From: Candidatus Omnitrophota bacterium | GTDB lineage: Bacteria > Omnitrophota > Gorgyraeia > Pluralincolimonadales > Pluralincolimonadaceae | Direction of reading: 5' to 3' | Assembly: GCA_903889135.1 (NCBI GenBank) | Contig: CAISWF010000170.1 | Span: forward strand, 1,638-65,637 | Length of the DNA stretch: 64,000 bases | Position numbers and translations under genes: made by a program | Notes under the pieces: generated by a model | Seen by the model: only the letters and a program-made list of their open reading frames with translations | Database searches by the model: none | What the model was told of the DNA's origin: nothing | In this document: positions 1-64,000 of the stretch, piece by piece | How the letters are laid out: every line of letters begins with the position of its first letter | Position numbering within the stretch: position 1 is the stretch's first letter

Positions 1-1196
1 AGAAAGCCGCCGCTAAAAAAAATAAGGTTGTCCTGGAGAGGCTGCTGAAAAACGGCCATTACAGGCTTTTGGTCGGCGGCGAACAGTATCTTATCACAGG
101 CGTCTGCTACCAGCCGGTACCTCCGGGGAATGACTATAACTACAACTGGTGGGGCGATTCGGCGAAACCGTGGCTGGTCGACGGACAGCTTATGAAAGAT
201 GCCGGCATAAATACGGTGCGGATCTATCAGCCGGGGGAGAACCCGAAAGAGGTCAAGCAGGTCATAAATGACCTTTTCCAGAAATTCGGCGTGCGCACGA
301 TCCTCGGCCACAACTTGGGGATATACGATGTTCCGCCCCCCAATTATGCCGATGAAAGTTACAGGCAGCTGCTGAAGGAGCAGGTGTTGAATACAGTAAA
401 GACCTATAAGGATGAACCCGGGATATTGATGTGGGTATTGGGCAACGAGAATGATTATAGTTTTGACGACTCGATAGCCGCCTGGGGATCTCCCGAGCTC
501 GATGCGATAGCCGATCCGAAAGATAGGGCGAACGCTAAAGCGAAGATATATTATTCTTTCGTAAATGACATCGCAAGGGAGATAAAAAAGACAGACCCGA
601 ACCATCCGGTCGCTATGGGAAACGGCGAAACCTTCTATCTTGAGATCGCAAAGCCGTTGACGCCTGATGTAGACATACTCGGGCTTATCTCTTACCGCGG
701 TATAAGTTTCGGCAATACCTGGGAACAGGCTGATAAGCGCCTCGGAAAGCCCATAGTGTTGATCGAGTTCGGTTGCGACAGGTTCAACGCCCTCACGAAG
801 AAGGAAGACGAGGACGACCAGGTCAAGTTCCTCGTATCCCAGTGGAAGGAGATACTCCGTAATACTTGCGGCATGACGGGCAAGGGGACCGTGCTGGGGG
901 GGTGTATATTCGAATGGAACGATGAATGGTGGAAACACGACCCGTCCAATCCCGCGGGCTGGTTTGTCCAGGACGAGGCTGCCGGCTGGGCGAACGGCTC
1001 CTATTATTTCGATATCGAGGCCGAAGGCCACATGAACATCAACGAGGAATGGTTCGGTATCATCGGGCAGAGACTAGAGAAAGATAACGGAGTAAACAAG
1101 AGGATACCCAAAAAAGCGTATTACGCGCTTAAAGAATTATGGTCGAAGGGCTGCTTGGCAGTGGAGCCGCCCAGGGTGGGCAAAAAACCTAACTGA
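1..1196 (+). CDS. Glycoside hydrolase, TIM-barrel (clan GH-A-like; GH5/GH2-type), 5'-truncated at the window edge
   Basis: The reading frame is open from nt 3 to the TGA at 1196 with no upstream stop, so the gene starts before the window. Motifs: NTVRIY, GNENDY (acid/base Glu in an NE context) and IFEWNDEWW (candidate nucleophile Glu). Confidence 0.55.
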   Translation, partial: KAAAKKNKVVLERLLKNGHYRLLVGGEQYLITGVCYQPVPPGNDYNYNWWGDSAKPWLVDGQLMKDAGINTVRIYQPGENPKEVKQVINDLFQKFGVRTILGHNLGIYDVPPPNYADESYRQLLKEQVLNTVKTYKDEPGILMWVLGNENDYSFDDSIAAWGSPELDAIADPKDRANAKAKIYYSFVNDIAREIKKTDPNHPVAMGNGETFYLEIAKPLTPDVDILGLISYRGISFGNTWEQADKRLGKPIVLIEFGCDRFNALTKKEDEDDQVKFLVSQWKEILRNTCGMTGKGTVLGGCIFEWNDEWWKHDPSNPAGWFVQDEAAGWANGSYYFDIEAEGHMNINEEWFGIIGQRLEKDNGVNKRIPKKAYYALKELWSKGCLAVEPPRVGKKPN

Positions 1197-1228
1197 TCCC
1201 TTAACGAAGTTAAGGGATAATTAGCTCC

Positions 1229-2398
1229 TCAATCCCTTATGTGGGCGTCCGCGTATTGCGCTATCATCTCCGCGACTTTGGTGGGCGGGATGACCGAGAA
1301 GTAATGGTCGACGATGCAATGCGCTATCTCGTGGGCGAGGACGTTGGCTGAGACCTTCTCCTCGCTGGTAAAGAGGGTGTTTATTTTAAAGACGTAATAA
1401 GCTATGAACTTGTTGTCCTGGTTGAAGATCTCCACGTATACCCTGTCCAGGTCATTTTGCCCCTTGTAGATCCTGACGTTCAGCCGCAGGTCCTTAGGCC
1501 TCATATCAAGTATCTCCTGCACCTTGAAGAATATCAGGTCGAATTTATAGGCTATCTCATCCTTCGTATCATTCCCCGCTCGCACCGGTTTTTCCGTGAG
1601 GCCGAAGTCTATCTTGTATGTGTCTATCTTGTCGTTTACCGCCGCGAGGTCGACGCCGTCCTTAAAAAATACGGTGCAATAGAGGCTGTTTACGCTCGTC
1701 CAGTCGCTGCCGTCCGAAAACCTGTCGTCCGAAACGACGGTCGCTGAGGCGGTCGACGCGGCGAAGAGCAGGAGGAACAAAAATACGGGGGATATCCTGA
1801 AATAAGAGAGATTGTTCTTCACCTGCCCGATCTTTTTTTCGATATCGTCCAGTTTCTTCCCTATCTCACCTCCGGGTGCGTCTTTCGACCGCAGCAGGGA
1901 CCTTATACCTTTGACCTCTTCCTCCAGTTCCTTTATTTTGGCCTGCGAAGAGGAGAGGGGATTTTTCATGTTCTTGACCATGCCGTTTATTATATCGCTC
2001 AGGTCTTTAAACTCGTCATGCTCCCTTAAATGCACTTCTACGGTCAGGTTGCCCTTGCCTATCTCCGTAACGTCCTTTTCCAGGCGGTAGATGGGCCCGT
2101 AGATACGGTGTGATATATAAAGGAGTACCGCTATGGTCGCGAGGCTTACGAGCACGATCGCTATTATGCCGCTTGAGGCCAGGACCGGCAATATGTAGTC
2201 GGCGGTGCTCTTTACGACCAGCCTTAGGCCCTCGAAACTCGTCGTTAAGGTCTTATTTGTGAAAAGGAGGGATATAAAGCTCATTATGAGGCATGCCAAT
2301 ATCAGGAGGAGGCAGAATTTAAGCATGAAACTCGCCTGGAATTTTTTCTTTATGAAGTAATTCCTTCTCCTGTTCCTCTGGTCGGGAGCGTTTGTCAT
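1229..2398 (-). CDS. Membrane protein with two TM helices, a HAMP-like linker and a coiled coil, continuous with a third hydrophobic segment and a C-terminal HEXXH (HEIAH) metalloprotease-like domain; it may be two genes
   Basis: The N-terminus RNRRRNYFIKKK is followed by two hydrophobic helices, then the HAMP-like stretch GPIYRLEKDVTEIGKGNLTVEVHLREHDEFKDLSDIINGM and the coiled coil KIKELEEEVKGIRSLL. An internal signal-peptide-like segment (MKNNLSYFRISPVFLFLLLFAASTASA if translation starts at the in-frame GTG) is followed by a roughly 170-aa domain containing AHEIAHCIVDHYF. Confidence 0.5.
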   Translation of the reverse strand: MTNAPDQRNRRRNYFIKKKFQASFMLKFCLLLILACLIMSFISLLFTNKTLTTSFEGLRLVVKSTADYILPVLASSGIIAIVLVSLATIAVLLYISHRIYGPIYRLEKDVTEIGKGNLTVEVHLREHDEFKDLSDIINGMVKNMKNPLSSSQAKIKELEEEVKGIRSLLRSKDAPGGEIGKKLDDIEKKIGQVKNNLSYFRISPVFLFLLLFAASTASATVVSDDRFSDGSDWTSVNSLYCTVFFKDGVDLAAVNDKIDTYKIDFGLTEKPVRAGNDTKDEIAYKFDLIFFKVQEILDMRPKDLRLNVRIYKGQNDLDRVYVEIFNQDNKFIAYYVFKINTLFTSEEKVSANVLAHEIAHCIVDHYFSVIPPTKVAEMIAQYADAHIRD

Positions 2399-2904
2399 TT
2401 TATGTCTATCTTCTTAAGCACTTCTCTGTTAATGTCGATCTTCGTGTTCTTCTCGAGGTCGGCGATCCACGCCTTGATCATCCCGCTCGCTTTCTGGTTG
2501 CGGTCTTTTTCCGTCTCCGGTATCGAGGAGAGGATCTCTTCGGATCTCTTCTCTAAGAGCGACCGCAGGAGGCTCTGTTCCCAGAACCGCTCGACCATCT
2601 TCATGAATTCCGGGTCCCTGTCCAGGCCCTGGCGCCGGGCTTCCAGGAGCAGGACTTTCTTCTCTATTATTTCGCTAAGGAGCCTTTCCCTGGGGATTTT
2701 GTTGCGGTATTCGGGAGGATAGAGCGATAATTCTGAGAGAAAATCCTCCTTATATAAGGAATAATCGCCGATAACCGCGACTACCTCTTTTTTAGGGCTT
2801 TTTTCAGCGCAGCCGGCCGCGAAAAATACGGAACTCGCGACAAGTATTAAGGATATAAAATATCTCACATTCGTTATTATAAGGGCTTTACTTCCTTTTT
2901 GCAA
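2395..2904 (-). CDS. Lipoprotein with a SurA-N/PpiD-like periplasmic chaperone domain
   Basis: A signal peptide ends in the lipobox AAGC. The region YKEDFLSELSLYPPEYRNKIPRERLLSEIIEKKVLLLEARRQGLDRDPEF resembles a SurA N-terminal domain. There is a 4-nt ATGA overlap with the downstream gene on the - strand, indicating an operon. Confidence 0.5.
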   Translation of the reverse strand: MQKGSKALIITNVRYFISLILVASSVFFAAGCAEKSPKKEVVAVIGDYSLYKEDFLSELSLYPPEYRNKIPRERLLSEIIEKKVLLLEARRQGLDRDPEFMKMVERFWEQSLLRSLLEKRSEEILSSIPETEKDRNQKASGMIKAWIADLEKNTKIDINREVLKKIDIK

Positions 2905-2921
2905 TATGTTAATTTAATACT

Positions 2922-3704
2922 ATGAAATTTCCAATTCTTTTGGTGCTTTTTCCCGTTCTCCTCTTCTCCGTGCCGGTTTACGCCGAGTATAACACCGTCA
3001 CGAACAGGGATGAGCCGGTCAATACGTCTACCGAGCAAGAGGTGGCCTTGGGCGATTCCATCGCCAAGCAGATCGAGAAGCAATATAAAGTCTCCGAAGA
3101 CAAGCATATGCAGGAGCGCGTGGAACTTATCGGCAACAGGCTGGCCAAGGTATGCGACCGCAAGGACCTCATCTATCATTTCAAGGTGCTGGATATCAAC
3201 GATATCAACGCCGTCTCCCTTCCCGGCGGATGGGTGTATATCTTCAAAGGGCTTATAACCAAGTGCAAGAACGACGATGAGCTGGCCGGGGTAATCGCCC
3301 ATGAAATCGGGCACATCTGCGCCCGGCATGCGATCAAACAACAACAGACCAGTTCTATAATGAACATCGCGATGATAGCCGCCGCGCTGGCCGGCGGCGG
3401 GCAAGGCGCCCAGGCGACCAGCCTCGCCCTGACATCCCTTATGGCGGCCTATTCGAGGGAAGATGAGTTCGAGGCGGACAGGCGGGCCGTCATTTACACT
3501 AAAAAGGCCGGTTACGACCCGTATGCCCTGGTAACTTTTATGCAGACCATGCACGAAGCCGAGAAGTTCCAGGTAAGGCCCTATTCGTATTTCAGGTCCC
3601 ATCCCTACGAAGGGGAGAGGATCGGCAATATCAACCGCCAGATAAACGGTACCATGGATTTCAAGGGTTGGATAAATAAGCCGCTCGACAGGGACAAGTG
3701 GTGA
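2922..3704 (+). CDS. M48 family zinc metalloprotease (BepA/YfgC/LoiP-like), secreted
   Basis: A signal peptide is present. The HEXXH motif is HEIGH, with the downstream EFEADRRA glutamate motif typical of peptidase M48. The gene is transcribed divergently from the lipoprotein/HAMP/HEXXH operon, with start codons only 17 nt apart. Confidence 0.85.
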   Translation: MKFPILLVLFPVLLFSVPVYAEYNTVTNRDEPVNTSTEQEVALGDSIAKQIEKQYKVSEDKHMQERVELIGNRLAKVCDRKDLIYHFKVLDINDINAVSLPGGWVYIFKGLITKCKNDDELAGVIAHEIGHICARHAIKQQQTSSIMNIAMIAAALAGGGQGAQATSLALTSLMAAYSREDEFEADRRAVIYTKKAGYDPYALVTFMQTMHEAEKFQVRPYSYFRSHPYEGERIGNINRQINGTMDFKGWINKPLDRDKW

Positions 3705-3725
3705 CCCCGCCGCCCGAAAAAGGCA

Positions 3726-3754
3726 TTGAAAAAGCCCTTTAATATTGATAAAAT
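3726..3754 (+). promoter_or_regulatory. Putative sigma70 promoter (TTGAAA, 17-nt spacer, TAAAAT) for the zinc-ribbon/thyX/ECF-sigma operon
   Basis: Hexamers at 3726-3731 and 3749-3754 have canonical spacing. A GGAGG RBS at 3764-3768 precedes the ATG at 3776. Confidence 0.35.
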
Positions 3755-3775
3755 CATCACATCGGAGGACATCCT

Positions 3776-3967
3776 ATGAAATGCGATACATGCGGACGCG
3801 ACGTGCCTGAGGTGAGAAGGGTGGTAGTCGCCCCGGGATACGACAGGGCGTTGGCCAAGCCGGTCTACAATTGCCCGGAATGTTACGATAAGAAAGAGAA
3901 GGCCAAGAAGTATAACGCCCCTGAAAACCCAAGTCCCGCCGGAAGTGCGGGGCAAGAGAAAAAATAG
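3776..3967 (+). CDS. Small zinc-ribbon protein (CxxC...CxxC)
   Basis: The 63-aa product reads MKCDTCGRD...YNCPECYDKKEK. A strong GGAGG RBS lies 7 nt upstream. It sits immediately upstream of thyX. Confidence 0.5.
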   Translation: MKCDTCGRDVPEVRRVVVAPGYDRALAKPVYNCPECYDKKEKAKKYNAPENPSPAGSAGQEKK

Positions 3968-3973
3968 CCTCTC

Positions 3974-4588
3974 ATGCCCAACAAAATAAACGTGCTGGAT
4001 AGCGGGTATGTCGCGCTCGTCGATTCAATGGGCGGGGACAAGGCGGTCATAGAAGGCGCCCGCCGTTGTTACATGAGCGAACCGCAGGGTGAGTCTGCGG
4101 ACTCAAAACTCATCCGCCATTTAATAGCTAAGGACCACGGTACGCCGTTCGAGCACGCCTATTTCAGGTTCGATGTCAAATGTCCGATATTCGTCGCGCG
4201 CCAGTGGATCCGCCACCGCATCGGCACGTATAATGAGATGTCGCTGCGCTATTGCCTGGCCAAAAGGGATTTCTATACGCCTGAAAACCTGTCAGGTGAG
4301 GCGCTGGAAATATACAAAAAGACCATCAACGGCGCGTTTGATGCCTATGAAGCGATCGTCGCTTCAGGCGTAAAGCGCGAACAGGCCCGCGGCGTCCTGC
4401 CCCTTTCCTTATATACTCTTTATTACTGGACCGTGAACGCACGGTCACTGATGAATTTCCTTAAGCTGCGCCTCGACAAGGCCGCGCAGCCGGAGATCCA
4501 GGAATACGCGAAAGCGCTCCTCGAGATATTCAGGGAGACGATGCCCGTGACCGCGAAGGCTTTCGAAGAAAAGGTGATGCCAAAGTAA
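3974..4588 (+). CDS. thyX: FAD-dependent thymidylate synthase ThyX
   Basis: The ThyX signature RHRX7S is present (WIRHRIGTYNEMSLRY), and the length of 204 aa is typical. Confidence 0.85.
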   Translation: MPNKINVLDSGYVALVDSMGGDKAVIEGARRCYMSEPQGESADSKLIRHLIAKDHGTPFEHAYFRFDVKCPIFVARQWIRHRIGTYNEMSLRYCLAKRDFYTPENLSGEALEIYKKTINGAFDAYEAIVASGVKREQARGVLPLSLYTLYYWTVNARSLMNFLKLRLDKAAQPEIQEYAKALLEIFRETMPVTAKAFEEKVMPK

Positions 4589-4592
4589 GTTA

Positions 4593-5231
4593 ATGGGATC
4601 CTCAGACCTGGCCAGCCCATCCCCGGAACAATTGATAGAAGGCTGCATAAAGAAGGATAAGCGTTCATGGGACATTTTCGTGGAACGCTACTCGAAAGTG
4701 GTATATTGGGCGATACGTGACAGGTTAAAAAGATTCGGTTATAATTTTGAAGACGAAGACATAAATGACATCCACCAGGATGTCTTTATCGCTTTATGGT
4801 CCGGCGATAAGCTCGCGCAGCTGAAGGAGAGGGATAAGGCCGCCGGATGGCTCGCGATGGTGGCCGGGAACGCTGCGATAGATTATTTCAGGAGGATGAA
4901 ACGGCAGTCCCCTCCTAATTCAATATCAATTTACCAGGAGATTTATAATAGCGGGGACGGCGAGGCGAGGACGCTCGAAGAGGTCCTGCCGTCCAAGGCC
5001 GCCGGGCCTGACATGGAAGCGCAATTGAACGATGCCCGTGAGATCCTGGAATCGGCCATCGAGAGTTTTAAGCCTAAGGAGAGGGCGGTCGTCAAACTCA
5101 ACCTCCTCCACGGGATGAAGCATGAAGAGATAGCGGATACGCTCAAAATCCCCGTAAATACCGTCTCTACGACGATAGCGCGGGCCAAGAAATACCTGAA
5201 AGAAAAGCTTGAAGGAAAGCGTCTATTATAG
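4593..5231 (+). CDS. ECF (sigma-24 family) RNA polymerase sigma factor
   Basis: Region 2 (DIHQDVFIALWSG) and region 4 HTH (EEIADTLKIPVNTVSTTIARAKKYL) of sigma-70 are recognisable. It starts 4 nt after the thyX stop. Confidence 0.85.
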   Translation: MGSSDLASPSPEQLIEGCIKKDKRSWDIFVERYSKVVYWAIRDRLKRFGYNFEDEDINDIHQDVFIALWSGDKLAQLKERDKAAGWLAMVAGNAAIDYFRRMKRQSPPNSISIYQEIYNSGDGEARTLEEVLPSKAAGPDMEAQLNDAREILESAIESFKPKERAVVKLNLLHGMKHEEIADTLKIPVNTVSTTIARAKKYLKEKLEGKRLL

Positions 5232-5232
5232 T

Positions 5233-5718
5233 ATGGAAAAGAACATGACGAAGTTACATGATGCGACAGCCGTAAGATGCCCGGACGAGGCCTCGCTGGC
5301 CGCCTTCCTCGGAGGAAAGCTCAGGGAGGCAGAGGCGCGAGCAATCGAAGAGCATATAGCCGGCTGCACCGTATGCCTCGAGAGCGTAAGGGCCGGTTAC
5401 CTGGGAGAGAAATTGCATAATGAAGGGGACCTGCCGGCATCGGATACGGAAATAATACGGAAGGCGAAAGGTATAGTGAAGATGGATTCCAGAAATAAGA
5501 ATATCCGGGCAAACCTGTGGCTGTTTGCGACAGTCGCGGCGTTCCTGTCGTCATTTGCCGCGCCGAAATATTTCGCGCAATTCCTGGTTGCGGCGCTGAT
5601 ACTCGGCCTTAAGTGGGTCTCAGAGAGCGAAAACGTACGTACCATCATATTAGCTCTTCGCCATAGTTCGCAGGAAACAGATAAAGGGGCCAAAGAAAAG
5701 ATCAACAACAGATTTTAA
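5233..5718 (+). CDS. Membrane anti-sigma factor with a zinc-binding ZAS motif (HxxxCxxC)
   Basis: EEHIAGCTVCLE matches the HxxxCxxC motif, and a single TM helix (LWLFATVAAFLSSFAAP) is present. It lies immediately after the ECF sigma gene. An alternative start at the ATG at 5209 would overlap the sigma gene. Confidence 0.65.
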   Translation: MEKNMTKLHDATAVRCPDEASLAAFLGGKLREAEARAIEEHIAGCTVCLESVRAGYLGEKLHNEGDLPASDTEIIRKAKGIVKMDSRNKNIRANLWLFATVAAFLSSFAAPKYFAQFLVAALILGLKWVSESENVRTIILALRHSSQETDKGAKEKINNRF

Positions 5719-6467
5719 TGAAAAGCCTCAATTTTTTTTCAGGCATGGCCTTGCTCTTAGCCACTGCATCGGTCCTTATCTGCGGGAATACGTCCGTTGC
5801 CGCGCAAAGTGTCCTGTCATTTTCCGGGCATGAGTGGAAGGTAAGGCCTTACGGGGCTTCGCGGCGCTCTCCCGGCCCTAATTATTATTCGGATAGCAGG
5901 GAAAATGCCTGGGTTGACGAAAAAGGGCAACTACATCTCAAGATCGTAAAAAAAGACGGCAACTGGTATTGCGTTGAGGTAGTCTGCGATAAGAGCCTCG
6001 GATACGGAACGTATACATTTTATTTGGCGAGCAGGGTAGATAGGATAAATGAGAATGCGATCCTGGGCCTGTTTACGTGGAGCGATTCTCCGGAATATGA
6101 CCATCGGGAGGTCGAGTTTGAATTTTCAAGGTGGGGCAATCCGTTAGACGATAACGCCCAATGCGTCGTCCAGCCCTACGAAGTCGAGGGGAACATGTCC
6201 AGGTTTAGTCTGGACATTAAGGGTGATTATTCTACGCATATTATTACCTGGAAAAAAGACTACATAAATTTTTTGAGTTTGCGCGGAGATAATCCTGTGC
6301 CGGCAGATGAAAAGGACAGGGTATTTTCCTGGAAATATACGGGTAGAGGCATTCCGGTCCCCGGCAACGAGAACGTAAGGATGAACCTTTGGTTATTTCA
6401 CGGGCAACCTCCGTCGGATGAAAAAGAAGTCGAAGTCATAATAAAGAGATTTGAATGGAGGCCATAA
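5718..6467 (+). CDS. Secreted concanavalin-like/GH16-like beta-jelly-roll protein (putative glucanase)
   Basis: A signal peptide is present. GQLHLKI, GYGTYTFYLA and EVEFEF resemble the GH16 strands and the ExDxxE catalytic motif, here with E-x-E-x-E. The start overlaps the anti-sigma stop. Confidence 0.45.
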   Translation: MKSLNFFSGMALLLATASVLICGNTSVAAQSVLSFSGHEWKVRPYGASRRSPGPNYYSDSRENAWVDEKGQLHLKIVKKDGNWYCVEVVCDKSLGYGTYTFYLASRVDRINENAILGLFTWSDSPEYDHREVEFEFSRWGNPLDDNAQCVVQPYEVEGNMSRFSLDIKGDYSTHIITWKKDYINFLSLRGDNPVPADEKDRVFSWKYTGRGIPVPGNENVRMNLWLFHGQPPSDEKEVEVIIKRFEWRP

Positions 6468-6503
6468 CAAAAATTTTGGGCTTATTACATAGGGATAAGA
6501 TAA

Positions 6504-7721
6504 ATGGCCGATAGTAACAGGAAAGCCGCTTTTCAATTAATTATCGTGTTCGGGCTGGTCAGCCTCTTCGGCGACATCGTCTATGAGGGCGCGCGCAGTG
6601 TGAATGGCCCGTATTTAAAGACATTGGGCGTCAGCGCGGCCGTAGTCGGGTTTATCGCCGGGCTTGGAGAGTTTATAGGTTACGCGATACGCCTCGTATC
6701 CGGTTATTTCGCCGATAAGACAAAGGCATACTGGGTCTTCACTTTCTTGGGGTACGGGATGCTCATCTCAGTCCCGCTGCTCTCTTTGACGGGCGTCTGG
6801 CAGGTCGCGGCCCTTTTTATAATAATGGAAAGGTTCGGGAAGGCGTTAAGGGCGCCGGCAAGGGACACGTTAGTCTCTCAGGCGTCCAAGCAGATAGGGA
6901 CGGGCCTGGGTTTCGCGATATCCGAGGTCATGGACCAGATCGGCGCTTTAACCGGCCCGCTTATCCTCAGCGGGCTCTTCCTGGTCATCGGCACGCACGG
7001 CAATGAGATAGCCAAATACCAGAAAGGTTACAGCCTCTTCTGGATACCGTTCATTCTCGTCATGGCTTGTGTCACGTTCGCTTTCATAAAGATCCCGAAT
7101 CCGGAAAAACTGGAGATGGCCGTAAAGAAAGCCCCGGAACCGGACAAATTATCAAAGACATTCTGGCTTTATACGGTTTTCACGTTTATTACGACGATGG
7201 GTTTCGTGAATTTCGCGCTCATAGGTTATCATTTCAAGGCGAAGAACGTCCTCTCCGATGCCCAGATACCGCTTTTCTACGCGGTCGCCATGGCTGTCGA
7301 CGGCATAGCCGCCTGGTTTATCGGCACCCATTACGACCGGCTCAAAAAGAGGAGCAACAACGAGAAGGCCGGGCTCGGCGCGCTGCTGATCATCCCGCTC
7401 TTTTCGATTTTTATACCGGTTTTCGCTTTTTCCCTTAATTTCACATTTGCCCTGATAAGCGCTATTATCTGGGGAGTAGTCATGGGAATACACGAGACGA
7501 TAATGAAATCCGCCATCGCCGATCTTACCCCGATGAAGAAGAGGGGGACGGGATACGGCATATTCAATACGGCTTACGGCCTCGCGATGTTCGTCGGAAG
7601 CGCGGCCATGGGATTGCTTTATGACCATTCCATTGCGGCGGTGATAGCGGTTGCGATCGCCTTGCAGATCTTCTCGATACCCGTTTTCTTTTTAATGAGG
7701 AAGGAAGCCTATGGAACCTGA
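6504..7721 (+). CDS. MFS transporter
   Basis: The 405-aa product has about 12 predicted hydrophobic helices and MFS-like loops (GxxxDKxKxY-like). Confidence 0.65.
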   Translation: MADSNRKAAFQLIIVFGLVSLFGDIVYEGARSVNGPYLKTLGVSAAVVGFIAGLGEFIGYAIRLVSGYFADKTKAYWVFTFLGYGMLISVPLLSLTGVWQVAALFIIMERFGKALRAPARDTLVSQASKQIGTGLGFAISEVMDQIGALTGPLILSGLFLVIGTHGNEIAKYQKGYSLFWIPFILVMACVTFAFIKIPNPEKLEMAVKKAPEPDKLSKTFWLYTVFTFITTMGFVNFALIGYHFKAKNVLSDAQIPLFYAVAMAVDGIAAWFIGTHYDRLKKRSNNEKAGLGALLIIPLFSIFIPVFAFSLNFTFALISAIIWGVVMGIHETIMKSAIADLTPMKKRGTGYGIFNTAYGLAMFVGSAAMGLLYDHSIAAVIAVAIALQIFSIPVFFLMRKEAYGT

Positions 7722-9702
7722 TAAGACAATAGGCAGGAGACTTAAAAATATAGTTATCGGAGGGGCGTACGATCCGCACGATAAGAAGATATTCCACAAT
7801 ATCTCCCTTATAGCTTTTTTCGCGTGGATAGGCATCGGCGCCGACGGACTCTCTTCGTCTTGCTACGGCCCCCAGGAAGCGTTCCTGGCGTTACAGGGCC
7901 ACATGTACCTGGGCATCTTCGTCGCCCTGCTGTCAGCCGCGACGATCGCGATCATAAGCGCGAGCTATTCACAGATAGTCGAGATATTCCCGTCCGGAGG
8001 AGGAGGATATCTTGTTGCCAGCAAACTGCTCTCTCCGAAGACCGGCATGGTCTCCGGCTGCGCCCTCCTGATAGACTACATACTTACGATAACCGTCTCT
8101 GTCGCGGCCGGCGCCGATGCGGTTTTCAGTTTCCTCCCGGCAAGCTGGTATCCGTACAGGCTTTTATTCGCCTGCCTTGTATTGTTCGGGCTTATACTTC
8201 TTAACCTTAGGGGCGTTAAGGAGTCAGTCATGGTCCTTATGCCGATCTTCATTGTATTCATGATAACCCACATATTGCTGATCTTATATGCCCTCTCGCT
8301 GCACGCCTCGAATTTCCCGCAGGTGGTCTCGCAGACGAGGATCGATGCGCACAATACGGCCGCGCAATTGGGTTTTTTCGGGATGGTATTCCTCGTATTA
8401 AGGGCATACAGCATGGGCGCCGGTACCTATACCGGCATCGAGGCTGTCAGCAATTCGCTTCCCGTACTGAGAGAGCCGAAAGTCGAGACAGCGAAGCGGA
8501 CCATGCTCTACATGTCCCTATCTCTCGCTTTTATGGTCTTGGGCCTTACGCTCGCTTACGTCCTCTTTAAGGTACAATTCCAGGAAGGCAAGACATTAAA
8601 TGCCGTGTTGCTGGAGCAGGTGACCGGCTCATGGGGCAGGAGCTGGGGCGTGCCGTTTATCCTTATAACGCTCGTCTCCGAAGCGGTCCTGCTTTTCGTC
8701 GCGGCGCAGACCGGTTTTATCGACGGACCGAGGGTGTTATCGTATATGGCGCTCGATAAATGGGTGCCGACGAGGTTCGCGACGTTAAGCGACCGCTTTG
8801 TCACGTTAAACGGCGTCTTGATAATGGGCGCGGCCGCGCTGGTCCTTATGATATCCACGCGCGGGTCTGTCGCGCTCCTGGTCGTCCTGTATAGTATAAA
8901 CGTTTTCATTACTTTCACCCTTTCGCAGGCAGGGATGGTCCGCCATTGGTGGATCGAGCGCAAGGTATTGCCATCGTGGCGCAGAAAACTCGCGATAAAC
9001 GGTGTCGGCCTGGTGATGACCGCTTTTATACTTATATCAATAATCGTCGTGAAATTCACCGAGGGCGGATGGATAACGCTGGTCGTGACCGGGACGCTCA
9101 TCTTTATCGTAGTTTCGATAAGGAGGCATTATGACAATACGGCGAAATTATTAAAGAGGCTCGACGCCCTTGTCATGGCGGCCGGTTATTCCAGTTCCGA
9201 GGAGATCCCGGGCATAACGAAGAAAGAGATAGGGGAATTCGATCCCGAGGCGAAGACCGCCGTCCTGCTCGTCAACGGATTTAACGGGATGGGGCTCCAC
9301 ACGCTCTTCAATGTCTTCCGGCTCTTCGGGGATTCGTTCAAGAATTTCGTTTTCGTGCAGATAGCCGTAATAGACGCGGGAAATTTCAAGGGGGCGGCTG
9401 AATTGGACCGCCTGCAGGCTCAGGCAAAGAGCGAGATAGACCGTTACGTCAAATTCGTCGAACAGCACGGCTACCATGCCGAAGGCATGTTCTCGATCGG
9501 GACCGACGTGGTAGAGGAGGCCTCAAAACTCGGGCCGAAGATAGTCGAAAAATACCCGCAATCCGTCTTCTTCGGAGGCCAGATAGTCTTCCCTAAGGAA
9601 ACGTTCCTTACCAGGCTGCTCCATAATTACACCGTCTTCTCGATGCAGAGGAAATTCTACCACGAGGGGATACCGGTAGTCATCCTTCCGATAAGAGTCT
9701 AA
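7711..9702 (+). CDS. APC-superfamily amino acid permease with a roughly 200-aa C-terminal cytoplasmic domain
   Basis: The GADGLSSSCYGP and FPSGGGGY motifs are typical of APC transporters. The polytopic N-terminal 450 aa are followed by a soluble tail. Confidence 0.65.
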   Translation: MEPDKTIGRRLKNIVIGGAYDPHDKKIFHNISLIAFFAWIGIGADGLSSSCYGPQEAFLALQGHMYLGIFVALLSAATIAIISASYSQIVEIFPSGGGGYLVASKLLSPKTGMVSGCALLIDYILTITVSVAAGADAVFSFLPASWYPYRLLFACLVLFGLILLNLRGVKESVMVLMPIFIVFMITHILLILYALSLHASNFPQVVSQTRIDAHNTAAQLGFFGMVFLVLRAYSMGAGTYTGIEAVSNSLPVLREPKVETAKRTMLYMSLSLAFMVLGLTLAYVLFKVQFQEGKTLNAVLLEQVTGSWGRSWGVPFILITLVSEAVLLFVAAQTGFIDGPRVLSYMALDKWVPTRFATLSDRFVTLNGVLIMGAAALVLMISTRGSVALLVVLYSINVFITFTLSQAGMVRHWWIERKVLPSWRRKLAINGVGLVMTAFILISIIVVKFTEGGWITLVVTGTLIFIVVSIRRHYDNTAKLLKRLDALVMAAGYSSSEEIPGITKKEIGEFDPEAKTAVLLVNGFNGMGLHTLFNVFRLFGDSFKNFVFVQIAVIDAGNFKGAAELDRLQAQAKSEIDRYVKFVEQHGYHAEGMFSIGTDVVEEASKLGPKIVEKYPQSVFFGGQIVFPKETFLTRLLHNYTVFSMQRKFYHEGIPVVILPIRV

Positions 9703-9712
9703 TAAGACAAAA

Positions 9713-9747
9713 TAAACCCGCCTAAAATAATGCGTTAGGCGGGTTTA
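9713..9747. terminator. Bidirectional intrinsic terminator hairpin
   Basis: A 12-bp stem (aaacccgcctaa / ttaggcgggttt) with a 9-nt loop. It is T-rich on the + side after the permease, and A-rich upstream, which is T-rich for the - strand tRNA-Leu. Confidence 0.6.
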
Positions 9748-9749
9748 TC

Positions 9750-9836
9750 TGGTGCCGGGGGAGGGAGTTGAACCCTCATGCCCTTACGGACATCAGTTTT
9801 TGAGACTGACTTGTATGCCAGTTCCAACACCCCGGC
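9750..9836 (-). tRNA. tRNA-Leu (anticodon CAA), class II with a long variable arm
   Basis: The reverse complement reads GCCGGGGTGTTGGAACTGGCATACAAGTCAGTCTCAAAAACTGATGTCCGTAAGGGCATGAGGGTTCAACTCCCTCCCCCGGCACCA. It has a 7-bp acceptor stem, anticodon loop CTCAAAA, T-loop GGTTCAACTCC and an encoded CCA. Confidence 0.8.
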
Positions 9837-9855
9837 AGTAAATCGGGCGGATTTA

Positions 9856-10719
9856 TTATTTCATCGCTTCCTTGGTATTCTTTACGAACGGCTCAAGCAG
9901 GTTCATGAATTCCATCGGGAAGATATATTTCGTCGACGGGCTCTGTCCCAAAGCTTTCAGCGTCTCAAGGTACTGGAGCGAAAGCGTTTTCGCGTCGACG
10001 TTCTTGGCTACAGAGAATATCCTATCTAACGCCAGCGAAAAACCCTCAGCCCTTAGTATTGCCGCCTGCCTGTCGCCCTCAGCCTTCAATATTGCCGACT
10101 GCTTCTCGCCCTCGGCTACCGTTATGGCCGCGGCTTTTGTACCTTCCGCCTCGATGATCACGGCGCGACGGGTCCTTTCGGCGGACATCTGCCTGATCAT
10201 GGCGTCGGATACGTCCTTGGGCGGCAGGATCTCGCGGATCTCGACGGTAGTTACCTTAACGCCCCAGCGCTCGGTGACATCGTCAAGTTTTTGGCGGAGG
10301 ACCGTGTTTATCTGCTCGCGTTTTGAAAGGACTTCATCAAGCCCTAAGTCGCCGACTACGGCTCTCAGGGTGGTCGTAGCGATACCCTGCGACGCTGCCG
10401 CGAAATTGCCTACCTGTATGATGCTCTTGTCCGGGTCGATGACCTTCCAGTAGATAAGGAAATCTATCGATATCGGCGCGTTGTCTTTCGTGATGCACGT
10501 CTGTTGGGGTATCTCAAGGAACAACTCCCTTAAGTCCACGTTCAGAGCCTGGTCTAGTATAGGGATAAGGAATACTATTCCCGGGCCCCTCTGGCCGATA
10601 GAGCGGCCGAGGCGGAAGACTACAAGGCGCTTGTATTCCCTGACGATCCTTATCGAGTTCGAAAGTACTATTATCCCGACTACCAGTAAAAAGAATATGA
10701 TCATTCCGCTAATAGCCAT
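9856..10719 (-). CDS. SPFH/band-7 (stomatin-like) protein
   Basis: An N-terminal TM is followed by an SPFH domain (RIVREYKRLVVFRLGR...TKDNAPISIDFLIYWKVIDP) and a coiled-coil EAEG/KAEG region. Confidence 0.85.
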   Translation of the reverse strand: MAISGMIIFFLLVVGIIVLSNSIRIVREYKRLVVFRLGRSIGQRGPGIVFLIPILDQALNVDLRELFLEIPQQTCITKDNAPISIDFLIYWKVIDPDKSIIQVGNFAAASQGIATTTLRAVVGDLGLDEVLSKREQINTVLRQKLDDVTERWGVKVTTVEIREILPPKDVSDAMIRQMSAERTRRAVIIEAEGTKAAAITVAEGEKQSAILKAEGDRQAAILRAEGFSLALDRIFSVAKNVDAKTLSLQYLETLKALGQSPSTKYIFPMEFMNLLEPFVKNTKEAMK

Positions 10720-11439
10720 TTATTGCCTCGCTTTCTCAACCTTTACGATTAAACCGTCAACCGACTTCACCTTGATCTTTTCGCCGCTCTTTATCGTTCC
10801 TTCTAATGATTCCGCGTACCAATCCTCGCCCTTTATATGCACGATCCCTTTAGGGATAAGGTCTGTCTTTGCCTCGCCTATGTTATCGGTAAGGCTTTCA
10901 GTGCCTGAAAAGGCTTTGCGTTTCTGGGCCTTAAGGATGAGCGGAAGCACAAATGCCATCAGGCCGGTCGTGCTTATGACCATCGCCGCGATGAGCGCTT
11001 TCGAGAGTTTCGTGAACTGCGGATCGGCCTTAAAAAGTATAAGGGAGCCGATAGTCAACGCCAGAATACCGCAGACGGTCAGTATGCCGTGCGTCGGCGC
11101 TTTCACGTCCAGCACGAACAGCACAAAGCTGAGCAGCATCACGATCAGCCCCGTGTAGTTGACCGGCAGGGAACCCATCCCGATGAAGGCGAGCGCCAGG
11201 CTCGCTATGCCTATGACGCTGCCGATCGTTATGCCGGGCGTGGCTATCTCGAATATTATCCCGTAAAAGCCGATAATAAGGAGGAGATACACAAGATTCG
11301 GGTCCTTCAGGCCGTCCAAAAACCCCTGAAGGGTACTTGCACCCCGCAGGGTGGTCCCGCCCTCTACCTGGGCGAAGAGCGGCGCGGCGGAGATCGCCAG
11401 GGACAAAAATATCGCGGCTATTAACAGTAGTTTTTTCAT
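10720..11439 (-). CDS. NfeD-family membrane protein (stomatin operon partner)
   Basis: A signal peptide, multiple TM helices and a C-terminal OB-fold region (GIVHIKGEDWYAESLEGTIKSGEKIKVKSVDGLIVKVE) are present. It is directly adjacent and co-oriented with the SPFH gene. Confidence 0.8.
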   Translation of the reverse strand: MKKLLLIAAIFLSLAISAAPLFAQVEGGTTLRGASTLQGFLDGLKDPNLVYLLLIIGFYGIIFEIATPGITIGSVIGIASLALAFIGMGSLPVNYTGLIVMLLSFVLFVLDVKAPTHGILTVCGILALTIGSLILFKADPQFTKLSKALIAAMVISTTGLMAFVLPLILKAQKRKAFSGTESLTDNIGEAKTDLIPKGIVHIKGEDWYAESLEGTIKSGEKIKVKSVDGLIVKVEKARQ

Positions 11440-11584
11440 TTTATCCTCGCGGTTAGAGTAGGTTAAAATATACCACCCCCTTGCGGTGTTGTCAATCCTT
11501 CGCTTCGCTCAGGATTATATTGTATTGACGACGGGACTCTTAAGTGATATCATTTTATCCCTATCCGAGAGGAAAATTATGCGT

Positions 11585-11660
11585 GGGGCTGTAGCTCACC
11601 CGGGAGAGCGCCTGCATGGCATGCAGGAGGTAAGGGGTTCGATCCCCCTCAGCTCCACCA
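11585..11660 (+). tRNA. tRNA-Ala (anticodon GGC)
   Basis: GGGGCTGTAGCTCACCCGGGAGAGCGCCTGCATGGCATGCAGGAGGTAAGGGGTTCGATCCCCCTCAGCTCCACCA, with a G3:U70 wobble pair typical of tRNA-Ala. A possible TTGACG/TATCAT promoter lies around 11525-11553, and a T-run follows the gene. Confidence 0.85.
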
Positions 11661-11700
11661 TTTTTTTATAAAAAACAACCATCTAACCCAAGGCCGATCA

Positions 11701-12204
11701 ATGACCAAGGTCTGCTCCGGATGCAAAAGGGAATTCAGCGAACTCGAGGGCCTTCGGCTCTCCTTCGGGGTTTGCCCGGACTGCGGCGGTACGGTCGTGA
11801 CGAAAGAGGCGGATATATCCGGTTTGAAGTATGCGACCATATTCGTTGCCGATGGAAGGGATGAAGCCGAAGAGGTAAGGCGCAGGCTGGACATAAACAG
11901 GATATCATATGTCACCCGCGGCGATTGGGAGTCGCGGAAAATTTACATAGATTTTTTGGTGAGGGAAGACAAGGCCGAGGAAGCGGCAGCCCTTCTTAAG
12001 GATATCATAGATGCCGAAGCCGTCCCGGAGCCGCCCACTGCCGAAGACGGGCAAGAAGTGCCTCATGTTTCCCCGGTACCAAAAGCGGTCTTTGACCGGA
12101 GCCAGACAGAGGACAAGGGCTCGAATAATGTAGCGATCCTGATAATCTCTTTCGCCGTTTTCGCTCTCCTCGTTATATTATTGAACTATATGGTGAAAAA
12201 ATGA
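11701..12204 (+). CDS. Zinc-ribbon (CxxC...CxxC) protein with a C-terminal TM anchor; hypothetical
   Basis: CSGCKREF...CPDCGG is followed by the DUF2007-like segment ATIFVADGRDEAEEVRRRLDINRISY and a C-terminal hydrophobic helix. The stop overlaps the nfo start (ATGA). Confidence 0.45.
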   Translation: MTKVCSGCKREFSELEGLRLSFGVCPDCGGTVVTKEADISGLKYATIFVADGRDEAEEVRRRLDINRISYVTRGDWESRKIYIDFLVREDKAEEAAALLKDIIDAEAVPEPPTAEDGQEVPHVSPVPKAVFDRSQTEDKGSNNVAILIISFAVFALLVILLNYMVKK

Positions 12205-13049
12205 AACTCGGCGTTCACGTATCTATAGCTGGGCATATCTACGAGGCGGTCGACAGGGCCGCCGCGCTGGGATGCAATGCGTTCCAGATATTCAGCCGCA
12301 ACCCTCGCGGATGGGAAGCGCTCGCCCTTGTGCCTGCCGACGTAGAGGAATTCAAGAGGCGCCGCAAAGATAAGAAGATATCGCCGGTCGTCGTCCATAT
12401 CCCTTACCTTATAAATCTCTGCTCCGGCGATGATGCCTTATGGAAGAAATCTCTGGATGCTTATATAGAAGACATCAAGCGGGCAGACGCGCTGGAAGCG
12501 GATTATTTCGTCACGCACCTCGGGAGCCCGAAAGACAAGGGCCGCGATTACGGGGTCGAGCGGTTCTCGAAAGGGATCGTCGAAGCGGTGACCGGCGCGA
12601 AGCCTAAGCTCATGATATTGCTTGAGAACACGGCCGGCGGCGGCGATTCGATCGGCTCGAAGTTCGAGGATATCGCCGAAATAATGAAGAACGTCAAGGC
12701 AAAGACCGGCGTAGATGTCGGAATGTGCCTCGACACCGCGCATACGTTCGAGGCGGGATTCGACGTCGGCACAGAGGAAGGGCTTGAAACGGCCTTAAAA
12801 AAGATTGATTCCACCGCAGGACTTGGTAAGATAAAGGTCGTACACTTTAACGATTCGTTGAGCGAGATGGGGTCGCATAACGACAGGCACTGGCATATCG
12901 GCAAGGGAAAGATCGGCGCCGGCGGCCTGAAGCGCATCGTAACCCATCCGAAACTCAAGGATTGCGCGTTCATCCTCGAGACGCCGAAAGAGACAGAGGA
13001 CGCGGACAAAAAGAACCTCGCGGCCGTAAGGAAGATGAGAAAGGATTAG
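12201..13049 (+). CDS. nfo: Endonuclease IV (AP endonuclease family 2)
   Basis: It shows the xylose-isomerase-like TIM-barrel Nfo pattern: VHIPYLINL, HLGS, LENTAGGG, CLDTAH, HFNDS. Confidence 0.85.
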   Translation: MKLGVHVSIAGHIYEAVDRAAALGCNAFQIFSRNPRGWEALALVPADVEEFKRRRKDKKISPVVVHIPYLINLCSGDDALWKKSLDAYIEDIKRADALEADYFVTHLGSPKDKGRDYGVERFSKGIVEAVTGAKPKLMILLENTAGGGDSIGSKFEDIAEIMKNVKAKTGVDVGMCLDTAHTFEAGFDVGTEEGLETALKKIDSTAGLGKIKVVHFNDSLSEMGSHNDRHWHIGKGKIGAGGLKRIVTHPKLKDCAFILETPKETEDADKKNLAAVRKMRKD

Positions 13050-15461
13050 ATGTACGATTTCAAGGCGATAGAAGAGAAGTGGCAGGAATATTGGGCGAAG
13101 AACGGGGTCTTTAAAGTAAAGACCGATCCCGCCAGGAAAAAATATTACCTCCTCGAGATGTTCCCGTACCCGTCCGGCCGCATCCACATGGGGCATGTCC
13201 GCAATTACACGATAGGCGACGTCGCCGCCCGCGTCAAGATCATGCAGGGATACAACGTCCTGCATCCGATGGGCTACGACGCGTTCGGCCAGCCGGCAGA
13301 GAACGCCGCCATTAAAAATAAAAGCCATCCGGAGACCTGGACGATAAGCTGCATAGACAACATGAGGAAGCAGCTCAAGAAGATGGGCCTCTCGTACGAT
13401 TGGGACAGGGAGGTCTCGACGTGCCTTCCCGATTATTACCGATGGAACCAGTGGATATTTCTGAAGATGCTCGAGGAAGGCCTCGCCTACAAAAAGGCCG
13501 CCGACGTCAACTGGTGTCCGGACTGCGAGACGACGCTTGCCAATGAAGAGGTCATAGACGGGAAATGCTGGCGGTGTAAGAAAGAAGTAAAACAGAAAAA
13601 GCTCGAACAGTGGTACCTAAAAATCACCGATTACAAGGAACCACTGCATAACGACCTGTTACAACTTAAGGAATGGCCGGATCGTGTCATTGCCATGCAG
13701 ATGAACTGGATCGGCAAGAGCAAGGGCGTCGAGATATTCTTCAAAGAAAGGGAAACCAGCGAGGTCATCCCCGTTTTTACGACACGCCAGGATACGATAT
13801 TCGGTTGTACCTATGTTGTACTAGCTCCCGAGCACCCGCTCGTCAAAAAAATAATAACCGGGAAGCCTCAGGAAAAACAGGTCCTGCAGTTCATAGATAA
13901 GGTATCGAAGGAGAGCAAGGTCGTCCGCGTTGCCGCCGATGTTAAGAAAGAAGGTATCTTTACCGGCGGGTATGCGATAAATCCGGTAAATAATGAGGCG
14001 GTCCAGATATGGGTTGCCGATTATGTCCTGATGGAATATGGCACCGGCGCGATAATGGCAGTGCCCGCACATGACCAGCGGGATTTTTTATTCGCGAAAG
14101 AACACGGTTTGCCGATGCGCGTAGTGATTCAGCCTGGTTTGGATAACGCTTCTAAACTTTCAGCTGAGACCATGACCGAGGCATTTGAGGGCCAAGGGAC
14201 AATGGCTTACTTGGTCAATTCCGGTCAGTTTAACGAATTACGAAATTGGACGGCAAAGGAAAAGATCGCCGATTGGATGGAACAGGCTAATATCGGCAAG
14301 CGCACTGTCAACTGGCGTCTACGCGACTGGCTCATCTCGCGCCAGCGTTATTGGGGAACGCCGATACCGGTCATATATTGTGAAAAATGCGGCGTAGTCC
14401 CGGTCCCCGAGAAAGACCTGCCGGTCATCCTGCCGAAAAAAGTCGAATTTACCGGCAAGGGCGGCAGCCCGCTCGCCTCGGTAAAGGAATTTACAGATGT
14501 CAAATGCCCGAAGTGCGGGGGCAAGGCGCGCCGCGAGACAGACACCATGGCGACGTTCATAGATTCATCCTGGTACTTCTTGAGATTTTGCTCCCCGAAG
14601 TATGACAAAGGAGCGTTCGATAAGGAAGACGTCAAATACTGGATGCCGGTCGACCAGTATATCGGCGGCATAGAGCATGCGGTATTGCATCTTTTATATT
14701 CGAGGTTCTTCACGAAATTCCTTCAGCGTATCGGACTCTTGGATTTTTCGGAACCGTTCCAGAAGTTATTGACGCAGGGGATGGTCTTGAAGGACGGCGA
14801 GGTTATGTCGAAATCGCGCGGGAACATCGTCGATCCCGACGAGATAATCGCGAAATATGGCGCGGACACGATGAGGCTGTTCATCCTCTTCGCGGCGCCG
14901 CCGGATACGGAACTTGAATGGGAAGAGCGCGGCACCGAAGGCGCTTTCAGGTTCCTGAACCGCGTCTGGCGCATTCAGGAGAACCTGAAAGAAAAGGCCG
15001 ACCCGGAGCTCATAAAGCTGACGCACAAGACGATAAAGAAGGTCACCGAAGATATAAACGAATTCAAGTTCAACACGGCTATCGCGGGCATGATGGAACT
15101 GGTGAACGCGATATACCAGTCCGGCGCCGATAAAGAAGTTTTCTCGGCGCTCGTACTGCTGCTTTCGCCGATAGCGCCGCATTTCTGCGAGGAGTTGTGG
15201 CAGTCGCTTGGCAATAGGGGGAGCATTTTGAAAGCCGGTTGGCCGAAATACGACCCGAAGATGCTGGTCGAGGAGAATATCACGATAGTCATACAGGTGA
15301 ACGGCAAAGTCCGCTCGAAGATCGAAGTGCCTGCGGGCATCACAAATGAGGAGCTTAAGGAACTAGCCCTCGGGGACGAAAAAGTAAAACCGTGGCTCGA
15401 GGGAAAGACTGCCAGGAATATCGTAATTGTGCCGAAGAGGCTGGTAAGCATCGTTGTTTGA
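13050..15461 (+). CDS. leuS: Leucyl-tRNA synthetase
   Basis: The HMGH class I motif (PYPSGRIHMGHVRNY) and VMSKSRGN are present. The length is 803 aa and LeuS editing and Zn-binding regions are recognisable. Confidence 0.95.
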   Translation: MYDFKAIEEKWQEYWAKNGVFKVKTDPARKKYYLLEMFPYPSGRIHMGHVRNYTIGDVAARVKIMQGYNVLHPMGYDAFGQPAENAAIKNKSHPETWTISCIDNMRKQLKKMGLSYDWDREVSTCLPDYYRWNQWIFLKMLEEGLAYKKAADVNWCPDCETTLANEEVIDGKCWRCKKEVKQKKLEQWYLKITDYKEPLHNDLLQLKEWPDRVIAMQMNWIGKSKGVEIFFKERETSEVIPVFTTRQDTIFGCTYVVLAPEHPLVKKIITGKPQEKQVLQFIDKVSKESKVVRVAADVKKEGIFTGGYAINPVNNEAVQIWVADYVLMEYGTGAIMAVPAHDQRDFLFAKEHGLPMRVVIQPGLDNASKLSAETMTEAFEGQGTMAYLVNSGQFNELRNWTAKEKIADWMEQANIGKRTVNWRLRDWLISRQRYWGTPIPVIYCEKCGVVPVPEKDLPVILPKKVEFTGKGGSPLASVKEFTDVKCPKCGGKARRETDTMATFIDSSWYFLRFCSPKYDKGAFDKEDVKYWMPVDQYIGGIEHAVLHLLYSRFFTKFLQRIGLLDFSEPFQKLLTQGMVLKDGEVMSKSRGNIVDPDEIIAKYGADTMRLFILFAAPPDTELEWEERGTEGAFRFLNRVWRIQENLKEKADPELIKLTHKTIKKVTEDINEFKFNTAIAGMMELVNAIYQSGADKEVFSALVLLLSPIAPHFCEELWQSLGNRGSILKAGWPKYDPKMLVEENITIVIQVNGKVRSKIEVPAGITNEELKELALGDEKVKPWLEGKTARNIVIVPKRLVSIVV

Positions 15462-15825
15462 CCTCACCGCTCAGGAGAAGAAGGTAATAATAGCCTTGGG
15501 CGCGTTCGCCGTCCTGGGGCTTTCGGTCCTTGCATACAGGACGTATTTCGCGCGGCCGACTTTGAGGGTTGCCCATTCCGGGGCGGGACCAGGCGCGGCC
15601 GCGGATTATAAGAAAGCCATAGACGGCCGGAACGCGGTAAATATCAATACCGCCGACGTTTCAAAGATAGAGACGCTGCCGGGCGTCGGGCCGAAACTCG
15701 CGAAAGAGATCGTCGATTACCGCGCGGAAAACGGGTTTTTCCTCCTTAAGGAAGACCTCAGGAAGGTCAAAGGCATCGGACAAAATAAATTTGACGGGAT
15801 AAAGGACTTTATTGTGCTTGAATAA
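15454..15825 (+). CDS. comEA: ComEA-like helix-hairpin-helix DNA-binding competence protein
   Basis: An N-terminal TM is followed by the HhH motifs VNINTADVSKIETLPGVGPKLAKEIVDYR and LRKVKGIGQNKF. Confidence 0.7.
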   Translation: MFDLTAQEKKVIIALGAFAVLGLSVLAYRTYFARPTLRVAHSGAGPGAAADYKKAIDGRNAVNINTADVSKIETLPGVGPKLAKEIVDYRAENGFFLLKEDLRKVKGIGQNKFDGIKDFIVLE

Positions 15826-15897
15826 GTTTATTCGGTGTGATATATTAAAACCTCGTTATGAAAACCCACCGTAAAAATAATAGAAAGGAGTAGTACG

Positions 15898-16926
15898 ATG
15901 TTAAAATTGAGAGTAGTTGCTGTTTTTGCGGCCATCTTTACCGTCATAGCTCTTGCGGGTTGCAACGCGGCGAAGAAGCCGGAAGTGAGCGGGCCCGCGG
16001 CTTCAAGGACCGGGATCCCGGCCGATTCTTCCGCGGCTCATAAAAGCGGAAAGGTCGTAGCGGAGATTGGGAATGAGAAGATAACGCTCGATGAAGTCGA
16101 TGAGATGATGAAGACGGTCCCGGAGCAGTATCAGTCCGTGGCGCAGGCGCATAAGGATATGTTACTGGACAGCATGATCAACCAGAAGCTGCTTTATGCC
16201 GAAGCCTCCAAACAGAATTTCGATAAAGATCCGGACGTCCAGAAACAATTGGATGATACCAGGAAAGAGTTATTGATAAAGGCCTACCTGAAAAAAGAGA
16301 TAGAGGATACGGTCAAGGTAACGGATGACGACGCGAAGAAATACTACGAGGCGAATAAGGACAAGTTCAAGGAACCCGAGAAGATAAAGGTATCGCATAT
16401 ATTAGTGGACAACGAGGCCGAGGCCAAGGATATCCTGGTTAAACTCAAGGGCGGCGCCGATTTCGCGGCTCTCGCTAAAGAGAAATCGAAGGACCCGAGC
16501 AAGGATAAAGGCGGGGAACTCGGTTTACTGAGCAAAGGCCAGACGGTCCCCGAGTTCGAGCAGGCTGCGTTCGCGCTCCAGCCCGGACAGGTAAGTGATG
16601 TGGTAAAGACCCAGTTTGGTTACCACATCATAAAAGTGACCGAGAAGCAGCCGGAGAAGATATTGGCGTATGACGATGTAAAGGACCGGTTGAAGCAGAT
16701 GCTGCTCTCCGACAAACAGAGGGAGCGCTTTGAGGCCCTCCTCAAGGACCTGAGGGACAGGAATAAGGTCACGGTTTATAAAGACGTATTAACTCCCCCC
16801 CAGCCGAAGGCCGATCCCAATGCGGCGCAGCCTCAGGCAGGGACACCCGCAGCGGCTCCGGCAGTATCGGCAACACCTGCATCGACGATGCCGGCAGCGC
16901 CTGCGCCGGCGCAGCAGGGGAAGTAA
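15898..16926 (+). CDS. Parvulin-type peptidyl-prolyl isomerase lipoprotein (PrsA/SurA-like)
   Basis: The lipobox is LAGC. A SurA-N-like domain is followed by the parvulin PPIase core (KVSHILVDNEAEAKDILVKLKGGADFAALAKEKSKDPSKDKGGELGLLSKGQTVPEFEQAAF...FGYHIIKV). The C-terminus is rich in Pro, Ala and Gln. Confidence 0.8.
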   Translation: MLKLRVVAVFAAIFTVIALAGCNAAKKPEVSGPAASRTGIPADSSAAHKSGKVVAEIGNEKITLDEVDEMMKTVPEQYQSVAQAHKDMLLDSMINQKLLYAEASKQNFDKDPDVQKQLDDTRKELLIKAYLKKEIEDTVKVTDDDAKKYYEANKDKFKEPEKIKVSHILVDNEAEAKDILVKLKGGADFAALAKEKSKDPSKDKGGELGLLSKGQTVPEFEQAAFALQPGQVSDVVKTQFGYHIIKVTEKQPEKILAYDDVKDRLKQMLLSDKQRERFEALLKDLRDRNKVTVYKDVLTPPQPKADPNAAQPQAGTPAAAPAVSATPASTMPAAPAPAQQGK

Positions 16927-16951
16927 CCGGCTTATTGCAAATAAGTTTTAG

Positions 16952-19372
16952 ATGAGATCACCCTTAGCCTGGGTCGCATTTTTCTTATCTCTGGGGATCT
17001 GGATAAGTAATATTATCCGGGTCCCCTTTTTATTCCTGATCGCCGCCTCGGTAATTTCCCTGATAGCCGCTTCAGCGATGATAAAGAAGAAGGCCGCTTC
17101 GCTCGTCTGGCTGTCGGTTGCCTTCCTGTTCATCGGCTGCATCCTTTTCCAGGCAAGGCAGATGCTCCCCGCCGGCCACATCAAGAATTTCACGGGACAT
17201 GACCCAAAAGAAGTTTATGTTGAAGGAATAGTCGTAGACGAACCTGTTTCCGGCGAGACCTTCTACGGCGGCAGGAAGATCGTACTTACGCTGGAAGCGG
17301 AGCGTTTGCAGGCACAGGGGATAAAACATGAAACCGGCGGCAAGGTAAAGGTCTCTTTGACCGGGGACCCCGGCGGGACTGGCGAGGGCTCACCGTCATA
17401 CGGGGACAGGATCCTGGTCAAGGGCAAGCTCTCGACGCCTGCCGGGCCCGGGAATCCCGGCGATTTCGATTACGCCGCTTACCTCGCGCGAAACCGCGTA
17501 TTCTCTGCGTTGAGCGCGAGGGCGCAGGATATTTCCATCCTCGAAAAAGGGAAAGGCAATCCGGTCGTAAGCCTCGCGTATAAGGTGAGGGGAAAGATAG
17601 AAAACCTAATTTCGGGGAACCTTCCCGGCGAGAGCGCGAATTTCCTGAACGCGATACTATTAGGCCTGAGGCAGGGGATGAGCGGCGACCTTAACGACGC
17701 GTTCATGCGGACGGGCACTATCCATCTTATCGCTATAAGCGGCCTCAATGTGGGGCTCATTGTTTTTCTCGTTCTCCTTATTTTGAGCATCATAAGGGTC
17801 CCTAAAAGGACAGGGATGGTCCTCACGATAGCCTTCCTTGTTTTTTATGCCGTTCTCACTAACGGCACACCTTCGGTGGTGAGGGCTACGGTAATGTCCA
17901 TAGCCCTTTTGCTCGGCCTGCTCCTGGACAGGGAGACGTCCCTGTGGAATTCCCTGGGGCTGGCCGCGCTCGTCATACTTTCCTATGATCCCGGCGCGCT
18001 CTTCGATATAGGGTTCCAGCTTTCGTTCGCGTCGGTCATCTCGCTTCTTTATCTTACGCCGAAGATCGAGAGATCTTTCAATTTCGACCGGAAGATGGCC
18101 GCGAGATTCCTGGAAAAATGGAAAAAATACGCGCTCGAGGGTTTTTTCGTATCCCTATCCGCCTGGATAGGCGTCTCGCCGCTCATCTTATATTATTTCA
18201 ATATCGTTACGCCCGTATCGATCGCTGCCAACCTGGTCGCGGTGCCGCTCTCATTCTTGATAACCATGGCCGGCGCTCCTTTCCTCATATTCGGCCTTAT
18301 TTTTCCGCCCGCGGGAAAAATATTTGCCGCGTCAGTATGGCTTCTCTGCGGAACTCTTTTTTCCGCTAACAGTTTTTTCTCGAAGATACCGTTAGCGTAT
18401 ATCTATCTCCCCAAGCCCCCGCTGTTTTTGATGGCCTTATATTATATTTTTGTCGTCGCGTTCGCCGAACGGGAGCGGTTCAAGTTGTCCGGCGCAAAAC
18501 TCTCCACCGCGGCGCTGGTTGTCTTTAACCTGATTATATGGGCAGGCGTCTTACAACCGTACGACGGGAAACTGAAGGCCACATTCCTGGATGTGGGCCA
18601 CGGGGATTCGGTCTTCGTGGAGTTCCCTTACGGCGGCAATATGCTGATAGACGGTGGCACAGGGAGCGGGGAGGACCGGGATTCCGGCAGGAATACGGTG
18701 TTGCCTTTTCTCAGGCAGAAGGGGATACAGGTGCTGGATGCAGTAGTCCTGACGCACCCTGACATCGACCACGTCGGCGGTCTCGCCTCGGTCCTGGAAG
18801 GGTTGAAGGTAAGATACGTATTCGACAACGGGGCGGGATCCGATACTTATGCTTTCAGGCGCTTTAGACGGGTGCAGGAAAACGTGCCGGGATTAAAACG
18901 TTTTATTTTGAAGCGGCATGATTCAATAGAGGGGATAAAGGACACCGGCATCCTGTGTTTCAGCCCGCCGGACGGCTGGATAAAGGACCCCAACATCCCG
19001 GCGAACGACGCCTCCCTTGCCTTGAGGGTAGGATTCGGGGATACGGTGATGCTCTTTTGCGGGGATATGGGGGAAAAGGCCGTATCCGAAGCCATGCTGG
19101 ACTCGCCGAAGCTCCTGAAGGCGGACTTGTTGATGCTGCCCCACCACGGCGAAAAGATGAACCCCGAAAGGGAGGCTTTCATCGACTGGGTCAAGCCGTC
19201 TTATGCCGTGATCTCCCAGGGAAGCGCCGCCGGGGAAACGGCCCGCTCGGAAGAGGTCTCCGGCCTCCTTTTCGCGAAAGGGATAAAGGTCTTCAGGACC
19301 AACAAGGGAGGGGCGGTTTTTGCCGTCACCGACGGCAAGGAACTTTCTTTAGATAATTTCGAAAGCAAATAA
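16952..19372 (+). CDS. comEC: DNA internalization competence protein ComEC/Rec2 with a C-terminal metallo-beta-lactamase domain
   Basis: An N-terminal DUF4131-like TM region, a polytopic competence domain and the MBL motifs VLTHPDIDHVGG and HHG are present. The length is 806 aa. Confidence 0.85.
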   Translation: MRSPLAWVAFFLSLGIWISNIIRVPFLFLIAASVISLIAASAMIKKKAASLVWLSVAFLFIGCILFQARQMLPAGHIKNFTGHDPKEVYVEGIVVDEPVSGETFYGGRKIVLTLEAERLQAQGIKHETGGKVKVSLTGDPGGTGEGSPSYGDRILVKGKLSTPAGPGNPGDFDYAAYLARNRVFSALSARAQDISILEKGKGNPVVSLAYKVRGKIENLISGNLPGESANFLNAILLGLRQGMSGDLNDAFMRTGTIHLIAISGLNVGLIVFLVLLILSIIRVPKRTGMVLTIAFLVFYAVLTNGTPSVVRATVMSIALLLGLLLDRETSLWNSLGLAALVILSYDPGALFDIGFQLSFASVISLLYLTPKIERSFNFDRKMAARFLEKWKKYALEGFFVSLSAWIGVSPLILYYFNIVTPVSIAANLVAVPLSFLITMAGAPFLIFGLIFPPAGKIFAASVWLLCGTLFSANSFFSKIPLAYIYLPKPPLFLMALYYIFVVAFAERERFKLSGAKLSTAALVVFNLIIWAGVLQPYDGKLKATFLDVGHGDSVFVEFPYGGNMLIDGGTGSGEDRDSGRNTVLPFLRQKGIQVLDAVVLTHPDIDHVGGLASVLEGLKVRYVFDNGAGSDTYAFRRFRRVQENVPGLKRFILKRHDSIEGIKDTGILCFSPPDGWIKDPNIPANDASLALRVGFGDTVMLFCGDMGEKAVSEAMLDSPKLLKADLLMLPHHGEKMNPEREAFIDWVKPSYAVISQGSAAGETARSEEVSGLLFAKGIKVFRTNKGGAVFAVTDGKELSLDNFESK

Positions 19373-19383
19373 GCAATTTCACG

Positions 19384-19412
19384 TTGACAAATCCCGCTTT
19401 GAAGTATAAAAT
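19384..19412 (+). promoter_or_regulatory. Near-consensus sigma70 promoter (TTGACA, 17-nt spacer, TAAAAT) for the PilZ gene
   Basis: Hexamers lie at 19384-19389 and 19407-19412. An AAGGGGG RBS at 19423-19429 precedes the ATG at 19435. Confidence 0.5.
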
Positions 19413-19434
19413 TGATTCTACGAAGGGGGAATAT

Positions 19435-19797
19435 ATGTATTGGAACGACGATTTCCCTGAGAGAAGGCAGCAGCAGAGGGTCAATATGACCATGTCCGTG
19501 CAGTATCGGGGGATAAGGCAGGCGAGCAACTCTGTTGTAAGCGCTATATCGAGGGATATTTCCAGCGGCGGCGCCCGCCTTTTGGTGAATGAATTCATCT
19601 CGGTCTTTACGCGCCTTATCCTGGAGATAACTGTGCCTTCCGCGCCAAAGCCGGTCAGGGCGGTCTCGAAGATCACCTGGGTACGTAAAAGGCCGTATGG
19701 CGAACAATATGAAGTCGGAGCCCAGTTCATGGAGATGTCGGAAGAAGACAAAAGGGGCGTAGTCGACTTCATAGAGAAGTCGGTCCCCAGAACATAG
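19435..19797 (+). CDS. Single-domain PilZ (c-di-GMP-binding) protein
   Basis: The RxxxR motif (ERRQQQR) and D/NxSxGG motif (DISSGGARL) are present. The ORF-track start at 19384 (TTG) coincides with the -35 hexamer. I prefer ATG 19435, which has a good RBS. Confidence 0.65.
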   Translation: MYWNDDFPERRQQQRVNMTMSVQYRGIRQASNSVVSAISRDISSGGARLLVNEFISVFTRLILEITVPSAPKPVRAVSKITWVRKRPYGEQYEVGAQFMEMSEEDKRGVVDFIEKSVPRT

Positions 19798-19836
19798 GCC
19801 CATCTTGATACCGAAAATTAAAACACGAGATAATTA

Positions 19837-20793
19837 ATGAAAAAGTATATTTTTGCGGCCGTGACGGTTTTTTTGCTCCTTTCGGCCTCACCATCGTCGT
19901 ACGCCTACTGGATCTGGACGCCGCAGACCGGGACCTGGATAAATCCCAAATGGGCGGTAAAGGACACTCCCCAGGAGCAGTTCGACTGGGCGATGAAGTT
20001 CTTTAAAGCGAAAGATTATAAAAAGGCCGCTGAGGAGTTCTTAAGGCTCGTCCGCTTCTTTCCGCAGGCCGAACTCGCCGCCGAATCTCAGTATTACGCC
20101 GGGAAATCTTACGAGGCGCTCGAGGAGTATGAGCAGGCGTTCTACGCTTATCAGAAAGGGATAGAGACGTATCCGTTCTCAAAACGCCTTGATGAGATGA
20201 CGGAGCGCGAATACCAGATAGCAGGAAAATTCTATGCCGGGGAAAAGGTCAAACTCTGGGGCATACCGACGTTCCCGTCGGTATTTAAGGCCATAGAGAT
20301 GTACCAGAAGGTAGTTGATAACGCGCCGTACGGGAAGTACGCCGAACAGTCGCTCTTCAAGATAGGGGAATGCTACAAGAAGGCGGGTGATTTCCAGCAG
20401 GCGAGGCTCGCGTTCCAGAAGCTGGTCGACGAGCACCCGGAGAGCAAGCTCGCCGAGGAGGCTAATTTCCAGGTCGGGCTCTGCGCTTCCAAGGCGTCCC
20501 TGAAACCCAGTTACGACCAGTCGGTCACCGATGACGCGCTCAAGGAGATAGAGGATTTCGCGAAACGCCATCCGGAATCGAAGCTTACCGGCGAGGCGGA
20601 CAAGATGCACCAGTCCCTGCGCGAGAAAAAGGCCGAGAGCGATTACACTATCGCGGAATTTTACTGGAAACAGGGATGGTTGGAATCTGCCGAAGTATAT
20701 TACAAGAACATAATAGCTAATTTCCCGGACACGGCCACAGCCAAGAAGGCCGAGGAAAGGTTAAAGATAATAGAGAAGAGGGCGAGAAGATGA
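19837..20793 (+). CDS. bamD: Outer membrane protein assembly factor BamD-like TPR lipoprotein
   Basis: A signal peptide is followed by repeated TPR-like helices. QSLFKIGECYKKAGDFQQARLAFQKLVDEHPES is typical of the BamD/YfiO family. Confidence 0.65.
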   Translation: MKKYIFAAVTVFLLLSASPSSYAYWIWTPQTGTWINPKWAVKDTPQEQFDWAMKFFKAKDYKKAAEEFLRLVRFFPQAELAAESQYYAGKSYEALEEYEQAFYAYQKGIETYPFSKRLDEMTEREYQIAGKFYAGEKVKLWGIPTFPSVFKAIEMYQKVVDNAPYGKYAEQSLFKIGECYKKAGDFQQARLAFQKLVDEHPESKLAEEANFQVGLCASKASLKPSYDQSVTDDALKEIEDFAKRHPESKLTGEADKMHQSLREKKAESDYTIAEFYWKQGWLESAEVYYKNIIANFPDTATAKKAEERLKIIEKRARR

Positions 20794-21344
20794 AAAAGCT
20801 GCTTGTATTTTTGTTGATGTTGTCCTGCGCCGTCTCGCTCGCGGGGTGCGGTTACGCCACTCATTCGACCACTTACAGAAAATCCACAAAGATATACATA
20901 AAGCCCTTTGAGAATAAGGTAGACCTGAATATCAACACGGAGTATTCAGACCGCAACCCTTACAGGTTATATCGCGCCGGGATGGAAACGAAGATAACGG
21001 ACGCGGTAATAAACAGGTTCCTCGTCGACGGTTATCTGAAGGTCGTCTCGCAGCAGGACGACGCGGACCTGATCTTAAGCGGGGCGCTCATCAATTTCGA
21101 CAAACAGCCGTTAAGATACGACCAGCGCAGCGAGAATGTCGACGAATACAGGGCCAATATCGTGGTAGACATGTCTCTTGAGAACGTGTCCCAGAAAAAG
21201 GCAGTCTGGAGCGAAAAAGGATTTGTGGGTTTCTTTGAATATAACCAGTCCGGGACGGGCGCCGTAGCCGAGGATACCGCTATAACTAACGCGATCGCGG
21301 ACCTGGCGAAAAGGGTAGTCGAAAGGACTGTCGAGGATTGGTAG
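20790..21344 (+). CDS. lptE: LptE-like lipoprotein (LPS assembly)
   Basis: The lipobox is LAGC and the length is about 180 aa. It holds the conserved leuS...lptE-holA position relative to holA, and its start overlaps the bamD stop. Confidence 0.5.
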   Translation: MKKLLVFLLMLSCAVSLAGCGYATHSTTYRKSTKIYIKPFENKVDLNINTEYSDRNPYRLYRAGMETKITDAVINRFLVDGYLKVVSQQDDADLILSGALINFDKQPLRYDQRSENVDEYRANIVVDMSLENVSQKKAVWSEKGFVGFFEYNQSGTGAVAEDTAITNAIADLAKRVVERTVEDW

Positions 21345-22225
21345 GTATCTTCCTCTTTTTAGGAACAGAGAACGCCCTTAAAGAAGAAACCCTCCGTGAA
21401 CTGAAAGATAAGACCCTCTCCGGAGGGAATCCCGACCTCAATTACAACATATTCTATCCCGACCAGTTCGACCCCCACGCTTTCCAGGATGCCGTAAATA
21501 CCAATCCGTTCCTCAGCCCCGCCCGTTTCGTCGTGATAAGAGATATAGATAAACTGCCGCAGGAAGCCAGGGATTCGGTCATGAATTACGCAAAGAGCCC
21601 TTCGGGGACCACTACCCTGGTCATGACCGCCGGCCTGTCGCCCAGGGAGGCGGCCGGAGACCCGTTCATTTCAGGGTTGTCGGGATTGGCCGAGGTCAGG
21701 GATTTCGAGAACTTAAGCGGGGAAAGCCTAAGGCGTTATATCCTCGGGAAGGCCACCCTTTACAAAAAAGAGATGGGCCGCGAGGCGGTCGAGTTGCTTA
21801 TATCGAAGATCGGGAGCGACCTTCAGAAATTACGCATGGCGGTGGAGAAACTCGCGAATTATACCGGGGACCGCGCGGCGATAGGGAAGGCGGACGTCGA
21901 GGCGCTCGTCGGAAGGTCTCTTGACGAGACGGTATTTGACATGACAGGGGCGATGATAGACGGGCAAGTCTCGCGCTCTCTTTTGATATTATCAGGACTA
22001 TTGAGGGAATCGGTGCGCCCGGAGAATGTAATAGGGGCGATGGCCGCCGCGGTAAAACGCGCCGCAAGGTCGAAGGGCTCGCCGGACAGGGCCAAAAAAT
22101 GGCTTAAAAAGGCGCTTTCTTACCTGGCCGAGGCGGACCGCGACTGCAAAAACAGGGACCTCGATAAAAGGGTTATCCTGGAATCTCTCGTGGTGAGGTT
22201 ATCCGAGCTTGGCGAGCTTGCTTAA
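21338..22225 (+). CDS. holA: DNA polymerase III delta subunit
   Basis: An N-terminal IFLFLGTE...L region and a C-terminal delta fold are present. lptE-holA adjacency is as in many diderms. Confidence 0.7.
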   Translation: MVGIFLFLGTENALKEETLRELKDKTLSGGNPDLNYNIFYPDQFDPHAFQDAVNTNPFLSPARFVVIRDIDKLPQEARDSVMNYAKSPSGTTTLVMTAGLSPREAAGDPFISGLSGLAEVRDFENLSGESLRRYILGKATLYKKEMGREAVELLISKIGSDLQKLRMAVEKLANYTGDRAAIGKADVEALVGRSLDETVFDMTGAMIDGQVSRSLLILSGLLRESVRPENVIGAMAAAVKRAARSKGSPDRAKKWLKKALSYLAEADRDCKNRDLDKRVILESLVVRLSELGELA

Positions 22226-22472
22226 GATGCGGGCTCTCTTGCGCGATACCGTATTCCTGTGTATCATGCCCTTGGAACGCGCCCTGTCAAGTTTGGAGAC
22301 GAGGGCGATGCCGAGTTTTTTGGCTTCATCGGCCTTTTTCGCGGCCAAAGCCATCGTGAACTTCTTGGTCAAGGACTTGAGTTCGGTCTCGACCTTCTGG
22401 TTCCTCGCGCGCTTTTTCTTGTCCTGGCGTATAGCTTTGAATGCGGATTTCAGATTAGGCAATTCTGTTTCT
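22199..22472 (-). CDS. rpsT: 30S ribosomal protein S20
   Basis: The N-terminus (M)PNLKSAFKAIRQDKKKRARNQ matches the S20 N-terminus. I propose a TTG start with an AAAGGAGA RBS 7 nt upstream. The ORF-track ATG at 22504 would add 10 residues without an RBS. Confidence 0.85.
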
Positions 22473-22516
22473 CCTTTCGAATTACGATTGTGTAAAAATA
22501 CCATATAAGGCGGGAA

Positions 22517-24067
22517 ATGTCAACACATAAATCTCTGGCGAAATCGGCGGGAGTGATAGGCCTCGGCATATCCGCGAGCCGCATCCTGGGTTTCATAAGG
22601 GATATAATAATTGCCGGCATGTTCGGGACCACGTCCATAGCTATCCAGGCGTTTACCGTAGCCTTCAGGATACCTAACCTGCTGCGCGACCTGGTAGGTG
22701 AAGGCGCGGCAAACGCGGCATTTGTGCCGGTCCTGACCGGTTATATCGCAACGAAGTCGAAAGAAGAGTTCTGGAAACTGGCGCGGGTGCTCCTCAATAC
22801 CATGACGGTCGTCCTGGCGGCCTTGACCTTGATCGGGGTAATGTTCGCTCCGGCCATAGTGGCGATAATATCGCCTGGTTTCATCAAAAATGCCGAGTTG
22901 TTCCAGATGACCGTTACCCTGACGCGGATGATGTTCCCGTACATATTCCTGATCGGCCTTACTGCCTATGCCACCGGCGTGCTGAATTCGATGAAGCTTT
23001 TCGGGGCGGCCTCTTTCAGCCAGCCTCTTTGGAATCTTGTATTTATCCTGGCGGCCGTATTCCTATGCCCGGTAATGAAAGTTCCCGTTATGGGGCTTGT
23101 CGTCGGCGTCCTGGCCGGCGGCCTGTTGCAATTATTGGTCCAGGTGCCGCAGCTGATGGGACGGGGGCTGGGGTTGCCGCGTTTCAACAGGTTCAGGCAT
23201 CCGGCCTCGGCCGAGATAGGGAAATTGCTGTTGCCGAGAGCGGTAGCTTCGAGCGTCTACCAGCTGAACGTGATGTTCGATACGGCGGTGGCGTCGCTGT
23301 CAGGGATCGTAGGTGACGGCGCGATCATGGCCATATATTATTCGAACAGGCTGTGGCAGCTGCCTCTGGCGATATTCAGCACCGCGATCTCACAGGCCAT
23401 GCTCCCGACTTTATCCGAACATGCCGCGCAGAAGGATACGGAGAAGTTCAAGGATACGCTTTCATTCTCGCTTCGCTCCGTATTTTTCATAACGATACCC
23501 GCGGCCGTCGGGCTTATAGTCCTCTCGGAGCCGATAGTGCGCACGTTGTTCCAAAGAGGCGCTTTCGACGCATATTCCACAAAAATAACATCATCTGCGC
23601 TATTGTATTTTTCGATAGGGCTTTGTTCATATGCCGGAGTCAAAGTCCTTACCTCGGCATTCTATTCGCTCAAGGACACGAGGACGCCGCTCAAGAACTC
23701 TTTTATGGCATTTTTACTGAATGCGGCGCTGAACCTTATCTTAATGTTCCCGATGAAGGTCGGAGGGCTCGCCCTTGCCACATCCATCGCGAGCATGTTC
23801 AACTTCTGTTCGCTTTTTTATCTTTTAAGGAAAAAGATAGGCCCGCTTGGGGGCCGCGCGATACTCGCTTCATTCGCGCGCGCCATGATACCCGGGATCA
23901 TAATGGCGATAGTCCTCGTCTGGTTTAATGCCGTCTTGCACTTCAGGCCGGTCCTTCACATGATAGTCGTCATCCTCGCCGGCATGGCCTCGTTCTTTAC
24001 CGCCTGCCTGATATTCGACGTAAAAGAATTCAAGGGATTCATGAAATGGATATTAAGGAGAAGCTGA
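22517..24067 (+). CDS. murJ: Lipid II flippase MurJ (MviN)
   Basis: The N-terminus LAKSAGVIGLGISASRILGFIRDIIIAGMFG is canonical for MurJ. The protein has 14 TM helices over 516 aa. Confidence 0.9.
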   Translation: MSTHKSLAKSAGVIGLGISASRILGFIRDIIIAGMFGTTSIAIQAFTVAFRIPNLLRDLVGEGAANAAFVPVLTGYIATKSKEEFWKLARVLLNTMTVVLAALTLIGVMFAPAIVAIISPGFIKNAELFQMTVTLTRMMFPYIFLIGLTAYATGVLNSMKLFGAASFSQPLWNLVFILAAVFLCPVMKVPVMGLVVGVLAGGLLQLLVQVPQLMGRGLGLPRFNRFRHPASAEIGKLLLPRAVASSVYQLNVMFDTAVASLSGIVGDGAIMAIYYSNRLWQLPLAIFSTAISQAMLPTLSEHAAQKDTEKFKDTLSFSLRSVFFITIPAAVGLIVLSEPIVRTLFQRGAFDAYSTKITSSALLYFSIGLCSYAGVKVLTSAFYSLKDTRTPLKNSFMAFLLNAALNLILMFPMKVGGLALATSIASMFNFCSLFYLLRKKIGPLGGRAILASFARAMIPGIIMAIVLVWFNAVLHFRPVLHMIVVILAGMASFFTACLIFDVKEFKGFMKWILRRS

Positions 24068-25356
24068 GGGCCCCGGTCCTGATGAAATTCAAAGAATTTC
24101 TCAGGGACGTACCGGACCAGCCCGGCGTATATATCTTTAAGGATGAAAGCGGGAAGGTGCTGTATGTAGGCAAGGCGTCGTCCTTGCGCAACAGGGTCCG
24201 CTCGTATTTCCAGAGGTCGAAAGACCACGGCCCGAGGATAGGCGCCCTCGTAAACAATATCCGCGATATGGATTGGATCCCGACGGCGACAGAGGCAGAT
24301 GCGCTCCTCTATGAATCGAACCTCATAAAAGAATACCAGCCGAAATACAACGTCGACCTCCGCGACAGCAAGACATACCCGCTTATCAAGATATCGATGT
24401 CCGAGGAATTTCCCCGCGTAATGATCGCGCGCGGGAAAAAGAGCGATGGTTCGCTCTACTTCGGGCCGTACACGGACGCGGGACTTTTGCGCGAAGCCGT
24501 AAAGGCGATCCGAAAGATATTCATGTTCCGGACATGCGCCTCCCTGCCGAAGAAGGCGTGCGTATATGACGACCTCGGGCTTTGCTCGGCGCCGTGCGAA
24601 GGAAAGATCTCGAGAGAAGAATACGCCGAAAGGATCAGGGAGGTCATCCTCTTTATTGAGGGGAAGAAGGGTGAGCTGATAAAGAAGCTGACGGAGAAGA
24701 TGAAGAGGTGCGCCGGCGAAGAAAAATTCGAGGAAGCAGCCGAAGCGCGCAACCAGATAGAGGCGCTTAGCACGGCAGTGCATAAAAGGTCGGGCATAGG
24801 GCCAGCCGGGCCCGGCGAATTGGCCGAAGTCCTGGGCCTTAAAAAAGTTCCTGCGCGCATCGAGGCATTCGACATATCGAATATCAAAGGGGAAGAAGCC
24901 TGCGGCTCGATGGTCACATTCAAAGACGGCAGGCCGGAGAAATCGAAATACAGGATGTTCAAGATACGAGAGGTCGAGGGCCAGGACGATTACGCGATGA
25001 TGCGCGAAGTGGTAAGGCGCAGGTATACGGGCTCCCTGAAAGACAAGTTGTCCAAGCCTGACCTGGTGATCATCGACGGGGGGAGGGGCCACCTCTCTGC
25101 CGCGGCGCAAGAGATACGGGCGGCCGGCTTGAAGGACGTCCCGGTCATCGGCATTGCAAAAGTCTTTGAGCACATATATACTTTAGGCAGGGATCTGCCG
25201 ATCGCGCTGCCGCCGTCATCAAAGGCGCTGCAATTGATACAGCGGATACGCGACGAATCGCACAGGTTCGCTATAAGGTACCATCACATATTAAGGAGAA
25301 AGGCGCTGATCGGTGAAAAAAGAACGAAAAAGGTCCGAAAGTGCAAATCCCGTTAG
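24046..25356 (+). CDS. uvrC: Excinuclease ABC subunit C (UvrC) lacking the C-terminal (HhH)2 domain
   Basis: A GIY-YIG domain (PGVYIFKDESGKVLYVGKASSLRNRVRSYF), a Cys-rich region, a UVR domain (KFEEAAEARNQIEAL) and an RNaseH-like endonuclease domain (IEAFDISNIKGEEACGSMV...DESHRFAIRYH) are present. The protein ends in the Lys/Arg-rich tail KRTKKVRKCKSR with no HhH motifs. Confidence 0.8.
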   Translation: MDIKEKLRAPVLMKFKEFLRDVPDQPGVYIFKDESGKVLYVGKASSLRNRVRSYFQRSKDHGPRIGALVNNIRDMDWIPTATEADALLYESNLIKEYQPKYNVDLRDSKTYPLIKISMSEEFPRVMIARGKKSDGSLYFGPYTDAGLLREAVKAIRKIFMFRTCASLPKKACVYDDLGLCSAPCEGKISREEYAERIREVILFIEGKKGELIKKLTEKMKRCAGEEKFEEAAEARNQIEALSTAVHKRSGIGPAGPGELAEVLGLKKVPARIEAFDISNIKGEEACGSMVTFKDGRPEKSKYRMFKIREVEGQDDYAMMREVVRRRYTGSLKDKLSKPDLVIIDGGRGHLSAAAQEIRAAGLKDVPVIGIAKVFEHIYTLGRDLPIALPPSSKALQLIQRIRDESHRFAIRYHHILRRKALIGEKRTKKVRKCKSR

Positions 25357-25660
25357 AAAAAGATTTTCTAACGGGGCGCAAAGGAATAAGCTGTTTGACG
25401 GGTGCACCGTATTCGAGATAAGCGTTTACGAGTGTATCATGAAGATACCCTCGGGCGAGACGCGCTCGTACGCGTGGGTCGCCGGAAAGATCGGCAAGCC
25501 CAAAGCCACCCGCGCCGTCGCGCAGGCCCTACACCGTAACCCCTGGCCGCTCATCATTCCCTGCCACCGCGTCGTCGCATCAGACGGCAATGTCGGCGGC
25601 TATGCCTACGGGATCTCGCTTAAAAAAATGCTGTTATCATTGGAAAAGAAGATAGATTAA
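25313..25660 (+). CDS. MGMT C-terminal-domain protein (methylated-DNA-protein-cysteine methyltransferase DNA-binding/active-site domain only)
   Basis: The active-site motif PCHRVV is present, and GETRSYAWVAGKIGKPKATRAVAQALHRNP matches the MGMT HTH. The GTG start at 25313 (AGGAGA RBS at 25294-25299) overlaps the last 44 nt of uvrC in another frame. Confidence 0.6.
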   Translation: MKKERKRSESANPVRKRFSNGAQRNKLFDGCTVFEISVYECIMKIPSGETRSYAWVAGKIGKPKATRAVAQALHRNPWPLIIPCHRVVASDGNVGGYAYGISLKKMLLSLEKKID

Positions 25661-25712
25661 TGGCGACAGCCCCCATGCAGGGGATCGTTACCGGAATTGC
25701 CCCCATTTGCCC

Positions 25713-25741
25713 TTGTCTTATCCCCTCTAAACTGGTATAAT
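25713..25741 (+). promoter_or_regulatory. Sigma70 promoter with an extended -10 (TTGTCT, 17-nt spacer, TGgTATAAT) for prfB
   Basis: Hexamers lie at about 25713-25718 and 25736-25741, with a TG at -15/-14. A GGAGG RBS 6 nt upstream precedes the prfB ATG. Confidence 0.5.
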
Positions 25742-25773
25742 TTTAATCCTGTAATTGCCTTACGGAGGATGAT

Positions 25774-26918
25774 CATGCTTGAGGAGCTTAAGAAGAAAAT
25801 AAAGCAGGCGCAAGAGACATTAGCCAACCTGCGGAGGTATCTTTGACCTCGATGCCGCAGGGAAGAATATAGCGGAATTTGAAGGGAAGATGGCTGCCCC
25901 GGGCTTCTGGGACGACCAGCAGAAGGCCAACAAGATAATCGCCGAAATGAAGTCGTTCAAGGCCCGCCTCGATCCGTGGCAGGCTTGCAATAAGGAGCTC
26001 GAGGAGCTTTCAGGGCTCGCCGAGATAACAGAACCCTCCGACGAGGCCTCGATATCCCAGCTTTCAAAAGATCTGGATACGTTAGCGAATAAGATAAGCC
26101 GCATAGAATTCACCGCTTTATTCTCCGGAGAACACGACAAGTCCGGCGCCATACTTTCCATTAACGCGGGCGCCGGCGGCACCGAGTCGTGCGACTGGGC
26201 GGCCATGCTCTTCAGGATGTATGTCCGCTACGCGCAGAACAAGGGCTATAAGGTCGAGGTCCTTGACTATCTGGCCGGAGAGGAAGCCGGCGTAAAGAAC
26301 GTCACGATGCTGGTCAAAGGCGATTACGCCTTCGGTTATTTAAAGTCCGAGCGCGGTGTTCACCGGCTCGTCAGGATATCCCCGTTCGATTCGAATAAGA
26401 GGCGGCACACGTCGTTCGCCTCGGTGGATGTCATCCCGGAGGTCGAGGAGGAGGCGGATATCCCGGTCGACGAGAAGGACCTGCGCATCGACGTCTACCG
26501 CGCGTCAGGACCGGGAGGGCAGGGAGTGAACACGACGGACTCGGCGGTGCGCATCACCCATATCCCGACCGGCCTCGTCGTCCAATGCCAGAACGAGCGC
26601 TCCCAGTTGAAAAACAAGCATTCCGCGATGAAAGTGCTGAAGGCGCGGCTCTTCGAAAAGAAACAGCAGGAGCAGGAAGAAAAAATAAAGACGATGTATT
26701 CGGAGAAACAGAAGATAGAATGGGGCAGCCAGATACGCTCTTACGTGCTGCACCCGTACATGATGGTAAAGGACCATAGGACGGAATACGAGACGGGAAA
26801 GGCGAACCAGGTGATCGACGGCGAACTTGATGAATTAATAGAGGCTTATGTTAAATTTTCGGCCGGGCAAGGTCCCGGCGCAGCAGGCAAGGTCCCGCCC
26901 CAGCGGGAGAAAAAATAG
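25774..26918 (+). CDS. prfB: Peptide chain release factor 2, expressed via a programmed +1 ribosomal frameshift
   Basis: ORF0 (about 25774-25845) encodes MLEELKKKIKQAQETLANLRRYL and ends at an in-frame TGA within CGGAGG TAT CTT TGA C. After a +1 slip on CTT T, the frame continues GAC CTC... into the 342-aa ORF ending at 26918. That ORF carries the RF2 motifs SPF (RF2 specificity) and GGQ (SGPGGQGVNTTDSAVRITHIPTG). Confidence 0.85.
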
Positions 26919-26927
26919 GGATATAAA

Positions 26928-29717
26928 ATGATAGGAAAAATATTTTCAGCGGTAATAGGTACCCACAATGACAGGGAACTTAAGCGGATCAAGCCCAAGG
27001 CGGAGTTCATAACTTCCCTTGAGCCGAAGATCTCAAAACTCTCCGACGCCGAACTGCGTGCCAAGACAGGAGAGTTCAAGGCGAAGATAAAAGAGCGGCT
27101 CAAGGAGATCGATCTTTCGAAGCTCGAGAAGGCCGAGAGGCGCAATGTAGAGACTGAGGCCCTCGAGGAGATATTGCCGGAGGCGTTCGCGGTCGTGCGC
27201 GAAGCGGGCAAGAGAGTGACCGGTATGCGCCATTTCGATGTCCAGCTTATCGGCGGCATCGTCCTGCACGAGGGAAAGATATCCGAGATGGCTACCGGCG
27301 AAGGCAAGACGCTTGTCGCGACGCTGCCGGCATATTTGAACGCGCTGACCGGCCTCGGCGTACACATCGTTACCGTAAACGATTACCTCGCGAAGCGCGA
27401 CAGGTACTGGATGGGGCCGATATTCGAGTTCCTCGGGCTGACCGTAGGGATGATACAACATGACATGAACGACAAGGACCGCCAGGCGGCTTACAGGAGC
27501 GACATAACCTACGGCACGAATAACGAATTCGGGTTTGATTACCTGCGCGACAATATGAAATACCGGCTCGAGGATATGGTCCAGCGGCCGCTGCATTACG
27601 GTGTCGTCGATGAAGTCGACTCGATACTCGTAGATGAGGCCAGGACGCCGCTCATCATATCCGGTCCGGCCGAAGAATCGACCGATAAATATTATAAAGC
27701 CGCGACCATCGTCAGGGGCCTTGAAAAAGGCGCGAAGGACGAAGACACAAAAGAAGAGTCCGGCGATTACGTAGTGGACGAGAAAGGCCACAGCGTCTGG
27801 CTGACCGAGCAAGGTGAGGCGAAGGTCGTCAAGGCCTGGGGGCTTAAGGATATGCATTCGATGGAATCGGTCGAGGAGCGGCATTGCGTCGAAAAGGCGC
27901 TCCTGGCCAAGGAACTTTACAAGCTCGACGTGGAATATGTCATCAAGGACGGCGAGGTCATAATCGTCGACGAGTTCACCGGCCGCATGATGCCGGGCAG
28001 GAGATGGTCCGACGGGCTCCACCAGGCGGTCGAGGCCAAAGAAGGCGTCAAGATAGAGAGGGAGAACCAGACCCTCGCTACGATAACGTTCCAGAATTAT
28101 TTCAGGATGTTCGACAAGCTTGCCGGCATGACCGGTACGGCCGCGACGGAAGCGAACGAGTTCAGCCAGATATATAAGCTCGATGTCGTCGTGATCCCGA
28201 CGAACAGGCCGCTCATAAGGACGAACCATCCGGACAGCATTTATAAATCCGAAAAAGAGAAATTCAACGCGGCCGCCGACGAGATCGCGCAATTATACGA
28301 GAAAGGCCAGCCCGTCCTGGTAGGCACGATATCGATCGATAAATCCGAACGTTTAAGTAACATGCTGCAGCGCCGCGGAATACCGCACCAGGTATTGAAC
28401 GCGAAATATCACGAGTCGGAGGCGCATATAGTCGCGCAGGCCGGGCGGTATAAAGCGATAACTATCGCGACTAATATGGCCGGCCGCGGCACCGATATCC
28501 TTCTCGGCGGCAACGCGGAATATATAGTCTACGACTATTTTAAGCAGAAGGGGATAGAGCCCGAGGATATCGACCCCAAGGAAAAGGCCGAGATGCTGGT
28601 GAAGTTCAAGTCGAAGGTCGAAGACGAGCATAATAAAGTCATCGCGGTCGGGGGCCTGCATGTACTCGGCACCGAGCGCCATGAGGCGCGGCGCATCGAT
28701 AACCAGCTCCGCGGCAGGTGCGGACGCCAGGGTGACCCGGGCTCATCGAGGTTCTATCTTTCGCTGGAGGACGACCTGATGAGGATATTCGGCTCGGACA
28801 GGATAAAATACATAATGGAAAAACTGGGGATGGAAGAGGGCCAGCCGATAGAACATCCCATCGTTTCGAGGTCTATCGAGACGGCGCAGAAACGGGTCGA
28901 GGCGCATAACTTCGAGATAAGGAAGCAATTGCTCGAATATGATAACGTAATGAACAAGCAGAGGGAGGTCATCTATTCCGAGAGGCGCGCGATACTCGAG
29001 GGCAAGGACATCAAGGAATATATCGCCGCGATGATAGAGAACGGCCTCGACTCGGCGATGGATATCTACCTCAACGAGAAGACGCATGCCGAGGAGTGGG
29101 ATACAAAAGGTTTCTCGGAGTGGTTCCGCGGGAAATTAGGCTTCGACCTTCCCGTTAACCGCGAGGAGTTTTTCGCTGCGCCGCGCCACGACATAAGGGC
29201 GGGGCTCCTCGATATAATAAATAAATTTTACGAAAAGAGGGAGTTAGTCCTAGGCGCGGACATGACCAGGCACATTGAGAAGACGATACTGCTCGACATG
29301 ATAGACTCGAAATGGAAGGACCATCTCTACACGATGGACCTGCTCAAGGAAGGCATAGGCCTGCGCGCCTACGGCCAGGTCGACCCGCTCGTCGAATACA
29401 AGAACGAGGGCTTCGCGATGTTCGAGGAGATGATGAACAGGATACAGGAAGACGCGCTCGAATTCATCTTTAAGGTCCAGGTAGCGACCCAGGAAAAACC
29501 GAGGGGCGTTTTCGAATCCGTCCCCCAGCAGATGATACACCGGGAGATGGGTTCGCTCGCCTCAAGGATACCTCAATCACAAGGCGGCGAGCCGGTCGAG
29601 GCCAGGCCGCCGGATGCCAAGCAGGCACCGGTCGAAAGGGAAGCTCCGAAAGTGGGCAGGAATGACCCTTGCCCATGCGGGAGCGGAAAGAAATATAAAA
29701 AATGCTGCGGCGTTTAG
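26928..29717 (+). CDS. secA: Preprotein translocase ATPase SecA
   Basis: The 929-aa product has DEAD-like motor motifs ([32 protein letters not shown]) and a C-terminal Zn-binding tail [14 protein letters not shown]. Confidence 0.95.
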
Positions 29718-31258
29718 TCTTTTTACCGTTACTATCGGCATTATTGCTGACGCTGTCTTATCCGGCGTTCGATTTTTCATATCTTGCGTGGTTCGCGCTG
29801 ATACCGATGCTGATCGCGATCCGCGGAGAGAAACCGTGGCAGGCCTTCTTCACCGGTTATATAACCGGATTGTTATTTTTCGCCGCCACGCTGTACTGGG
29901 TCGGATACGTCGCGATAATAGGCGTCGTCGTCCTGGCGTTCTATTTGGCTTTCTTTTTCGGGATATTCGCAGTCGGCGTCGACATCCTCGCCATGCAGTT
30001 CGAAAAACCGCGCATAAGGTTCGCGGTGCTCGTGAGCTGCCTCTGGGTAGCGGTGGAATTGCTGAGGAGCCATCTTTTTACCGGTTTCGGATGGGCGCTG
30101 CTCGGGCACACGCAGTGGGACACCCTGCCGATAATCCAGATAGCCGATGTGGCCGGCGCCTACGGCGTCTCGTTCCTGGTCGTCTTTACCAACGTCCTCA
30201 TCTCCTCGAAGATAAAGAAGAAGATAAAGGGCTATATGCCGGAGCCGAGATACCTGGCGTTGCTGGTGATAGTGCTCATAGTGGTCGCGATATACGGATA
30301 TTACAAGGTCGACCAGAAATTCGATGGCGAACCCGTAAAAATATCGGTCATACAGGGGAATATCCCCCAGTCGGAGAAGTGGGATGAGAAATATGCCAAC
30401 GAAATACTGGATAAATATATAGACCTTACGAAAGAGGCGGCAAAGGACAAACCGGACCTGATAATCTGGCCCGAGACGTCGGTCCCGGGATTCCTTGAGA
30501 CCGACCAGTTCCTGCGCGGCAAGATCACCACCCTCGCGAAAGAGGTCAATACGTACATCCTGGTCGGGACGCAGACCGAGAGAGTGCCGCAAAAGGTGCG
30601 TTATTTCAACAGCGCCGCCCTGATATCGAACAAGGGCGAGATAGTAGGGCGCTATGACAAGATGCACCTCGTGCCGTTCGGCGAGTATGTCCCGCTGGGG
30701 AACGGCTTCCTGTCTTTCATCAAGCAGCGCTACGATATGGGCGAGGATTATACGCCCGGGAAAGATTACACGATATTCGAGATACCGACGCAGAAAGGCG
30801 GGCGGGTGAAGTTCGGCGTCCTGATATGTTTTGAGGATGTCTTCCCCGAACTGTCGAGGAATTTTGTGCGGTCGGGCGCGGACTTCCTGGTCGTGATAAC
30901 CAACGACGCCTGGTACATGAAGACCGCCGCGCCGTTCCAGCATGTCCAGCCTTCGGTCTTCCGCGCGGTCGAGGACAGGGTTAATGTTGTGAGGTGCGCG
31001 AATACCGGCTATTCGTGCTTTATAGACCAGTCCGGAAAGATCATCCAGGAGGTAAAGGATTTTAAAGGGGAGAAGATATTCGTGACGGGTTTCGCGACCG
31101 CGAATATAATCCCGGGAAAGGCCGGGACCCTGTATTTGGAATACGGGGACGCGTTCGCGCGGCTATGCGTTTGGGTTATTTTATTTGACTTAACCCTTTA
31201 TTTTATTTATAATTATGTCAAGTCTTCTCGACAAAGGCGGAAAAATTGGAAGAAATAA
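29702..31258 (+). CDS. lnt: Apolipoprotein N-acyltransferase
   Basis: A polytopic N-terminus is followed by a CN-hydrolase domain ([14 protein letters not shown]...[10 protein letters not shown]...VVITNDAWY). The gene overlaps the secA 3' end and the lysS 5' end. Confidence 0.85.
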
Positions 31259-32700
31259 ACGACCTAATAAAACAAAGAATAATAAAACTCGAAAACCTGC
31301 GGGCAAAGGGCGTAAATCCTTACGGCGGAAAATTCGTTAAGTCGCTCAATATCAACGAGTTACTGGCGGATTTTGAGGCTGCCACCGCCCAATCCAGGGA
31401 AGTCACGGTCGCCGGCCGGGTAATGGCCGTGCGTTCTCACGGAAAATCCTGTTTTGTTGACGTCAAGGATTCGACGGCGAAGATCCAGAATTATATAAAG
31501 GCCGCTGAGCTTCCGGAGGCCGGCAGGACAGCATTCGAGAACCTCGATATCGGCGATATCGTCGGCATAAAAGGCAAGGCCTTCAAGACGAGGACCGGCG
31601 AGCCGACGTTACACGTCGAAGAGTTCACGATGTTGTCGAAGTCGATCAGGCCGCTGCCGGAGAAATGGCACGGGCTCAAGGATATCGAGACGCGTTACCG
31701 CCAGAGGTACGTCGACCTCATCGTCAACGAGGAAGTCAAGAAGGTCTTCGAGCTTCGCATCAAGATGATCGCGCGGATAAGGGCTTTTCTGGACGGCAAG
31801 GGCTTCCTGGAGGTAGAGACGCCGATGATGCAGCCGATGCCGGGCGGCGCCACGGCCAAACCTTTCAAGACGCACCACGAGGCGCTCGGCATAGACCTTT
31901 ACATGAGGATCGCGCCCGAGCTTTACCTGAAACGGCTCCTGGTCGGCGGTTTCGAGAAGATCTACGAGATTAACCGGAATTTCAGGAACGAGGGGATATC
32001 GCCTAGGCATAATCCCGAGTTCACGATGATAGAGGTCTATCAGGCCTACGGCGACTGCGGGGATATGATAGACCTGACCGAGGAACTTATACTCGATGCG
32101 GCTCAACACCTCTTCGGGAAATACAAGATCGCGCACGGCGAAGGCGAGATCGACCTGTCGCCGCCGTGGGAGAGGATACCTTTTCGCGAAGCGATATTGA
32201 AATATTCCGGGATAGATTACAAGAAGGAAAAAGACCTGAGGAAAGTCGCGAAGGATATGGGGCTTGACATAAGGGACGCTAAGCTCGATGAGGAGGTCGC
32301 CAACAAGATATTCGAGAAGGCGGTTGAGCCGAAGCTCCTAAAGCCCACGTTCATAATAGATTACCCGGCGATACTGTGCCCGCTCTCGAAGAAGAAGCCC
32401 GGCGAGCCGGACCTGACCGAAAGGTTCGAATTGTTCATATCGGGCCATGAATTGGCGAACGCCTATTCGGAACTTAATGACCCGATAGAACAGAAGTCGA
32501 GGTTTGAGGACCAGGTAAAGGGCCCGGAAGCGCCGGAGGCCAAGACCATCGATGAGGATTTTGTCCGCGCGCTCGAGTACGGCATGCCGCCGGCAGGCGG
32601 GCTCGGGATCGGCATAGACAGGCTTGCGATGCTCCTGGCCAATTGTGACTCGATAAAGGATGTTATACTCTTCCCGCAGCTAAAACCGGAACAGCAGTAG
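31246..32700 (+). CDS. lysS: Lysyl-tRNA synthetase (class II)
   Basis: An OB anticodon-binding N-domain and class II motifs (FRNEGISPRHNPEFTMIEVYQAY, GGLGIGIDRLAMLL) are present. Confidence 0.95.
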   Translation: MEEINDLIKQRIIKLENLRAKGVNPYGGKFVKSLNINELLADFEAATAQSREVTVAGRVMAVRSHGKSCFVDVKDSTAKIQNYIKAAELPEAGRTAFENLDIGDIVGIKGKAFKTRTGEPTLHVEEFTMLSKSIRPLPEKWHGLKDIETRYRQRYVDLIVNEEVKKVFELRIKMIARIRAFLDGKGFLEVETPMMQPMPGGATAKPFKTHHEALGIDLYMRIAPELYLKRLLVGGFEKIYEINRNFRNEGISPRHNPEFTMIEVYQAYGDCGDMIDLTEELILDAAQHLFGKYKIAHGEGEIDLSPPWERIPFREAILKYSGIDYKKEKDLRKVAKDMGLDIRDAKLDEEVANKIFEKAVEPKLLKPTFIIDYPAILCPLSKKKPGEPDLTERFELFISGHELANAYSELNDPIEQKSRFEDQVKGPEAPEAKTIDEDFVRALEYGMPPAGGLGIGIDRLAMLLANCDSIKDVILFPQLKPEQQ

Positions 32701-32718
32701 CCAAATAAATTTTTAAAT

Positions 32719-33903
32719 ATGCGTTACGAATTGTTGGTAGCCTCGAGATATCTCCTCGCGAAACGCAGGGAGAAGTTCATATCGATAATCAGCCTGATCT
32801 CCGTGCTGGGTGTCGCGGTCGGCGTCTGCGCGCTCATTGTGGTCATCGGAGTGATGACCGGTTTCGATAACGAGCTGCGCGATAAGATAATCGGCGCGAA
32901 TTCCCATATCATCGTCGAGCAGGAAGGCGGTATCGTGGATTCCGCCGCGCTTATCAAAAAGATAAAGACCGAGCCCCACGTTGTTTCCGCTTCACCTTTC
33001 CTAGACGGACAGGCGTTCATCAGGGCGAAGGATACGATGCAGGGCGTCTCGATAAGGGGCATCGTCCCCGGCGAAGAGGTCAAGGTGTCCAAGCTCGGGT
33101 CCTATATCAAGTCCGGCTCTATGGCCGCGCTCAAGGACGGCGGAATGCTGATAGGCACCGAAATGGCGCAGAGGTTCGCCCTTAAGCTCGGCGACACAGT
33201 TTCGGTCCTTTCGCCGGTAGACGGCTCATCGAAAGATTTTAAGGTTGCGGGTACGTTCAATTCGGGTTATTACGAATATGATTCCGGGCTCGCTTTTGTG
33301 GACCTGAAAGACGCGCAGGAGCTTTTCGGCGAATGGGGCAAAGCCGGCGGGATCGGCGTGAGGATAGACGACGAATATCTCGCGCCGCAGATCAGGGTCA
33401 AGCTACAGAAAGAGCTGGGCTTCCCTTTTTACGTAAAGACATGGATAGACCTGAACAGGAGCCTTTTCTCGGCCCTTAAGCTCGAGAAGCTCGCCATGTT
33501 CTGGATATTGGCGCTGATAGTCACGGTCGCGTGTTTTAATATAGCGGCGACGATGATCATGGTCGTGATGGAGAAGACGAAAGATATCGGCATACTCAAG
33601 GCGATAGGCGCGGCCAACAATTCCATAAGGCTGATATTCACCCTGCAGGGATTCATAGTGGGCGCGGTGGGGACGGCGCTCGGCGTAGCCGGTGGGCTGG
33701 GTCTCGGGTATCTTCTCGAGAAGTACCAGTTCATCAAACTCCCGAGGGATATTTATTACATAGACAGGTTTCCCGTTGATATACAATACACGGACGTGGC
33801 CGCGATAGTCGTCGCGGCGCTGGCGATAAGTTTACTGGCCTGTCTCTATCCGGCATGGCAGGCGTCGCGGCTCAACCCGGTCGATGCCTTGAGGTACGAA
33901 TGA
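32719..33903 (+). CDS. lolC: Lipoprotein-releasing system permease (LolC/LolE, FtsX family)
   Basis: It has the N-terminal TM, a MacB-like periplasmic domain and a C-terminal FtsX 3-TM bundle (ILKAIGAANNSIRLIF), and it is followed by lolD. Confidence 0.8.
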   Translation: MRYELLVASRYLLAKRREKFISIISLISVLGVAVGVCALIVVIGVMTGFDNELRDKIIGANSHIIVEQEGGIVDSAALIKKIKTEPHVVSASPFLDGQAFIRAKDTMQGVSIRGIVPGEEVKVSKLGSYIKSGSMAALKDGGMLIGTEMAQRFALKLGDTVSVLSPVDGSSKDFKVAGTFNSGYYEYDSGLAFVDLKDAQELFGEWGKAGGIGVRIDDEYLAPQIRVKLQKELGFPFYVKTWIDLNRSLFSALKLEKLAMFWILALIVTVACFNIAATMIMVVMEKTKDIGILKAIGAANNSIRLIFTLQGFIVGAVGTALGVAGGLGLGYLLEKYQFIKLPRDIYYIDRFPVDIQYTDVAAIVVAALAISLLACLYPAWQASRLNPVDALRYE

Positions 33904-33904
33904 G

Positions 33905-34570
33905 ATGATAGAGGCCAGAGCCCTGCGGAAGATCTATAAGAACGGCGCGAAGGAGCTTGAGGTTCTCAAGGGCATAGACCTCAAAGTAGGCAAGAGCGAA
34001 GTCCTTGCGGTGCTCGGGCCGTCGGGTGCGGGTAAGTCAACCCTGCTCCATCTTTTGGGCGGGCTCGATTCGCCGACCGCCGGGGAAGTCATGATAGACG
34101 GCACCGATATCTATGCGCTCGGCGACAGGGAACGCGCGAAGATAAGGAACAGGAAGATAGGTTTCGTATTCCAGTTCTACCACTTGCTTCCTGAATTCGA
34201 CGCGCTCGAAAATGTCATGCTTCCGTTGTTGATAAAGGGCGGGAACGGAAAAGATCTGCGCGACAAAGGGGCCGGCCTGCTGAGGTCCGTGGGGCTGGGG
34301 GAACGGATGGCGCATAGGCCCGGCCAGTTATCCGGAGGAGAACAGCAGAGGGTGGCGATAGCCAGGGCCCTTATAAACGAACCGGAACTTCTCCTCTGCG
34401 ATGAGCCGACCGGGAACCTCGATTCCGAGTCGGGAAATAATGTAATTGACTTGTTGTGGGAACTCAATAAAAGTCGTAAAATGACATTGATGATAGTGAC
34501 CCATGACGCGCAGATAGCAAAGGCCGCGCAGAGGGTCCTGCACATAAGGGACGGAAAAATAATCCAATGA
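33905..34570 (+). CDS. lolD: Lipoprotein-releasing system ATP-binding protein LolD
   Basis: Walker A is GPSGAGKST, the ABC signature is [15 protein letters not shown], and Walker B is LLLCDEPT. Confidence 0.85.
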
Positions 34571-34583
34571 CAAGGAGAGTAAA

Positions 34584-35456
34584 ATGAGCCTGAAGATCTA
34601 TATTGACGGAAAATTCTACCAGAACGAGGACGCGAAGATCTCGGTCTTCGACCACGGCCTGCTCTACGGCGACGGCGTCTTCGAGGGCATCCGCACCTAC
34701 GACGGGCTCATCTTTAAATTGAAGGAGCACATCGACAGGCTCTACCAGTCCGCGCACGCGATCATGCTCGAGATCCCGATGACGAAAGAGGAGACGGTCG
34801 AGGCGATCAAGAAGACCCTGCGCGAGAACGAGCTGAAGGATTCGTATATCAGGCTTATCGTCACGCGCGGCATGGGTGACCTGGGGCTCGACCCGAGGAA
34901 GTGCGGGAAACCGACCATCATCATCATCACCGACAAGATAAAGCTGTACCATCAGGAATTATACGAGAAGGGCCTTGAGATCGTGACCATCTCGACGCAG
35001 AGGAATATCCACGAGTCGGTCAACCCGCAGATCAAGTCGCTCAATTACCTTAACAATATACTGGCGAAGGTCGAGGCGATCAACGCGGGCGTCGAGGAGG
35101 CGGTCATGCTCAATTCCGAGGGTTATGTCGCGGAATGCACCGGAGATAACATCTTTACCGTCAAGACCGGCGCGCTCTATACCCCGCCGGTCCACAGCGG
35201 CGTCCTGCGCGGCATCACGCGCGGCGCGGTCATCGATATCGCGCACTTAAAGGAGATCCCCATCCACGAGGAGGTCATGACGAGGTACGACCTCTTTAAC
35301 GCGGACGAGATGTTCCTTACCGGGACCGCGGCCGAGATCATCCCTGTTGTCAGGATGGACAGGCGCAAGATCGGCGACGGCAAGCCCGGAAAGATGACGG
35401 CGAAACTCATAACGGAATTCCATAAGCTTACGAAGGTCGACGGCGTGAGGTTCTGA
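34584..35456 (+). CDS. ilvE: Class IV aminotransferase (branched-chain amino acid / D-amino acid aminotransferase)
   Basis: [19 protein letters not shown] and [20 protein letters not shown] are present. The length of 290 aa fits the short BCAT/DAAT family, and the substrate is uncertain. Confidence 0.75.
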
Positions 35457-35962
35457 TGATCTGCCAGGTCTGCGCCAAGAACGAGGCTACGGTCGAGTTC
35501 ACCGAGATAATAAATGACGAAGTGAAACAGCTCCACCTTTGCGACGATTGCGCGAAGGAGAAGGGCATCGAGATGGAGCAGAGCTTCAGCATCTCTGACC
35601 TCCTTGCCGGGATAAGCGGCCTCGGGGAAAAGCCGTCCGGCGAAGAGCTCTCGGTGAAATGCGGCAAATGCGGCATGACATTCGAGGACTTCCAGAAGAT
35701 AGGCCGGCTCGGCTGCGGCGAATGCTACGGCGCGTTCAGGAAGAACCTCCTGCCGCTTTTAAAACGCATCCACGGCTCGGCCCGGCATATCGGGAAATCG
35801 CCCAAGGAGATCGACGAGACCGACGGAAAGAAGAAGATATCCGAGGCGCAGGAATTGCGGCAAAAGCTCCAGCGCGCCATCGATATGGAGGAGTTCGAAG
35901 AGGCCGCCAGGCTCCGCGACAGGATAAGGTCGCTCGAGAAGAAAGCTAAAGATAAGCCATGA
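35456..35962 (+). CDS. mcsA: McsA-like protein (zinc fingers plus UVR domain; activator of protein arginine kinase)
   Basis: Two CxxC pairs (CQVCAKN...CDDCAK; CGKCGMTF...CGEC) and a C-terminal UVR motif (EEFEEAARLRDRIRSLEKK) are present. It lies immediately upstream of mcsB. Confidence 0.7.
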   Translation: MICQVCAKNEATVEFTEIINDEVKQLHLCDDCAKEKGIEMEQSFSISDLLAGISGLGEKPSGEELSVKCGKCGMTFEDFQKIGRLGCGECYGAFRKNLLPLLKRIHGSARHIGKSPKEIDETDGKKKISEAQELRQKLQRAIDMEEFEEAARLRDRIRSLEKKAKDKP

Positions 35963-37008
35963 CCCTCGACGAGCTCTGGAGCCGGACCGGAGAATGGCTT
36001 AAAGGCACCGGCCCGAACCCGGATATAGTGATGTCCTCGCGCGTAAGGCTGGCCAGGAACCTGGCTAAATACCCTTTCCCGCACTGGGCATCGGCCGAAC
36101 AGCTCGAGGGCGTCATTTCGGATTTTGAGGGTGCCTATAAGAAGGCGGATTATTTCAAAGGGGCTTTATTCTTAAGGATAGACGCGCTCGACAGCATAGA
36201 AAAGCAGATGCTGATCGAAAGGCACCTTATAAGCAGGGAGCACATAGCCAATTCCGAGCATAAGGCGGTCCTCATAAGCGAACGCGAGATAATAAGCATC
36301 ATGGTCAACGAGGAGGACCACCTCCGCATACAGGTCCTCCAGTCGGGCTTGAACCTGCACGACACATGGAAGCTCGCGGACAAGATAGACGAGGAATTGG
36401 AGCAGAACCTCGAGTTCGCAGTCTCTTCGGACCTGGGTTATCTGACATGCTGTCCCACTAACGTCGGGACCGGCTTAAGGGCGTCGTGCATGGCGCACCT
36501 TCCGGCCCTGGTCATGACGAAACAGGCCGGCAGGATCATACAGGCGATAAGCAAGCTCGGAATGACGGCCCGCGGCCTATTCGGCGAGGGGACCGAGGCG
36601 TACGGGAATTTTTTCCAGATATCGAACCAGGTCACGCTCGGGCGTTCGGAAGAAGATATAGTCGATAACCTCGAGCGGATAATGAAACAGATAATAGAGC
36701 AGGAGAACACCGCTAGGAACTCGGTATTTGCGAACCAGAGGCTGCTTTTGGAAGACAGGATATCGAGGTCGCTGGCCGAACTGAAGAGCGCGAAACTTAT
36801 AAGCAGCGAGGAAGCGCTGAACCTGCTTTCGGTGGTAAGGCTCGGAGCGGACCTTGGCGTGATAAAGGGCCTGGACCGCAACGTCTTGAATGATCTTTTT
36901 ATACAGATACAACCCGCCCATCTCCAAAAGAAAGAGGGCAAGCGCCTGTCGGCCGAGGAGAGGGACGCAGTGCGCGCGGAGTTCATATCGAGGAAATTCA
37001 ATATATAG
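35959..37008 (+). CDS. mcsB: Protein arginine kinase McsB (ATP:guanido phosphotransferase family)
   Basis: The phosphagen-kinase active-site motif CPTNVGTGLRAS is present, and the RGxxGEGTEA loop is conserved. Confidence 0.85.
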   Translation: MTLDELWSRTGEWLKGTGPNPDIVMSSRVRLARNLAKYPFPHWASAEQLEGVISDFEGAYKKADYFKGALFLRIDALDSIEKQMLIERHLISREHIANSEHKAVLISEREIISIMVNEEDHLRIQVLQSGLNLHDTWKLADKIDEELEQNLEFAVSSDLGYLTCCPTNVGTGLRASCMAHLPALVMTKQAGRIIQAISKLGMTARGLFGEGTEAYGNFFQISNQVTLGRSEEDIVDNLERIMKQIIEQENTARNSVFANQRLLLEDRISRSLAELKSAKLISSEEALNLLSVVRLGADLGVIKGLDRNVLNDLFIQIQPAHLQKKEGKRLSAEERDAVRAEFISRKFNI

Positions 37009-37032
37009 TCCGTATTTTGAGGAGGATGGTCC

Positions 37033-39459
<2,427 letters not shown>

Positions 39460-39461
39460 AT

Positions 39462-39495
39462 CCCGTGGTAGAGGGTGTCCTCTACAACGGGATAA
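39462..39495 (+). terminator. Stem-loop after clpC (15-bp imperfect inverted repeat, 5-nt loop) without a U-tract
   Basis: The sequence is atcccgtggtagagg gtgtc cctctacaacgggat. It may be an attenuator or processing site rather than a canonical intrinsic terminator. Confidence 0.35.
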
Positions 39496-39513
39496 ACCGG
39501 AGGCGGGGCTGAC

Positions 39514-41298
39514 TTGAGACACAGACCGAGGCCGGCGTTAGTCATCCTGGGATTGACGGCGCTGGTCGTGCTCATATTTATAGACCTGCAAGGCAACTAT
39601 TTTTTCAGGGAATTCAGGGCAAAGTCCCTCGCCATGATGAGGGAGAAGATAGGGCTTGACGGAGAGATAGGCAGCGTCGAGGGAGGCGTATTCAGGGGCA
39701 TCATCCTCAAAGACGTCAAACTTTACGGCGCGGTCCACTCCCAGGCCAAGAAGGTCTTCTTCTCTGCGGCGGCCATCGACCTCAATTACCGGTTATGGGA
39801 CATAGCCCTCGGCAGGTATGGCAAGCTCGATAAGATAACTTTCGTATCGCCGAAGATATATTTCTTCGGGGCGGAGAATAAACTGCCCAAGGTACCTAAG
39901 GTCTTCGAGCCGGCATGGAAAGAGATAGCCGTATCGATAAGGGACGGTTCTTTTTATAACTCCCAGGGTGAATCGGTCATATCGGAAGTGAACGGCAATT
40001 TCAAGCTGAGCGAACGCGGCATAGAATCGCAGAACGTGAGCGCCAATATCCTGGGGCAGAGGTTTACGGGAAGGGGCAACGTCGGTTTCCCGATAGACCG
40101 GTCGGCTGTAAAAATGGAAGGCTCGATAAAGGGCCAGGGCTATACGCTGAAAGCCCAACTCGACGGCGTCCTCGACAGGATATTAGTACGCGGCTCTTTT
40201 GATATATTAAATAAACTGAACCTGAATTTTGCGGGCAGCATAGCCAAGTCCGAAGGGGCCCTTGCCTTCAATGATTTCAGGTTCGGACCGAAAACGATAG
40301 TAAGCGGCGTCCTCCAGACGGCAGGAAAGGGTTTCTGCATGAACCTGTATCCGGCGGACGTGAGCGGGAACGCCACCGCATTGGGGGAGGTGAGCAGGTT
40401 CTGCATCACGGGGGACTTCGCGAAACTTCCTTATTTCACCTTGACCGTGAACACCAATCATATCAAGGCGATGGGCTTGGACCTCCTTTCGAATTATTAC
40501 ATGAGCGGCAAGCTTAATTATGACGCGAATAATAAGATTGAGTCAGTGACCGGCGATTTCAGCACTTCAGGTTCGGTGATAAACTACGATCCGGTAAGGG
40601 AAATAAAGGGCGCGTACGAATTCAAGAACAGTGTGATAAAGCTGAGCGGCGTAAATTATGGCGATGTCGTTTACGCGAACGGCTCCGTCGGCATAGGAGA
40701 CAAGAGCGATCTCGACCTCCACTTTAAATTCAAAGGGGCCCAGCTCGGGGGCCTCACCGACCTCGCGATGGAGAAGGGGACGGTATCCGGGCTCGTGTTC
40801 GGTGATATGAATATCCGCGGCGGCATCGGTAAGGAGTTAAGCATGGACGGCCAGCTCGAGTTCAAGGATGGCAACATAGGCACAGTGCGATACAACTCCG
40901 CAAAGATAACATTGAGGGGCAAGAGTTATGCTCTTGAATTTATAGATTCAAAAGTCTATACTGGTGATCAGGTCCTTATGATCGAAGGTAAGATCGATCT
41001 GAGGGATATCGGGACGCAGCGGCTCTTTCGCAGCGTCCTGATAAAGGCGGACCAGAACACGGTCGTGTGGGCGGGTGCGAATACGATGAAAGCGGCGGCC
41101 GGGGAATCCCTGACAGGGGGGAGCGCGAGCGAACAATTCAAGGTCAACCTGAAGACTTACGAGTCCCAGCAGGGCAACCAGCTGCCGCGGCAGGATACGG
41201 CCGATGCGGAATATAAACTTGCGAACCAGGCAAATACTAAATTGAAGATGAAAGAGAACGAGGATTTCTTCGGGGTAGAGCACAAGGTGAGGTTCTGA
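39514..41298 (+). CDS. Hypothetical membrane-anchored protein, possibly AsmA/TamB-like (beta-rich periplasmic domain)
   Basis: A TTG start 9 nt after a GGAGG RBS. The N-terminal TM (ALVILGLTALVVLIFI) is followed by a long region rich in Gly, Ser, Asn and beta-strand residues with repeated GxxxG / KLSG / SGxV patterns. It lies directly upstream of mlaE. Confidence 0.35.
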   Translation: MRHRPRPALVILGLTALVVLIFIDLQGNYFFREFRAKSLAMMREKIGLDGEIGSVEGGVFRGIILKDVKLYGAVHSQAKKVFFSAAAIDLNYRLWDIALGRYGKLDKITFVSPKIYFFGAENKLPKVPKVFEPAWKEIAVSIRDGSFYNSQGESVISEVNGNFKLSERGIESQNVSANILGQRFTGRGNVGFPIDRSAVKMEGSIKGQGYTLKAQLDGVLDRILVRGSFDILNKLNLNFAGSIAKSEGALAFNDFRFGPKTIVSGVLQTAGKGFCMNLYPADVSGNATALGEVSRFCITGDFAKLPYFTLTVNTNHIKAMGLDLLSNYYMSGKLNYDANNKIESVTGDFSTSGSVINYDPVREIKGAYEFKNSVIKLSGVNYGDVVYANGSVGIGDKSDLDLHFKFKGAQLGGLTDLAMEKGTVSGLVFGDMNIRGGIGKELSMDGQLEFKDGNIGTVRYNSAKITLRGKSYALEFIDSKVYTGDQVLMIEGKIDLRDIGTQRLFRSVLIKADQNTVVWAGANTMKAAAGESLTGGSASEQFKVNLKTYESQQGNQLPRQDTADAEYKLANQANTKLKMKENEDFFGVEHKVRF

Positions 41299-41302
41299 CG
41301 AT

Positions 41303-42088
41303 ATGAGCGCTTGGATAAGGATGCTGGGTGAAAGGTTCCTGAATTTTGTCCGTTATGCCGGCGGAGTATCCGTCCTCTTCGCGCGGACGATATTCTGGGT
41401 ATTCGTGCCGCCTCTCAAGGGCAGGCAGGTCCTTGACCAGATGGTCAGGATCGGCGTCGACAGCCTGCCGATAGTATTTCTTACCAGCCTCTTTACCGGC
41501 ATGGTCCTCGCCCTGCAGAGCGCTTACCAGATGCAGAAGATGGAGGCGAAGCTCTATATAGCGAGCCTCGTCGCGCTCTCTATCACGAGGGAATTAGGGC
41601 CTGTGCTGACCGCGCTTGTGGTCGCGGGTCGCGTCGGCGCCTCAATAGCCGCCGAACTCGGTACGATGAAGGTGACCGAGCAGATAGACGCGCTCGAGAC
41701 CCTGGCGACGAACCCGATAAAATATCTCGTGGTGCCCAGGTTCATCGCGCTGTTTTTCATGCTGCCGCTGTTGACGATATACGCCGACATCGTCGGAATA
41801 TTCGGCGGGTACATGATCGGCGTCTGGAGGCTGAATATACTCAGCAACCTTTATTGGGACATGACCTGGAGCCCGCTTCACATCAAAGATATAGTCACCG
41901 GCATCATCAAGGCCTTCGCTTTCGGCGTCATAATATGCATAGTGGCCTGCTACGAGGGTATGAGGGTCGAAGGGGGCGCCGAGGGAGTCGGCGCGGCGAC
42001 GACGAAGGCGGTCGTCATCGCGTTCATACTCATAATCGCGGCCGACTGCCTCTTTACCGCGTTGTTCTATTTTGGGTTTTCATTTTAA
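41303..42088 (+). CDS. mlaE: ABC transporter permease MlaE
   Basis: GPVLTALVVAGRVGASIAAELGTMKVTEQIDALETLATNPIKYLVVPRFIA is canonical for the MlaE/YrbE/TGD1 family. Confidence 0.85.
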   Translation: MSAWIRMLGERFLNFVRYAGGVSVLFARTIFWVFVPPLKGRQVLDQMVRIGVDSLPIVFLTSLFTGMVLALQSAYQMQKMEAKLYIASLVALSITRELGPVLTALVVAGRVGASIAAELGTMKVTEQIDALETLATNPIKYLVVPRFIALFFMLPLLTIYADIVGIFGGYMIGVWRLNILSNLYWDMTWSPLHIKDIVTGIIKAFAFGVIICIVACYEGMRVEGGAEGVGAATTKAVVIAFILIIAADCLFTALFYFGFSF

Positions 42089-42159
42089 ATGATGGCTTGG
42101 GTCATGGAGCGAAGAGAGATGATCCAATGCCAGGATTTAATCCCCGAGGGGATTAACAT

Positions 42160-42909
42160 ATGATAGAACTGATCAATGTAAGCAAAGCGTTCGAGGACCA
42201 TGTGGTCCTCGATAACATGAACCTCACGATACAGGACGGCGAGACGATCGTCATTATAGGCCGTTCCGGCATCGGCAAGAGCGTCACGCTCAAGCATATA
42301 ATCGGCTTGATGAAGCCCGATTCCGGGCAGGTCATCGTCGACGGGCTGGACATAACCAGGCTCGACGCGAAAGGCCTTAACCAGCTGAGGACGAAATTCG
42401 GGATGCTCTTTCAGGGGGCGGCGCTTTTCGATTCGCTCAACGTGCGCGATAACGTGGCGTTCAATCTTATAGAGCATAGCAAGATGGACGATAAGGCCAT
42501 AGACAAGAGAGTGGCCGAGTGCCTGGAGCTCGTCGGCTTGCGCGGTATTGAACTCTTGAGCCCGGCAGAACTCTCCGGCGGCATGAGGAAGCGCGTAGGC
42601 CTTGCCCGCGCTATATGCATGAACCCGAAGATAATCCTTTATGATGAGCCGACGACAGGCGTTGACCCGATAATGGCCGACGCGGTAAACGACCTCATCA
42701 AGGACCTGCAGGCGAAACTGAAGACCACGGCTGTAGCCGTCACGCACGACATGACCTCCGCCTATAAGATAGCGGACAGGATCGCGATGCTCTATAAGGG
42801 AAAGATCGTAGAGATCGGCACTCCGGACGAGATAAAGAACACCAAGAGCCCTATCGTAAGACAGTTCATAACGGGCGCGGCTATTGGGCCGATAACAGAG
42901 GACTCATGA
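42160..42909 (+). CDS. mlaF: ABC transporter ATP-binding protein MlaF
   Basis: Walker A is GRSGIGKSV, the signature is LSGGMRKRVGLARAI, and Walker B is ILYDEPTTGVDP. Confidence 0.85.
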   Translation: MIELINVSKAFEDHVVLDNMNLTIQDGETIVIIGRSGIGKSVTLKHIIGLMKPDSGQVIVDGLDITRLDAKGLNQLRTKFGMLFQGAALFDSLNVRDNVAFNLIEHSKMDDKAIDKRVAECLELVGLRGIELLSPAELSGGMRKRVGLARAICMNPKIILYDEPTTGVDPIMADAVNDLIKDLQAKLKTTAVAVTHDMTSAYKIADRIAMLYKGKIVEIGTPDEIKNTKSPIVRQFITGAAIGPITEDS

Positions 42910-42934
42910 TGATAATTTTTCCTAGGAGGCTCAA

Positions 42935-43645
42935 ATGAAGAGGATGGATCTGGAGTTCAAGGTCGGTATTTTCGTGGCGATAGGCATCGCCATCCTGATG
43001 TCCATGGTCTTTTCGCTGAAGGAGCTTAAACACGCCCAGCAGAACTATACGGTCAGGGTGCGTTTTGATTTTGCCAACGGCATCGAGGTCGCCGCTCCGG
43101 TAAGGGTGGCCGGCGTCCAAGTCGGCGAGGTGAAGAATATCGCGATCGCGGAGAATAAGGAAGCCAACAAGATGGCCGTCGACCTGTATATCGGGCTCGA
43201 CAAGAAGATAAAGATTGAGAAGGACTCCGAAGCGTTCATAAACACTCTCGGCCTTATCGGGGAGAAGTACGTTGAGATCCTTCCCGGCGCCCCGGGAGGC
43301 GAGGTGTTGAAACCGGGTGACGTGCTGGTGGGCAGGGAGTCGGTGCCGATAGAGAAACTGACCGAGAAGGGCTACGAAATAGCGAGCGGCCTGGGCGATA
43401 CGATAAAACATTTTAATAAACTTGTCGGCGACCCGGAGACACAGGCCGCGTTCAAGGCGACGATGCTAGACCTCAGGAAATTCATGGCGTCGGCGAACAC
43501 AGTCATGGACAAGGTCAAGGGAGGGGAAGGGACCGTCGGGAAGCTTTTTATGGACCAGGGCCTGTATGACGAGTTGGAGGCCTTCGTGAAGGATCTTAAG
43601 GCTCACCCCTGGAAACTGCTTTCGAAGCCGAGGGGAGAGAAGTAG
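42935..43645 (+). CDS. mlaD: MCE-domain protein MlaD
   Basis: An N-terminal TM is followed by an MCE domain (TVRVRFDFANGIEVAAPVRVAGVQVGEV). Confidence 0.8.
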   Translation: MKRMDLEFKVGIFVAIGIAILMSMVFSLKELKHAQQNYTVRVRFDFANGIEVAAPVRVAGVQVGEVKNIAIAENKEANKMAVDLYIGLDKKIKIEKDSEAFINTLGLIGEKYVEILPGAPGGEVLKPGDVLVGRESVPIEKLTEKGYEIASGLGDTIKHFNKLVGDPETQAAFKATMLDLRKFMASANTVMDKVKGGEGTVGKLFMDQGLYDELEAFVKDLKAHPWKLLSKPRGEK

Positions 43646-43678
43646 TAAAATAATAAAGGAAAGGAGGTGAGATAGAAA

Positions 43679-44671
43679 ATGCCATTTACGATCGTGCGCG
43701 CTTTTTTTGTACTTCTTTGCGGCCTGATGGGTTTCGGGATGGGGGATCTCTTCAAGACCCTGTTCGGAGATTTCGCCCCATATATCGGGATAGGCCTGGG
43801 CGTATTGCTCGGCGTTTTTATAATAGTGCTCGAATTGACATCTAAGAGGGTCTCGGTAAAAGGCCTTTCGGCCGCGGTATTCGGGATAGTATTCGGTATA
43901 TTGTTCGCGCGGCTTATAATAGAGGTATTCAAGCTGATGCATATGCCGGAGGACGTCAACGGCGTCCTCATAGTCATTTTCGCCTATCTAGGCATGGTCA
44001 TGGCGTTAAGGGGCAAGGATGAGTTCAATATAATAATCCCTTACGTCAAATTGAGGAGGGAAGACCAGCGCGAGGAGATCATAGTCCTCGATACATCCGT
44101 AATCATAGACGGCAGGATCGCCGACATATGCCATACGAAGTTCATAGAAGGTAAATTAGTCATCCCGAGGTTCGTTCTTAAGGAACTGCAGCAGATAGCC
44201 GATTCGGCGGACCCGATCAAGAGGAACCGCGGCAGGCGCGGCCTCGATATGCTCAACAAGATACGCAAGTCCGGACATATGGAAGTCAAGATCCATGAGG
44301 AGGACCTTCCGGAGATCCGCGATGTCGACGCGAAACTCATTAAACTCGCGAAGATGCTCAACGCCAAGGTATTTACCAACGACTATAACCTTAACAAGAT
44401 AGCAGAGCTTCAGGGCGTGTCGGTACTCAATATAAATGAGCTGGCCAACGCGCTGAAGCCCGTGGTCATACCGGGCGAATTGATGGAAGCGAAGATAGTG
44501 AAGGAAGGCAAGGAGTATAACCAGGCGGTCGCATATCTCGATGACGGTACGATGGTGGTCATCGATAACGCCAGGCAGCTGATAGGGCAGACGGTAAAGG
44601 TCATAGTCACGTCGGTCCTTCAGACGGCGGCGGGAAGGATGATATTCGCGAAAATGGAATCACAGCGATAG
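43679..44671 (+). CDS. yacL: PIN/TRAM-domain membrane protein (YacL-like)
   Basis: Three or four N-terminal TM helices are followed by a PIN domain ([17 protein letters not shown]...[11 protein letters not shown]) and a C-terminal TRAM ([24 protein letters not shown]). It lies upstream of ispD-ispF, as in Bacillus. Confidence 0.75.
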
Positions 44672-44681
44672 GAGGCCGAAA

Positions 44682-45374
44682 ATGAAAGTAGCTGCGATAG
44701 TGGCAGCGGCGGGAAAAGGCGAACGGCTCAAGTCAAAGGTCCAGACGCCTTTTGTGGCGCTCGGGAAGGACCCGATATTACTGCATGCGTTGAGGGTCCT
44801 CGATAATTCCAACCTGGTCGGCGAGATAATCGTCGTTGCCCATCAGGCTGACCTCCCGAAGGCGCGGCTGCTTCTCAAAAAGGCCAAACTTAAGAAATTC
44901 AAGGAACTCGTCGCGGGCGGGAAGCGCCGTATGGATTCCGTCAAGAACGGGCTTTCCGCCGTCAGCGAGGACGTCGATTATGTAATAATACATGACGGCT
45001 GCAGGCCGTTCATAGACAATAAGATGATATCTTCTGCGCTCGGCGCGGCCGAGATCTTCGGCGCGGCTATCACCGGTATGCCGGTAAAGCCGACCATAAA
45101 AGAGGTGGAGAAGGGGAATTTTGTCGCGGCGACGCTCAAGAGGGAAACGCTGGTTGATGTCCAGACGCCGCAGGCCTTCAGGAAGGACCTCCTTTTGAGG
45201 GCTTACGATAAGGCCTTATCCGAAGGCGCCGAAACCGCGGACGCGACCGACGATTCGGCGCTGGTCGAGAGGATGGGCATAAAAGTGAAGGTCGTGGACG
45301 GCTCATACAGGAACATAAAGATAACGACACAGGAAGACTTAAGATACGCCAAGATGCTCATGGGTGAAAAATGA
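44682..45374 (+). CDS. ispD: 2-C-methyl-D-erythritol 4-phosphate cytidylyltransferase
   Basis: IVAAAGKGERL and IIHDGCRPF are present, and the length is 230 aa. Confidence 0.85.
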   Translation: MKVAAIVAAAGKGERLKSKVQTPFVALGKDPILLHALRVLDNSNLVGEIIVVAHQADLPKARLLLKKAKLKKFKELVAGGKRRMDSVKNGLSAVSEDVDYVIIHDGCRPFIDNKMISSALGAAEIFGAAITGMPVKPTIKEVEKGNFVAATLKRETLVDVQTPQAFRKDLLLRAYDKALSEGAETADATDDSALVERMGIKVKVVDGSYRNIKITTQEDLRYAKMLMGEK

Positions 45375-45847
45375 GAATAGGGCTCGGTTACGATATCCAC
45401 AGGCTTGTCGAAGGGCGCAAGCTCTTCCTCGGCGGCGTTGAGATCCCTTACATAAAAGGCCTGGAAGGCTATTCCGACGCCGACGTCCTTTTGCACGCGA
45501 TATGCGACGCGATATTGGGCGCCATGGGCAAGGACGATATCGGGATACATTTCCCGAATGACGACCCGAAGTTCAAAGGCATCAGCAGTCTCGAATTGCT
45601 GCACAAGGTCGCGGTGCTGGCGGAGGCGTCAGGTTTTAAGATAATAAACGTCGATTCGACGCTCATCCTGGAAGAGCCGAAGATCCTGCCTTTCAAGGCG
45701 AGGATGAAGAAGACGCTCGCCTCGGTGTTGGGGATAGATGAGGACCGGCTAAACATAAAGGCCACCACGCAGGAAGGCGTGGGCGCGATCGGCCGCGGGG
45801 AGGCGATAGCCGCTTACGCGGTAGCTTCTGTTGAGGAGATAAAATAG
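45371..45847 (+). CDS. ispF: 2-C-methyl-D-erythritol 2,4-cyclodiphosphate synthase
   Basis: MRIGLGYDIHRL and GYSDADVLLHAICDAILGA are canonical IspF motifs. The ATGA start overlaps the ispD stop. Confidence 0.9.
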   Translation: MRIGLGYDIHRLVEGRKLFLGGVEIPYIKGLEGYSDADVLLHAICDAILGAMGKDDIGIHFPNDDPKFKGISSLELLHKVAVLAEASGFKIINVDSTLILEEPKILPFKARMKKTLASVLGIDEDRLNIKATTQEGVGAIGRGEAIAAYAVASVEEIK

Positions 45848-46558
45848 ATGGAAGTATTGTTGATAGTGATACTGGCGGTCATCGCGGCTGCGGTGATCAA
45901 GTTTTGGCTCATTTCGATAATATTCAGGCAGGAGATCAAGGCGGTCTTCGAGCGGGACCCGGCCGCGAAGAGCGCATTTGAGGTGATACTGCTTTATTCC
46001 GGCCTGCACGCCATCATATATTACAGGATGTCGCACGCGATTTATAGCGCGGGCATACCCCTGCTCCCGAGGATGATATCGCAATACGCGAGGTTCATGA
46101 CCGGCATAGAGATACATCCGGGCGCGACCATCGGCAAGGGCCTTTTTATAGACCATGGGATGGGGGTTGTTATCGGGGAGACGACGGTGATAGGCGATAA
46201 CGTCACCCTTTACCAGGGCGTGACCCTCGGCGGCACCGGCAAGGAGAAAGGCAAGCGCCATCCTACGCTGGGCAATAATGTCGTAGTAGGCACAGGCGCG
46301 AAGGTGCTTGGAAATATAAAGATAGGCAACGATGTCCTGATAGGCGCCAATGCCGTCGTCATCAGGGACGTGCCGGCTGATTCGACGGTCGTGGGCGTCC
46401 CCGGAAGGATCGTAAAACAGGAAGGTAAGATAGTGCACGGCATAAGGCTCGACCATACGAATATGCCTGACCCGCTTGTGCAGGCCTTGCAGCACCTGCA
46501 GGACGAGATAGACAAGATAAACGCACATATAAAGAAGCACCACCAGGACCCTGAATAG
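45848..46558 (+). CDS. cysE: Serine O-acetyltransferase (short form)
   Basis: [42 protein letters not shown] and hexapeptide repeats match Bacillus-type CysE. The true start is uncertain; ATG 45848 would add a hydrophobic 20-aa leader, and an in-frame GTG giving [16 protein letters not shown] is an alternative. Confidence 0.8.
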
Positions 46559-46563
46559 ATTTC

Positions 46564-47997
46564 ATGCCCATCCTCATACATAACACCCTGACACGCAAAC
46601 TCGAAGAGTTCAGGCCCATCAGGGCCGGCGAGGCTCGCATGTACGTCTGCGGCGTCACCGTCTACGATGAATGCCACCTCGGCCACGCCAGGAGCGCATT
46701 CATATTCGATTTCATCAGGAATTACCTCGGGTACCGCGGATATAAGGTGACATTCATAAAAAATATCACGGATGTCGACGACAAGATCATAAACAGGGCG
46801 CGCACCGAGATCGCGGATAAAAAATCGCAGCTTTTCGGTAAAGACCTCAACTGCGCGGTAAAAGAGGTCGCCCATCGCTATACGGAGAGTTTTTACGGGG
46901 ACATGGGGTCCCTCGGCATCGCGAAAGCCGATAAGGAACCTAAGGCGACCGAGCACATAAAAGATATAATTAAAATGATAACCGCCCTTATCGATAAGGG
47001 CTGCGCGTATGCCTCGGGAGGGGACGTTTATTTCGACGTGAGGAAATTCGACGGTTACGGAAAGCTCTCGAACCAGGACAAGGACCAGATGCTGGAAGGG
47101 ACCCGGGCTGATACATCCGAAAAGAAAAGAGACGCCCTCGATTTCGCATTGTGGAAGTCGGCGAAGGCGAACGAGCCGGAATGGGATTCCCCGTGGGGCA
47201 AGGGCAGGCCGGGCTGGCACATAGAATGCTCGGCGATGTCTACCAGATACCTGGGCGACAATTTCGATATCCACGGCGGCGGCCGCGACCTCATCTTCCC
47301 GCACCATGAGAATGAGGTTGCGCAGTCGGAATGCGCGACAGGCAAGCCATTCGCCAATTACTGGATACATAACGGACTTTTGACGATAAACGGCGAGAAG
47401 ATGTCGAAGTCGCTCGGAAATTACGTTTCGATAAAGGACGTGCTCGCGCGTTACCCCTCGGACGTCCTGAAGATATTCTTCCTCGGGGCTCATTATTCTC
47501 ACCCGATAGATTTCACGTGGGAGAAGATGGATGTTGCGAAGAGCGCCTATGAAAGATTTCTCGTCTTGTTCGACAAGGCGGAAAGGCGCTTAGCCGGAAA
47601 GAAGGCGGCCGCGGCGAAAAGCCACAAAGAGATAGACGGATTTAGGGCCGCGTTCGAGGCCGGCATGGATGATAATTTCAATACGCCGGCGGCGCTTGGC
47701 GCGCTCTTCGATCTGGTCAATGCCGGCAACAAAATACTTGATAGAAATGAAGACGCTTCTGTGATAAAATATCTTGAATCCACCCTTCGGGAGCTGGGCG
47801 GTATCCTCGGCCTCAGCTTTAAGAACGCGTCAAACGGCATGTCGGATAACGAGATACAAGAATTGGTCGACGCCCGCATCGACGCGAAAAAAAAGAAAGA
47901 TTTCAAGGAATCCGACAGGATAAGGGAAGAGTTGGGCCGGAAAGGCATCATCCTGGAAGACGATAAAGAGAAGACTTACTGGAGGCGCAAGATATAA
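46564..47997 (+). CDS. cysS: Cysteinyl-tRNA synthetase
   Basis: The HIGH-type motif CHLGHARS, the Zn-binding Cys residues and KMSKSLGN are present. Confidence 0.95.
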   Translation: MPILIHNTLTRKLEEFRPIRAGEARMYVCGVTVYDECHLGHARSAFIFDFIRNYLGYRGYKVTFIKNITDVDDKIINRARTEIADKKSQLFGKDLNCAVKEVAHRYTESFYGDMGSLGIAKADKEPKATEHIKDIIKMITALIDKGCAYASGGDVYFDVRKFDGYGKLSNQDKDQMLEGTRADTSEKKRDALDFALWKSAKANEPEWDSPWGKGRPGWHIECSAMSTRYLGDNFDIHGGGRDLIFPHHENEVAQSECATGKPFANYWIHNGLLTINGEKMSKSLGNYVSIKDVLARYPSDVLKIFFLGAHYSHPIDFTWEKMDVAKSAYERFLVLFDKAERRLAGKKAAAAKSHKEIDGFRAAFEAGMDDNFNTPAALGALFDLVNAGNKILDRNEDASVIKYLESTLRELGGILGLSFKNASNGMSDNEIQELVDARIDAKKKKDFKESDRIREELGRKGIILEDDKEKTYWRRKI

Positions 47998-48930
47998 ATG
48001 GCACTTAAGGCGCGCACAAAAGAGACGCTTGCGGCGTATCTATTCCTCTCACCGAATCTGATCGGGTTCATGATATTTACTTTCCTGCCGGTTTTCGCGT
48101 CCCTGCTCTTGAGTTTCTACAAATGGGATATAACAACGACGCCTAAGTTCGTCGGCGTGCATAATTTCATCGACCTGCTCGGCTTCCATTCCGAGGGCGG
48201 CAGGCTTATCGTAAACGACCCCAAATTCTGGCAATATCTCTGGAACACCGCATTCATGATGTTCTCGATCCCGATATGCATGATGGCATCTTTGGGGCTG
48301 GCGATCGCGCTCAACCGCAAGGTAAAAGGCGAGTCAGTCTTCAGGACGCTCTTCTTCCTGCCTTCGATATGCCCGGGCGTGGCCGTAGCCATACTCTGGC
48401 TGTGGATATTCAATCCCGATTACGGGATGCTCAATAACATAATCTACTGGATAGGCAAGTTCCTCGGCTTCAATATACCCGGCCCGTTATGGCTTAATTC
48501 TCTGGGTTGGGCGAAGCCTTCTTTGATGCTCATGAATTTCTGGATCTCGATAGGCGGAATGAATATGATCCTTTATCTCGCCGCCTTACAGGGGATACCG
48601 AGAGATTTCTACGAGGCGGCCGAGATAGACGGCGCGAACGGCTGGCAGAAGTTCTGGGCGATAACCTGGCCCCAGATAAGCCCGACTACGTTCTTTATAT
48701 TTTTAATGAGCATAATCGGAGGGTTCCAGGGTGGTTTCATGCAGGCGTATATAATGACCGGCGGCGGCCCGGGCGGGGCGACGACCACTATAGAATATTA
48801 CATATTCAATAACCTTTATACCTGGCAGAACGTCGGTTATGCCTCGGCGATCGCATGGTCACTGTTCGTTGTGATATTCCTCTTTTCGCTCGTTAATTGG
48901 AGATACGGCGGTAAACTTATCCATTATTAG
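47998..48930 (+). CDS. Carbohydrate ABC transporter permease (MalF/UgpA-like)
   Basis: It has 6 TM helices and the EAA loop region (YEAAEIDGANGWQKFWAITWP). Confidence 0.8.
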   Translation: MALKARTKETLAAYLFLSPNLIGFMIFTFLPVFASLLLSFYKWDITTTPKFVGVHNFIDLLGFHSEGGRLIVNDPKFWQYLWNTAFMMFSIPICMMASLGLAIALNRKVKGESVFRTLFFLPSICPGVAVAILWLWIFNPDYGMLNNIIYWIGKFLGFNIPGPLWLNSLGWAKPSLMLMNFWISIGGMNMILYLAALQGIPRDFYEAAEIDGANGWQKFWAITWPQISPTTFFIFLMSIIGGFQGGFMQAYIMTGGGPGGATTTIEYYIFNNLYTWQNVGYASAIAWSLFVVIFLFSLVNWRYGGKLIHY

Positions 48931-48942
48931 GGGACGGATAAT

Positions 48943-49815
48943 ATGGCAGAAAAAAAGATAAGACATAAAAACGCGCTAGGTTCTAAGGAGAAAAGGCTGC
49001 AACTTTTTGCCTATGCGGTACTGGTCATCGGCGCCGTTTCGATGATACTGCCTTTCCTCTGGATGGCGACGACTTCGCTTAAGACGTTGGACGCGATATT
49101 CATCCAGCCCAAGAACTGGATACAGATGTTCGTTCCCACGATGTTCAAATGGGAGAACTACGCCGAGGCTTTTAAGGTGGTGCCGTTCGCGAAGTTCTAC
49201 CTGAACTCCATAATGGTCGGCCTCGCCGTAACGGCCGGGACGGTTTTCACGAGCGCCATGGCGGCCTACGCGTTCTCGCGCCTTACTTTCCCGGGCAGGG
49301 ACAAGCTATTCTTCGCGTACCTGGCGACGACAATGATCCCGGGAACGGTCACCATCATCCCCGTCTACGTCTTGATGAGGCTTTTCGGTTGGGTCGATAC
49401 GTATAAGGCGTTGATCATCCCGATGATATTTTCCGCTTGGGGGACGTTCATGCTCAGGCAGTTCTTTATGACATTACCGAAGGAACTCGAGGACGCGGCT
49501 AAGATAGACGGATGCGGTTTCTTCCGTATATTCTGGACGATAATATTGCCCCTCTCGAAACCGGCCCTTGCGACGTTGACCGTATTTACATTTATGGGTA
49601 ACTGGTCGAGTTTCATGTGGCCCCTGCTGGTCACCAACAGCGAGACCATGAGGACGCTGCCGATAGGCCTGGAATCGTTCAAGACGCAATACTCGACCGA
49701 CTGGCATCTCCTGATGGCGGGTTCGGTCATGGCTATGCTGCCCATCGTCATAATATTCATCTTTACCCAGCGTTTCTTCGTAGAATCTCTCAAGCTCACC
49801 GGCGTAAAAGGATAG
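48943..49815 (+). CDS. Carbohydrate ABC transporter permease (MalG/UgpE-like)
   Basis: It has 6 TM helices and the EAA loop (EDAAKIDGCGFFRIFWTIILP). Confidence 0.8.
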   Translation: MAEKKIRHKNALGSKEKRLQLFAYAVLVIGAVSMILPFLWMATTSLKTLDAIFIQPKNWIQMFVPTMFKWENYAEAFKVVPFAKFYLNSIMVGLAVTAGTVFTSAMAAYAFSRLTFPGRDKLFFAYLATTMIPGTVTIIPVYVLMRLFGWVDTYKALIIPMIFSAWGTFMLRQFFMTLPKELEDAAKIDGCGFFRIFWTIILPLSKPALATLTVFTFMGNWSSFMWPLLVTNSETMRTLPIGLESFKTQYSTDWHLLMAGSVMAMLPIVIIFIFTQRFFVESLKLTGVKG

Positions 49816-49818
49816 CAT

Positions 49819-50433
49819 ATGTCGCGCGGAAGGTTCATCACGATCGAGGGGCCGGAAGGGTCGGGAAAATCTACGCATTCACGCCTGCTTTGCCTCCATC
49901 TGAAAAAAAAAGGCTTTAAGGTATTGCATGCGCGTGAGCCCGGCAGCACTAAGATAGGCGAGGCGATCCGCAAGATCCTGCTCGACAAAAATAACAAAAG
50001 GATGTCCGGCGCGTGCGAACTTTTCCTATTTCTTGCGGCACGCGCGCAGGTCGTCGACGAGATAATAAGGCCTGCGCTGGCCAAGGGATATATAGTGGTC
50101 TGCGACAGGTTCCATGACGCGACGGTCGCGTATCAGGGTTACGGCGCCGGCCTCGACCTTAAATTGATAGATTCGATGGGAAAATTTGCGACAGGCGGGC
50201 TTAAGCCCGACCTTACGTTATTGCTCGACGTGGAGACCGGGGCAGGGTTGAAACGCGGGGGCATAAAGGACAGGATGGAGATAAAACCCGTCCTTTTCCA
50301 CAAAAGGGTCAGGAACGGTTACCTGAAGATAGCGAAAAAGGAACCGCGCCGGATAAAGGTGATCCGGACGACCGACGCGCCGGTCGTCGCGGTCCGGGAT
50401 AAAATAAGAAGAGCCGTATCGGATGTCATTTAA
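49819..50433 (+). CDS. tmk: Thymidylate kinase
   Basis: The P-loop is FITIEGPEGSGKST and the DRF motif is CDRFHDATVAYQGYG. Confidence 0.9.
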   Translation: MSRGRFITIEGPEGSGKSTHSRLLCLHLKKKGFKVLHAREPGSTKIGEAIRKILLDKNNKRMSGACELFLFLAARAQVVDEIIRPALAKGYIVVCDRFHDATVAYQGYGAGLDLKLIDSMGKFATGGLKPDLTLLLDVETGAGLKRGGIKDRMEIKPVLFHKRVRNGYLKIAKKEPRRIKVIRTTDAPVVAVRDKIRRAVSDVI

Positions 50434-51388
50434 TAAGGTCATAGGGCAGGAGCATGCCGCAGGTCTTTTAAAAAAAGCGATAGAGGAGAAACGCCTCGCG
50501 CACGCGTATCTCTTTATCGGGCCGGAAGGCGTTGGCAAGTCGCTTCTCGCGAAGGTCTTCGCCAAGGCGCTCAATTGCGAAAAGGGCGCCGCCGATCCGT
50601 GCGGGGAGTGTATCTCCTGCAAAAAGATAGAAGGCAATATCCATCCCGACGTCGTAATCCTCTCGCCGGAAGGGAAATCGTCGCAGATAGGCATAGACGC
50701 GATCCGCAAGATAGGCGCGACGATGTCGCTAAAACCTTATGAGGGGCGGACGAAGGTCTTCATGATCGACGGCGCGGATAAGATGACCGAGGAAGCCGCG
50801 AACTCGTTATTGAAGACCCTCGAGGAGCCGCCGAAGGACACGGTCCTCGTGCTGCTTGCCTCGAACATGTTCAAGCTGCAGCCGACGATAGTGTCGCGGT
50901 GCCAGAAGGTGCTCTTCCATCCTCTTGGCGAGCGCGCGATAATGAAAGAGCTCATAGAAAGATACGGGCTCGACGAGAAGAAGGCGGCCTGCGTATCGAG
51001 ATTTTCCGAAGGGCGGCTCGGCAGGGCGATAGAGGTCCTCGAGGGCGAGGCGCTGGCCAAGAGGAACAAGGTAGTAGACGAATTTTTGACGCCGAAACAG
51101 TTCGGCTATGAGGATACATGGTTGTACGGCGAGCCGCGCGAGAAGATAAACGAGACATTGAACGCGCTGGCCGTATATTTCAGGGACCTGCTGGTCTTCA
51201 GTCTCTCGAAAGACCAGGGCCTGCTCGTCAACCTCGACAGGGCCGCGGATATATCGCGCGATGCCGCCAGATATCCCGCAGAGAGGCTCGAGAGGATAAT
51301 CGAGATAATCGCTGACACGCAGGAGCAGATAAAGAGGAACGCCAACATTAAGATCGCGCTCGCCTGCATGCGGATTAACATAACTTAG
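50423..51388 (+). CDS. holB: DNA polymerase III delta-prime subunit
   Basis: The degenerate Walker A is AHAYLFIGPEGVGKS. The Zn module is CEKGAADPCGECISC, and SRCQ is present. Confidence 0.8.
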   Translation: MSFNKVIGQEHAAGLLKKAIEEKRLAHAYLFIGPEGVGKSLLAKVFAKALNCEKGAADPCGECISCKKIEGNIHPDVVILSPEGKSSQIGIDAIRKIGATMSLKPYEGRTKVFMIDGADKMTEEAANSLLKTLEEPPKDTVLVLLASNMFKLQPTIVSRCQKVLFHPLGERAIMKELIERYGLDEKKAACVSRFSEGRLGRAIEVLEGEALAKRNKVVDEFLTPKQFGYEDTWLYGEPREKINETLNALAVYFRDLLVFSLSKDQGLLVNLDRAADISRDAARYPAERLERIIEIIADTQEQIKRNANIKIALACMRINIT

Positions 51389-51398
51389 GGGATATAAA

Positions 51399-52216
51399 AT
51401 GTTCGAAGTCGTGCAGATCAGGTTAAGGGAAGGCGGCAAGACGTCGTATTTCGAGCTCGGGAACACGAAACCGAAGATCGGCGACGTCGTCATCGTCGAC
51501 GCGGACAGGGGAGTCGATTACGGGGAGGCGATATCCGGGGTGGAATCCATCTCGCAGATCACCGGGGAAGAGCCGCTTCGCAAGATATTAAGGATCGCCA
51601 CTGCCGGCGACCTCGACCAGATAAAAAAGAACCGTGAGAAGACGAAAGAGGCCTTCGTCACCTGCCAGAAGAAGATAATCGAGCACGGGCTTAAGATGAA
51701 GCTCATAGACGCCGAATACACGTTCGACAGGTCGAAGCTCCTCTTTTATTTCACGGCCGAGGGGCGCGTCGATTTCAGGGAACTCGTAAAAGACCTCGCG
51801 CGCATATTCAAGGCGCGCATTGAGCTTAAGCAGATAGGCGTGCGCGATGAGGCGCGGCTCCTGGGCGGGTTCGGCCCGTGCGGAAAGTGTCTCTGCTGCG
51901 CGACTTTCCTCAAGGATTTCGAGCCGGTCACGATAAAGATGGCCAAGGAACAGAACCTCCCGCTAAACCCCGCTAAGATCTCCGGCGTATGCGGCCGGTT
52001 GATGTGCTGCCTCGGATACGAGCATAAATTATACGTTGAATTGTTGAAGGGTTTGCCGAAGGAAGGCGAAAAAGTGAGCCTTGAAGGATGCTCGGGCAAG
52101 GTCGTCTCGGTGAACGCGCTCAAGCGCTCAATAACCGTCGATTGCGGCGAGGGGAAGTTCGTCGAGCTCGGCTGCAAATGCCCCAAGGGCTGCGAAATGC
52201 ACCATAACCAGAGAAA

Positions 52217-52220
<4 letters not shown>
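51399..52220 (+). CDS. ricT: PSP1 C-terminal domain protein (RicT/YaaT-like)
   Basis: The PSP1 domain and a Cys-rich C-terminus (CGKCLCCATFL...CGRLMCC) are present, and the gene lies between holB and metG as in Bacillus. Confidence 0.8.
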
Positions 52221-53775
<1,555 letters not shown>

Positions 53776-53779
<4 letters not shown>

Positions 53780-55179
53780 TGCGTCCCTTCGGCTTCGCTC
53801 AGGGTAAACTTGTCGATACCCATTGCCATCTGGATTTCCCGGAGTTCGATTCGGACAGGGAAGAGGTCATAAATAGGGCGAAAGCCGCCGGCATAGAAAA
53901 TATAATAAATGTCGCGAGCAGCTTCGACGGCTCAAAGAGGTCGGTCGCGCTCGCGAATAAATATGGTTGCGTTTACGCCTCAGTCGGCATCCATCCGCAC
54001 GACGCGAAGGAACTGGATGCGTCCTCGTTTTCCGCGATCAAAGACCTCGCCAAGGATAAAAAGGTAGTAGCTATAGGCGAAGTAGGCCTCGACTATTACA
54101 GGAACCTATCGCCTGCCGGGCTGCAGCAGGCGGCATTCAAGAAATTCCTCCACCTCGCAGAAGAGACTGGCCTGCCGCTCATAATCCACTGCCGCGAAGC
54201 GCGCGAGGACCTCCTGAAGATAATAAAAAAAGAGATCTCCGCCCCCGTAAAGGGGGTCGTCCACTGTTTTCCCCCCGATGAGGAGCTCCTTAACAGCGTT
54301 CTCGACCTCGGGATGTACGTCTCGTTCACAGGCAACCTCACTTTCAAAAACGCCGCAAAATCGCGCGAAATGGTAAAAGCCCTGGTCCCGATGGACAGGA
54401 TATTGGTCGAGACCGACGCGCCGTACCTTGCGCCGGAAGGGATGCGCGGCAAGAGGAACGAGCCGTCCTATATGGTAAAAGTAGTGGAGCAGATAGCGGA
54501 ATTGAAAGGGATCGCCCCGGAAGACGTGGCCAGAGCCACGACCGTTAACTGCGCGCGGCTTTTCGGGGTCGGCGCCGCGCCGGAATCGGCCGTTACGTAT
54601 AAAATAAGGGACTCCTTGTATATTAACCTCACCAACAGGTGCACCAGTGACTGCGAATTCTGCGTAACCAAGACGACGGATTTCGTGATGGGGCATAACC
54701 TGCGCCTTAAAGGCGAACCGTCGGCAAAAGAGATAATAGAGGAGATCGGCGACCCGTCCGTATACGACGAGATTGTATTCTGCGGATACGGCGAACCCAC
54801 TTTGCGGCTCGATTGCATGGTTGAGGTCGCGAAGGCCCTTAAGAAAAAAGGGGCCAAGATCCGCCTTACGACGAACGGCCACGGGAACCTGATAAATAAA
54901 AGGCGCATCGTCGACGACCTGGTCGGCCTTATAGACCGCGTGAGCGTGAGCCTCAACGCCCCGGACAAAGAGGTCTATGATAAGGTCTGCAGGCCGGCGT
55001 TCGGGCCGGGGACTTTCGGCGAGGTAAAGAAGTTCATCGCCGAGTGCAGGGAGAAACTGCCTGAGGTCGAGGTTACCTGCGTCGATTGCGAAGGCGTAGA
55101 TATGAAGGAATGTGAGAGGGTCGCGGCCGGGGAATTAAAGGTCAAGTTCAGGCCGAGGAGGCTCAATGTCGTGGGATAA
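53776..55179 (+). CDS. TatD-family metal-dependent hydrolase fused to a small C-terminal radical SAM domain
   Basis: Residues 1 to about 265 carry the TatD motifs LVDTHCHLD, GEVGLDYY, IIHCREA and ETDAPYL. About 200 aa of the C-terminus carry a CxxxCxxC radical SAM cluster motif (NRCTSDCEFC) and GYGEPTL. Confidence 0.75.
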
Positions 55180-56233
55180 AATAAGGAAATTCGCGGGCGA
55201 GAACCGGATCTATCTCCTCATGCTCGCTTTCATAATAGCGACCGAGATATTCCTGGTCGTGTCGCCTATGTCCGAGAAGAAGGAGAAACTGACCGAGAAG
55301 AAGAAATCGCACATGACGCTTTCGCCTCAAGAGGTCCTCGCGCAGGAGGATAGGATAAAGGAACTGCTCGCGCACAACAGCCTGCTCGGGTTCACGGTCA
55401 CGGCCAGCACATTCTTAAGTGCCGTCGCGCTTTTGGCCGGCCTTATCATCGGCATGAACTGCATCGCCCGCAAACTTAACGGCCGTGACATCATGGCCGC
55501 TTACGGCTCCCCGCCGGAGGCGCCTTGGAAGTTCATCGATGTCTTGAGGGTGATAATCGCGTTCTATTTCTTCGTTTATACGCTCCAATGGATAGAGGCC
55601 GATATATTGAACCTGATGAAGGTTAAGAACCCCAACGAGGTGCTTTTTGACGTGCTTAACGCGACCCTGATGGACGTCATCGGCCTCGTTATAGTCCTGT
55701 ATTTCGCGGTAAAAAAATTCAAGAGTGGCCTGGCCGGGCTCGGGCTCACCGTTAAGAACATAGCGAGGAACATGAGGATCGCCATCGGCGGATATCTTAC
55801 GATCATCCCGGTCCTGGCTATCATAATGATCCTGGTATTCATCGGCATCAGGGTATTCAGTTATGAACCGCCGGAGACGAAGGCGCTCGAGATACTCTAC
55901 GAGGCGAAGGGTACGAAGCTCCTCCTCATACTTACGGCGCTAGTTACTATCATAGGGCCGATCACCGAGGAGTTATTCTTCAGGGGTTTCGCGTATCCGG
56001 TATTCAGGAAGAAGATGGGGGTGAGGAACGCGATATTGCTAGTCTCGTTCATCTTCGCGATGCTTCACATGAATATCGTCTCGTTCTTTCCGATACTCGC
56101 GCTCGGTATCCTGCTGGCGTATCTTTACGAGAAGACCGGCTCTATAGTCCCATCGATAGCGGTGCATATAATCCATAACTCGGCCGTGATATTTTTCGTG
56201 TTCCTTTATAAACTGATAGCGCTCCCTAAATAG
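55166..56233 (+). CDS. CPBP-family (CAAX/Abi) intramembrane metalloprotease
   Basis: The three CPBP motifs EELFFRG, FIFAMLHMN and HIIHNS are present. The protein is polytopic, and its start overlaps the TatD-rSAM stop. Confidence 0.75.
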   Translation: MSWDKIRKFAGENRIYLLMLAFIIATEIFLVVSPMSEKKEKLTEKKKSHMTLSPQEVLAQEDRIKELLAHNSLLGFTVTASTFLSAVALLAGLIIGMNCIARKLNGRDIMAAYGSPPEAPWKFIDVLRVIIAFYFFVYTLQWIEADILNLMKVKNPNEVLFDVLNATLMDVIGLVIVLYFAVKKFKSGLAGLGLTVKNIARNMRIAIGGYLTIIPVLAIIMILVFIGIRVFSYEPPETKALEILYEAKGTKLLLILTALVTIIGPITEELFFRGFAYPVFRKKMGVRNAILLVSFIFAMLHMNIVSFFPILALGILLAYLYEKTGSIVPSIAVHIIHNSAVIFFVFLYKLIALPK

Positions 56234-57343
56234 ATGATGAACCCAAAGGTCTCGATAGTAAGATCGGATTCGTACGATCCCGGCAAAGTCTATGCCGCCG
56301 TCAAAAAAGCGGTGGATTTGCTCGGCGGCATCTCTTCGTTCGTAGGGTTCGGCGAGACTATACTCTTAAAGCCCAACGTACTTTCAGCGAAGCCCCCGGA
56401 ATCAGGCGTCGACACGCATCCTGAGATGATACGCGCGGTCGCGAGGCTCGTAAGGGAAGCCGGGGCAAAAGTGATAGTCGGGGATTCCCCCGGGGGGGTA
56501 TATTTCAAGGACGCGGGCTCGACATACGAGGCCGCGGGGATAAAGAAGGTTTGCGATGAGGAGAAGATAGAGCTCGTCGATTTTGACAGGGCAAAAAACG
56601 TCCGCGGGATGCCGATAACGGAATGGGCTTTCGCCGTCGACGGGATAATATCCCTGCCGAAGATGAAGACGCACGGCCTCACGACGATAACCGGGGCTGT
56701 CAAGAATTCTTACGGGCTCGCGATCGGCCTTTACAAGGCGCAGTGCCATTTCAAGGCGCCGCGGCCGGAAGCATTCTGTAGATATGTAGTAGACGTGTTC
56801 GAAACGGCCAAACCGCGGCTCGCTATAATGGACGGCATAACGGCGATGGAAGGCGACGGGCCCGCCGCCGGAAATTTAAGGGATGCAGGGCTTATCATAG
56901 CCGGCAGCGACTGCGTGGCGATCGATTCGGTGTTTGCGAAGCTTATAGGCATCGAACCGCTTAAAGTCGAGATAACGGCCGAGGCATACAGGAGGGGACT
57001 GGGCGAGGCGGATATCTCAAAAATAGAGATCGTCGGTGAGACCATAGACGCGTCCAGGCAGAAGAATTTTAAACTTCCCAAGACGTCTGTCTTAACGAAG
57101 TTGCCCGAACCGCTCCTAAAGCTTATAATGAAGGGGATAAAGTTCCTGCCGAGGATAGATGATAATTTATGCAAGGGCTGCCTCGTCTGTGAGAAGAGCT
57201 GCCCGGCCGCGGCGATAGAGATAGATAGGGTGCGATCGCGCATCGACTATTCGAAGTGCGTAAGGTGTTTTTGCTGCATGGAACTTTGTCCGCACAAGGC
57301 GATACATATCAAACGTAGCCTGCTTGCCAGGCTTATAGGATAA
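56234..57343 (+). CDS. DUF362 domain protein with a C-terminal 2x[4Fe-4S] ferredoxin domain
   Basis: DUF362 is indicated by the N-terminus (ILLKPNVLS...IVGDSPGG). The C-terminus carries CKGCLVCEKSCP and CVRCFCCMELCP. Confidence 0.7.
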   Translation: MMNPKVSIVRSDSYDPGKVYAAVKKAVDLLGGISSFVGFGETILLKPNVLSAKPPESGVDTHPEMIRAVARLVREAGAKVIVGDSPGGVYFKDAGSTYEAAGIKKVCDEEKIELVDFDRAKNVRGMPITEWAFAVDGIISLPKMKTHGLTTITGAVKNSYGLAIGLYKAQCHFKAPRPEAFCRYVVDVFETAKPRLAIMDGITAMEGDGPAAGNLRDAGLIIAGSDCVAIDSVFAKLIGIEPLKVEITAEAYRRGLGEADISKIEIVGETIDASRQKNFKLPKTSVLTKLPEPLLKLIMKGIKFLPRIDDNLCKGCLVCEKSCPAAAIEIDRVRSRIDYSKCVRCFCCMELCPHKAIHIKRSLLARLIG

Positions 57344-57347
57344 AATA

Positions 57348-58373
57348 ATGGCTATCCAGACGATCAGATGGGACAAGGGCGCGATAAAGATAATAGACCA
57401 GACCCTGCTCCCGAATAAGCTCGTATACCTGAAGTTCCGCGACGTAAAGGATTTCTGGCACGCGATAAAAAAATTGCAGGTGCGCGGAGCGCCGGCCCTG
57501 GGCGTGGCCGCCGCCTACGGGGCTTACCTGGGGATCCAGAGATCGAGGGCCAAAGATTATAACGGATTTATCCGCGAACTGGACCGTGTCATAAAATTCA
57601 TCGGCTCGGCGAGGCCGACCGCGGTGAATCTTTTCTGGGGCCTCGACAGGATCCGCGCCGCCGCCGTGAAAAATAAGAAAAAACCTGTCCCGGAGATAAA
57701 GAAAGCGCTGCTTTCCGAGGCGCACAAAATTTACGAAGAGGACAGGGCGATATGCAGGAAGATGGCCGGGTACGGTGCGCGGCTCATTAAAAACGGCGAT
57801 GTCATATTGACGCACTGCAACGCCGGAGCGCTCGCGACGGCCGATTACGGCACCGCGCTCGGCGTAATTTACATGGCTAAGGAACAGGGCAAGCGCGTAA
57901 AGGTATATGCCGATGAGACACGGCCTCTTTTGCAGGGCGCTCGCCTTACCACCTGGGAGTTGATGCGCGAAGGTATAGATGTGACGCTCATCTGCGATAA
58001 TATGGCCGCCCATGTCATGAGCCTGGGCAAGGTGACGAAAGTCATCGTAGGCGCGGACAGGATAACGCGTAACGGCGACGCGGCGAACAAGATAGGCACT
58101 TACGGCGTCGCGGTCCTGGCGAAATACCACAAGATACCTTTTTATGTAGTCGCGCCGGTCTCGACGATAGATTTCAACCTGCCATACGGCAGGTTGATCC
58201 CGATCGAAGAGAGGCATGGAGACGAGATCACGACTATCCGCGGGAATCTCCTCGCCCCGAAAGGGGTAAAGACGTATTGCCCGGCTTTCGACGTAACGCC
58301 GGCGGCGCTAATCACCGCGATAGTCACGGAAAAAGGGATTTTTAAACCTGATGAAATTAAAAAAATTAGGTGA
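57348..58373 (+). CDS. mtnA: S-methyl-5-thioribose-1-phosphate isomerase (eIF-2B alpha/beta/delta-like)
   Basis: IIDQTLLP, RGAPALGVAAAYG and TRPLLQGARLTTWEL are present. Confidence 0.8.
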   Translation: MAIQTIRWDKGAIKIIDQTLLPNKLVYLKFRDVKDFWHAIKKLQVRGAPALGVAAAYGAYLGIQRSRAKDYNGFIRELDRVIKFIGSARPTAVNLFWGLDRIRAAAVKNKKKPVPEIKKALLSEAHKIYEEDRAICRKMAGYGARLIKNGDVILTHCNAGALATADYGTALGVIYMAKEQGKRVKVYADETRPLLQGARLTTWELMREGIDVTLICDNMAAHVMSLGKVTKVIVGADRITRNGDAANKIGTYGVAVLAKYHKIPFYVVAPVSTIDFNLPYGRLIPIEERHGDEITTIRGNLLAPKGVKTYCPAFDVTPAALITAIVTEKGIFKPDEIKKIR

Positions 58374-59265
58374 GACAGGGCTCATAGAGCGGCTCGCGAG
58401 GAATTTTAAGGCGGGCAAAGATATCGTCCGGGGCATCGGCGACGATTGCGCCGTGATACGCATATCGAAGAAAAAATACCTGCTCGTCACGATCGACATG
58501 CTCCTTGAGGATGTCGATTTTAAGTTAAAGGACGCGACGGCTTTCCAGATCGGCTGGAAGTCGCTCGCCTGCGGGTTAAGCGATATCGCCTCAATGGGCG
58601 GCACTGCGAAATACGCGGTCGCCTCTTTAGGGCTCCCGAAAAAGCTGAGCGTCGAATTTGTAGATGAGATATACCGCGGGATAAAGGCTCTTGCCAAAAG
58701 ATTCGACGTCGAGATAGTCGGCGGCGATACGAATTCTTCCCGCAAACTCGTCATAGATGTCGCTGTCCTCGGGTTCGTAGAGCCAGATAAAGCCGCGTTC
58801 AGGAGCGGCGCGAGGCCCGGCGATATAATTTGCGTAACAGGCGCGCTCGGCGGCTCATATAAAAGCAAGAGGCATCTTGTTTTTACGCCGCGCCTTAAAG
58901 AAGCCCGGTACCTGGTAAATAATTTCAAGATAACCTCGATGATAGATATTTCTGACGGGCTTTCGACCGAATTAAACCATATCGCGAAGGCGAGCGGGGT
59001 AGGCGCCTGTGTATACGAGGAACTGATACCGGTCGCAAAGGGCGCCAGGGGCGTGAACGCGGCGTTGAATGAAGGCGAGGATTTTGAGCTGTTATTCACG
59101 ATGCCGCTGGACGAGGCCCGCAGGCTCGCCCGGAAGAACATGGAATTGAACGGCGTGAGAATATCTCAGATCGGCGAGATACTCGATAAAAAGATCGGCG
59201 TGAAGATAATAGCTCCTAACGGAACGACGAAAGAACTGAAGCCAAAAGGATTTTCTCATTTTTAA
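58351..59265 (+). CDS. thiL: Thiamine-monophosphate kinase
   Basis: The AIR-synthase-related fold shows GIGDDCAVI and the DxxDGL region (MIDISDGLSTEL). Confidence 0.8.
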   Translation: MKLKKLGETGLIERLARNFKAGKDIVRGIGDDCAVIRISKKKYLLVTIDMLLEDVDFKLKDATAFQIGWKSLACGLSDIASMGGTAKYAVASLGLPKKLSVEFVDEIYRGIKALAKRFDVEIVGGDTNSSRKLVIDVAVLGFVEPDKAAFRSGARPGDIICVTGALGGSYKSKRHLVFTPRLKEARYLVNNFKITSMIDISDGLSTELNHIAKASGVGACVYEELIPVAKGARGVNAALNEGEDFELLFTMPLDEARRLARKNMELNGVRISQIGEILDKKIGVKIIAPNGTTKELKPKGFSHF

Positions 59266-59685
59266 ATGACATTCACGACAGCGAACGCTGAAGAGACGAT
59301 AAAATTAGGGGAGAAGATAGCCAGGCGGTTAAAGCCCGGCGACCTCGTCGCGCTCTCAGGCGAACTGGGCGCGGGCAAGACCACCCTCGTCAAGGGTATA
59401 GCCAAGGGCCTCGGCGTAAAGAATTACAGGTACGTCAACAGCCCGTCATTCGTCCTCGTCAAAGAATATAAAGGGAAGATCCCGCTCTTCCATTTCGATA
59501 TCTACCGGCTCAACAATTTAAAGGACATCGAGGATATCGGCTATGAGGATTACCTCGCACGCGACGGCGTTGTCGTCATCGAATGGTCGGGTAAGATGGC
59601 GCGCATACTGCCGAAGAAGCGTTTAAATGTCGCTTTGAAGATAAAAAGTCCCGGCAAGCGGACGATCGCCATAAAGGAATCATGA
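59266..59685 (+). CDS. tsaE: tRNA t6A biosynthesis protein TsaE (YjeE)
   Basis: The P-loop GELGAGKTTLVKG, HFDIYRL and the length of 139 aa fit TsaE. Confidence 0.85.
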   Translation: MTFTTANAEETIKLGEKIARRLKPGDLVALSGELGAGKTTLVKGIAKGLGVKNYRYVNSPSFVLVKEYKGKIPLFHFDIYRLNNLKDIEDIGYEDYLARDGVVVIEWSGKMARILPKKRLNVALKIKSPGKRTIAIKES

Positions 59686-60368
59686 AAATACTTGCGTTAG
59701 ACACCACATCAAAATATCTCTCTCTCGCGATAACCGAGGGCGATAAGGTCATAGCGACTTTCCACAGAGTGATGGACCAGCGGCAGTGCGAACAGCTTTT
59801 GCCGCAGATAGACAAACTCCTGAAAAAGGCCAATCTGAAGTTAAAAAATATAGACTGCATTGCGTTCTCAAAAGGTCCGGGGTCGCTGACCGCACTACGC
59901 ATCGGCGCGGCGACGGTGAAAGGGTTTGCGCTCGGGGCAAAGATAAAAATTGTCGGGATACCGACGCTCGACGCGCTCGCGTATAATATAAAAGAAGAAG
60001 GTAAGCTGATAGTTCCGGTCATCGACGCGCGCCGCGGCAACGTTTACGCATCGGCATATTCCTTCAAAAAAGGGAAGCTGCGCCGGATCTTAAAATACTC
60101 GGTCGCTCCTGTCGCCGAATTGCTGAAGTCGGTCAAGGGCGACGCAGTCTTTTTGGGCGACGGGCTGGTAGCTTACAGGAAAACGATCGAGGATAATTTT
60201 AAGTTTAATGCCGGGTTCGCCCCGGAGAAGCTCTGGTATCCCAGCGCGGCGACAGTCGCACGTCTCGGTCATGTGCTGGCAAAAAACAAAAAATTTGAAG
60301 AGGTAGATAAATTTGTCCCGATGTATTTATATCCGAAAGATGTCCAAGTAAGGAACCTTATAAAATGA
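59682..60368 (+). CDS. tsaB: tRNA t6A biosynthesis protein TsaB (YeaZ)
   Basis: MKILALDTTSKYLSLAI and GPGSLTALRIG are present. The gene overlaps the tsaE stop and the alr start. Confidence 0.8.
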   Translation: MKILALDTTSKYLSLAITEGDKVIATFHRVMDQRQCEQLLPQIDKLLKKANLKLKNIDCIAFSKGPGSLTALRIGAATVKGFALGAKIKIVGIPTLDALAYNIKEEGKLIVPVIDARRGNVYASAYSFKKGKLRRILKYSVAPVAELLKSVKGDAVFLGDGLVAYRKTIEDNFKFNAGFAPEKLWYPSAATVARLGHVLAKNKKFEEVDKFVPMYLYPKDVQVRNLIK

Positions 60369-61591
60369 GCCCTGTAAACGCGCGCAAGATAGTTCCTAGC
60401 CCTGCAAAAGGCAGGACAAGCCCTGCGAAAAGCAGGACTAGCCCTGCAAAAGGCAGGACAAGCCCTGCGAAAAGCAGGACAAGCAGGCCGACATGGACAG
60501 AGATAGACCTCGACGCCATCGCCCATAATTATCACGCGATAAAGGCGCGCCTCACGAAAGACACGAATATCCTCGCCGTCGTGAAGGCGAACGCGTACGG
60601 TTACGGGATGATAGAGGTCGCGCGCCGGCTGCAAAAAGAGAGGGTCCCGTACTTGGGGGTAGCGTGTGTCGACGAAGGCGTTATACTCCGACGCTCAGGG
60701 GTACGCACCCCGATACTCGTCCTTTCGTCGGTCCTTCCGGAAGAAGCGGAGTCCGCGCTCTATTATGACCTGACGCTTACCGTATGCGATAAGATCCTCG
60801 CCGCGGCCATAGACAAAGCGGCGCGCAGCCTCAGGAAACACGCGCTCATCCATGTGAAAGTCGATACAGGCATGGGCAGGCTGGGTGTGTGGCATGAAGA
60901 GGCCGGCCGCCTTATTAAAGACCTCATGAGTTTCAAGAATATAGCTATCGAAGGGATATTTACGCATTTCGCGAGCGCGGACGAGGAGGATGTCCGCTAT
61001 ACCGCCGCCCAGATAGAGAATTTTAAGCGGCTCGCCACCGAGATGGAGATAAGCGGCATCGAGATACAGTATGTGCACGCTGCGAACTCTGCCGGCGCTA
61101 TGCTGTATAAAGATTCCCACTTCAATATGGTGCGGCCGGGGCTTATGCTTTACGGCCTCTACCCGAACAAGCATCTGGTGAGAGCCGTGAAGTTAAAACC
61201 GGCCCTTGCGCTTAAGACGAGGATTATATATCTCAAGAAGACGCCGCCGGGCAGGTTTATCAGCTATGGCAGGACGCACATGACGGACAGGGAGACGGTT
61301 ATCGCCACGCTCCCGATAGGGTATGCCGACGGGCTCAACCGGCACCTCTCGAACAAGGGGGAAGTGCTCGTGCGCGGATGGCGCGCGCCGATAGTCGGAC
61401 GCATCTGCATGGACCACACGATGGTAGACGTCGGAGGGATAAAAGGCGCGAAGGTCGGCGATGAGGTCACAATTATCGGGTCCCAAAAAGGCGAGACTAT
61501 CACCGTAGAGGATATAGCCGAGCTTCTCGATACCATCCCTTACGAAGTAGTCTGCTGGATATCAGCCAGGGTGCCGCGCGTTTATAAATAA
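60365..61591 (+). CDS. alr: Alanine racemase with an unusual N-terminal basic SPAK(G/S)RT-repeat extension
   Basis: The PLP motif AVVKANAYGYG, YGL(Y)P and the C-terminal beta domain are present. No in-frame ATG, GTG or TTG occurs between the repeat and the catalytic domain, so the repeats appear to be translated. Confidence 0.85.
   Translation: MSPVNARKIVPSPAKGRTSPAKSRTSPAKGRTSPAKSRTSRPTWTEIDLDAIAHNYHAIKARLTKDTNILAVVKANAYGYGMIEVARRLQKERVPYLGVACVDEGVILRRSGVRTPILVLSSVLPEEAESALYYDLTLTVCDKILAAAIDKAARSLRKHALIHVKVDTGMGRLGVWHEEAGRLIKDLMSFKNIAIEGIFTHFASADEEDVRYTAAQIENFKRLATEMEISGIEIQYVHAANSAGAMLYKDSHFNMVRPGLMLYGLYPNKHLVRAVKLKPALALKTRIIYLKKTPPGRFISYGRTHMTDRETVIATLPIGYADGLNRHLSNKGEVLVRGWRAPIVGRICMDHTMVDVGGIKGAKVGDEVTIIGSQKGETITVEDIAELLDTIPYEVVCWISARVPRVYK
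60398..60481 (+). repeat. Tandem in-frame repeat, 4 x 21 nt (two alternating variants, giving 2 x 42 nt), encoding SPAKGRT/SPAKSRT
   Basis: The units agccctgcaaaaggcaggaca and agccctgcgaaaagcaggac(t/a) are read directly from the sequence. Confidence 0.9.
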
Positions 61592-61614
61592 ACATTCGAA
61601 AGAAGATCCCTTTT

Positions 61615-62541
61615 ATGGAAAATACCGCAGTTTCCGATCTTATCCCCGAGGTGCGTATCCGACGGCAATCCGTCTATTATTATATAGCCATGATCTTATG
61701 GCCGGCCTATCTTTTCTTGCTTCCAGCGGTATTTATGCGCATCGGCTGGTGGGTGATCTTTTATTTGATCTTCCCCGGGCTGTACCTTTTTACCTGGGTG
61801 GGGTACCTTATGCATGAAAGCTGGCATAAATATGTCCCGAACGTGGATAGTCATTTTTTCTATAATATCTTTGCGCTCATGATCCTGTCGGATCCTCAGC
61901 TTTACCATATGAGCCATGGATCGCATCATGCGCAAGTGAATACGTATGACGACGCGGAATTCCATCCGCTGGGAGAGGTCAGATCAAGGGGCATGCGGAT
62001 AATATATCACTGGCTGGAAGTCGTGTTCGGGGTCGCTTTCTTGTTCGCGGCGGCCAGCCTGACGGTACCCCGGGACCCGCGTTTTGCCAAAAGATACCGG
62101 TTTTGGAAACTACCCTTATCGGTTTTATCGTGGGTGATCTTTTTTGTCGGTCTTGGATATCTGTCCCATCTTGTTTTTGGCGCCGCCTTGCGGCAAGTGT
62201 TCCTGTTATATTTCCTGAGTTTCTGGCTCGGTTCATTTTTCCTGCATCAATCGCAGCTTATAGAGCACGGGAACCTGATCGTTGAAGGGACATTTCAACA
62301 GCGCAATGTCCGGACGCGGAACTTGAAGCCGGCCGGGATGGCGGAAAAGGTTTTCCTGTTCTTGACGCACGGCGATTCGCGCGAACATGTCCTGCATCAT
62401 ACGTTGACGGCCGTCTATACCCGTCCGTTCCCGGGGACGGTTCCTTTGCCGGAAGGGACGGTATCGATCACTATGGGTGATTATTGCCAGCTTTTATGGC
62501 GCATGTTGGTCGGGAAAGTAGATAAAGAGCAATTTCGGTGA
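61615..62541 (+). CDS. Fatty acid desaturase-family integral membrane protein
   Basis: Three His boxes (HESWH, HGSHH, HVLHH) are spaced as in membrane desaturases/hydroxylases, with 4 TM helices. Confidence 0.6.
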   Translation: MENTAVSDLIPEVRIRRQSVYYYIAMILWPAYLFLLPAVFMRIGWWVIFYLIFPGLYLFTWVGYLMHESWHKYVPNVDSHFFYNIFALMILSDPQLYHMSHGSHHAQVNTYDDAEFHPLGEVRSRGMRIIYHWLEVVFGVAFLFAAASLTVPRDPRFAKRYRFWKLPLSVLSWVIFFVGLGYLSHLVFGAALRQVFLLYFLSFWLGSFFLHQSQLIEHGNLIVEGTFQQRNVRTRNLKPAGMAEKVFLFLTHGDSREHVLHHTLTAVYTRPFPGTVPLPEGTVSITMGDYCQLLWRMLVGKVDKEQFR

Positions 62542-62571
62542 AATAATTATGGTGACAAGCTCAAGCTAAAA

Positions 62572-63261
62572 ATGGATAATTTCCGTAAATATGGTGATCC
62601 GCCGTTTAGGATAGCCGTGGTCCATGGCGGGCCCGGAGGGGCCGGAGAGGTCGCGCCGGTTGCGCGCGAACTCTCATCGGAATATGGTGTCCTCGAGCCG
62701 CTCCAGACAGCCGTTTCGGTCAACGGGCAGGTCGAAGAATTGAAAGCTGTCCTGGAGAAAGAAGCGGAACTTCCCGTTGTGTTAATAGGCCATTCGTGGG
62801 GAGCGTGGCTCAGTCTTATTCTTGCGGTGAAACATCCCGCGTTGGTAAAAAAGCTTATTCTCGTCGGAAGCGGGCCGTTCGAAGAGAAATACGCCGCCGA
62901 GATATCAAGGGCCAGGCTTGACCGCATGGATAAGGAAACAGTGCCTGACGCCTATGACCCGATCGAAGGTAAACCTGAACCGATCGATTATAAAGGCGAT
63001 ATATTTAACAGCGTATGGAAGGAAGCTGAGGAGTTAAGAAGCAGCGGAAAACTGCTCGAGTTCGTGAAAGATATTAAATGTCCTGTTGTCGCTATTCATG
63101 GAGATTATGATCCCCATCCCGCGGAAGGCGTCCAAAAGCCGCTATCGGCCATTCTTAAGGACTTCCGGTTTATCCTCCTTGATCACTGCGGCCATAAGCC
63201 GTGGATAGAAAAGGATGCGAGGGAGAAATTTTTCGAGCTCATAAGGAATGAGTTGTCATAA
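62572..63261 (+). CDS. Alpha/beta hydrolase
   Basis: The GxSxG nucleophile elbow is GHSWG. The protein is 229 aa, and the catalytic His is probably in DHCGH. Confidence 0.7.
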   Translation: MDNFRKYGDPPFRIAVVHGGPGGAGEVAPVARELSSEYGVLEPLQTAVSVNGQVEELKAVLEKEAELPVVLIGHSWGAWLSLILAVKHPALVKKLILVGSGPFEEKYAAEISRARLDRMDKETVPDAYDPIEGKPEPIDYKGDIFNSVWKEAEELRSSGKLLEFVKDIKCPVVAIHGDYDPHPAEGVQKPLSAILKDFRFILLDHCGHKPWIEKDAREKFFELIRNELS

Positions 63262-63274
63262 GTAAGGAAATCAT

Positions 63275-63736
63275 ATGAAATATCTTAAATATCTCGTTAT
63301 AACCGCAGTAATAGTCCTGGCGGCCGCCGCGGTTTGCCATTTTACCGGGACAAATAACGCCAATATGCCGGCTGTCCGGCTTGTGCCGGGTGACATAATA
63401 TGGAAATCCGACCCCAAACTGCACGGCCTGCAGACCGCGGTCCTCGCAGGGGACCCAAGCATCGCGGCGCCATACACCCAGCGCATCAGGATACCCGCAA
63501 ATACCATATTGAAACCCCATTCTCATCCGAACAAGGCAAGGATGGTCACCGTCCTATCCGGGACATTCTATTATGCCTACGGCGATAAGTTCGACGAGTC
63601 GAAGCTGAAGGAACTTCCTCCCGGGAGTTTCTTCACGGAGCCGAGCGGGATGTCGCACTACGCGATGACCAAGAACCAGGAAGTGATCCTCCAGCTAAAC
63701 GCTATCGGGCCTGACGGCACGAGTTACGTCAAATAA
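63275..63736 (+). CDS. Secreted cupin-domain protein
   Basis: A signal peptide is present. A cupin-like two-His motif region (KPHSHPNKARMVTVLSGTFYY...PSGMSHY) follows. Confidence 0.55.
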   Translation: MKYLKYLVITAVIVLAAAAVCHFTGTNNANMPAVRLVPGDIIWKSDPKLHGLQTAVLAGDPSIAAPYTQRIRIPANTILKPHSHPNKARMVTVLSGTFYYAYGDKFDESKLKELPPGSFFTEPSGMSHYAMTKNQEVILQLNAIGPDGTSYVK

Positions 63737-63964
63737 TTTTTTGAAAGAAAATCCCGCCATTTTGCGTCTATTTAACTAAAGGAGTGATATCTGGCTCGAA
63801 CCGACAATAGGGCCCCGCGAGCGGATTCTATTCTAAGCGAGTTATTTCTTCGCAGCTGCTATCCTGAGTATAGCTGTGAAGAAATCCGAGCGAAGAATGA
63901 ATCCCGAAGCAGGGGACTCAATTTTAAGCGGTTTGAGCCTAATTCCGACGTCCTATAATATTAT

Positions 63965-63992
63965 TGACATATCCGGTCGATATGCTATAATT
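63965..63992 (+). promoter_or_regulatory. Consensus sigma70 promoter (TTGACA, 16-nt spacer, TATAAT) firing rightward out of the window
   Basis: Perfect hexamers lie at 63965-63970 and 63987-63992. A second TATAAT at 63954-63959 suggests tandem promoters. No ORF lies downstream within the window. Confidence 0.5.
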
Positions 63993-64000
63993 CTGGTTTA

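Follow-up and report, generated by a model that had tools for sequence, protein, structure and literature searches.

The gene at positions 1229..2398 (minus strand) of the window, that is, the whole 64-kb stretch of DNA analyzed here, from an uncultured bacterium of the Omnitrophota, encodes in one continuous ORF of 389 aa a membrane module with a HAMP domain and a minimal zinc peptidase, and this fusion is a derived state of a single clade. The explanation that, on balance, we favor for the locus as a whole is that of an Omnitrophota-specific three-part envelope module, fused in the window lineage, in which a HAMP protein, a peptidase and a chaperone are coupled. Its parts would be a lipoprotein consisting of a foldase core without the parvulin domain, an inner-membrane protein with two transmembrane (TM) segments, a hairpin, HAMP and a coiled coil, and a secreted minimal gluzincin of 165 aa. 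The peptidase looks like an undescribed, unannotated family, and the module appears to represent a new family and a new architecture within known kinds.

The locus and its genes

The ORF list of the window confirms three ORFs where the preliminary description had placed them, and the features noted there, namely, the TM-HAMP-HEXXH ORF, the ATGA overlap and the divergent M48 gene, were all found in the ORFs and profile searches. Judging from the ORF and its homologs, the fused gene joins the 2TM-HAMP-coiled coil part in frame to the secreted minimal gluzincin. Its start codon (ATG, 2398-2396) shares bases with the stop codon (TGA, 2397-2395) of the gene for a SurA/PrsA-type chaperone lipoprotein lacking the parvulin domain (2395..2868, minus strand). 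A secreted M48 peptidase of 260 aa, with a signal peptide and an HEIGH motif (PF01435), is encoded divergently at 2922..3704 (plus strand). The 17-nt spacing initially given for the lipoprotein and M48 genes has to be revised: it rests on a TTG start at 2904, back to which the lipoprotein ORF is open, whereas in the alignment the homologous lipoproteins begin at the position matching GTG 2868. From this GTG, the protein is 157 aa long and begins with MRYFISLILVASSVFFAAGC, and the gap to the M48 gene is 53 nt. The TTG at 2904 falls in the first of the two hexamers of a sequence resembling a promoter (TTGCAA, 17 nt, TATAAT; 2876..2904, minus strand), a candidate promoter of the lipoprotein/HAMP-peptidase operon that was recognized by consensus match only (10 of 12 positions). 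Convergent to the fused gene and cut by the left end of the window is a gene for a GH5/GH72-like, membrane-anchored, glycosidase-like protein (3..1196, plus strand; weak GH72 and GH2_C matches), the homolog of which in locus L006 is 457 aa long; a GH/CBM cluster associated with the fused clade begins with this gene.

Origin of the fused gene

The continuous HAMP-HEXXH ORF is real: it is retained in 53 clusters of full-length homologs (51-90% identity, about 100% coverage) and in 22 loci, and in the fused loci the matches to the HAMPCC and HEXXH HMMs share one stop-to-stop segment. Homologs with separate genes and an intervening stop, which had been put forward as the observation that would speak against a single gene, are what most relatives show and not what is found in the window's clade. 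Of the 84 informative loci, 62 encode the HAMP protein and the peptidase separately and 22 as an in-frame fusion, and two genes divided by a stop are present in 149 of the 150 top cluster representatives. The gap from the HAMP stop to the peptidase ATG in the split relatives has a median of 8 nt, with many of the pairs overlapping, and the peptidases of the split loci bring a cleavable signal peptide of their own. In the tree, the fused sequences form a monophyletic group, with the split locus L027 as the sister. A fusion between neighboring genes is commonly taken as a sign that their products interact, functionally or physically.

We consider it extremely improbable that the window holds two genes after all, with the peptidase separately translated as MKNNLSYFRISPVFL... 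from an internal in-frame GTG (codon 193; 1820..1822, minus strand) and read-through from the HAMP part being irrelevant. This GTG, offered in the preliminary description as an alternative start, does exist, the sequence that follows it resembles a signal peptide, and the family is mostly organized as two genes; with no stop codon ahead of it, however, upstream translation must yield the fused product, and direct inspection of the sequence reveals no Shine-Dalgarno-like sequence before the GTG. Nor is the codon conserved, being GTA in L006 (88% identical) and ATA in L008, L009 and L011, the last of which lacks any in-frame start among codons 170-215.

The HAMP-containing membrane protein

Hydropathy analysis of the 389-aa protein delineates three apolar segments, residues 28-47, 68-96 and 202-223 (all coordinates in this section refer to the minus strand). 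The predicted cytoplasmic N-terminus (residues 1-27; 2318..2398) carries a net charge of +6 and a conserved basic motif, RRRNYFIKKKFQ, with R11, Y14, I16, F20 and Q21 invariant or nearly so in the 73 family members. TM1 (residues 28-47; 2258..2317) is covered by a helix of residues 18-47 in the AF2 model and is followed by a short periplasmic loop (residues 48-67; 2198..2257), a predicted beta-hairpin with modeled strands at 51-56 and 59-64, in which T52, T53, F55, R59, L60 and T65 are invariant or nearly so in the same 73 sequences. TM2 (residues 68-96; 2111..2197) lies within an AF2 helix of residues 65-114 that runs on into the HAMP domain (residues 96-144; 1967..2113), and a cytoplasmic coiled-coil hairpin follows (residues 145-199; 1802..1966; AF2 helices 131-171 and 177-199).

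The HAMP assignment comes from a PF00672 match located directly after TM2. For the window protein alone, the match is weak (E 8e-4; 20.1-21 bits, under the 25-bit cut-off); across the family, the assignment is solid, with 71 of the 73 homologs of the HAMP protein matched and a best E of 5e-11. Searched against PDB, the family profile retrieves the HAMP domains of Tsr, HtrII and Af1503, with E-values down to 1.9e-10 for the HAMP region of Tsr, and P102 and E107 of the HAMP domain are nearly invariant in the family alignment. Conservation of the protein peaks in the N-terminal motif, the periplasmic hairpin and HAMP, and the coiled coil is poorly conserved except for an L-x-[YF]-F-[KR] motif at its end; the stand-alone homologs finish with this very motif at the C-terminus, as YFKV or FFKVD. 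Pfam and NCBIfam scans detected no recognizable input, output or enzymatic output domain. Some homologs are recorded as methyl-accepting chemotaxis proteins, a name that can be rejected: there is no MCPsignal match, the alignment with Tsr covers only TM2, HAMP and the start of the coiled coil, and only some 55 residues of cytoplasmic sequence follow HAMP.

An exported minimal gluzincin

The C-terminal domain (residues 225-389, 165 aa; 1232..1726, minus strand) contains the HEIAH zinc-binding and catalytic motif (H356, E357 and H360 in residues 356-360; 1319..1333, minus strand), identified both in the sequence and in the model. These three residues, H132, E133 and H136 in domain numbering, are invariant in 120 aligned members of the family and lie on a helix spanning residues 127-142 in the model of the domain. 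Equally invariant in the 120 sequences is E153 (that is, E377; 1268..1270, minus strand), located 21 residues past the first histidine on the next model helix (149-161). In gluzincins (clan MA), the glutamate ligand of zinc resides on the helix that follows the motif, with a similar spacing of about 20 residues, and by its position on this 'glutamate helix', E377 is the predicted third zinc ligand. An HExxH motif on the active-site helix, a downstream glutamate helix and a zincin fold, the hallmarks of clan MA gluzincins, were all found, which supports a zincin (metallopeptidase) fold in which the HExxH...E site is intact.

The best matches of the domain are peptidases of families M30, M9 and M1. 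Among the curated peptidase families (Pfam M48, SprT-like, M78, Zn_peptidase_2 and M4; NCBIfam), none was matched above the gathering cut-off; the window domain reaches 12.1 bits for M48 (cut-off 20.3) and 11.9 bits for SprT-like (cut-off 25.6), and 59 of the 120 family members produce M48 matches that are at the motif level only (best E 9e-4). The distant members match no curated family, and the C-terminal half of the window protein has no NCBIfam match. Thus, the preliminary description was right that the domain matches no known peptidase family by sequence (Pfam and NCBIfam searches), and the match to a non-protease family that it had named as grounds for dropping the protease reading was not found.

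The absence of any peptidase family above the threshold would also fit a non-peptidase, either another zincin-fold hydrolase, for example, a YbeY-like one, or a catalytically silent binding module. We regard this as very unlikely, given that the HExxH motif and the glutamate on the next helix are invariant in all 120 sequences, in contrast to the HxxxHxxxxxH motif of YbeY, and that the closest matches are the M30, M9 and M1 peptidases; furthermore, RNA would be unavailable as a substrate to an exported domain, and a pseudo-enzyme would not be expected to keep its catalytic residues so strictly.

Among the known gluzincins, M30 hyicolysin and lugdulysin, M9 collagenases and M1 aminopeptidases share at most 16% identity with the domain. 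The minigluzincins (proabylysin, projannalysin and selecase) have a similarly small catalytic unit, and short alignments with these reach 19%. The window family differs from the clan MA gluzincins compared here in its own motifs, LDMxP and HExxHxxxD.YF..PP.K..E...Y...H, in that the domain stops 12 residues after the glutamate helix, and in that genes for a HAMP protein and a chaperone always accompany it.

The junction between the two parts

The HAMP and peptidase parts are connected by a signal-peptide-like segment (residues 201-219, RISPVFLFLLLFAASTASA; 1742..1798, minus strand) with a predicted signal peptidase I site at A219/T220. This segment had been labeled TM3 in the preliminary description; it does not resemble a full-length TM helix but looks like a signal peptide, in which ASA comes after some 10-13 apolar residues. 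A short h-region with a small-x-small (AxA) site 17-22 residues past the YF[KR] motif is present in 51 of the 52 unique fused proteins, the h-region rule applied to junction cleavage here being a heuristic, and the stand-alone peptidase orthologs carry an ordinary N-terminal signal peptide at the same position. The AF2 model has low confidence at the junction, where a short helix (204-214) precedes a disordered linker (215-226). Because the h-region and AxA site are retained in nearly all of the fused proteins, a free periplasmic enzyme, with the cleavage predicted from the sequence pattern, appears no less likely than one that stays tethered permanently. Hence, of the membrane-tethered periplasmic metalloprotease proposed in the preliminary description, the metallopeptidase fold and the continuous ORF hold, and the tether is called into question.

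Permanent tethering, in which the third segment is a TM anchor and shifts of HAMP, transmitted through the coiled coil and TM3, switch the peptidase, is possible in our view, if rather doubtful. The continuous ORF is kept across the whole clade, the fusion has been under maintained selection over the range of 51-90% identity, and the apolar run of residues 202-223 does extend over 22 residues with the small polar STASATVVS tail included. However, only about 10-13 residues make up the strongly hydrophobic core ahead of the conserved AxA-type site, the orthologous segment in the split relatives serves as the signal peptide of a separate protein, the modeled helix is short and followed by 12 disordered residues, and outside the cleavage-site pattern the segment shows little sequence conservation.

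A chaperone lipoprotein without the parvulin domain

The product of the upstream gene had been called SurA-N-like, and at the family level, its chaperone-like nature was corroborated. The SurA_N match of the window lipoprotein is weak (E 0.008-0.016), and against SurA_N_3 (PF13624) it scores 15.4-16.5 bits, with a cut-off of 27.2; nevertheless, all 74 family members match SurA_N_3 (best E 6e-12), and the family profile matches the HP0175 PPIase at 8e-10 through the N-terminal and C-terminal chaperone helices, skipping the parvulin domain. A rotamase domain was detected in only 4 of the 74 members and not in the window lipoprotein. The protein is a lipoprotein of the SurA/PrsA/HP0175 chaperone type without the parvulin domain. 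The lipobox ...VFFAAG-C, with G19 and C20 conserved in at least 90% of the 74 sequences, identifies the window protein as a bacterial lipoprotein with predicted lipidation.

Like the SurA, PrsA, HP0175 and PEB4 (Cbf2) foldases, the family has an N-terminal helical chaperone arm and a C-terminal helix, and it shares the lipid anchor with PrsA. The EpsD PPIase (TIGR02925) of exosortase-type EPS loci is comparable in that the family lipoproteins likewise follow a priming transferase, with weak TIGR02925 matches. The family differs from SurA, PrsA, HP0175 and EpsD in missing the parvulin (PPIase) domain. Assignment to the parvulin-type PPIases (EpsD, PrsA and SurA as enzymes) was rejected given the lack of rotamase and a TIGR02925 score of 14.2 bits, compared to a cut-off of 108.9; with the parvulin domain absent from 70 of the 74 members, including that in the window, the role of a holdase or adaptor is possible, and that of an isomerase is not.

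Genomic neighborhoods of the module

The split relatives keep the gene order lipoprotein-HAMP-peptidase, as seen at essentially all loci with sufficient flanks (about 70). These triads are usually embedded in Wzy-type exopolysaccharide (EPS) loci for the export of capsule or slime, between the gene for the priming glycosyltransferase and those for outer-membrane export. A priming transferase, a Wzy-like polymerase, a PCP/tyrosine kinase and an OPX protein were found together in L001, L003 and many other loci. In the EPS loci of the relatives, TIGR03025 scores 431.6 bits for the priming transferase, above its cut-off of 295.55, TIGR01007 scores 197.2 bits for the tyrosine autokinase, above its cut-off of 108.05, and Wzy_C, Poly_export and Wzz are matched in Pfam; the genes for OPX, the barrel and the lipoprotein show similarity to EpsE/EpsY, EpsL and EpsD, respectively, with scores under the cut-offs. 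In the fused clade, no adjoining EPS genes were found within 10 kb, and none are present in the 64 kb of the window, so that the EPS link may not apply to the locus analyzed here. Instead, GH5-like and GH2_C-like genes are present in 17 of the 22 fused loci.

The pairing with M48 that had been proposed for the window is real and was seen in the fused clade only. All 20 loci of the fused clade with sufficient flanks have the M48 gene upstream in divergent orientation, and it was detected at none of the 62 loci with split genes, although the HMM used was built from three close sequences, and a divergent M48 in the split loci could escape it. The deeper and wider association of the module is with Wzy-type exopolysaccharide loci rather than with M48.

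The window M48 protein itself is readily recognized (PF01435, 112.7 bits with a cut-off of 20.3) and, with its HExxH domain and signal peptide, can be placed in the periplasm. In PDB, it matches 3c37, a stand-alone M48 protein from Geobacter and its closest solved relative, at 6.7e-31, and BepA at about 1e-21. The catalytic domain is BepA/LoiP-like, and the protein shares the M48 domain, HExxH and signal peptide with BepA, LoiP and YcaL; unlike BepA, it lacks TPR, and unlike LoiP and YcaL, it lacks a lipobox, with scores far under the BepA and LoiP equivalog cut-offs. Identification as BepA was rejected: NF052400 scores 122.6 bits compared to the required 570, and the match spans only profile positions 42-252 of 483.

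SurA and BepA act at the BAM complex, to which BepA docks via its TPR. An unlikely alternative to the coupling explanation casts the SurA-like lipoprotein, M48 and the gluzincin as a dedicated quality-control unit for outer-membrane proteins (OMPs), acting on beta-barrel/OPX exporters, with the HAMP protein as a mere anchor. The similarity of the lipoprotein to SurA and HP0175 and that of the M48 protein to the BepA protease domain are compatible with such a role, as are the position of the split-locus triad directly upstream of the EpsL-like barrel and OPX genes and the constant M48 adjacency in the fused clade. The absence of M48 from every split locus argues against it, as do the lack of the BAM-docking TPR, with the low BepA equivalog score, the lack of any OMP gene near the module in the window, and the conservation of HAMP, which an anchor would leave unexplained.

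A model of the module

Under the explanation that we favor, coupling of HAMP, peptidase and chaperone, the ancestral state across most of the phylum would be three translationally coupled genes, usually within Wzy/Wzc/OPX-type exopolysaccharide loci. In the window lineage, loss of a stop codon would have joined the HAMP and peptidase genes through the signal peptide of the peptidase, and the fused module would then have come to lie beside the periplasmic M48 peptidase and the GH/CBM cluster rather than EPS genes. The precursor would insert with the N-terminus inside, the internal signal peptide would export the C-terminal domain, and signal peptidase I would probably cut after A219, giving rise to the HAMP protein and a periplasmic zinc peptidase, free or loosely docked, in equimolar amounts. 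Via its conserved periplasmic hairpin, the HAMP protein may dock or gate the peptidase, in a transmembrane coupling akin to that of LapD-LapG, and the chaperone lipoprotein may hold or present the substrates, possibly envelope or secreted proteins tied to polysaccharide export or processing. We infer HAMP-coupled periplasmic proteolysis or maturation as the function and, with it, catalysis, metal binding, the substrate, cleavage of the junction and contact between the HAMP protein and the peptidase.

More speculatively, and with considerable doubt on our part, the triad could be a new transmembrane signaling device, with an extracytoplasmic zinc peptidase as the HAMP output and the parvulin-less chaperone as an adaptor, serving across the phylum as a regulator or maturase of EPS export. 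This would amount to a HAMP protein without a cytoplasmic enzymatic output, with the peptidase docked on the conserved periplasmic beta-hairpin or, in the window's clade, made as part of one precursor by way of a cleavable internal signal peptide.

Relationship to known systems

Control of a periplasmic protease by a HAMP receptor has a precedent in the LapD-LapG system of Pseudomonas fluorescens (PMC3032553, PMC3032545). There, too, an inner-membrane HAMP protein is coupled to a periplasmic protease encoded by a neighboring gene, and the pair controls cell-surface or biofilm material. LapD, however, combines a large output domain in the periplasm with a cytoplasmic c-di-GMP receptor of the degenerate GGDEF-EAL type, in place of which the window HAMP protein has a 20-residue hairpin and a coiled coil; LapG is a cysteine protease and the window peptidase a zincin; and the Lap system includes neither a fusion nor a chaperone partner. 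Membership in the LapD-LapG type was rejected, with no LapD or LapG domains detected in Pfam or NCBIfam scans; the likeness is one of logic, with no homology beyond HAMP.

BlaR1 and MecR1 (M56) also combine a membrane signaling protein and a small gluzincin in one polypeptide, but with the opposite topology, the zincin being cytoplasmic and the sensor outside, and with neither HAMP nor a signal-peptide junction. The cytochrome b-c1 precursor FbcH of Bradyrhizobium is a polyprotein that is split at an internal cleavable signal sequence. The proteins are unrelated, and the cleavage in the window protein is predicted only; the shared design is that of a membrane protein followed by an exported domain within one ORF.

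Gene arrangement and gene starts

The three ORFs in the preliminary description of the locus, with their coordinates, were borne out: the 389-aa fused gene (1229–2398, minus strand), the lipoprotein ORF, 169 aa in its longest reading (2395–2904, minus strand), and the divergent M48 peptidase gene (2922–3704, plus strand; 260 aa). The reported overlap stands as well, with the start codon of the 389-aa ORF and the stop codon of the upstream ORF both contained in an ATGA at 2398–2395. Hydropathy analysis delineates three apolar segments in the 389-aa protein (residues 28–47, 68–96 and 202–223); with its net charge of +6, the N-terminus fits a topology in which it faces inwards (N-in) and the C-terminal domain lies outside. 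The HEIAH motif occupies residues 356–360.

The lipoprotein probably starts at GTG 2868, giving MRYFISLILVASSVFFAAGC, because its homologues begin at the equivalent position in the alignment. The other candidate start, TTG 2904, was rejected on the same ground and because it belongs to the −35 hexamer of the region's best promoter-like match (2876–2904, minus strand; TTGCAA, 17 nt, TATAAT; 10/12 agreement with the consensus). With GTG 2868 as the start, the gap to the M48 ATG would be 53 nt, not 17 nt as originally proposed. The predicted transcript from the promoter-like site begins at about GTG 2868, so that the lipoprotein mRNA may be nearly leaderless.

Two additional features were observed around these genes. 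The convergent GH5-like gene is separated from the fused gene by 32 nt (1197–1228) that contain a 9–10-bp inverted repeat, TCCCTTAAC...GTTAAGGGA. The repeat may be a bidirectional terminator hairpin; its fold is only weakly better than those of shuffled sequences (z −1.9), and it lacks a T-run. A 241-aa ORF on the strand opposite the M48 gene (2877–3602, minus strand), Gly/Arg/Pro-rich and of low complexity, is almost certainly a shadow ORF and not a gene.

One gene or two: history of the fusion

The 389-aa protein has 53 full-length homologues (384–401 aa) that show 51–90% identity over about 100% of the length. Those with a named source come from Omnitrophota (Omnitrophica) metagenome-assembled genomes, except for one record labelled Dehalococcoidales; the database name of some is “HAMP domain-containing protein”, that of others, mistakenly, “methyl-accepting chemotaxis protein”. 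The latter name is carried, among others, by the homologues P0004 and P0058, from which the MCP signalling domain is absent. Half-length homologues were detected as well: HAMP-only proteins of ~180–240 aa, with the C-terminus exactly at L-x-[YF]-F-[KR], the motif that precedes the third hydrophobic segment, and a HEXXH-only protein of 221 aa with its own N-terminal hydrophobic segment.

An HMM survey, with one profile each for the lipoprotein, the HAMP module, the HEXXH domain and the M48 protein, covered the stop-to-stop translations of 91 fetched loci and of the first 12 kb of the window, 92 sequence sets in all. The comparison of orthologs for a stop codon between the HAMP and HEXXH parts, proposed earlier as a means to tell one gene from two, gave both answers: the two matches are separated by a stop, in adjacent frames, in 62 split sets and share one open frame in 22 sets, the window included. 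Fused and split arrangements both occur, separated by lineage. In a neighbor-joining tree built on the peptidase domain, all 17 unique fused sequences group in a single clade, with the split locus L027 as the sister; hence the fusion arose once. The median gap between the stop codon of the HAMP gene and the first ATG of the peptidase gene in split loci is 8 nt, and many pairs overlap by 1–8 nt; the loss of one stop codon would be enough for the fusion.

A second gene starting within the fused one, at the in-frame GTG of codon 193 (1822–1820, minus strand), had been considered in the preliminary description and is rejected here. Codon 193 varies among the relatives, being GTA in locus L006 (88% identical) and ATA in L008, L009 and L011, and L011 contains no in-frame ATG, GTG or TTG at all across codons 170–215; the fused polypeptide is therefore the translated product in this clade. 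The database protein P0061 (193 aa, beginning LSFFKV...) is an internal start miscalled within a fused gene. The gene-start and naming errors for this locus are now corrected.

A predicted signal peptide at the junction

In 51 of the 52 unique fused proteins, a short hydrophobic core past YF[KR] is followed by a small-x-small site (ASA, AYA, AHA, AQA and similar) located 17–22 residues downstream of the motif. In the window, the junction reads RISPVFLFLLLFAASTASA, then TVV, with the cut predicted after A219. Apart from the cleavage-site pattern, the junction is among the least conserved parts of the fused protein; in the full-length AF2 model, it forms a short helix (204–214, pLDDT about 50) and then a disordered linker (215–226). 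The orthologous position in split relatives is a signal peptide, for example, MTKVKIVFVLLVCSLLFCNFIPSVRAQE in L003. This architecture is that of a predicted cleavable signal peptide, and signal peptidase I would separate the two halves after export: the precursor would insert N-in, the internal signal peptide would export the peptidase domain, and the cut would probably fall after A219. The main rival explanation is the permanently tethered sensor-protease of the preliminary description, which departs from the mechanism proposed here at this step only and is a plausible, if less likely, reading; the recurrent small-x-small site points to cleavage.

The C-terminal gluzincin domain

The AF2 model of residues 225–389, built from a 120-sequence alignment, has a pLDDT of 93.8 and a pTM of 0.89. 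The structural comparison that had been proposed for this domain favours a peptidase, with the top scores for M30 lugdulysin (11.1), M9 collagenase G and M1 aminopeptidase (9.6 each), followed by YbeY (8.7) and minigluzincins (5.0–5.4); Foldseek concurs (ColH, 3.9e-4; Vibrio collagenases, TM 0.5–0.55). Across the 120 family members, H132, E133, H136, D140 and E153 (domain numbering) are invariant, and Y158 and H162 are invariant or nearly so. The HExxH residues are located on helix 127–142 and E153 on the next helix of the model, which is the gluzincin arrangement.

No Pfam or NCBIfam model reached the threshold in the window domain, 120 relatives or ten distant relatives, in agreement with the earlier remark that the HEXXH domain has no match to a well-known family by sequence; sub-threshold, motif-level matches were to M48, SprT-like and Zn_peptidase_2. 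A search of PDB sequences with the 120-sequence profile returned only noise (MotB, E 0.085). With a recognised fold but no family model at threshold, the domain represents a new family in a clan and fold that are already known.

The family, absent from Pfam and NCBIfam, is sizeable: an exhaustive HMMER search retrieved 804 representatives of 50%-identity clusters at E ≤1e-3 (594 at ≤1e-10), nearly all from Omnitrophota. Its present database labels are “hypothetical” and, in error, “methyl-accepting chemotaxis protein”. Among the best 150 representatives, one is fused (P0047, 395 aa); the rest are ~90–265 aa long, mostly 170–265, with signal peptides in those whose sequences were read. A word-indexed profile search with the domain alignment placed none of the 53 fused proteins among the best 120, although these were expected to score highest; the exhaustive search recovered the fused representative missed there.

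The HAMP module

PF00672 is matched by 71 of the 73 HAMP module family members, and the family profile matches Tsr (1.9e-10) as well as HtrII and Af1503, so the predicted HAMP domain is confirmed at the family level. Downstream of it, the AF2 model includes a coiled-coil hairpin of about 55 residues and nothing more; MCP signalling domain, kinase, cyclase and PilZ are all absent from the HAMP protein. Conservation concentrates in three zones, namely, a basic N-terminal motif (R11, Y14, I16, F20, Q21), a 20-residue periplasmic loop predicted to form a beta-hairpin (T52, T53, F55, R59, L60, T65, P71), and the HAMP domain itself; the coiled coil is poorly conserved. Because the hairpin is short and highly conserved, and the gene is always beside that of a secreted enzyme and sometimes fused to it, the hairpin may be a docking or control site.

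Weaker second HAMP matches downstream in split loci were discounted as a second module; in L044, the one inspected, the match is the HAMP domain of a histidine kinase of ordinary type (887 aa). P0058, a distant paralogue of the module with 27% identity and a longer periplasmic loop, is encoded in a PVC-group bacterium (GCA_024231215.1; L092 6001–6687) between gidA (mnmG) and parA-parB, beside the origin region genes dnaA, rpmH, rnpA and yidC. Neither peptidase nor chaperone was found in its surroundings, and this near-oriC locus was set aside as uninformative.

The chaperone-like lipoprotein

The window lipoprotein alone matches SurA_N_3 weakly (E 0.008), and all 74 family members match it (best E 6e-12), which upholds the original SurA-N-like assignment. 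The family profile also matches the Helicobacter PPIase/chaperone HP0175 (8e-10) in an alignment that spans the N-terminal helices and the C-terminal helix and wholly skips the parvulin domain; a rotamase domain is kept in 4 of the 74 members. The lipoprotein is therefore a PrsA/SurA-type chaperone core without the isomerase. The G-C lipobox is at least 90% conserved. A second SurA_N-like protein in the window (15898–16926, plus strand; 342 aa), a weak match to the lipoprotein HMM (1e-12), is probably a conventional SurA/PpiD/PrsA-type PPIase.

Genomic context

The order lipoprotein, HAMP protein, peptidase recurs in virtually all loci whose upstream flank is long enough, and this constant order, together with the fusion of the last two genes in one clade, provides Rosetta-stone evidence for a shared function. 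The commonest neighbourhood of split loci, which is not universal among them, comprises GT4, a TPR/CBM60 protein, Wzy_C, a priming transferase, the triad, a secreted protein (FecR-domain or “x222”), an EpsL-like barrel, an OPX exporter and a Wzz tyrosine kinase. Two of these products exceed their NCBIfam cut-offs, namely, the priming transferase (431.6 bits for TIGR03025) and the tyrosine autokinase (197.2 bits for TIGR01007). Below cut-off, the OPX protein resembles EpsE/EpsY, the barrel resembles EpsL, and the lipoprotein resembles EpsD. From the conserved neighbourhood and the two above-threshold matches, it follows that the triad normally belongs to a Wzy-type exopolysaccharide (EPS) locus, which points to an accessory step, so far unstudied, in the export of capsule or slime. 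A classification of these loci as exosortase/PEP-CTERM type was not adopted, all the resemblances involved (PrsT, PEP_O_lig_1, EpsL, EpsD) being sub-threshold; no exosortase gene turned up in these scans of general scope.

Directly after the peptidase, split loci almost always encode a secreted protein of the “x222” or FecR-domain kind (for example, L003 7428–8096, L032 10577–12031, L001 6764–7495, L027 5289–8759). The “x222” family is unannotated (222–484 aa); the FecR-domain proteins (243–1156 aa) are Lsa33/LipL45-like, with TSP3 repeats in L027. Both are candidate substrates or partners.

The divergent gene of the window is unambiguously an M48 protease, as first described (PF01435, 112.7 bits against a cut-off of 20.3), and its product carries a signal peptide. 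Among solved structures, it is closest to 3c37, a stand-alone M48 protein of Geobacter (6.7e-31), and to the BepA protease domain (about 1e-21); it has no TPR domain and scores far below the equivalog cut-offs of BepA and LoiP. M48 is divergent upstream in all 20 fused-clade loci with enough flank, directly adjacent in most and about 1.2–1.3 kb away in four, with one MFS gene in between in L009, and was not found in any split locus using an HMM from three close sequences, which a divergent M48 may escape. The divergent metalloprotease cluster is thus real but restricted to the fused clade, not a general property of the triad.

Convergent downstream in the fused clade are a membrane-anchored GH5/GH72-like protein (its gene truncated by the left end of the window), between one and four secreted CBM-like proteins in tandem (~200 aa, without a Pfam match and with the C-terminus ...IYYE), a GH2_C-like protein of some 650 aa and a CBM9/CBM11 protein of some 1150 aa. 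This cluster lies at L006 9195–14502, L009 11627–17170 and L011 5695–13211, and its truncated first gene at window 3–1196 (plus strand). L009 and L011 come from one genome (GCA_001303645.1, Omnitrophica WOR_2 SM23_29), which carries two paralogous copies of the M48 gene, the lipoprotein gene, the fused gene and the GH/CBM cluster; the M48 gene of L009 (5471–6250) is uncalled in the source annotation. ECF sigma and thyX genes are often near fused-clade loci (11/22 and 10/22, respectively). In the window, a small zinc-ribbon ORF, thyX, an ECF sigma factor and a zf-HC2 anti-sigma factor form a run at 3776–5718 (plus strand) that is syntenic with the M48/triad region in L006, L011, L013, L014 and L020–L025. 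The 64-kb window contains neither an EPS locus nor a second triad; the search of the other 52 kb yielded only the SurA_N-like gene at 15898–16926.

A SurA/BepA-like quality-control unit is an explanation that fits in part: it accords with the chaperone, with the M48 protein and with the neighbouring barrel and OPX genes but accounts neither for the conserved HAMP domain nor for the lack of M48 in most loci.

Proposed mechanism and comparison with known systems

All parts of the system are of known kinds: HAMP, gluzincin, SurA-like chaperone and M48. What appears to be new is the unannotated peptidase family, with hundreds of clusters, the invariant three-gene module and its placement in EPS loci, and the clade-specific fusion through a signal peptide. 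No paper describing the triad, the peptidase family or the fusion was found in a literature search of incomplete coverage, which leaves such absence unproven. Omnitrophota are ultra-small bacteria, for the most part uncultured, and little is known of the biology of their cell surface.

Beyond the anatomy, conservation, folds, fusion history and contexts of the triad demonstrated here, a mechanism can be proposed. The exported peptidase would be an active zinc endopeptidase or exopeptidase; the chaperone lipoprotein would hold or present the substrates, which might be proteins of the envelope or secreted ones with a link to the export or processing of polysaccharide. The HAMP protein would dock or gate the peptidase via the periplasmic hairpin and so couple some cue in the cytoplasm or membrane to extracytoplasmic proteolysis, in the manner of LapD and LapG. 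The triad offers a testable case of HAMP coupled to an extracytoplasmic protease, as opposed to a kinase, a cyclase or a chemoreceptor tip, and the LapD-LapG pair is a precedent for the control of such a protease by a membrane protein (PMC3032553, PMC3032545).

Follow-up and report, generated by a model that had tools for sequence, protein, structure and literature searches.

A compact UvrC without (HhH)2 overlaps a gene for an alkyltransferase C-terminal domain in an Omnitrophota bacterium: the unfused sister state of UvrC-AGT fusions

In the Omnitrophota bacterium studied here, a shortened uvrC runs into agtC, a gene for the C-terminal domain of an O6-alkylguanine-DNA alkyltransferase (AGT). 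Judging from the sequence, the two are probably separate, translationally coupled genes in a murJ-uvrC-agtC operon. The locus is the unfused sister state of the UvrC-AGT fusions found in other members of the phylum. We consider it very likely that the two proteins are initiated separately and that neither programmed recoding nor an assembly error lies behind the two reading frames.

Results

All features described here are on the + strand of the window, i.e. the whole 64-kb stretch of DNA analysed. The upstream operon neighbour is murJ (lipid II flippase, 22517..24067; Pfam MurJ E=8e-118), which overlaps the start of uvrC by 22 nt, and the murJ-uvrC order is kept in relatives. The uvrC gene (24046..25356; TIGR00194 and Pfam) encodes a compact 436-aa form without (HhH)2, and agtC (25313..25660; PF01035 and TIGR00589) encodes 115 aa from a GTG start. 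The end of uvrC and the start of agtC share 44 nt (25313..25356), agtC being in the +1 frame relative to uvrC, and every close relative has this same offset. No terminator-like site was seen between uvrC and agtC. The sole promoter-like match within uvrC (25154-25182, 9/12) is weak, and the strong promoter-like site lies at 25713-25741, 3' of agtC and 5' of the downstream neighbour prfB (RF2, 25775..26918). The prfB gene has a canonical +1 programmed frameshift site, GGAGG TAT CTT TGA C at 25833-25847, and so offers an example of a genuine frameshift signal in the same genome, 500 nt downstream.

The UvrC protein matches the whole-protein equivalog TIGR00194 with 428.3 bits against a cutoff of 285.45. 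It contains a GIY-YIG 3'-incision nuclease domain (residues 26-102, 24121..24351; PF01541 E=2e-9, PDB 1yd6 E=1.7e-24), a UVR (UvrB-binding) motif (residues 210-242, 24673..24771; PF02151 E=1.4e-9) and an RNase H-like 5'-incision nuclease domain (residues 261-410, 24826..25275; PF08459 E=3.4e-54, PDB 3c65 E=4e-39), the PF08459 match spanning profile positions 2-159 of 159. The catalytic residues Asp276, Asp344 and His406 are invariant in a 16-sequence alignment and align with the FD(N/I)SN, IDGG and HRFA motifs of PDB UvrC chains. Of the four-Cys cluster, C164, C172 and C180 are invariant in the same alignment and C184 is present in at least 90 % of the sequences. An earlier note on this DNA had stated that the protein ends after the RNase H-like domain, and this was borne out: no Pfam match to an HhH family was obtained in UvrC at E<=0.01, 23 residues follow the YH motif compared to at least 65 in HhH-bearing relatives, and no separate HhH gene was found within the window. 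The GIY-YIG domain, Cys cluster, UVR motif and RNase H-like DDH nuclease are shared with canonical UvrC (E. coli, T. maritima, D. radiodurans), whereas the (HhH)2 and ~130 aa of central sequence separating the UVR motif from the RNase H-like domain are lacking, which gives 436 aa compared to about 600. The canonical ~600-aa proteins align to the window UvrC as two stretches. In UvrC, (HhH)2 is required only for efficient 5' incision (PMC10085695).

The second frame encodes, as also proposed earlier, the AGT C-terminal domain (HTH and active site) alone (residues 34-112, 25412..25648; PF01035 E=1.9e-30), with the alkyl-acceptor Cys84 codon (25562..25564) kept in a PCHRV motif. The scores are 105 bits for PF01035 (cutoff 27) and 105.8 for TIGR00589 (cutoff 46.4). 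All base-flipping and catalytic residues are present, namely Y53, R67, N76, H85, Y97 and E111, equivalent to Y114, R128, N137, H146, Y158 and E172 of human AGT. Conservation among Omnitrophota homologues (60 sequences) is complete for the Tyr and Asn equivalents and P-C-H-R (60/60) and nearly so for the Arg finger (59/60) and the Glu (58/60); the position equivalent to Y158 is Tyr or Phe. Since the catalytic and base-flipping residues are all kept, the predicted product probably works as a suicide alkyltransferase rather than as a sensor of the ATL type. At NCBI the relatives carry the label 'MGMT family protein'. In one relative (L184) agtC has an in-frame stop.

The same C-terminal domain and active-site residues, including PCHRV, are found in Ogt and Ada-C, from which agtC differs in lacking the N-terminal domain: no match to PF02870 was obtained in agtC, merely 33 residues precede the C-domain, and a basic, Lys/Arg-rich tail of ~30 residues stands in its place. 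[quoted passage not shown] The ATLs (E. coli eATL/YbaZ, S. pombe Atl1) likewise consist of the AGT C-terminal fold alone, but Trp or Ala replaces their acceptor Cys (PWHRV/PAHRV) and they have no transferase activity. An ATL identity of agtC was rejected on account of the PCHR in all 60 homologues and the much better match to Ada-C (1sfe, E=1e-19) than to the ATL Atl1 (3gva, weak at E=2.8e-6).

The agtC GTG start codon (25313..25315) precedes the uvrC stop by 44 nt, and an in-frame TGA is found just 5' of it (25307-25309). The GTG is kept in 15/15 distinct clade sequences, so that the AGT frame has a conserved start of its own in relatives, while neighbouring synonymous sites vary; in uvrC it depends on the Gly codon GGT, the rarest Gly codon here (10 % of Gly codons). 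Seven relatives have a TAG directly 5' of the GTG in the AGT frame. In four HhH-bearing loci (L090, L002, L003, L178) an ATG stands at the homologous place and the overlap is also 44 nt, and other Omnitrophota (L005, L012) have classic ATGA stop/start overlaps. A Shine-Dalgarno-like AAGGAGAAAGG (25293..25303), read from the sequence, ends 9 nt 5' of the GTG, and relatives have similar purine-rich motifs before their ATG or GTG. As this motif is inside conserved UvrC codons, its conservation is no independent evidence. Both the agtC start and the SD-like motif thus lie within the end of uvrC on the same strand, as in a coupled pair, and we infer that the GTG is used and that ribosomes ending uvrC would ease the initiation of agtC. 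Of the options raised earlier for this locus (a true fusion, slippage or translational coupling), it is the last that fits its anatomy.

The frames meet, as the earlier note had observed, at a homopolymer, an A6 run (25316..25321) which forms agtC codons 2-3 (Lys-Lys) and part of Glu-Lys-Arg in uvrC; an A5 run follows at 25327-25331. The run is not unusual for the window, where 74 A/T runs reach 6 nt or more, and it lies within Lys-rich coding sequence. The A6 is located straight after the start codon in 7/15 clade sequences, and the HhH-bearing L178 reads ATG AAA AAA at the agtC start. The prediction that one extra A would fuse the frames into a protein of roughly 545 aa had to be corrected. 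An A7 run gives a 458-aa product ending in the third frame, and A5 or A8 would be needed, giving fusions of 537 and 538 aa, respectively; the junction peptide IGEKKERKRSE, quoted for one extra A, corresponds to A8.

Within the locus, conservation is lowest in the overlap, where mean column identity is 60 % compared to 91 and 89 % in the flanks, and no conserved motif beyond GGTGA at the start codon was found there among 15 sequences. A 33-nt in-frame insertion, peculiar to the window's sub-clade, contains a perfect 12-bp inverted repeat, CCCGTTAGAAAA-AGA-TTTTCTAACGGG (25349..25375), which carries the UvrC TAG stop. The repeat is also found in L180, L183 and L181 with its synonymous sites unchanged. 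The two-gene model leaves this conserved palindrome at the uvrC stop unexplained.

The Lys/Arg-rich tail of UvrC, GEKRTKKVRKCKSR (25312..25353), was compared with the HhH-bearing L178. The window reads GGT GAA AAA AGA ACG AAA AAG GTC (GEKRTKKV) where L178 has GAT GAA AAA ACG GCA AAG AAG GTT (DEKTAKKV), and on this resemblance the tail probably derives from the last helix of the (HhH)2 that was lost, and may have been kept because of the overlapping start of the AGT gene. The uvrC/agtC overlap itself is probably ancestral; in HhH-bearing relatives the AGT start (ATG AAA AAA...) already lies within the last HhH helix. In the window clade an internal deletion would have taken out the HhH domain and spared the piece overlapping agtC. 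That piece would be the present tail. The A6 run is the pair of Lys codons that follows the agtC start.

Linkage of the two genes extends well beyond the window, and the pair is conserved across Omnitrophota. Among loci with an HhH-less UvrC (at least 43 % identical to that of the window), mostly from Omnitrophota, agtC is adjacent in 20/24 sampled. The search for single-ORF homologues, suggested earlier, revealed at least 24 true UvrC-AGT fusion proteins in other Omnitrophota. They are of several junction types (P0047, P0127, P0158, P0055), occupy separate places on the UvrC tree and recur in independent samples. In them the AGT domain stands in place of all or part of (HhH)2, and in one type the first HhH motif is kept and the second is replaced by AGT. 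No description of UvrC-AGT fusions was found in the literature searched. Some relatives (P0132/L169) have no agtC between the gene for an HhH-less UvrC and prfB, and some HhH-bearing UvrCs do have agtC; HhH loss therefore does not require agtC, and agtC is not confined to HhH-less loci.

Discussion

The two frames at the window locus could in principle result from a homopolymer error in sequencing or assembly, the real gene encoding UvrC and AGT as one fused protein, like that of some relatives. Fusions do exist in the phylum, homopolymers are error-prone and deletion of one A would join the frames. However, 8 independent assemblies agree on the A6 junction letter for letter, every one of the 8 proteins in the UvrC cluster has 436 aa, and 45 contigs carry the exact 115-aa agtC protein. 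Relatives whose UvrC is 71-88 % identical contribute 14 more distinct junction sequences with the same two-frame layout; in these the overlap sequence differs yet the +1 offset and the uvrC-frame stop are kept, and in 7/14 the TAG directly before the GTG closes the AGT frame. We regard the chance of such an error as negligible. The same 8 assemblies and 14 relatives exclude a true fusion in the window organism, which the earlier note had entertained: the frames are +1 apart, each with its own stop or start, and the two domains do not share one ORF. A programmed event could still yield some UvrC-AGT fusion besides both proteins, through a +1 ribosome shift in the overlap, either at AAA AGA inside the A6 run or, in some relatives, at a CTT TGA C stop, or through polymerase slippage on the A run. 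Any +1 shift within 25313-25356 would give the 537-aa fusion, a P-site AAA (Lys) can pair again with an AAA in the +1 frame, and the next codon, AGA, is fairly infrequent (8 % of Arg codons) but is not the rarest Arg codon. Runs of A7 or A8 are present in the overlap of L084, L087, L088 and L001, and the permanent fusions of relatives demonstrate that a fused product is viable. No site is conserved, however: the A6 directly follows the GTG in only 7/15 sequences, and the RF2-type shifty stop CTT TGA C, from which a shift would enter the AGT domain, ends uvrC in 3/11 insertion-free relatives, while GTT TGA C or GTT TAA C is found in 7 others. The window's sub-clade does have a conserved hairpin at the uvrC stop, which would favour recoding, but it begins 16-27 nt past the A runs and no conserved slippery sequence precedes it at a distance of 5-9 nt. 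A run of six A is too short for efficient transcriptional slippage, and slippage at the A6, as put forward earlier, also fits poorly with an overlap that is the locus's least conserved segment. The next gene of the same organism, prfB, does use +1 frameshifting, and the two cases are alike in having two frames offset by +1 that a +1 shift could join. In contrast to prfB, the uvrC/agtC overlap has no conserved combination of shifty codon and stop and no SD-like stimulator 5' of any candidate site, and its downstream frame has its own start codon, clearly under selection, which would be needless if a fusion were the functional product. Recoding therefore appears improbable to us, though less so than a sequence error.

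With two separately initiated genes as the preferred reading, the question is whether their products work together. It is possible, with a chance that we place slightly below even, that agtC is found behind uvrC only for co-expression of independent direct reversal and NER. This would be a two-gene variant that differs in function alone, the HhH having been lost for other reasons such as genome streamlining. In other phyla uvrC is followed by a full-length, two-domain ogt (L110, L118, L120, L124, L159), compact HhH-less UvrCs occur elsewhere too (L004, L011, L014, L096), and L169, described above, does without agtC at the locus. Moreover, D. radiodurans UvrC deprived of (HhH)2 still makes both incisions (PMC10085695). 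Co-expression alone, on the other hand, hardly explains why a suicide enzyme should be fused to an essential NER nuclease, nor why repeated, independent fusions have put AGT exactly at the former place of (HhH)2, in one type substituting for the second HhH motif only. In addition ATL, the Cys-less cousin of AGT, directly binds both UvrC and UvrA (PMC10779285). The permanent fusions of several lineages point to a working partnership of alkyl-damage reversal and excision repair, and for the unfused window species we consider the odds of a physical or functional UvrC-AgtC partnership to be about even. In such a partnership the two proteins would act together on DNA, and the helix-turn-helix of AGT would supply DNA or lesion binding beside the 5' nuclease of UvrC. 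The idea of a physical coupling between alkyltransferase and UvrC, expressed in the earlier note, thus holds as a broader link, seen in the conserved gene pair and in the fusions elsewhere, but not in the form of a fused or slipped product in the window.

Two known systems resemble this arrangement. ATL recognises O6-alkylguanine and hands lesions to NER (PMC10779285), and its likeness to agtC includes a link to UvrC, which is known here from the genes, as an overlapping operon in the window and as fusion in relatives. In archaea, EndoV nucleases occur fused to AGT-C or to ATL (PMC10779285), as in the AGTendoV of Ferroplasma acidarmanus, where an AGT-C without its own N-domain is joined to an RNase H/EndoV-like repair endonuclease; the C-terminal nuclease of UvrC has itself been classed as EndoV-like (PMC1564403). 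The partner in Omnitrophota differs in being the full dual-incision NER nuclease UvrC, with AGT C-terminal at the place of (HhH)2, and in the window the genes are separate and overlapping rather than encoding one polypeptide.

We tentatively propose, while thinking it less probable than a partnership as such, that in Omnitrophota a Cys-retaining AGT without N-domain serves as the C-terminal DNA- or lesion-binding module of UvrC, as a tightly co-translated subunit in the window's clade and fused to it in several other lineages, and functionally replaces (HhH)2. If this is true, the AGT module would take UvrC straight to O6-alkylguanine-type lesions, or incision would act on AGT-DNA complexes, and the palindrome conserved at the uvrC stop might adjust in what proportion the two products are made. 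Such a system would amount to a catalytically competent, bacterial version of the hand-off from ATL to NER.

UvrC and AGT-C proteins encoded by the overlapping genes

The uvrC ORF (window 24046-25356, +) encodes 436 aa, in which Pfam matched GIY-YIG (residues 26-102), UVR (residues 210-242) and, at full length, the UvrC RNase H-like domain (residues 261-410, E=3e-54), and no helix-hairpin-helix family. The earlier description of a UvrC without its C-terminal DNA-binding domain, (HhH)2, was thus borne out. The protein scored 428 bits against the NCBIfam UvrC equivalog TIGR00194 (cutoff 285), and its FDxSN, IDGG and HRFA motifs align with those of UvrC fragments of solved structure. In a 16-sequence UvrC alignment the Asp-Asp-His of the 5' nuclease was invariant, as were three of the four clustered cysteines, the fourth being found in at least 90 %. 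The D. radiodurans UvrC without (HhH)2 keeps 3' incision and is only partly impaired in 5' incision (PMC10085695), and a UvrC lacking HhH is thus plausibly functional. The 2006 survey of GIY-YIG proteins gives C4-UvrBb-EndoV-HhH as the only UvrC architecture (PMC1564403). The idea that HhH had split off as a gene of its own at another place in the window was rejected, since tblastn gave chance matches only, inside comEC.

Canonical UvrCs of ~600 aa (P0247, P0299 and others) aligned with the compact Omnitrophota UvrC in two stretches, which implies that the latter lacks a central region of ~130 aa, situated between UVR and the RNase H-like domain, independently of the HhH loss. The window protein also has a 12-residue N-terminal extension (24046-24084), MDIKEKLRAPVL before MKFKEFLRDVP, which looks like a duplicated MDIKEKLRDIP, the usual start, and occurs in P0014 as well. 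Its coding sequence shares 22 nt with the 3' end of murJ.

The agtC ORF (25313-25660, +) starts with GTG and encodes 115 aa, matching PF01035 at residues 34-112 (E=1.9e-30) and scoring above the cutoff of TIGR00589. The PF01035 span and the intact PCHRV motif (Cys84, codon 25562-25564) confirm that the active-site domain of O6-alkylguanine-DNA alkyltransferase (AGT) stands here alone with its Cys retained. The best solved relatives were E. coli Ada-C (1e-19) and M. tuberculosis Ogt, whereas the alkyltransferase-like (ATL) protein Atl1 matched at only 3e-6. For both proteins the folds are settled by the sequence matches to Pfam and PDB. The nearest relatives overall are single-domain Omnitrophota "MGMT family proteins" of 90-127 aa, followed by ordinary Ogt proteins of 157-180 aa. 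In 60 Omnitrophota AGT-C sequences (24 fused and 36 separate), the equivalents of the human AGT residues Y114, N137 and P144-C145-H146-R147 were present in all, those of R128 and E172 in 59 and 58, respectively, and that of Y158 was Tyr or Phe. As these residues are kept, the agtC product is, judged by its active site, an AGT and not an ATL, although it shares with ATL the absence of the N-domain. The N-domain of AGT is not strictly required according to a review (PMC10779285), which also reports that ATL binds UvrA and UvrC and describes fusions of AGT-C and of ATL with EndoV nucleases, and which mentions no fusion to UvrC.

Gene callers often start agtC at an internal ATG, Met43 of the window ORF (e.g. 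P0229, 74 aa, JGI, and an 85-aa call at locus L183). This start would drop the first conserved helix of the PF01035 domain, and the annotated lengths of "MGMT family proteins" are therefore unreliable. At L184 (relative P0010) an in-frame TAA interrupts agtC (GETR*YAWVA), for which no gene was called; this may be a pseudogene or a sequencing error in that lineage. The agtC products of L180 and L181 have a C-terminal extension of ~13 aa (GA(T/S)FYVGSDLLPK..). At these loci agtC is followed by a hydrolase gene, or by a gap and an ORF6N gene, in place of prfB, so that synteny breaks just past agtC. At L087 (3738-4709) the agtC stop is lost and the frame runs into a downstream thioredoxin-like (WCGPC) ORF, giving 323 aa, which is either an assembly artefact or another fusion.

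The overlap and its conservation

The two ORFs overlap by 44 nt (25313-25356), with agtC in the +1 frame relative to uvrC. The overlap holds an A6 run (25316-25321) and an A5 run (25327-25331), and the coordinates agree with the earlier note in that the frames overlap across the A6 run. Within the species, the junction with A6 was identical base for base in eight loci from independent samples, all eight members of the UvrC 90 % cluster were 436 aa long, with the representative alone found on 26 contigs, and the exact 115-aa agtC product was found on 45 contigs. An assembly error is rejected on the basis of these eight identical independent assemblies and the cluster statistics. Fourteen further distinct junctions from relatives were compared (L001, L081, L083-L089, L091, L180, L181, L183 and L184; UvrC identity 71-88 %); in each of them UvrC lacked HhH and carried a Lys/Arg tail, and the AGT-C ORF was in the +1 frame.

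The start of agtC was conserved in a manner pointing to selection. In all 15 distinct sequences it was a GTG read as ..G GTG A.. across the UvrC codons GGT GAA or GAC. Of the Gly codons GGT is the one used least in the genome sample (10 %), yet it stood at this position in 15 of 15, and nearby synonymous sites varied (GCG/GCA/GCC, CTG/CTT, GTC/GTA/ATC). TAG directly precedes the GTG in the agtC frame in seven relatives, and in the window TGA lies one codon further upstream. A purine-rich SD-like motif was found 5' of the start in all cases; that of the window, AAGGAGAAAGG, ends 9 nt before the GTG. The HhH-bearing loci L090, L002, L003 and L178 have ATG at the homologous place, in the +1 frame 44 nt 5' of the uvrC stop, while other Omnitrophota have ATGA stop/start overlaps (L005, L012) or a TTG start with an 11-nt overlap (L008). 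By this comparison agtC has its own selected start, conserved in relatives, an outcome that the earlier note had itself named as refuting its proposal. At L010 (5261-5269) the two genes are in the same frame, separated by TGA and one codon before the GTG; this is one substitution from a fusion, and the fused and unfused states are thus close.

The proposal that the A6 run joins the frames by slippage did not survive reconstruction of the junction in silico with runs from A4 to A8, in which the frames were fused by A5 (537 aa) and A8 (538 aa) and by no other length; one extra A (A7) gave a product of 458 aa that ended in the third frame, and the junction peptide quoted for it belongs to A8 instead. 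A6 directly after the GTG was kept in only 7 of the 15 sequences, the remainder having GTGAAACAAG, GTGAAACGAAAAAG, GTGAAGAGAGC or GTGACAAAAAAG; some sequences carry A7 and A8 runs elsewhere. The A6 run is also commonplace, being one of 74 A/T runs of 6 nt or more in the window. Slippage at A6 was rejected on these three grounds. In 11 aligned clade sequences mean column identity was 91 % over the last 90 uvrC-only nt and 89 % over the AGT domain, but only 60 % over the overlap.

Other recoding signals fared no better. An RF2-type shifty stop, CTT TGA C, ends uvrC in three relatives, where a +1 shift would lead directly to the AGT domain; in seven others the end is GTT TGA C or GTT TAA C. This candidate was rejected, as it is confined to three relatives, lacks an upstream SD and is explained by whether a conserved Leu of the AGT frame is encoded by CTC or CTG. 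In contrast, prfB (RF2; 25775-26918), the next gene after agtC, has a textbook programmed +1 site at 25833-25847, with GGAGG, a 3-nt spacer (TAT) and CTT TGA C. AGA, the codon following the A-run Lys, accounts for 8 % of Arg codons, with at least one other Arg codon rarer still, and was therefore rejected as a hungry codon. An accidental low-level +1 shift or slippage may occur in the A-rich overlap, but nothing in the sequence indicates programming.

A 33-nt in-frame insertion, specific to this sub-clade, is shared by the window and its nearest relatives L180, L183 and L181. Within it lies a perfect inverted repeat with 12-bp arms and a 3-nt loop, CCCGTTAGAAAA-AGA-TTTTCTAACGGG (25349-25375), found once in the window, with the uvrC TAG stop in the 5' arm and a TAA in the other. 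The arms, of which only two variants were found, show one substitution, in two species, and their synonymous sites are unchanged, the arm sequence being conserved in three species; in the flanks about one quarter of positions differ by visual estimate. This hints at nucleotide-level constraint on the repeat. A hairpin acting as terminator or frameshift stimulator was rejected, since neither a T-run nor a conserved slippery site at the right distance was found.

Origin of the tail and fusions in Omnitrophota

At the HhH-bearing locus L178, the agtC start ATG AAA AAA CGG lies inside the UvrC codons GAT GAA AAA ACG GCA AAG AAG GTT (DEKTAKKV), which encode the last (HhH)2 helix. In the window, GTG AAA AAA GAA CGA lies within GGT GAA AAA AGA ACG AAA AAG GTC (GEKRTKKV). 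The simplest history would be that uvrC lost its HhH domain through an internal deletion, from about ...RRKAL... to ...G(M/L)(D/N)EK..., which spared the 3' end of uvrC, now the Lys/Arg tail, because this end doubles as the start and N-terminus of agtC. The A6 run would then simply encode Lys-Lys, codons 2-3 of agtC. Most relatives terminate uvrC at a TGA within the AGT codons TTT GAC (Phe-Asp), 14 nt 5' of the AGT domain.

The gene order holA, rpsT(-), murJ, uvrC, [agtC], prfB, secA is conserved in relatives. The window organism is a member of Candidatus Omnitrophota, as judged by the names on database matches. An AGT-C-only gene directly followed an HhH-less uvrC in 20 of 24 sampled loci (UvrC at least 43 % identical to that of the window) and an HhH-bearing uvrC in 3 of ~7 Omnitrophota-like loci (L090, L002, L003), the loci in both counts not being phylogenetically independent; L178 is a further case. 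In one HhH-less lineage (L169) nothing lies between uvrC and prfB. In other phyla a full-length two-domain ogt is sometimes found 3' of a full-length uvrC (L110, L118, L120, L124, L159).

A search for one-ORF homologues, with a virtual fusion and the protein P0047 as queries, gave at least 24 proteins combining UvrC and PF01035, which clustering at 90 % identity groups into at least 17. Their sources are assemblies from NCBI, JGI, ENA and Logan; they were found again in independent samples and include P0127 (UCD54765.1) on a 1.43-Mb contig. In P0047-type proteins the AGT domain begins ~10 residues past the RNase H-like domain; in P0158 and P0159 the first HhH motif (SILDQIPGIGLKRKQLLLK) is retained and AGT takes the place of the second, and the linkers of P0055, P0188 and P0208 are different again. 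When UvrC cores were placed on a neighbour-joining tree, the three states (fused, HhH-less, HhH-bearing) were interleaved, which implies several independent events. The best 150 library representatives (50 % clustering) contained a single fusion, a fragment of the P0047 group. Fusions outside Omnitrophota were thus rejected, and the UvrC-AGT fusion looks specific to this phylum. Literature searches on UvrC-alkyltransferase fusions, uvrC-ogt operons and Omnitrophota UvrC gave nothing relevant beyond ATL in nucleotide excision repair (NER) and AGT-EndoV.

Discussion

The comparisons show two ORFs with their own signals, in a conserved operon and with catalytic residues intact in both proteins. 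The locus itself is a conserved pair of overlapping genes of an ordinary kind, and the idea of slippage fails. We suggest that murJ, uvrC and agtC are transcribed together: no terminator-like site was found between them, and the sole strong promoter-like site (25713-25741, TTGTCT-17-TATAAT with TG) lies 3' of agtC. Ribosomes finishing uvrC would keep the agtC initiation region open, so that UvrC and AgtC would be made together. AgtC would bind DNA via its HTH and basic tail and remove O6-alkyl groups. It probably also works beside UvrC, the main argument being that fusions recur at the (HhH)2 position; there it might stimulate 5' incision or direct UvrC to alkyl lesions.

Cross-talk between ATL and NER is known, with ATL binding UvrA and UvrC, while the relation of true alkyltransferases to NER is much less clear. 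The phylum-wide uvrC-agtC operon and the repeated natural fusions with AGT at the (HhH)2 position are "Rosetta stone" evidence of joint working, and show that the C-terminal DNA-binding module of UvrC is evolutionarily replaceable. The natural fusions, now named only "methylated-DNA--protein-cysteine methyltransferase" or only "UvrC" in annotation, are ready-made reagents for asking whether incision occurs at O6-alkylguanine and whether the Cys is used. Together, the phylum-wide operon, the repeated replacement of (HhH)2 by AGT and the true fusions provide a modestly novel, testable link between direct reversal and excision repair.

Follow-up and report, generated by a model that had tools for sequence, protein, structure and literature searches.

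A putative compact TamB-type protein encoded directly upstream of mlaEFD in Omnitrophota

The window, a 64-kb stretch of Omnitrophota DNA, carries on its forward strand a gene for a 594-aa protein, here called X (39514..41298, +, from the ORF list, stop codon included), followed by three genes of an MCE-type lipid ABC transporter. X begins with a TTG codon, 10 nt downstream of a GGAGG ribosome-binding site read from the sequence (39499..39503, +). The open reading frame proposed in the first-pass annotation is upheld by independent calls of the identical product on 18 public contigs. A profile of its family, whose members range from about 450 to 730 aa, retrieves 625 cluster representatives at a threshold of E≤1e-3 and still 429 when it is set to E≤1e-10, so the ORF is not due to chance; the family is conserved across this candidate phylum. 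Position 39462, previously given as the start, lies in the bases past the clpC stop codon (39459) and is out of frame with X.

The stop codon of X ends at 41298 and the ATG of mlaE lies at 41303, so that the 4-nt gap described earlier is correct. The permease gene mlaE (41303..42088, +) is identified by PF02405 (E 9e-84) and by TIGR00056 (259 bits, cutoff 212). The ATPase gene mlaF (42160..42909, +) matches PF00005 (E 4e-34) and, by phmmer, E. coli MlaF (E 9e-55); among NCBIfam models the MlaF model NF008809 ranks second (E 6e-61, below its equivalog cutoff), after the proV model TIGR01186 (9e-62). The third gene, mlaD (42935..43645, +; PF02470, E 7e-21; TIGR04430, E 1e-27, below cutoff), encodes 236 aa that comprise an N-terminal anchor, one MCE domain at residues 37-118 and a C-terminal extension of about 118 residues, in which no domain was detected.

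MlaC and MlaB had been reported missing from the neighbourhood, and this stands: phmmer searches of the six-frame translated window (E≤10) returned no MlaA, MlaB, MlaC, TamA or E. coli-like TamB, and a Pfam scan of 36 window ORFs (small ORFs in part only) found no MlaA, MlaB, MlaC, TamA or TamB family. The Mla system here probably has the minimal MlaEFD form, as in most non-proteobacterial phyla, which would explain the failure to find MlaA, MlaB and MlaC in the window. MlaEFD without MlaABC is widespread outside Proteobacteria and is probably ancestral there, the MlaEFD-only form having been reported as ancestral (PMC10665443). The window holds no Omp85 gene; it does encode SurA-like, BamD-like, Lnt and LolCDE proteins, which indicate a diderm organism with lipoprotein sorting.

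There is strong support for a single N-terminal helix anchoring X in the inner membrane, in agreement with the earlier description. The only hydrophobic segment is the core of a signal-anchor at residues 8-23 (ALVILGLTALVVLIFI; 39535..39582, +; top Kyte-Doolittle window, 2.58), preceded by the positively charged MRHRPRP and contained in a helix that AlphaFold2 places at residues 7-46. The remainder is beta-rich, as had been suggested. In the AlphaFold2 model (pLDDT 89, pTM 0.76) about 33 strands are counted, and the periplasmic beta-meander or groove region spans residues 49-495 (39658..40998, +), collinear with parts of E. coli TamB. That these approximately 450 residues form an amphipathic antiparallel beta-sheet projecting into the periplasm, such as builds the lipid-shielding groove of TamB and YhdP, is strongly supported, as is a conserved, strand-rich C-terminal domain with a nearly invariant final Phe. 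Defined from the conservation profile, in which it is the best-conserved part of the family, this domain (residues 508-594; 41035..41295, +) is predicted to contain eight short strands, and its terminus reads ...KLKMKENEDFFGVEHKVRF-COOH; the last residue is Phe in 191 of 197 family sequences, and E. coli TamB ends in ...YQFEF. By analogy with E. coli, where the last strand of TamB pairs with TamA beta1 to form a hybrid barrel (PMC12800296), it is a candidate docking element for an Omp85 protein, BamA. As for composition, the protein is rich in Gly (11.1%), while Ser (6.9%) and Asn (5.9%), also named before, are unremarkable, and the repeated short motifs mentioned with them find no support at the sequence level, self-BLAST having revealed no internal repeats.

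The suggested AsmA/TamB-like identity is supported at the level of the family. X itself reaches no Pfam or NCBIfam threshold, its sequence being too diverged from TamB, and shows one sub-threshold match, to Pfam YhdP (E 1.4e-5). Among 85 family members, however, Pfam matches are found to TamB (34/85), YhdP (15/85), DUF748 (7/85) and AsmA (1/85), all of the AsmA-like clan. Four members exceed the Pfam TamB gathering score of 22.4 (P0055 with 38.2 bits, P0148 with 27.2, P0060 with 24.7 and P0049 with 22.9), with matches to the first part and to the extreme end of the model (PF04357, clan CL0401), and in family members the TamB model matches the C-terminal domain at its beginning and at its end; the first part of the YhdP model also matches the N-terminus of P0055, and the final ~68 residues of P0060 and P0072 match TamB profile positions 317-381 (of 381). 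Searched against PDB sequences, the family profile finds E. coli TamB first (9xdc_B, E 4e-7) and a second TamB at E 0.011, the only significant matches apart from one weak VgrG. Alignment with E. coli TamB by hhalign gives E 6.5e-6: collinear stretches are a motif just behind the anchor (residues 49-74 of X and 45-69 of TamB, 36% identity) and residues 341-500 of X (TamB 765-940), and the C-terminal tail of X aligned alone with the TamB tail is not significantly similar (hhalign E 0.11). X thus appears to be a divergent TamB-type member of the AsmA-like clan, with the single-helix anchor, post-anchor motif, amphipathic groove and terminal Phe of E. coli TamB.

An alternative is that X has no relation to AsmA-like proteins and is a rapidly evolving periplasmic or surface protein rich in beta structure, whose weak TamB and YhdP matches reflect amphipathic beta-meander composition. 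X falls short of every curated threshold and has diverged much more rapidly than the proteins encoded next to it, with identities of 45-84% where MlaE and ClpC keep 77-97%. We nevertheless regard this as very improbable, given that no families but those of the AsmA clan turn up repeatedly among the 85 members (three non-clan Pfam matches occur in one member each, E 0.002-0.008), that the matches are collinear at the N-terminus, middle and extreme C-terminus, that the significant PDB matches are the two TamB proteins and the weak VgrG, and that X occupies the tamB position beside bamA in one lineage, described below.

Conserved adjacency to mlaEFD, which the first-pass annotation had proposed to check, is borne out: of 28 distinct X homologues sampled, with identities as low as about 20%, 27 are followed directly by mlaE, and the spacing is -1 to 18 nt in most relatives. 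The clpC-X adjacency is just as conserved, with equally short gaps, and the order lolCDE-ilvE-mcsAB-clpC-X-mlaEFD is kept across the phylum, functionally unrelated genes included. X-mlaEFD forms a four-gene block inside a housekeeping array, clpC ... radA-PIN/TRAM-ispDF-cysS, which resembles the clpC-radA-disA-yacL-ispDF array of B. subtilis. The gene order radA-disA-yacL has been described (PMC6755099). One relative (L025) retains X-mlaE-mlaF with no mlaD within 6 kb. In another, the Omnitrophota MAG GCA_016783345.1, mla does not follow the X homologue, which lies directly upstream of bamA-skp-lpxC/fabZ-lpxA-lpxI-lpxB-msbA; this is the classical tamB position. At 80 typical Omnitrophota-type bamA loci, no other TamB-like gene was found within 10 kb.

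We consider it reasonably probable (roughly 65%) that X is the short TamB of the phylum, carrying phospholipid outward and docking on BamA, and that it is co-expressed with a retrograde MlaFED. As judged from sequence and gene order, the groove of X would take up phospholipids at the inner membrane and let them slide along its length; its C-terminal strands would attach to an Omp85 protein, in this case BamA, much as the last strand of TamB pairs with TamA beta1, and X and BamA together would then bridge the gap to the outer membrane. The X gene would share a transcript with mlaEFD, which in other bacteria encodes an ABC/MCE system that brings phospholipid back from the outer membrane. The cell would thus produce a conduit for outward and a pump for inward transport at the same time and could thereby balance outer-membrane lipids, as proposed for TamB and MlaEFD of Veillonella parvula.

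The V. parvula operon mlaEFD-tolC-tamB, where mutations in tamB act as suppressors of mla phenotypes (Grasekamp et al. 2023, PMC10665443), likewise combines, in one co-directional cluster, a gene of the TamB type with a minimal set of mlaE, mlaF and mlaD, lacking mlaA, mlaB and mlaC, in a diderm outside Proteobacteria. It differs in gene order, as X precedes mlaE and no tolC intervenes, in the length of its TamB (mutations at K925 and Q1329), and in an elongated MlaD with a C-terminal outer-membrane beta-barrel, whereas the short MlaD here has no detected domain besides MCE. The gene pairing that the first-pass annotation called non-canonical is therefore well founded (27/28) but not novel, since tamB beside mlaEFD without mlaABC is described in Veillonella and other Negativicutes (PMC10665443). 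What is new is a compact, previously unannotated TamB relative.

Two further readings give X another task. It is unlikely, in our estimate, that X chiefly helps BamA, in the manner of TAM, to assemble outer-membrane proteins and is no bulk phospholipid conduit, with mlaEFD nearby through inherited gene order and functionally unconnected to it, even if the TamB-type C-terminal domain with its terminal Phe, the X-bamA adjacency in one MAG, the phylum-wide order that includes unrelated functions, and the implication of TamAB in OMP insertion besides lipid transport (PMC12800296, PMC11341756) all fit. For AsmA-like proteins, both the beta-groove architecture and the genetic evidence now available speak for lipid transport (PMC10345924), and tamB-mlaEFD linkage recurs independently in Negativicutes in a different gene order, which argues that the association is not purely historical.

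We think it quite unlikely that X belongs to the Mla machine as its periplasmic component, with the anchor helix of X joining MlaFED and its groove carrying lipid between MlaD and the outer membrane. Such an ATP-powered bridge would replace MlaC and MlaA, neither of which was found in the window, and would be analogous to LptB2FGC-LptA-LptD, where an ABC transporter also stands beside a bitopic one-helix protein with periplasmic lipid-binding beta structure; Lpt has no sequence relationship to X and serves as an analogy only. The tight and deeply conserved X-mlaE junction, the four-gene block amid housekeeping genes, the short MlaD and the retention of X-mlaE-mlaF in L025 would suit it, and in the PVC group MlaD reportedly has no beta-barrel, which raises the question of how MlaEFD reaches the outer membrane there (PMC10665443). 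However, clpC-X is as conserved and tight as X-mlaE, so short gaps here are no marker of function; X is followed by bamA-skp-lpx instead of mla in one lineage; its conserved C-terminus resembles a TamB-type Omp85-docking element; known AsmA-like proteins act without an ABC partner; and the adjacent tamB and mlaEFD of V. parvula are antagonistic rather than a single machine (PMC10665443).

As a short TamB, X differs from its E. coli counterpart in several respects. E. coli TamB, which works with TamA, has 1259 aa, and the central groove of X is shortened and variable in length within the family. Both have an adjacent Omp85 gene (in one lineage for X), although the linked partner of the X family is a downstream bamA, that of E. 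coli tamB lies upstream, and the neighbour of X in the window is mlaEFD. The TamB of Borrelia burgdorferi is also a long protein, and no mla linkage is known for it. According to the report on its BAM-TAM hybrid complex (PMC13382580), this TamB-type protein works with BamA and no TamA, and BamA is the partner suggested for X by the adjacency in GCA_016783345.1 (L034). Three short E. coli proteins, AsmA, YicH and YhjG, share the N-terminal anchor and beta-groove and are considered not long enough to bridge the periplasm by themselves; they differ in that the X family matches Pfam TamB in 34 members and AsmA in one, and has a TamB-like C-terminal end. At roughly 570-690 aa they are similar in size to X. 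Their own functions are unknown (PMC10345924). The groove of X, at about 450 residues, amounts to less than half of TamB.

X, a compact protein of 594 residues and probably of the TamB type, is encoded at 39514-41298 (+) with a TTG start codon and a GGAGG 10 nt before it, and 18 public contigs carry a called 594-aa product identical to it. Taken singly, X matches the Pfam family YhdP (PF13116) at E 1.4e-5 and 23.6 bits, below the gathering cutoff of 46; it has no match to TamB (PF04357) at E<=1 and none in NCBIfam. An exhaustive search with the family profile recovers 625 cluster representatives of X homologues at E<=1e-3, whose lengths run from about 450 to 730 aa, a spread accounted for by the central part (residues 121-300), which is longer in some members than in others. 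Among 85 diverse members subjected to Pfam scans (mean column identity 16%), 34 match TamB at E<=0.01 (best E 1.4e-9), 15 match YhdP, 7 DUF748 and one AsmA; these four, all of the AsmA-like clan (CL0401), are the only families that recur. The TamB gathering score (22.4 bits) is exceeded by four of ten members inspected, and the TamB matches of those members cover two stretches of the 381-position model: 9-99, some 200 residues ahead of the C-terminus, and 317-381, in the final ~68 residues. In one family member the N-terminus aligns to the beginning of the YhdP model.

Profile comparisons point the same way. The profile of the 85-sequence alignment has E. coli TamB (9xdc_B, E 4e-7) as its top match among all PDB chain sequences and a second TamB in third place; a profile of 27 close homologues had no match at E<=10, and only the diverse alignment reached TamB. 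With hhalign, X 341-500 aligns to E. coli TamB 765-940 (E 6.5e-6, probability 85%), and a motif following the anchor, X 49-74, aligns to TamB 45-69 with 36% identity, while the C-terminal tail alone against the E. coli TamB tail is not significant (E 0.11). On all this evidence X is AsmA-like and most probably of the TamB type, with both ends of TamB retained, a much shorter predicted groove and roughly half the length of the TamBs characterised so far. The first-pass annotation, made without database searches, had guessed the AsmA/TamB-like family rightly.

In its anchoring X conforms to the TamB family, with a single N-terminal transmembrane segment and a periplasmic remainder. MRHRPRP precedes one hydrophobic segment, at residues 8-23, and none of the other top-ranked windows contains a further one. 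The AlphaFold2 model built from a deep alignment (pLDDT 89.1, pTM 0.76) shows a helix at 7-46; ~33 antiparallel strands then succeed one another over 49-495 with pLDDT above 90, and eight shorter ones occupy 508-590. Both the single anchor and the beta-rich periplasmic region had been proposed from the sequence at first reading, and both hold. Of the Gly, Ser and Asn enrichment noted at the same time, only Gly (11.1%) stands out, Ser and Asn being ordinary, and the repeated short motifs were not borne out, as self-BLAST of X finds no internal sequence repeats. The strands are amphipathic, alternate faces being 0.64 and 0.29 hydrophobic, and the groove may have a hydrophobic lining. Conservation across the family is highest in the C-terminal third and peaks over the last ~25 residues, which carry a motif like LKMxLKxxEEFxGVEHKxKF and end in Phe in 191 of 197 family sequences. 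E. coli TamB ends in YQFEF, and in the 2026 cryo-EM work on TamAB the last TamB strand (1251-1259) pairs with strand beta1 of TamA, which makes a hybrid barrel (PMC12800296).

The + strand of the window carries a long series of tightly packed co-directional genes. Upstream of X and on its strand, an envelope-biogenesis series extends over 15898-34570, comprising SurA-like (15898-16926), ComEC (16952-19372), BamD/YfiO-like (19837-20793), MurJ (22517-24067), SecA (26928-29717), Lnt (29702-31258), LolC/E (32719-33903) and a LolD-like ABC ATPase (33905-34570), named from its similarity to the lolD of relatives and its place after LolC/E. From these genes it follows that the organism has Bam and Lol machinery; it could in principle make outer-membrane lipoproteins, an MlaA analogue among them. 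Next on the + strand are an ilvE-like aminotransferase gene (34584-35456), mcsA-like (35456-35962), mcsB-like (35959-37008), clpC (37033-39459) and X, and then mlaE (41303-42088; PF02405 E 9e-84, TIGR00056 above cutoff), mlaF (42160-42909; PF00005 E 4e-34) and mlaD (42935-43645; PF02470 E 7e-21), followed by a membrane PIN/TRAM protein gene (43679-44671) and ispD, ispF, cysE and cysS (44682-47997). The gap of 4 nt between X and mlaE agrees with the first-pass annotation, which had delimited the locus as 39462-43645; its end is the mlaD stop, and its start falls just past the clpC stop and out of frame. Phmmer searches with E. coli MlaE, MlaF and MlaD give E 7e-39, 9e-55 and 1e-9 against the window, so that one cluster holds a minimal MlaEFD set of MlaE permease, ABC ATPase and single-MCE MlaD. 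E. coli MlaA, MlaB, MlaC, TamA and TamB had zero phmmer matches in all window frames at E<=10, and Pfam scans of 36 window ORFs gave no MlaA, MlaC, STAS or Omp85 domain. Accordingly no mlaC or mlaB was found in the neighbourhood, in line with what had been claimed; MlaA, MlaB and MlaC of the six-component proteobacterial system (MlaA-F) were not found within the 64-kb window, and nor was an Omp85 gene, whether tamA or bamA. A promoter and terminator scan of 36900-44800 gave nothing informative at gene boundaries.

The mlaE-mlaF spacer (42089-42159) is 71 nt long in the window and 1-3 nt in the two closest relatives. It contains a perfect 9-bp palindrome, TTAATCCCC-GA-GGGGATTAA, at 42137-42156, which stops 3 nt short of the ATG of mlaF. 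It may have arisen as a small insertion, or may form a hairpin that covers the ribosome-binding region of mlaF; a dispersed repeat is ruled out, as the palindrome occurs once in the window.

Named relatives of X are without exception from Candidatus Omnitrophota MAGs, where their records read "hypothetical protein". The order lolD-ilvE-mcsA-mcsB-clpC-X-mlaE-mlaF-mlaD is common to 18 of 18 genome loci, as far as contigs extend, including two in which X identity is only 23-25%. Eleven distant members were looked up by exact-sequence contig searches, and ten of these have readable downstream DNA (the contig of the other, L026, is too short); mlaE lies directly 3' of X in nine (L020, L023, L024, L025, L030, L031, L032, L036 and L037). 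X diverges much faster than its neighbours, with 45-84% identity versus 77-97% for MlaE or ClpC in the same loci. The block is flanked by mcsA-mcsB-clpC on one side and by (radA)-PIN/TRAM-ispD-ispF-cysE-cysS on the other (window 35456-47997; distant locus L036 1526-15674), where radA follows mlaD in the distant relatives L020, L024, L030, L031 and L036 and is not present in the window lineage. This flanking order resembles the B. subtilis region clpC-radA-disA-yacL-ispDF-cysES. The radA-disA-yacL part of the B. subtilis order is supported by published work (PMC6755099). X-mlaEFD therefore looks like four genes enclosed by an old housekeeping array, which hints at a module and does not prove one.

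The tenth distant locus, L034 308-12448 (GCA_016783345.1, JADHWT010000018.1), is the exception and reads clpC-X-bamA, with an X of 729 aa (P0187). After X come bamA, skp, an lpxC/fabZ fusion, lpxA, lpxI, a GFO/IDH/MocA oxidoreductase gene, lpxB and an msbA-like ABC exporter gene, so a full outer-membrane and lipid A cluster stands where mlaEFD stands elsewhere. Homologues of the neighbour of X are annotated BamA in Omnitrophota, and the placement of X relative to bamA is that of tamB in many bacteria. Overall, mlaE is the next gene for 27 of 28 distinct X proteins, bearing out a conserved adjacency to mlaEFD, and bamA for one of 28. Omnitrophota-type bamA loci from metagenomes (n=80) have the order rplI-dnaB-bamA-skp-lpxD-lpxC/fabZ, with no X-family profile match, TamB-like long ORF or mlaE within 10 kb. 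Since none of these 80 loci has a TamB-like neighbour in that range, there is no sign in the phylum of a separate long tamB beside bamA.

We give a probability of about 0.65 to the reading that Omnitrophota have X as their short TamB. On this reading it would be anchored in the inner membrane, form a lipid-shielding groove along which phospholipid may move outward, and dock by its C-terminal strands on BamA; it would be co-expressed, putatively from one transcript, with the retrograde pump MlaFED, such that the opposite flows of phospholipid balance each other. That X acts mainly in outer-membrane protein assembly is unlikely. It is doubtful, too, that X is a periplasmic conduit physically coupled to MlaFED, the anchor placed next to MlaE and MlaD and the C-terminal strands docked on BamA, so as to make an ATP-driven phospholipid bridge of Lpt-like logic in place of MlaC and MlaA. 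Against such coupling, the clpC-X adjacency is as conserved and tight as X-mlaE (gaps of -4 to 77 nt versus -1 to 114 nt), and as gap lengths do not tell the two apart, operon structure is dropped as an argument for it. We consider it very improbable that X is not AsmA-like at all. Similarity to the AsmA-like clan is detectable in the sub-threshold YhdP match of X, in the recurrent Pfam matches across the family and in the hhalign alignment to E. coli TamB.

The short TamB reading has a precedent for its gene linkage in Veillonella parvula, whose mla genes are mlaEFD alone, with tolC and tamB next in order, and whose mla mutants behave as retrograde-transport mutants and are suppressed by tamB mutations (Grasekamp et al., PMC10665443). 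That no mlaC or mlaB was found here is to be expected, because MlaABC is reported as largely confined to Proteobacteria, and MlaEFD as widespread and probably ancestral (PMC10665443). The arrangement, described at first reading as non-canonical, is therefore a variation on a published theme and not a new kind of system. What is new is an unannotated family of short proteins, roughly half as long as the TamBs so far characterised, and a second phylum, after the Negativicutes, with a TamB-type gene linked to minimal mlaEFD; gene order differs from that of V. parvula, and MlaD in the window is short, with no domain detected beyond MCE, whereas V. parvula MlaD spans the envelope by an outer-membrane beta-barrel. 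A literature search on Omnitrophota and TamB returned nothing relevant. The second linkage adds weight to the idea of joint regulation of the outward and inward routes of phospholipid. PVC and FCB MlaD proteins are reported to lack the V. parvula-type beta-barrel (PMC10665443); physical coupling of X to MlaFED would be a new transport architecture and, if true, a candidate answer to how PVC-type barrel-less MlaD systems reach the outer membrane.

X belongs to a genuine gene family that is conserved across Omnitrophota and had gone unnamed, and at least 625 sequence clusters, "hypothetical protein" in public records, gain a name and a testable role. As half-size TamB homologues with both ends kept and ~450 groove residues, the members of this family are a natural minimal version of TamB, which can serve to ask what length of lipid bridge is needed and what the candidate C-terminal Omp85-docking element requires.

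Several further observations concern the contigs compared. Four contigs (L009, L012, L014 and L016) titled "uncultured Planctomycetia" carry the complete Omnitrophota block, with ClpC 87-92% identical to that of the window, and the label is probably wrong. In a distant Omnitrophota lineage, L025 6001-9836 (Logan SRR7589087 contig) reads clpC-X(650 aa)-mlaE-mlaF, then a short gene for a symporter accessory protein and one for an SSF transporter, with mlaD not found within 6 kb among called genes or by tblastn. Within the window, the ORFs at 69-1196 (+) and 1229-2398 (-), which encode 375 and 389 aa, are unmatched in Pfam at E<=1e-5, and a single 467-aa ORF at 53776-55179 joins a complete TatD DNase domain (13-264) to a radical SAM domain (283-445), either as an unusual fusion or as two genes read through. 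On an Omnitrophota-type metagenome contig (L041 19194-22178), the 994-aa ORF of an RtcB RNA ligase, ~7 kb 3' of bamA, is interrupted by an intein.

Follow-up and report, generated by a model that had tools for sequence, protein, structure and literature searches.

A TatD–radical SAM fusion gene in an Omnitrophota genome is a member of the widespread TIGR04038 family

Introduction

TatD nucleases of Group II are defined by an HxH motif, and YcfH, a member from E. coli, acts as a 3'-exonuclease on single-stranded DNA and as an AP-endonuclease on double-stranded DNA (PMC10085689). A triple tatD/yjjV/ycfH knockout of E. coli is sensitive to H2O2, the AP-endonuclease activity of YcfH in vitro is modest, and the physiological role of the enzyme is unsettled (PMC10085689). 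A radical SAM family linked to TatD is catalogued in NCBIfam as TIGR04038, "TatD family nuclease-associated radical SAM protein". Our literature search returned no paper on this family and nothing functional on TatD combined with radical SAM.

Here we analyze a TatD–radical SAM fusion gene and its neighbors in a window of 64,000 nt, by which we mean the whole stretch of Omnitrophota DNA under study. The fusion gene is followed by genes for a CPBP intramembrane protease and a DUF362-ferredoxin protein, and this trio lies within an array of core genes. The features are as follows.

49819..53779, + strand: tmk, holB, ricT and metG, the upstream context (Pfam/NCBIfam), a housekeeping array containing the TatD/YcfH/YabD slot
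53776-55179, + strand: TatD–radical SAM fusion ORF, 467 aa
53776..54582, + strand: TatD hydrolase domain (fusion residues 1-269), PF01026 and TIGR00010, Group II or YcfH-YabD type
54583..55179, + strand: radical SAM domain (fusion residues 270-467), a minimal partial-barrel core without an auxiliary-cluster extension
55166-56233, + strand: CPBP (Rce1-like) glutamic intramembrane protease ORF, 355 aa, PF02517
56234-57343, + strand: DUF362 ORF with a C-terminal 2x[4Fe-4S] ferredoxin, 369 aa, PF04015 and Fer4
57348..61591, + strand: mtnA, thiL, tsaE, tsaB and alr, the downstream context, functionally unrelated core genes

Results

The fusion protein contains two complete domains

An earlier note on this DNA had proposed that the TatD-family gene downstream of metG carries an extra C-terminal radical SAM domain of roughly 200 aa, and profile searches bore this out. 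Pfam matches covered residues 13-264 with PF01026 TatD (299.5 bits) and residues 283-445 with PF04055 Radical_SAM (68.5 bits). Both NCBIfam models scored above their cutoffs: TIGR00010 with 284 bits (cutoff 206) and TIGR04038 with 246.5 bits (cutoff 129.7), the latter at residues 273-463 and covering model positions 2-191 of 192. The CxxxCxxC motif that the note had read in NRCTSDCEFC is present as CTSDCEFC at residues 289-296. Since E-values for the domain assignments of the trio reach 1e-89, chance matches are ruled out. The note was also right that such a TatD-linked family was already known: the fusion is a member of TIGR04038, a catalogued and widespread pairing. Structure prediction of the fusion gave a pTM of 0.86, and the linker between the domains is only about eight residues long, which suggests that the two halves are held in a fixed mutual arrangement.

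The TatD half has the HxH motif as HCH at residues 16-18, and its metal ligands H16, H18, E102, H138, H163 and D214 were invariant in an alignment of 38 Omnitrophota fusions. In Foldseek searches it matched solved TatD structures with TMt values of 0.89-0.96, foremost S. aureus TatD (6l25/2gzx; 42-43% identity, TMt 0.95-0.96), followed by E. coli YcfH (1yix; 39%) and E. coli TatD (31%). By HMM, HxH motif, ligands and TIM-barrel fold alike, this half belongs to Group II (YcfH/YjjV/TATDN3 type). By analogy with E. coli YcfH, for which these activities were demonstrated, it is a putative two-metal 3'-exonuclease/AP-endonuclease.

The radical SAM half contains the complete partial (beta/alpha)6 TIM barrel of a minimal radical SAM core and ends about 30 residues past it. 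The cluster motif C289/C293/C296 and the GGE-like motif G337-Y-G-E340 were invariant in both the Omnitrophota and the cross-phylum alignment. Three further cysteines, C336, C405 and C446, were invariant among the 38 Omnitrophota fusions. In the cross-phylum alignment (37 sequences), the only invariant cysteines were the three of CxxxCxxC, with C336 more than 90% conserved. An auxiliary Fe-S cluster or SPASM domain was considered and rejected, as the invariance of C405 and C446 does not extend beyond Omnitrophota. Basic charge was considered as a sign of nucleic-acid binding, and the mean pI of the domain (7.3) was uninformative.

The TatD–radical SAM pairing is widespread

Fused versions of the pair are present in Omnitrophota, Nitrospirota, Nitrospinota, Desulfuromonadales, Brocadiales, Bacteroidota and further phyla, and separate adjacent genes in Elusimicrobia, where they abut in two loci (L049 and L060), and in Dictyoglomus. 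In the cultured Dictyoglomus thermophilum the separate TatD and radical SAM genes overlap by 4 nt. Relatives were encoded on at least 595 stretches of a species-representative genome collection. Among the best 150 representatives of 50%-identity clusters, 82 were fusion-sized and 45 stand-alone. Ten representatives of odd length contained no fusion partner of the radical SAM domain other than TatD: nine were TatD fusions with parts missing or added, and in one (P0236) only radical SAM was seen. The TIGR04038 domain accompanies a TatD nuclease, fused or abutting, in hundreds of mostly anaerobic species.

Stand-alone members from Clostridia and Dictyoglomus already bear the TIGR04038 name at NCBI. 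The radical SAM half of the Omnitrophota fusions is hidden in public annotation because their names, either 'YchF/TatD family DNA exonuclease' or 'TatD family hydrolase', mention the TatD half only. In practice, annotation of this kind conceals a radical SAM domain.

The fusion gene lies in a core-gene array

The metG gene lies directly upstream of the fusion with a 4-nt ATGA overlap. We surveyed 80 loci from many phyla, 15 from Omnitrophota and about 65 from outside. In most loci of all phyla, metG was directly upstream of the fusion, usually together with tmk-holB-ricT. The order in E. coli is tmk-holB-ycfH, without metG.

We found no conserved downstream partner outside Omnitrophota. There, the downstream gene was convergent in 17 of 65 loci, and the next genes on the same strand (n=43, Pfam) were scattered: KsgA in five, DUF423 in four, Pyr_redox, 3D/G5 and GNAT in three each, and PurH in two. 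The KsgA and YabE-like 3D/G5 genes match the metS-yabD region of Bacillus, where a yabD gene without a radical SAM domain follows metS. Seven Omnitrophota loci had an ogt-type (PCHRV) gene between metG and the fusion, a weak association with DNA repair.

Scans of the block for promoters and terminators gave counts within shuffle expectation and no convincing internal terminator, and were uninformative. An apparent recurrence of ORF pairs of about 342 and 806 aa upstream proved to consist of unrelated housekeeping pairs.

Overall, the fusion gene is probably the organism's housekeeping TatD nuclease of the YcfH/YabD type, in its usual slot after tmk-holB-ricT-metG, with the CPBP and DUF362 genes as Omnitrophota-specific insertions.

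Discussion

A proposed joint role in nucleic-acid processing

We infer that the most likely role of the fusion is the processing of nucleic-acid ends or lesions by the nuclease and the radical enzyme jointly. What the analysis shows is two intact domains with conserved catalytic residues, joined in one protein or encoded side by side across phyla. In a more specific version, the TatD and radical SAM domains would share one nucleic-acid substrate. The [4Fe-4S] cluster would cleave SAM reductively, yielding a 5'-deoxyadenosyl radical. Radical chemistry would convert a nucleotide or 3' end that is blocked or damaged, after which the nuclease would cut it out or incise it. This version, with a presumed substrate and a presumed order of steps, is tentative. 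That the radical SAM domain is not basic, that the AP-endonuclease activity of YcfH is modest and that its role is unsettled were counted against a mechanism on nucleic acids. The universal housekeeping YcfH/YabD nuclease has taken up a minimal radical SAM domain in many anaerobic lineages. Should the two jointly carry out radical-initiated repair or processing of a nucleic-acid lesion or blocked 3' end, which we regard as doubtful, they would form the second class of radical-SAM enzymes for nucleic-acid repair, spore photoproduct lyase being the first.

The presence of metG and KsgA nearby might suggest an RNA substrate instead of DNA. DTD3 is a D-aminoacyl-tRNA deacylase of the TatD family, and a role linked to RNA or translation would have TatD act on tRNA or rRNA, or like DTD3 on aminoacyl-tRNA, while the radical SAM domain modifies or repairs RNA. 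However, linkage to metG is a property of the TatD slot, since Bacillus yabD is without the radical SAM domain and E. coli ycfH is without metG, and thus says nothing specific about that domain. Structural matches of the radical SAM half also included RNA-modifying radical SAM enzymes, but these scored below PflA, NifB, BlsE and viperin. In addition, the activities of YcfH were demonstrated on DNA (PMC10085689). We therefore consider an RNA-directed role unlikely.

The CPBP and DUF362 genes as neighbors of the fusion

Both downstream genes are what the earlier note had taken them to be. The CPBP protein matches PF02517 (79.8 bits, cutoff 22.4), has about eight hydrophobic, TM-like segments, and contains all three catalytic motifs: EELFFR268 (EExxxR), FAMLH297 (FxxxH) and HIIHN334 (HxxxN). 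These features are shared with named CPBP relatives such as MroQ, the MrtX sortase-like proteases and bacteriocin-immunity Abi proteins. It is not a member of the MroQ, MrtS/MrtJ/MrtP or ABC_perm_CPBP subfamilies by equivalog cutoffs, all named NCBIfam subfamilies falling below threshold (ABC_perm_CPBP 89 versus 435, MrtS 47 versus 130, MroQ 38 versus 270). Its named homologs are all from Omnitrophota and form an Omnitrophota-specific orthogroup, which differs from the named subfamilies in having about 250 extra N-terminal residues.

The DUF362 protein matches PF04015 (177.6 bits, cutoff 24) and Fer4 families, and carries the CxxCxxCxxxCP motif twice, at 313 and 342. Its named homologs are likewise all from Omnitrophota. 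The best NCBIfam match, Npun_F2552_fam, reached 167.5 against a cutoff of 500, and PDB sequence searches matched the ferredoxin tail only. We know of no characterised DUF362-ferredoxin protein. PF04015 belongs to Pfam clan CL0471 together with the LarA N-terminal domain DUF2088 (PMC11770544), and the literature that we searched mentions DUF362 solely as an outgroup in studies of LarA.

The note had further suggested that the three genes form a redox and processing module. In our elaboration of such a module, the DUF362 protein would feed electrons from its 2x[4Fe-4S] ferredoxin to the radical SAM cluster, and the CPBP protease would tether a component to the membrane or process it there. Several observations are consistent with such cooperation. 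Radical SAM enzymes require a low-potential reductant, and the tight coupling that the note described is real, with a 14-nt start overlap between fusion and CPBP genes and a 0-nt gap between the CPBP and DUF362 genes. The trio is also intact where metG upstream (L088, L093) or mtnA downstream (L091) has been replaced. In the 19 loci examined for CPBP orthologs, every one, down to 33% identity, lay directly after the fusion.

Conversely, no CPBP or DUF362 homolog adjoined the fusion in the approximately 65 loci outside Omnitrophota. Within the 15 fusion-selected Omnitrophota loci, fusion-CPBP adjacency held in 12 and CPBP-DUF362 adjacency in 5 of 11. As a background, we used functionally unrelated gene pairs of the same block, and these were at least as syntenic: ricT-metG 12/12, mtnA-thiL 8/9, and thiL-tsaE (9/9), tsaE-tsaB (8/8) and tsaB-alr (8/8) without exception. 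CPBP was absent from loci L006, L031 and L066; in L006 the fusion is followed by genes of 384 aa and 168 aa, which were considered as divergent CPBPs and rejected for lack of a Pfam match. DUF362 was absent from 6 of 11 informative loci, including L008, whose radical SAM domain is 79% identical. In L006 and L007 DUF362 instead tracks mtnA, with six other genes between it and the fusion, while in locus L003 the slot ORF itself is DUF362 (Pfam).

The tight spacing is not special to the trio because the whole array is equally tight: the junctions around the trio are -4, -14, 0 and +4 nt, and all eleven junctions of the twelve genes from tmk to alr range from -23 to +10 nt. The proposed module was thus not supported, and we consider it quite unlikely. 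The CPBP and DUF362 genes look like lineage-specific passengers rather than partners of the fusion, and are probably co-transcribed with the core array. An accessory relationship confined to Omnitrophota, for which the survival of the trio after flank rearrangement, the constant position of CPBP and the 14-nt overlap would speak, is improbable.

Small-molecule and peptide chemistry

Like viperin, BlsE, MoaA and QueE, the radical SAM domain might instead convert a nucleotide or metabolite, with a TatD-fold amidohydrolase hydrolysing the product or a by-product. We consider this very unlikely. The TatD half is of the canonical YcfH type, with 39-43% identity to solved TatD DNases and all metal ligands in place. 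No biosynthetic genes were co-localised in any phylum of the locus survey. The substrate-binding extensions of viperin and MoaA are also missing, as the domain stops after its core.

A RiPP or peptide maturation locus, with a radical SAM maturase and CPBP as leader protease, is effectively refuted. The note had argued that there is no room for a precursor-peptide ORF, and the junctions around the trio agree. A classical RiPP locus is excluded because this space is lacking and because the radical SAM half has no SPASM/twitch extension: SPASM-family HMMs aligned only to the N-terminal core at about residues 275-431, far below their cutoffs (e.g. 24.7 versus 650). An RRE domain is likewise absent, conservation of the extra cysteines does not hold across the family, and the fusion partner is a nuclease.

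Comparison with known systems

Within the 64,000-nt window the locus carries little weight: the fusion is a typical representative of a curated, widespread family and the module dissolves on comparison. For the family as a whole, solving TIGR04038 could clarify the cellular role of TatD nucleases and reveal a possible new radical-based nucleic-acid transaction.

Among radical SAM enzymes, PflA (3c8f) was the best structural match and has a similar minimal open barrel. PflA acts on a macromolecule. Identity is only 17%, the fusion locus has no glycyl-radical enzyme partner, and the NrdG2 activase HMM scored 22.7 against a cutoff of 131. On the predicted structure, the resemblance is thus one of fold and not of family membership. 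The known DNA-repair enzyme of the radical SAM type, spore photoproduct lyase, has a length of about 340 aa and carries DNA-binding elements of its own. It shares 11% identity with the radical SAM half and no HMM for it was among the 25 NCBIfam matches listed, so the likeness is by analogy only.

The TatD half shares its HxH motif, metal ligands and 39-43% identity with E. coli YcfH, B. subtilis YabD, S. aureus SAV0491/MW0446 and T. maritima TM0667, and the genomic slot after tmk-holB(-ricT-metG) is that of Group II TatD nucleases. Those proteins are single-domain and about 255-265 aa long, whereas the fusion adds a radical SAM domain of about 200 aa. From TIGR04038 itself the fusion shows no substantive difference: CxxxCxxC and GxGE are present, and the domain is fused to TatD as the family name says.

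The fusion protein and its downstream neighbours

The three open reading frames (ORFs) lie exactly where the earlier note had placed them. Its two junctions were also recovered: the fusion and CPBP genes overlap by 14 nt, and the CPBP stop codon is directly followed by the DUF362 ATG. Upstream, the end of metG and the start of the fusion share an ATGA overlap.

53776-55179, plus strand: TatD hydrolase with a C-terminal radical SAM (rSAM) domain (the fusion), 467 aa
55166-56233, plus strand: Rce1-like intramembrane protease (CPBP), 355 aa
56234-57343, plus strand: DUF362 protein with a 2x[4Fe-4S] ferredoxin (DUF362), 369 aa

Profile searches upheld each domain call. The fusion matched PF01026 TatD_DNase (299.5 bits, residues 13-264) and PF04055 Radical_SAM (68.5 bits, residues 283-445). 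The second protein matched PF02517 Rce1-like/CPBP (79.8 bits), with intact EExxxR, FxxxH and HxxxN motifs and about eight hydrophobic segments, and belongs to no named CPBP subfamily. The third matched PF04015 DUF362 (177.6 bits) and carries two canonical CxxCxxCxxxCP motifs; this DUF362-ferredoxin family is uncharacterised and falls in the same Pfam clan as the LarA N-terminal domain (PMC11770544).

When compared with NCBIfam models, including the rSAM subfamilies, the fusion scored 284 bits for TIGR00010 (YchF/TatD, cutoff 206) and 246.5 bits for TIGR04038 (TatD family nuclease-associated radical SAM protein, cutoff 129.7), the latter over the entire model. An HCH motif places the TatD half in Group II as defined in PMC10085689. 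The fusion is therefore a straightforward TIGR04038 member joined to a Group II TatD, with all of the testable defining features. We rejected a SPASM/twitch identity because the chain stops shortly past the rSAM core, leaving no C-terminal extension, and because the SPASM-family HMMs aligned to this core only, far below their cutoffs. A PflA-family activase was likewise rejected, as the resemblance is one of fold only.

Homolog names assign the window to Candidatus Omnitrophota. The fusion architecture was found in all 120 of the best homolog clusters (54-100% identity, 454-489 aa). In an alignment of 38 of these, the TatD metal ligands (H16, H18, E102, H138, H163, D214), the rSAM cysteines (C289/C293/C296) and the GYGEPT SAM-binding motif were invariant; judging from these residues, both halves look catalytically competent. 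AlphaFold modelled the whole fusion confidently (pLDDT 92.8, pTM 0.86), with an inter-domain linker of about eight residues. The three cluster cysteines were the only invariant cysteines in a cross-phylum alignment. Beyond them, the 38 Omnitrophota fusions all keep C336, C405 and C446, of which only C336 exceeds 90% conservation across phyla. Their invariance may mark a disulfide or metal site particular to the lineage, or be mere phylogenetic inertia.

TatD-rSAM pairing across phyla

An exhaustive HMMER search of 50%-identity cluster representatives with the rSAM domain returned 1767 matches at E<=1e-3 and 237 at E<=1e-30. The best 150 comprised 82 fusion-sized proteins, 45 stand-alone proteins (~200 aa) and fragments. 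Ten representatives of odd length, when checked, were truncated or extended TatD fusions (nine) or the rSAM domain alone (one), with no other fusion partner among them. A scan of species-representative genomes yielded at least 595 confirmed relatives, the best 80 of which were from Omnitrophota, Nitrospirota, Nitrospinota, Desulfuromonadales/Geobacter, Brocadiales, Elusimicrobia, Bacteroidota, Zixibacteria, Firestonebacteria, Terriglobia and others. In two Elusimicrobia loci (L049, L060) and the cultured Dictyoglomus thermophilum (L095), tatD and rSAM are separate genes that abut or overlap. At NCBI, the stand-alone proteins already go by "TatD family nuclease-associated radical SAM protein". 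TatD and rSAM are thus robustly fused or adjacent across phyla, a partnership already catalogued. The family and architecture are known; our literature search found no paper on the function of the pairing.

The D. thermophilum genes (CP001146.1, locus positions 4243-6512) encode proteins of 253 aa (TatD) and 200 aa (rSAM) and overlap by 4 nt. A second radical SAM gene (301 aa) follows after 3 nt, and the upstream genes encode a TadA-like deaminase, CutA1 and a HAD hydrolase. NCBI names for Omnitrophota fusions (P0003, P0004, P0017 and similar) read only 'YchF/TatD family DNA exonuclease' or 'TatD family hydrolase'; their rSAM half passes the TIGR04038 cutoff yet goes unmentioned. Four loci labelled 'uncultured Planctomycetia bacterium' (L009, L025, L034, L040) carry an Omnitrophota-type block with CPBP, and their rSAM domains reach 72% identity to the window's; the source MAGs are probably mislabelled taxonomically.

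CPBP and DUF362 as possible partners of the fusion

The earlier note had proposed that the fusion, CPBP and DUF362 might form a redox and processing module. In ~65 loci outside Omnitrophota, phmmer with the window proteins as queries detected neither a CPBP nor a DUF362 homolog within 8 kb of the fusion; in 17 of these loci (17/65) the next gene is convergent. Neither family was among the 25 Pfam families, down to those with two members matched, listed for 43 same-strand genes 3' of the fusion. Every named match to the two orthogroups was from Omnitrophota, to which they appear limited.

Within Omnitrophota, the order metG-fusion-CPBP-DUF362-mtnA-thiL-tsaE-tsaB-alr reappears in loci down to ~55% fusion identity. 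The trio survives although its upstream (L088, L093) or downstream (L091) flank is replaced, and all CPBP orthologs were found directly 3' of the fusion, both of which favour cohesion. DUF362 is missing from the order fusion-CPBP-mtnA in seven loci (L008, L025, L034, L041, L051, L090, L096), among them L008, which shares 79% identity with the window in the rSAM domain. Other arrangements are fusion-CPBP-thiL (L040), fusion-mtnA (L031) and a locus with neither gene (Candidatus Omnitrophus magneticus, L066). L006/L007 have six unrelated genes after the fusion, and DUF362 still overlaps mtnA.

The six genes (7653-11832, one lineage) stand in place of CPBP and encode four proteins without Pfam matches (168, 384, 95 and 46 aa), a treble-clef zinc-finger protein and an MFS transporter. 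These loci also have a class-V aminotransferase between metG and the fusion, and in L007 a 70-aa ferredoxin gene immediately precedes DUF362-mtnA.

As the decisive control, adjacency was counted in 15 Omnitrophota loci picked through the fusion alone, with functionally unrelated genes as comparison pairs.

Adjacency of gene pairs in the Omnitrophota loci
metG to fusion: 11/15
fusion to CPBP: 12/15
CPBP to DUF362: 5/11
ricT to metG: 12/12
mtnA to thiL: 8/9
thiL to tsaE: 9/9
tsaE to tsaB: 8/8
tsaB to alr: 8/8

CPBP and DUF362 were adjacent in 5/11 cases, against 8/9 to 12/12 for unrelated pairs, and all 11 junctions from tmk to alr fall between -23 and +10 nt. Because unrelated pairs are at least as often adjacent and all junctions tight, synteny and spacing in this block are uninformative on shared function. 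The trio is no more cohesive than its background. The two neighbours are not conserved with the fusion outside the phylum, and largely not within it. It is thus quite improbable that the three proteins are functional partners, and on present evidence the module is not a real unit.

Genomic setting

In most loci of every phylum metG lies directly 5' of the fusion, usually in the order tmk-holB-ricT-metG-fusion; the E. coli order is tmk-holB-ycfH. The commonest genes 3' of the fusion outside Omnitrophota encode KsgA and YabE-like G5/3D proteins, which in Bacillus follow metS-yabD. Given this shared slot, the fusion is the ordinary housekeeping nuclease (YcfH/YabD) of the lineage, extended by one domain, and lies outside any special island. 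The window itself is a run of same-strand core genes, including those for LeuRS, ComEC, a peptide-chain release factor, SecA, McsB-ClpC and CysRS.

Nearly all large ORFs of window 1-64000 are on the plus strand, among them an AP_endonuc_2-family protein, PpiC and tmk to alr. It holds two tRNAs (Leu-CAA, Ala-GGC), beyond which an Rfam scan found no family at threshold. Further features are:

25313-25660: ogt-type homolog, 28 kb from the fusion
60398-60484: tandem repeat in the alr ORF, at its 5' end (21 nt, 4.1 copies, 87% matches; in an alternative scoring 42 nt, 2.1 copies)
61615-62541: PF00487 fatty-acid desaturase-like gene, 3' of alr

The repeat encodes SPAKGRT/SPAKSRT units ahead of the Ala_racemase domain. 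It could belong to a genuine low-complexity extension of the N-terminus; alternatively, the true start could lie further downstream, with the repeat upstream of it.

Seven Omnitrophota loci, all lacking DUF362 (7/7), have a small gene of the methylated-DNA-protein-cysteine methyltransferase (ogt) type between metG and the fusion (~100-115 aa, PCHRV active site; TIGR00589, 86-106 bits):

L025, 6788-7216
L034, 1991-2302
L041, 6869-7258
L051, 6777-7205
L066, 1763-2065
L090, 3160-3465
L096, 247-543

This neighbour is a weak hint of a DNA-repair association. In the window, a 436-aa gene (24046-25356) looks UvrC/GIY-YIG-like, judged by eye from its N-terminal sequence, and its end overlaps the ogt-type homolog.

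Likely function

The fusion holds two intact catalytic domains, paired throughout, and we infer that its rSAM barrel is rigidly joined to the nuclease. Most plausibly, both domains would act on one nucleic-acid substrate. The rSAM domain would generate a 5'-deoxyadenosyl radical to convert a lesion or a blocked end, which the two-metal TatD site would afterwards excise or incise. The family is a reasonable target for enzymology.

The closest relatives of the TatD half are S. aureus SAV0491/MW0446 (42-43% identity, TMt 0.95-0.96) and T. maritima TM0667. The half is of YcfH type, with 39% identity to E. coli YcfH; E. coli TatD is more distant (31%). YcfH is a Mg-dependent 3'-exonuclease on ssDNA and an AP-endonuclease on dsDNA; a strain mutated in tatD, yjjV and ycfH together is sensitive to H2O2 (PMC10085689). 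The nearest structural relative of the minimal, open rSAM barrel is PflA, which acts on a macromolecule.
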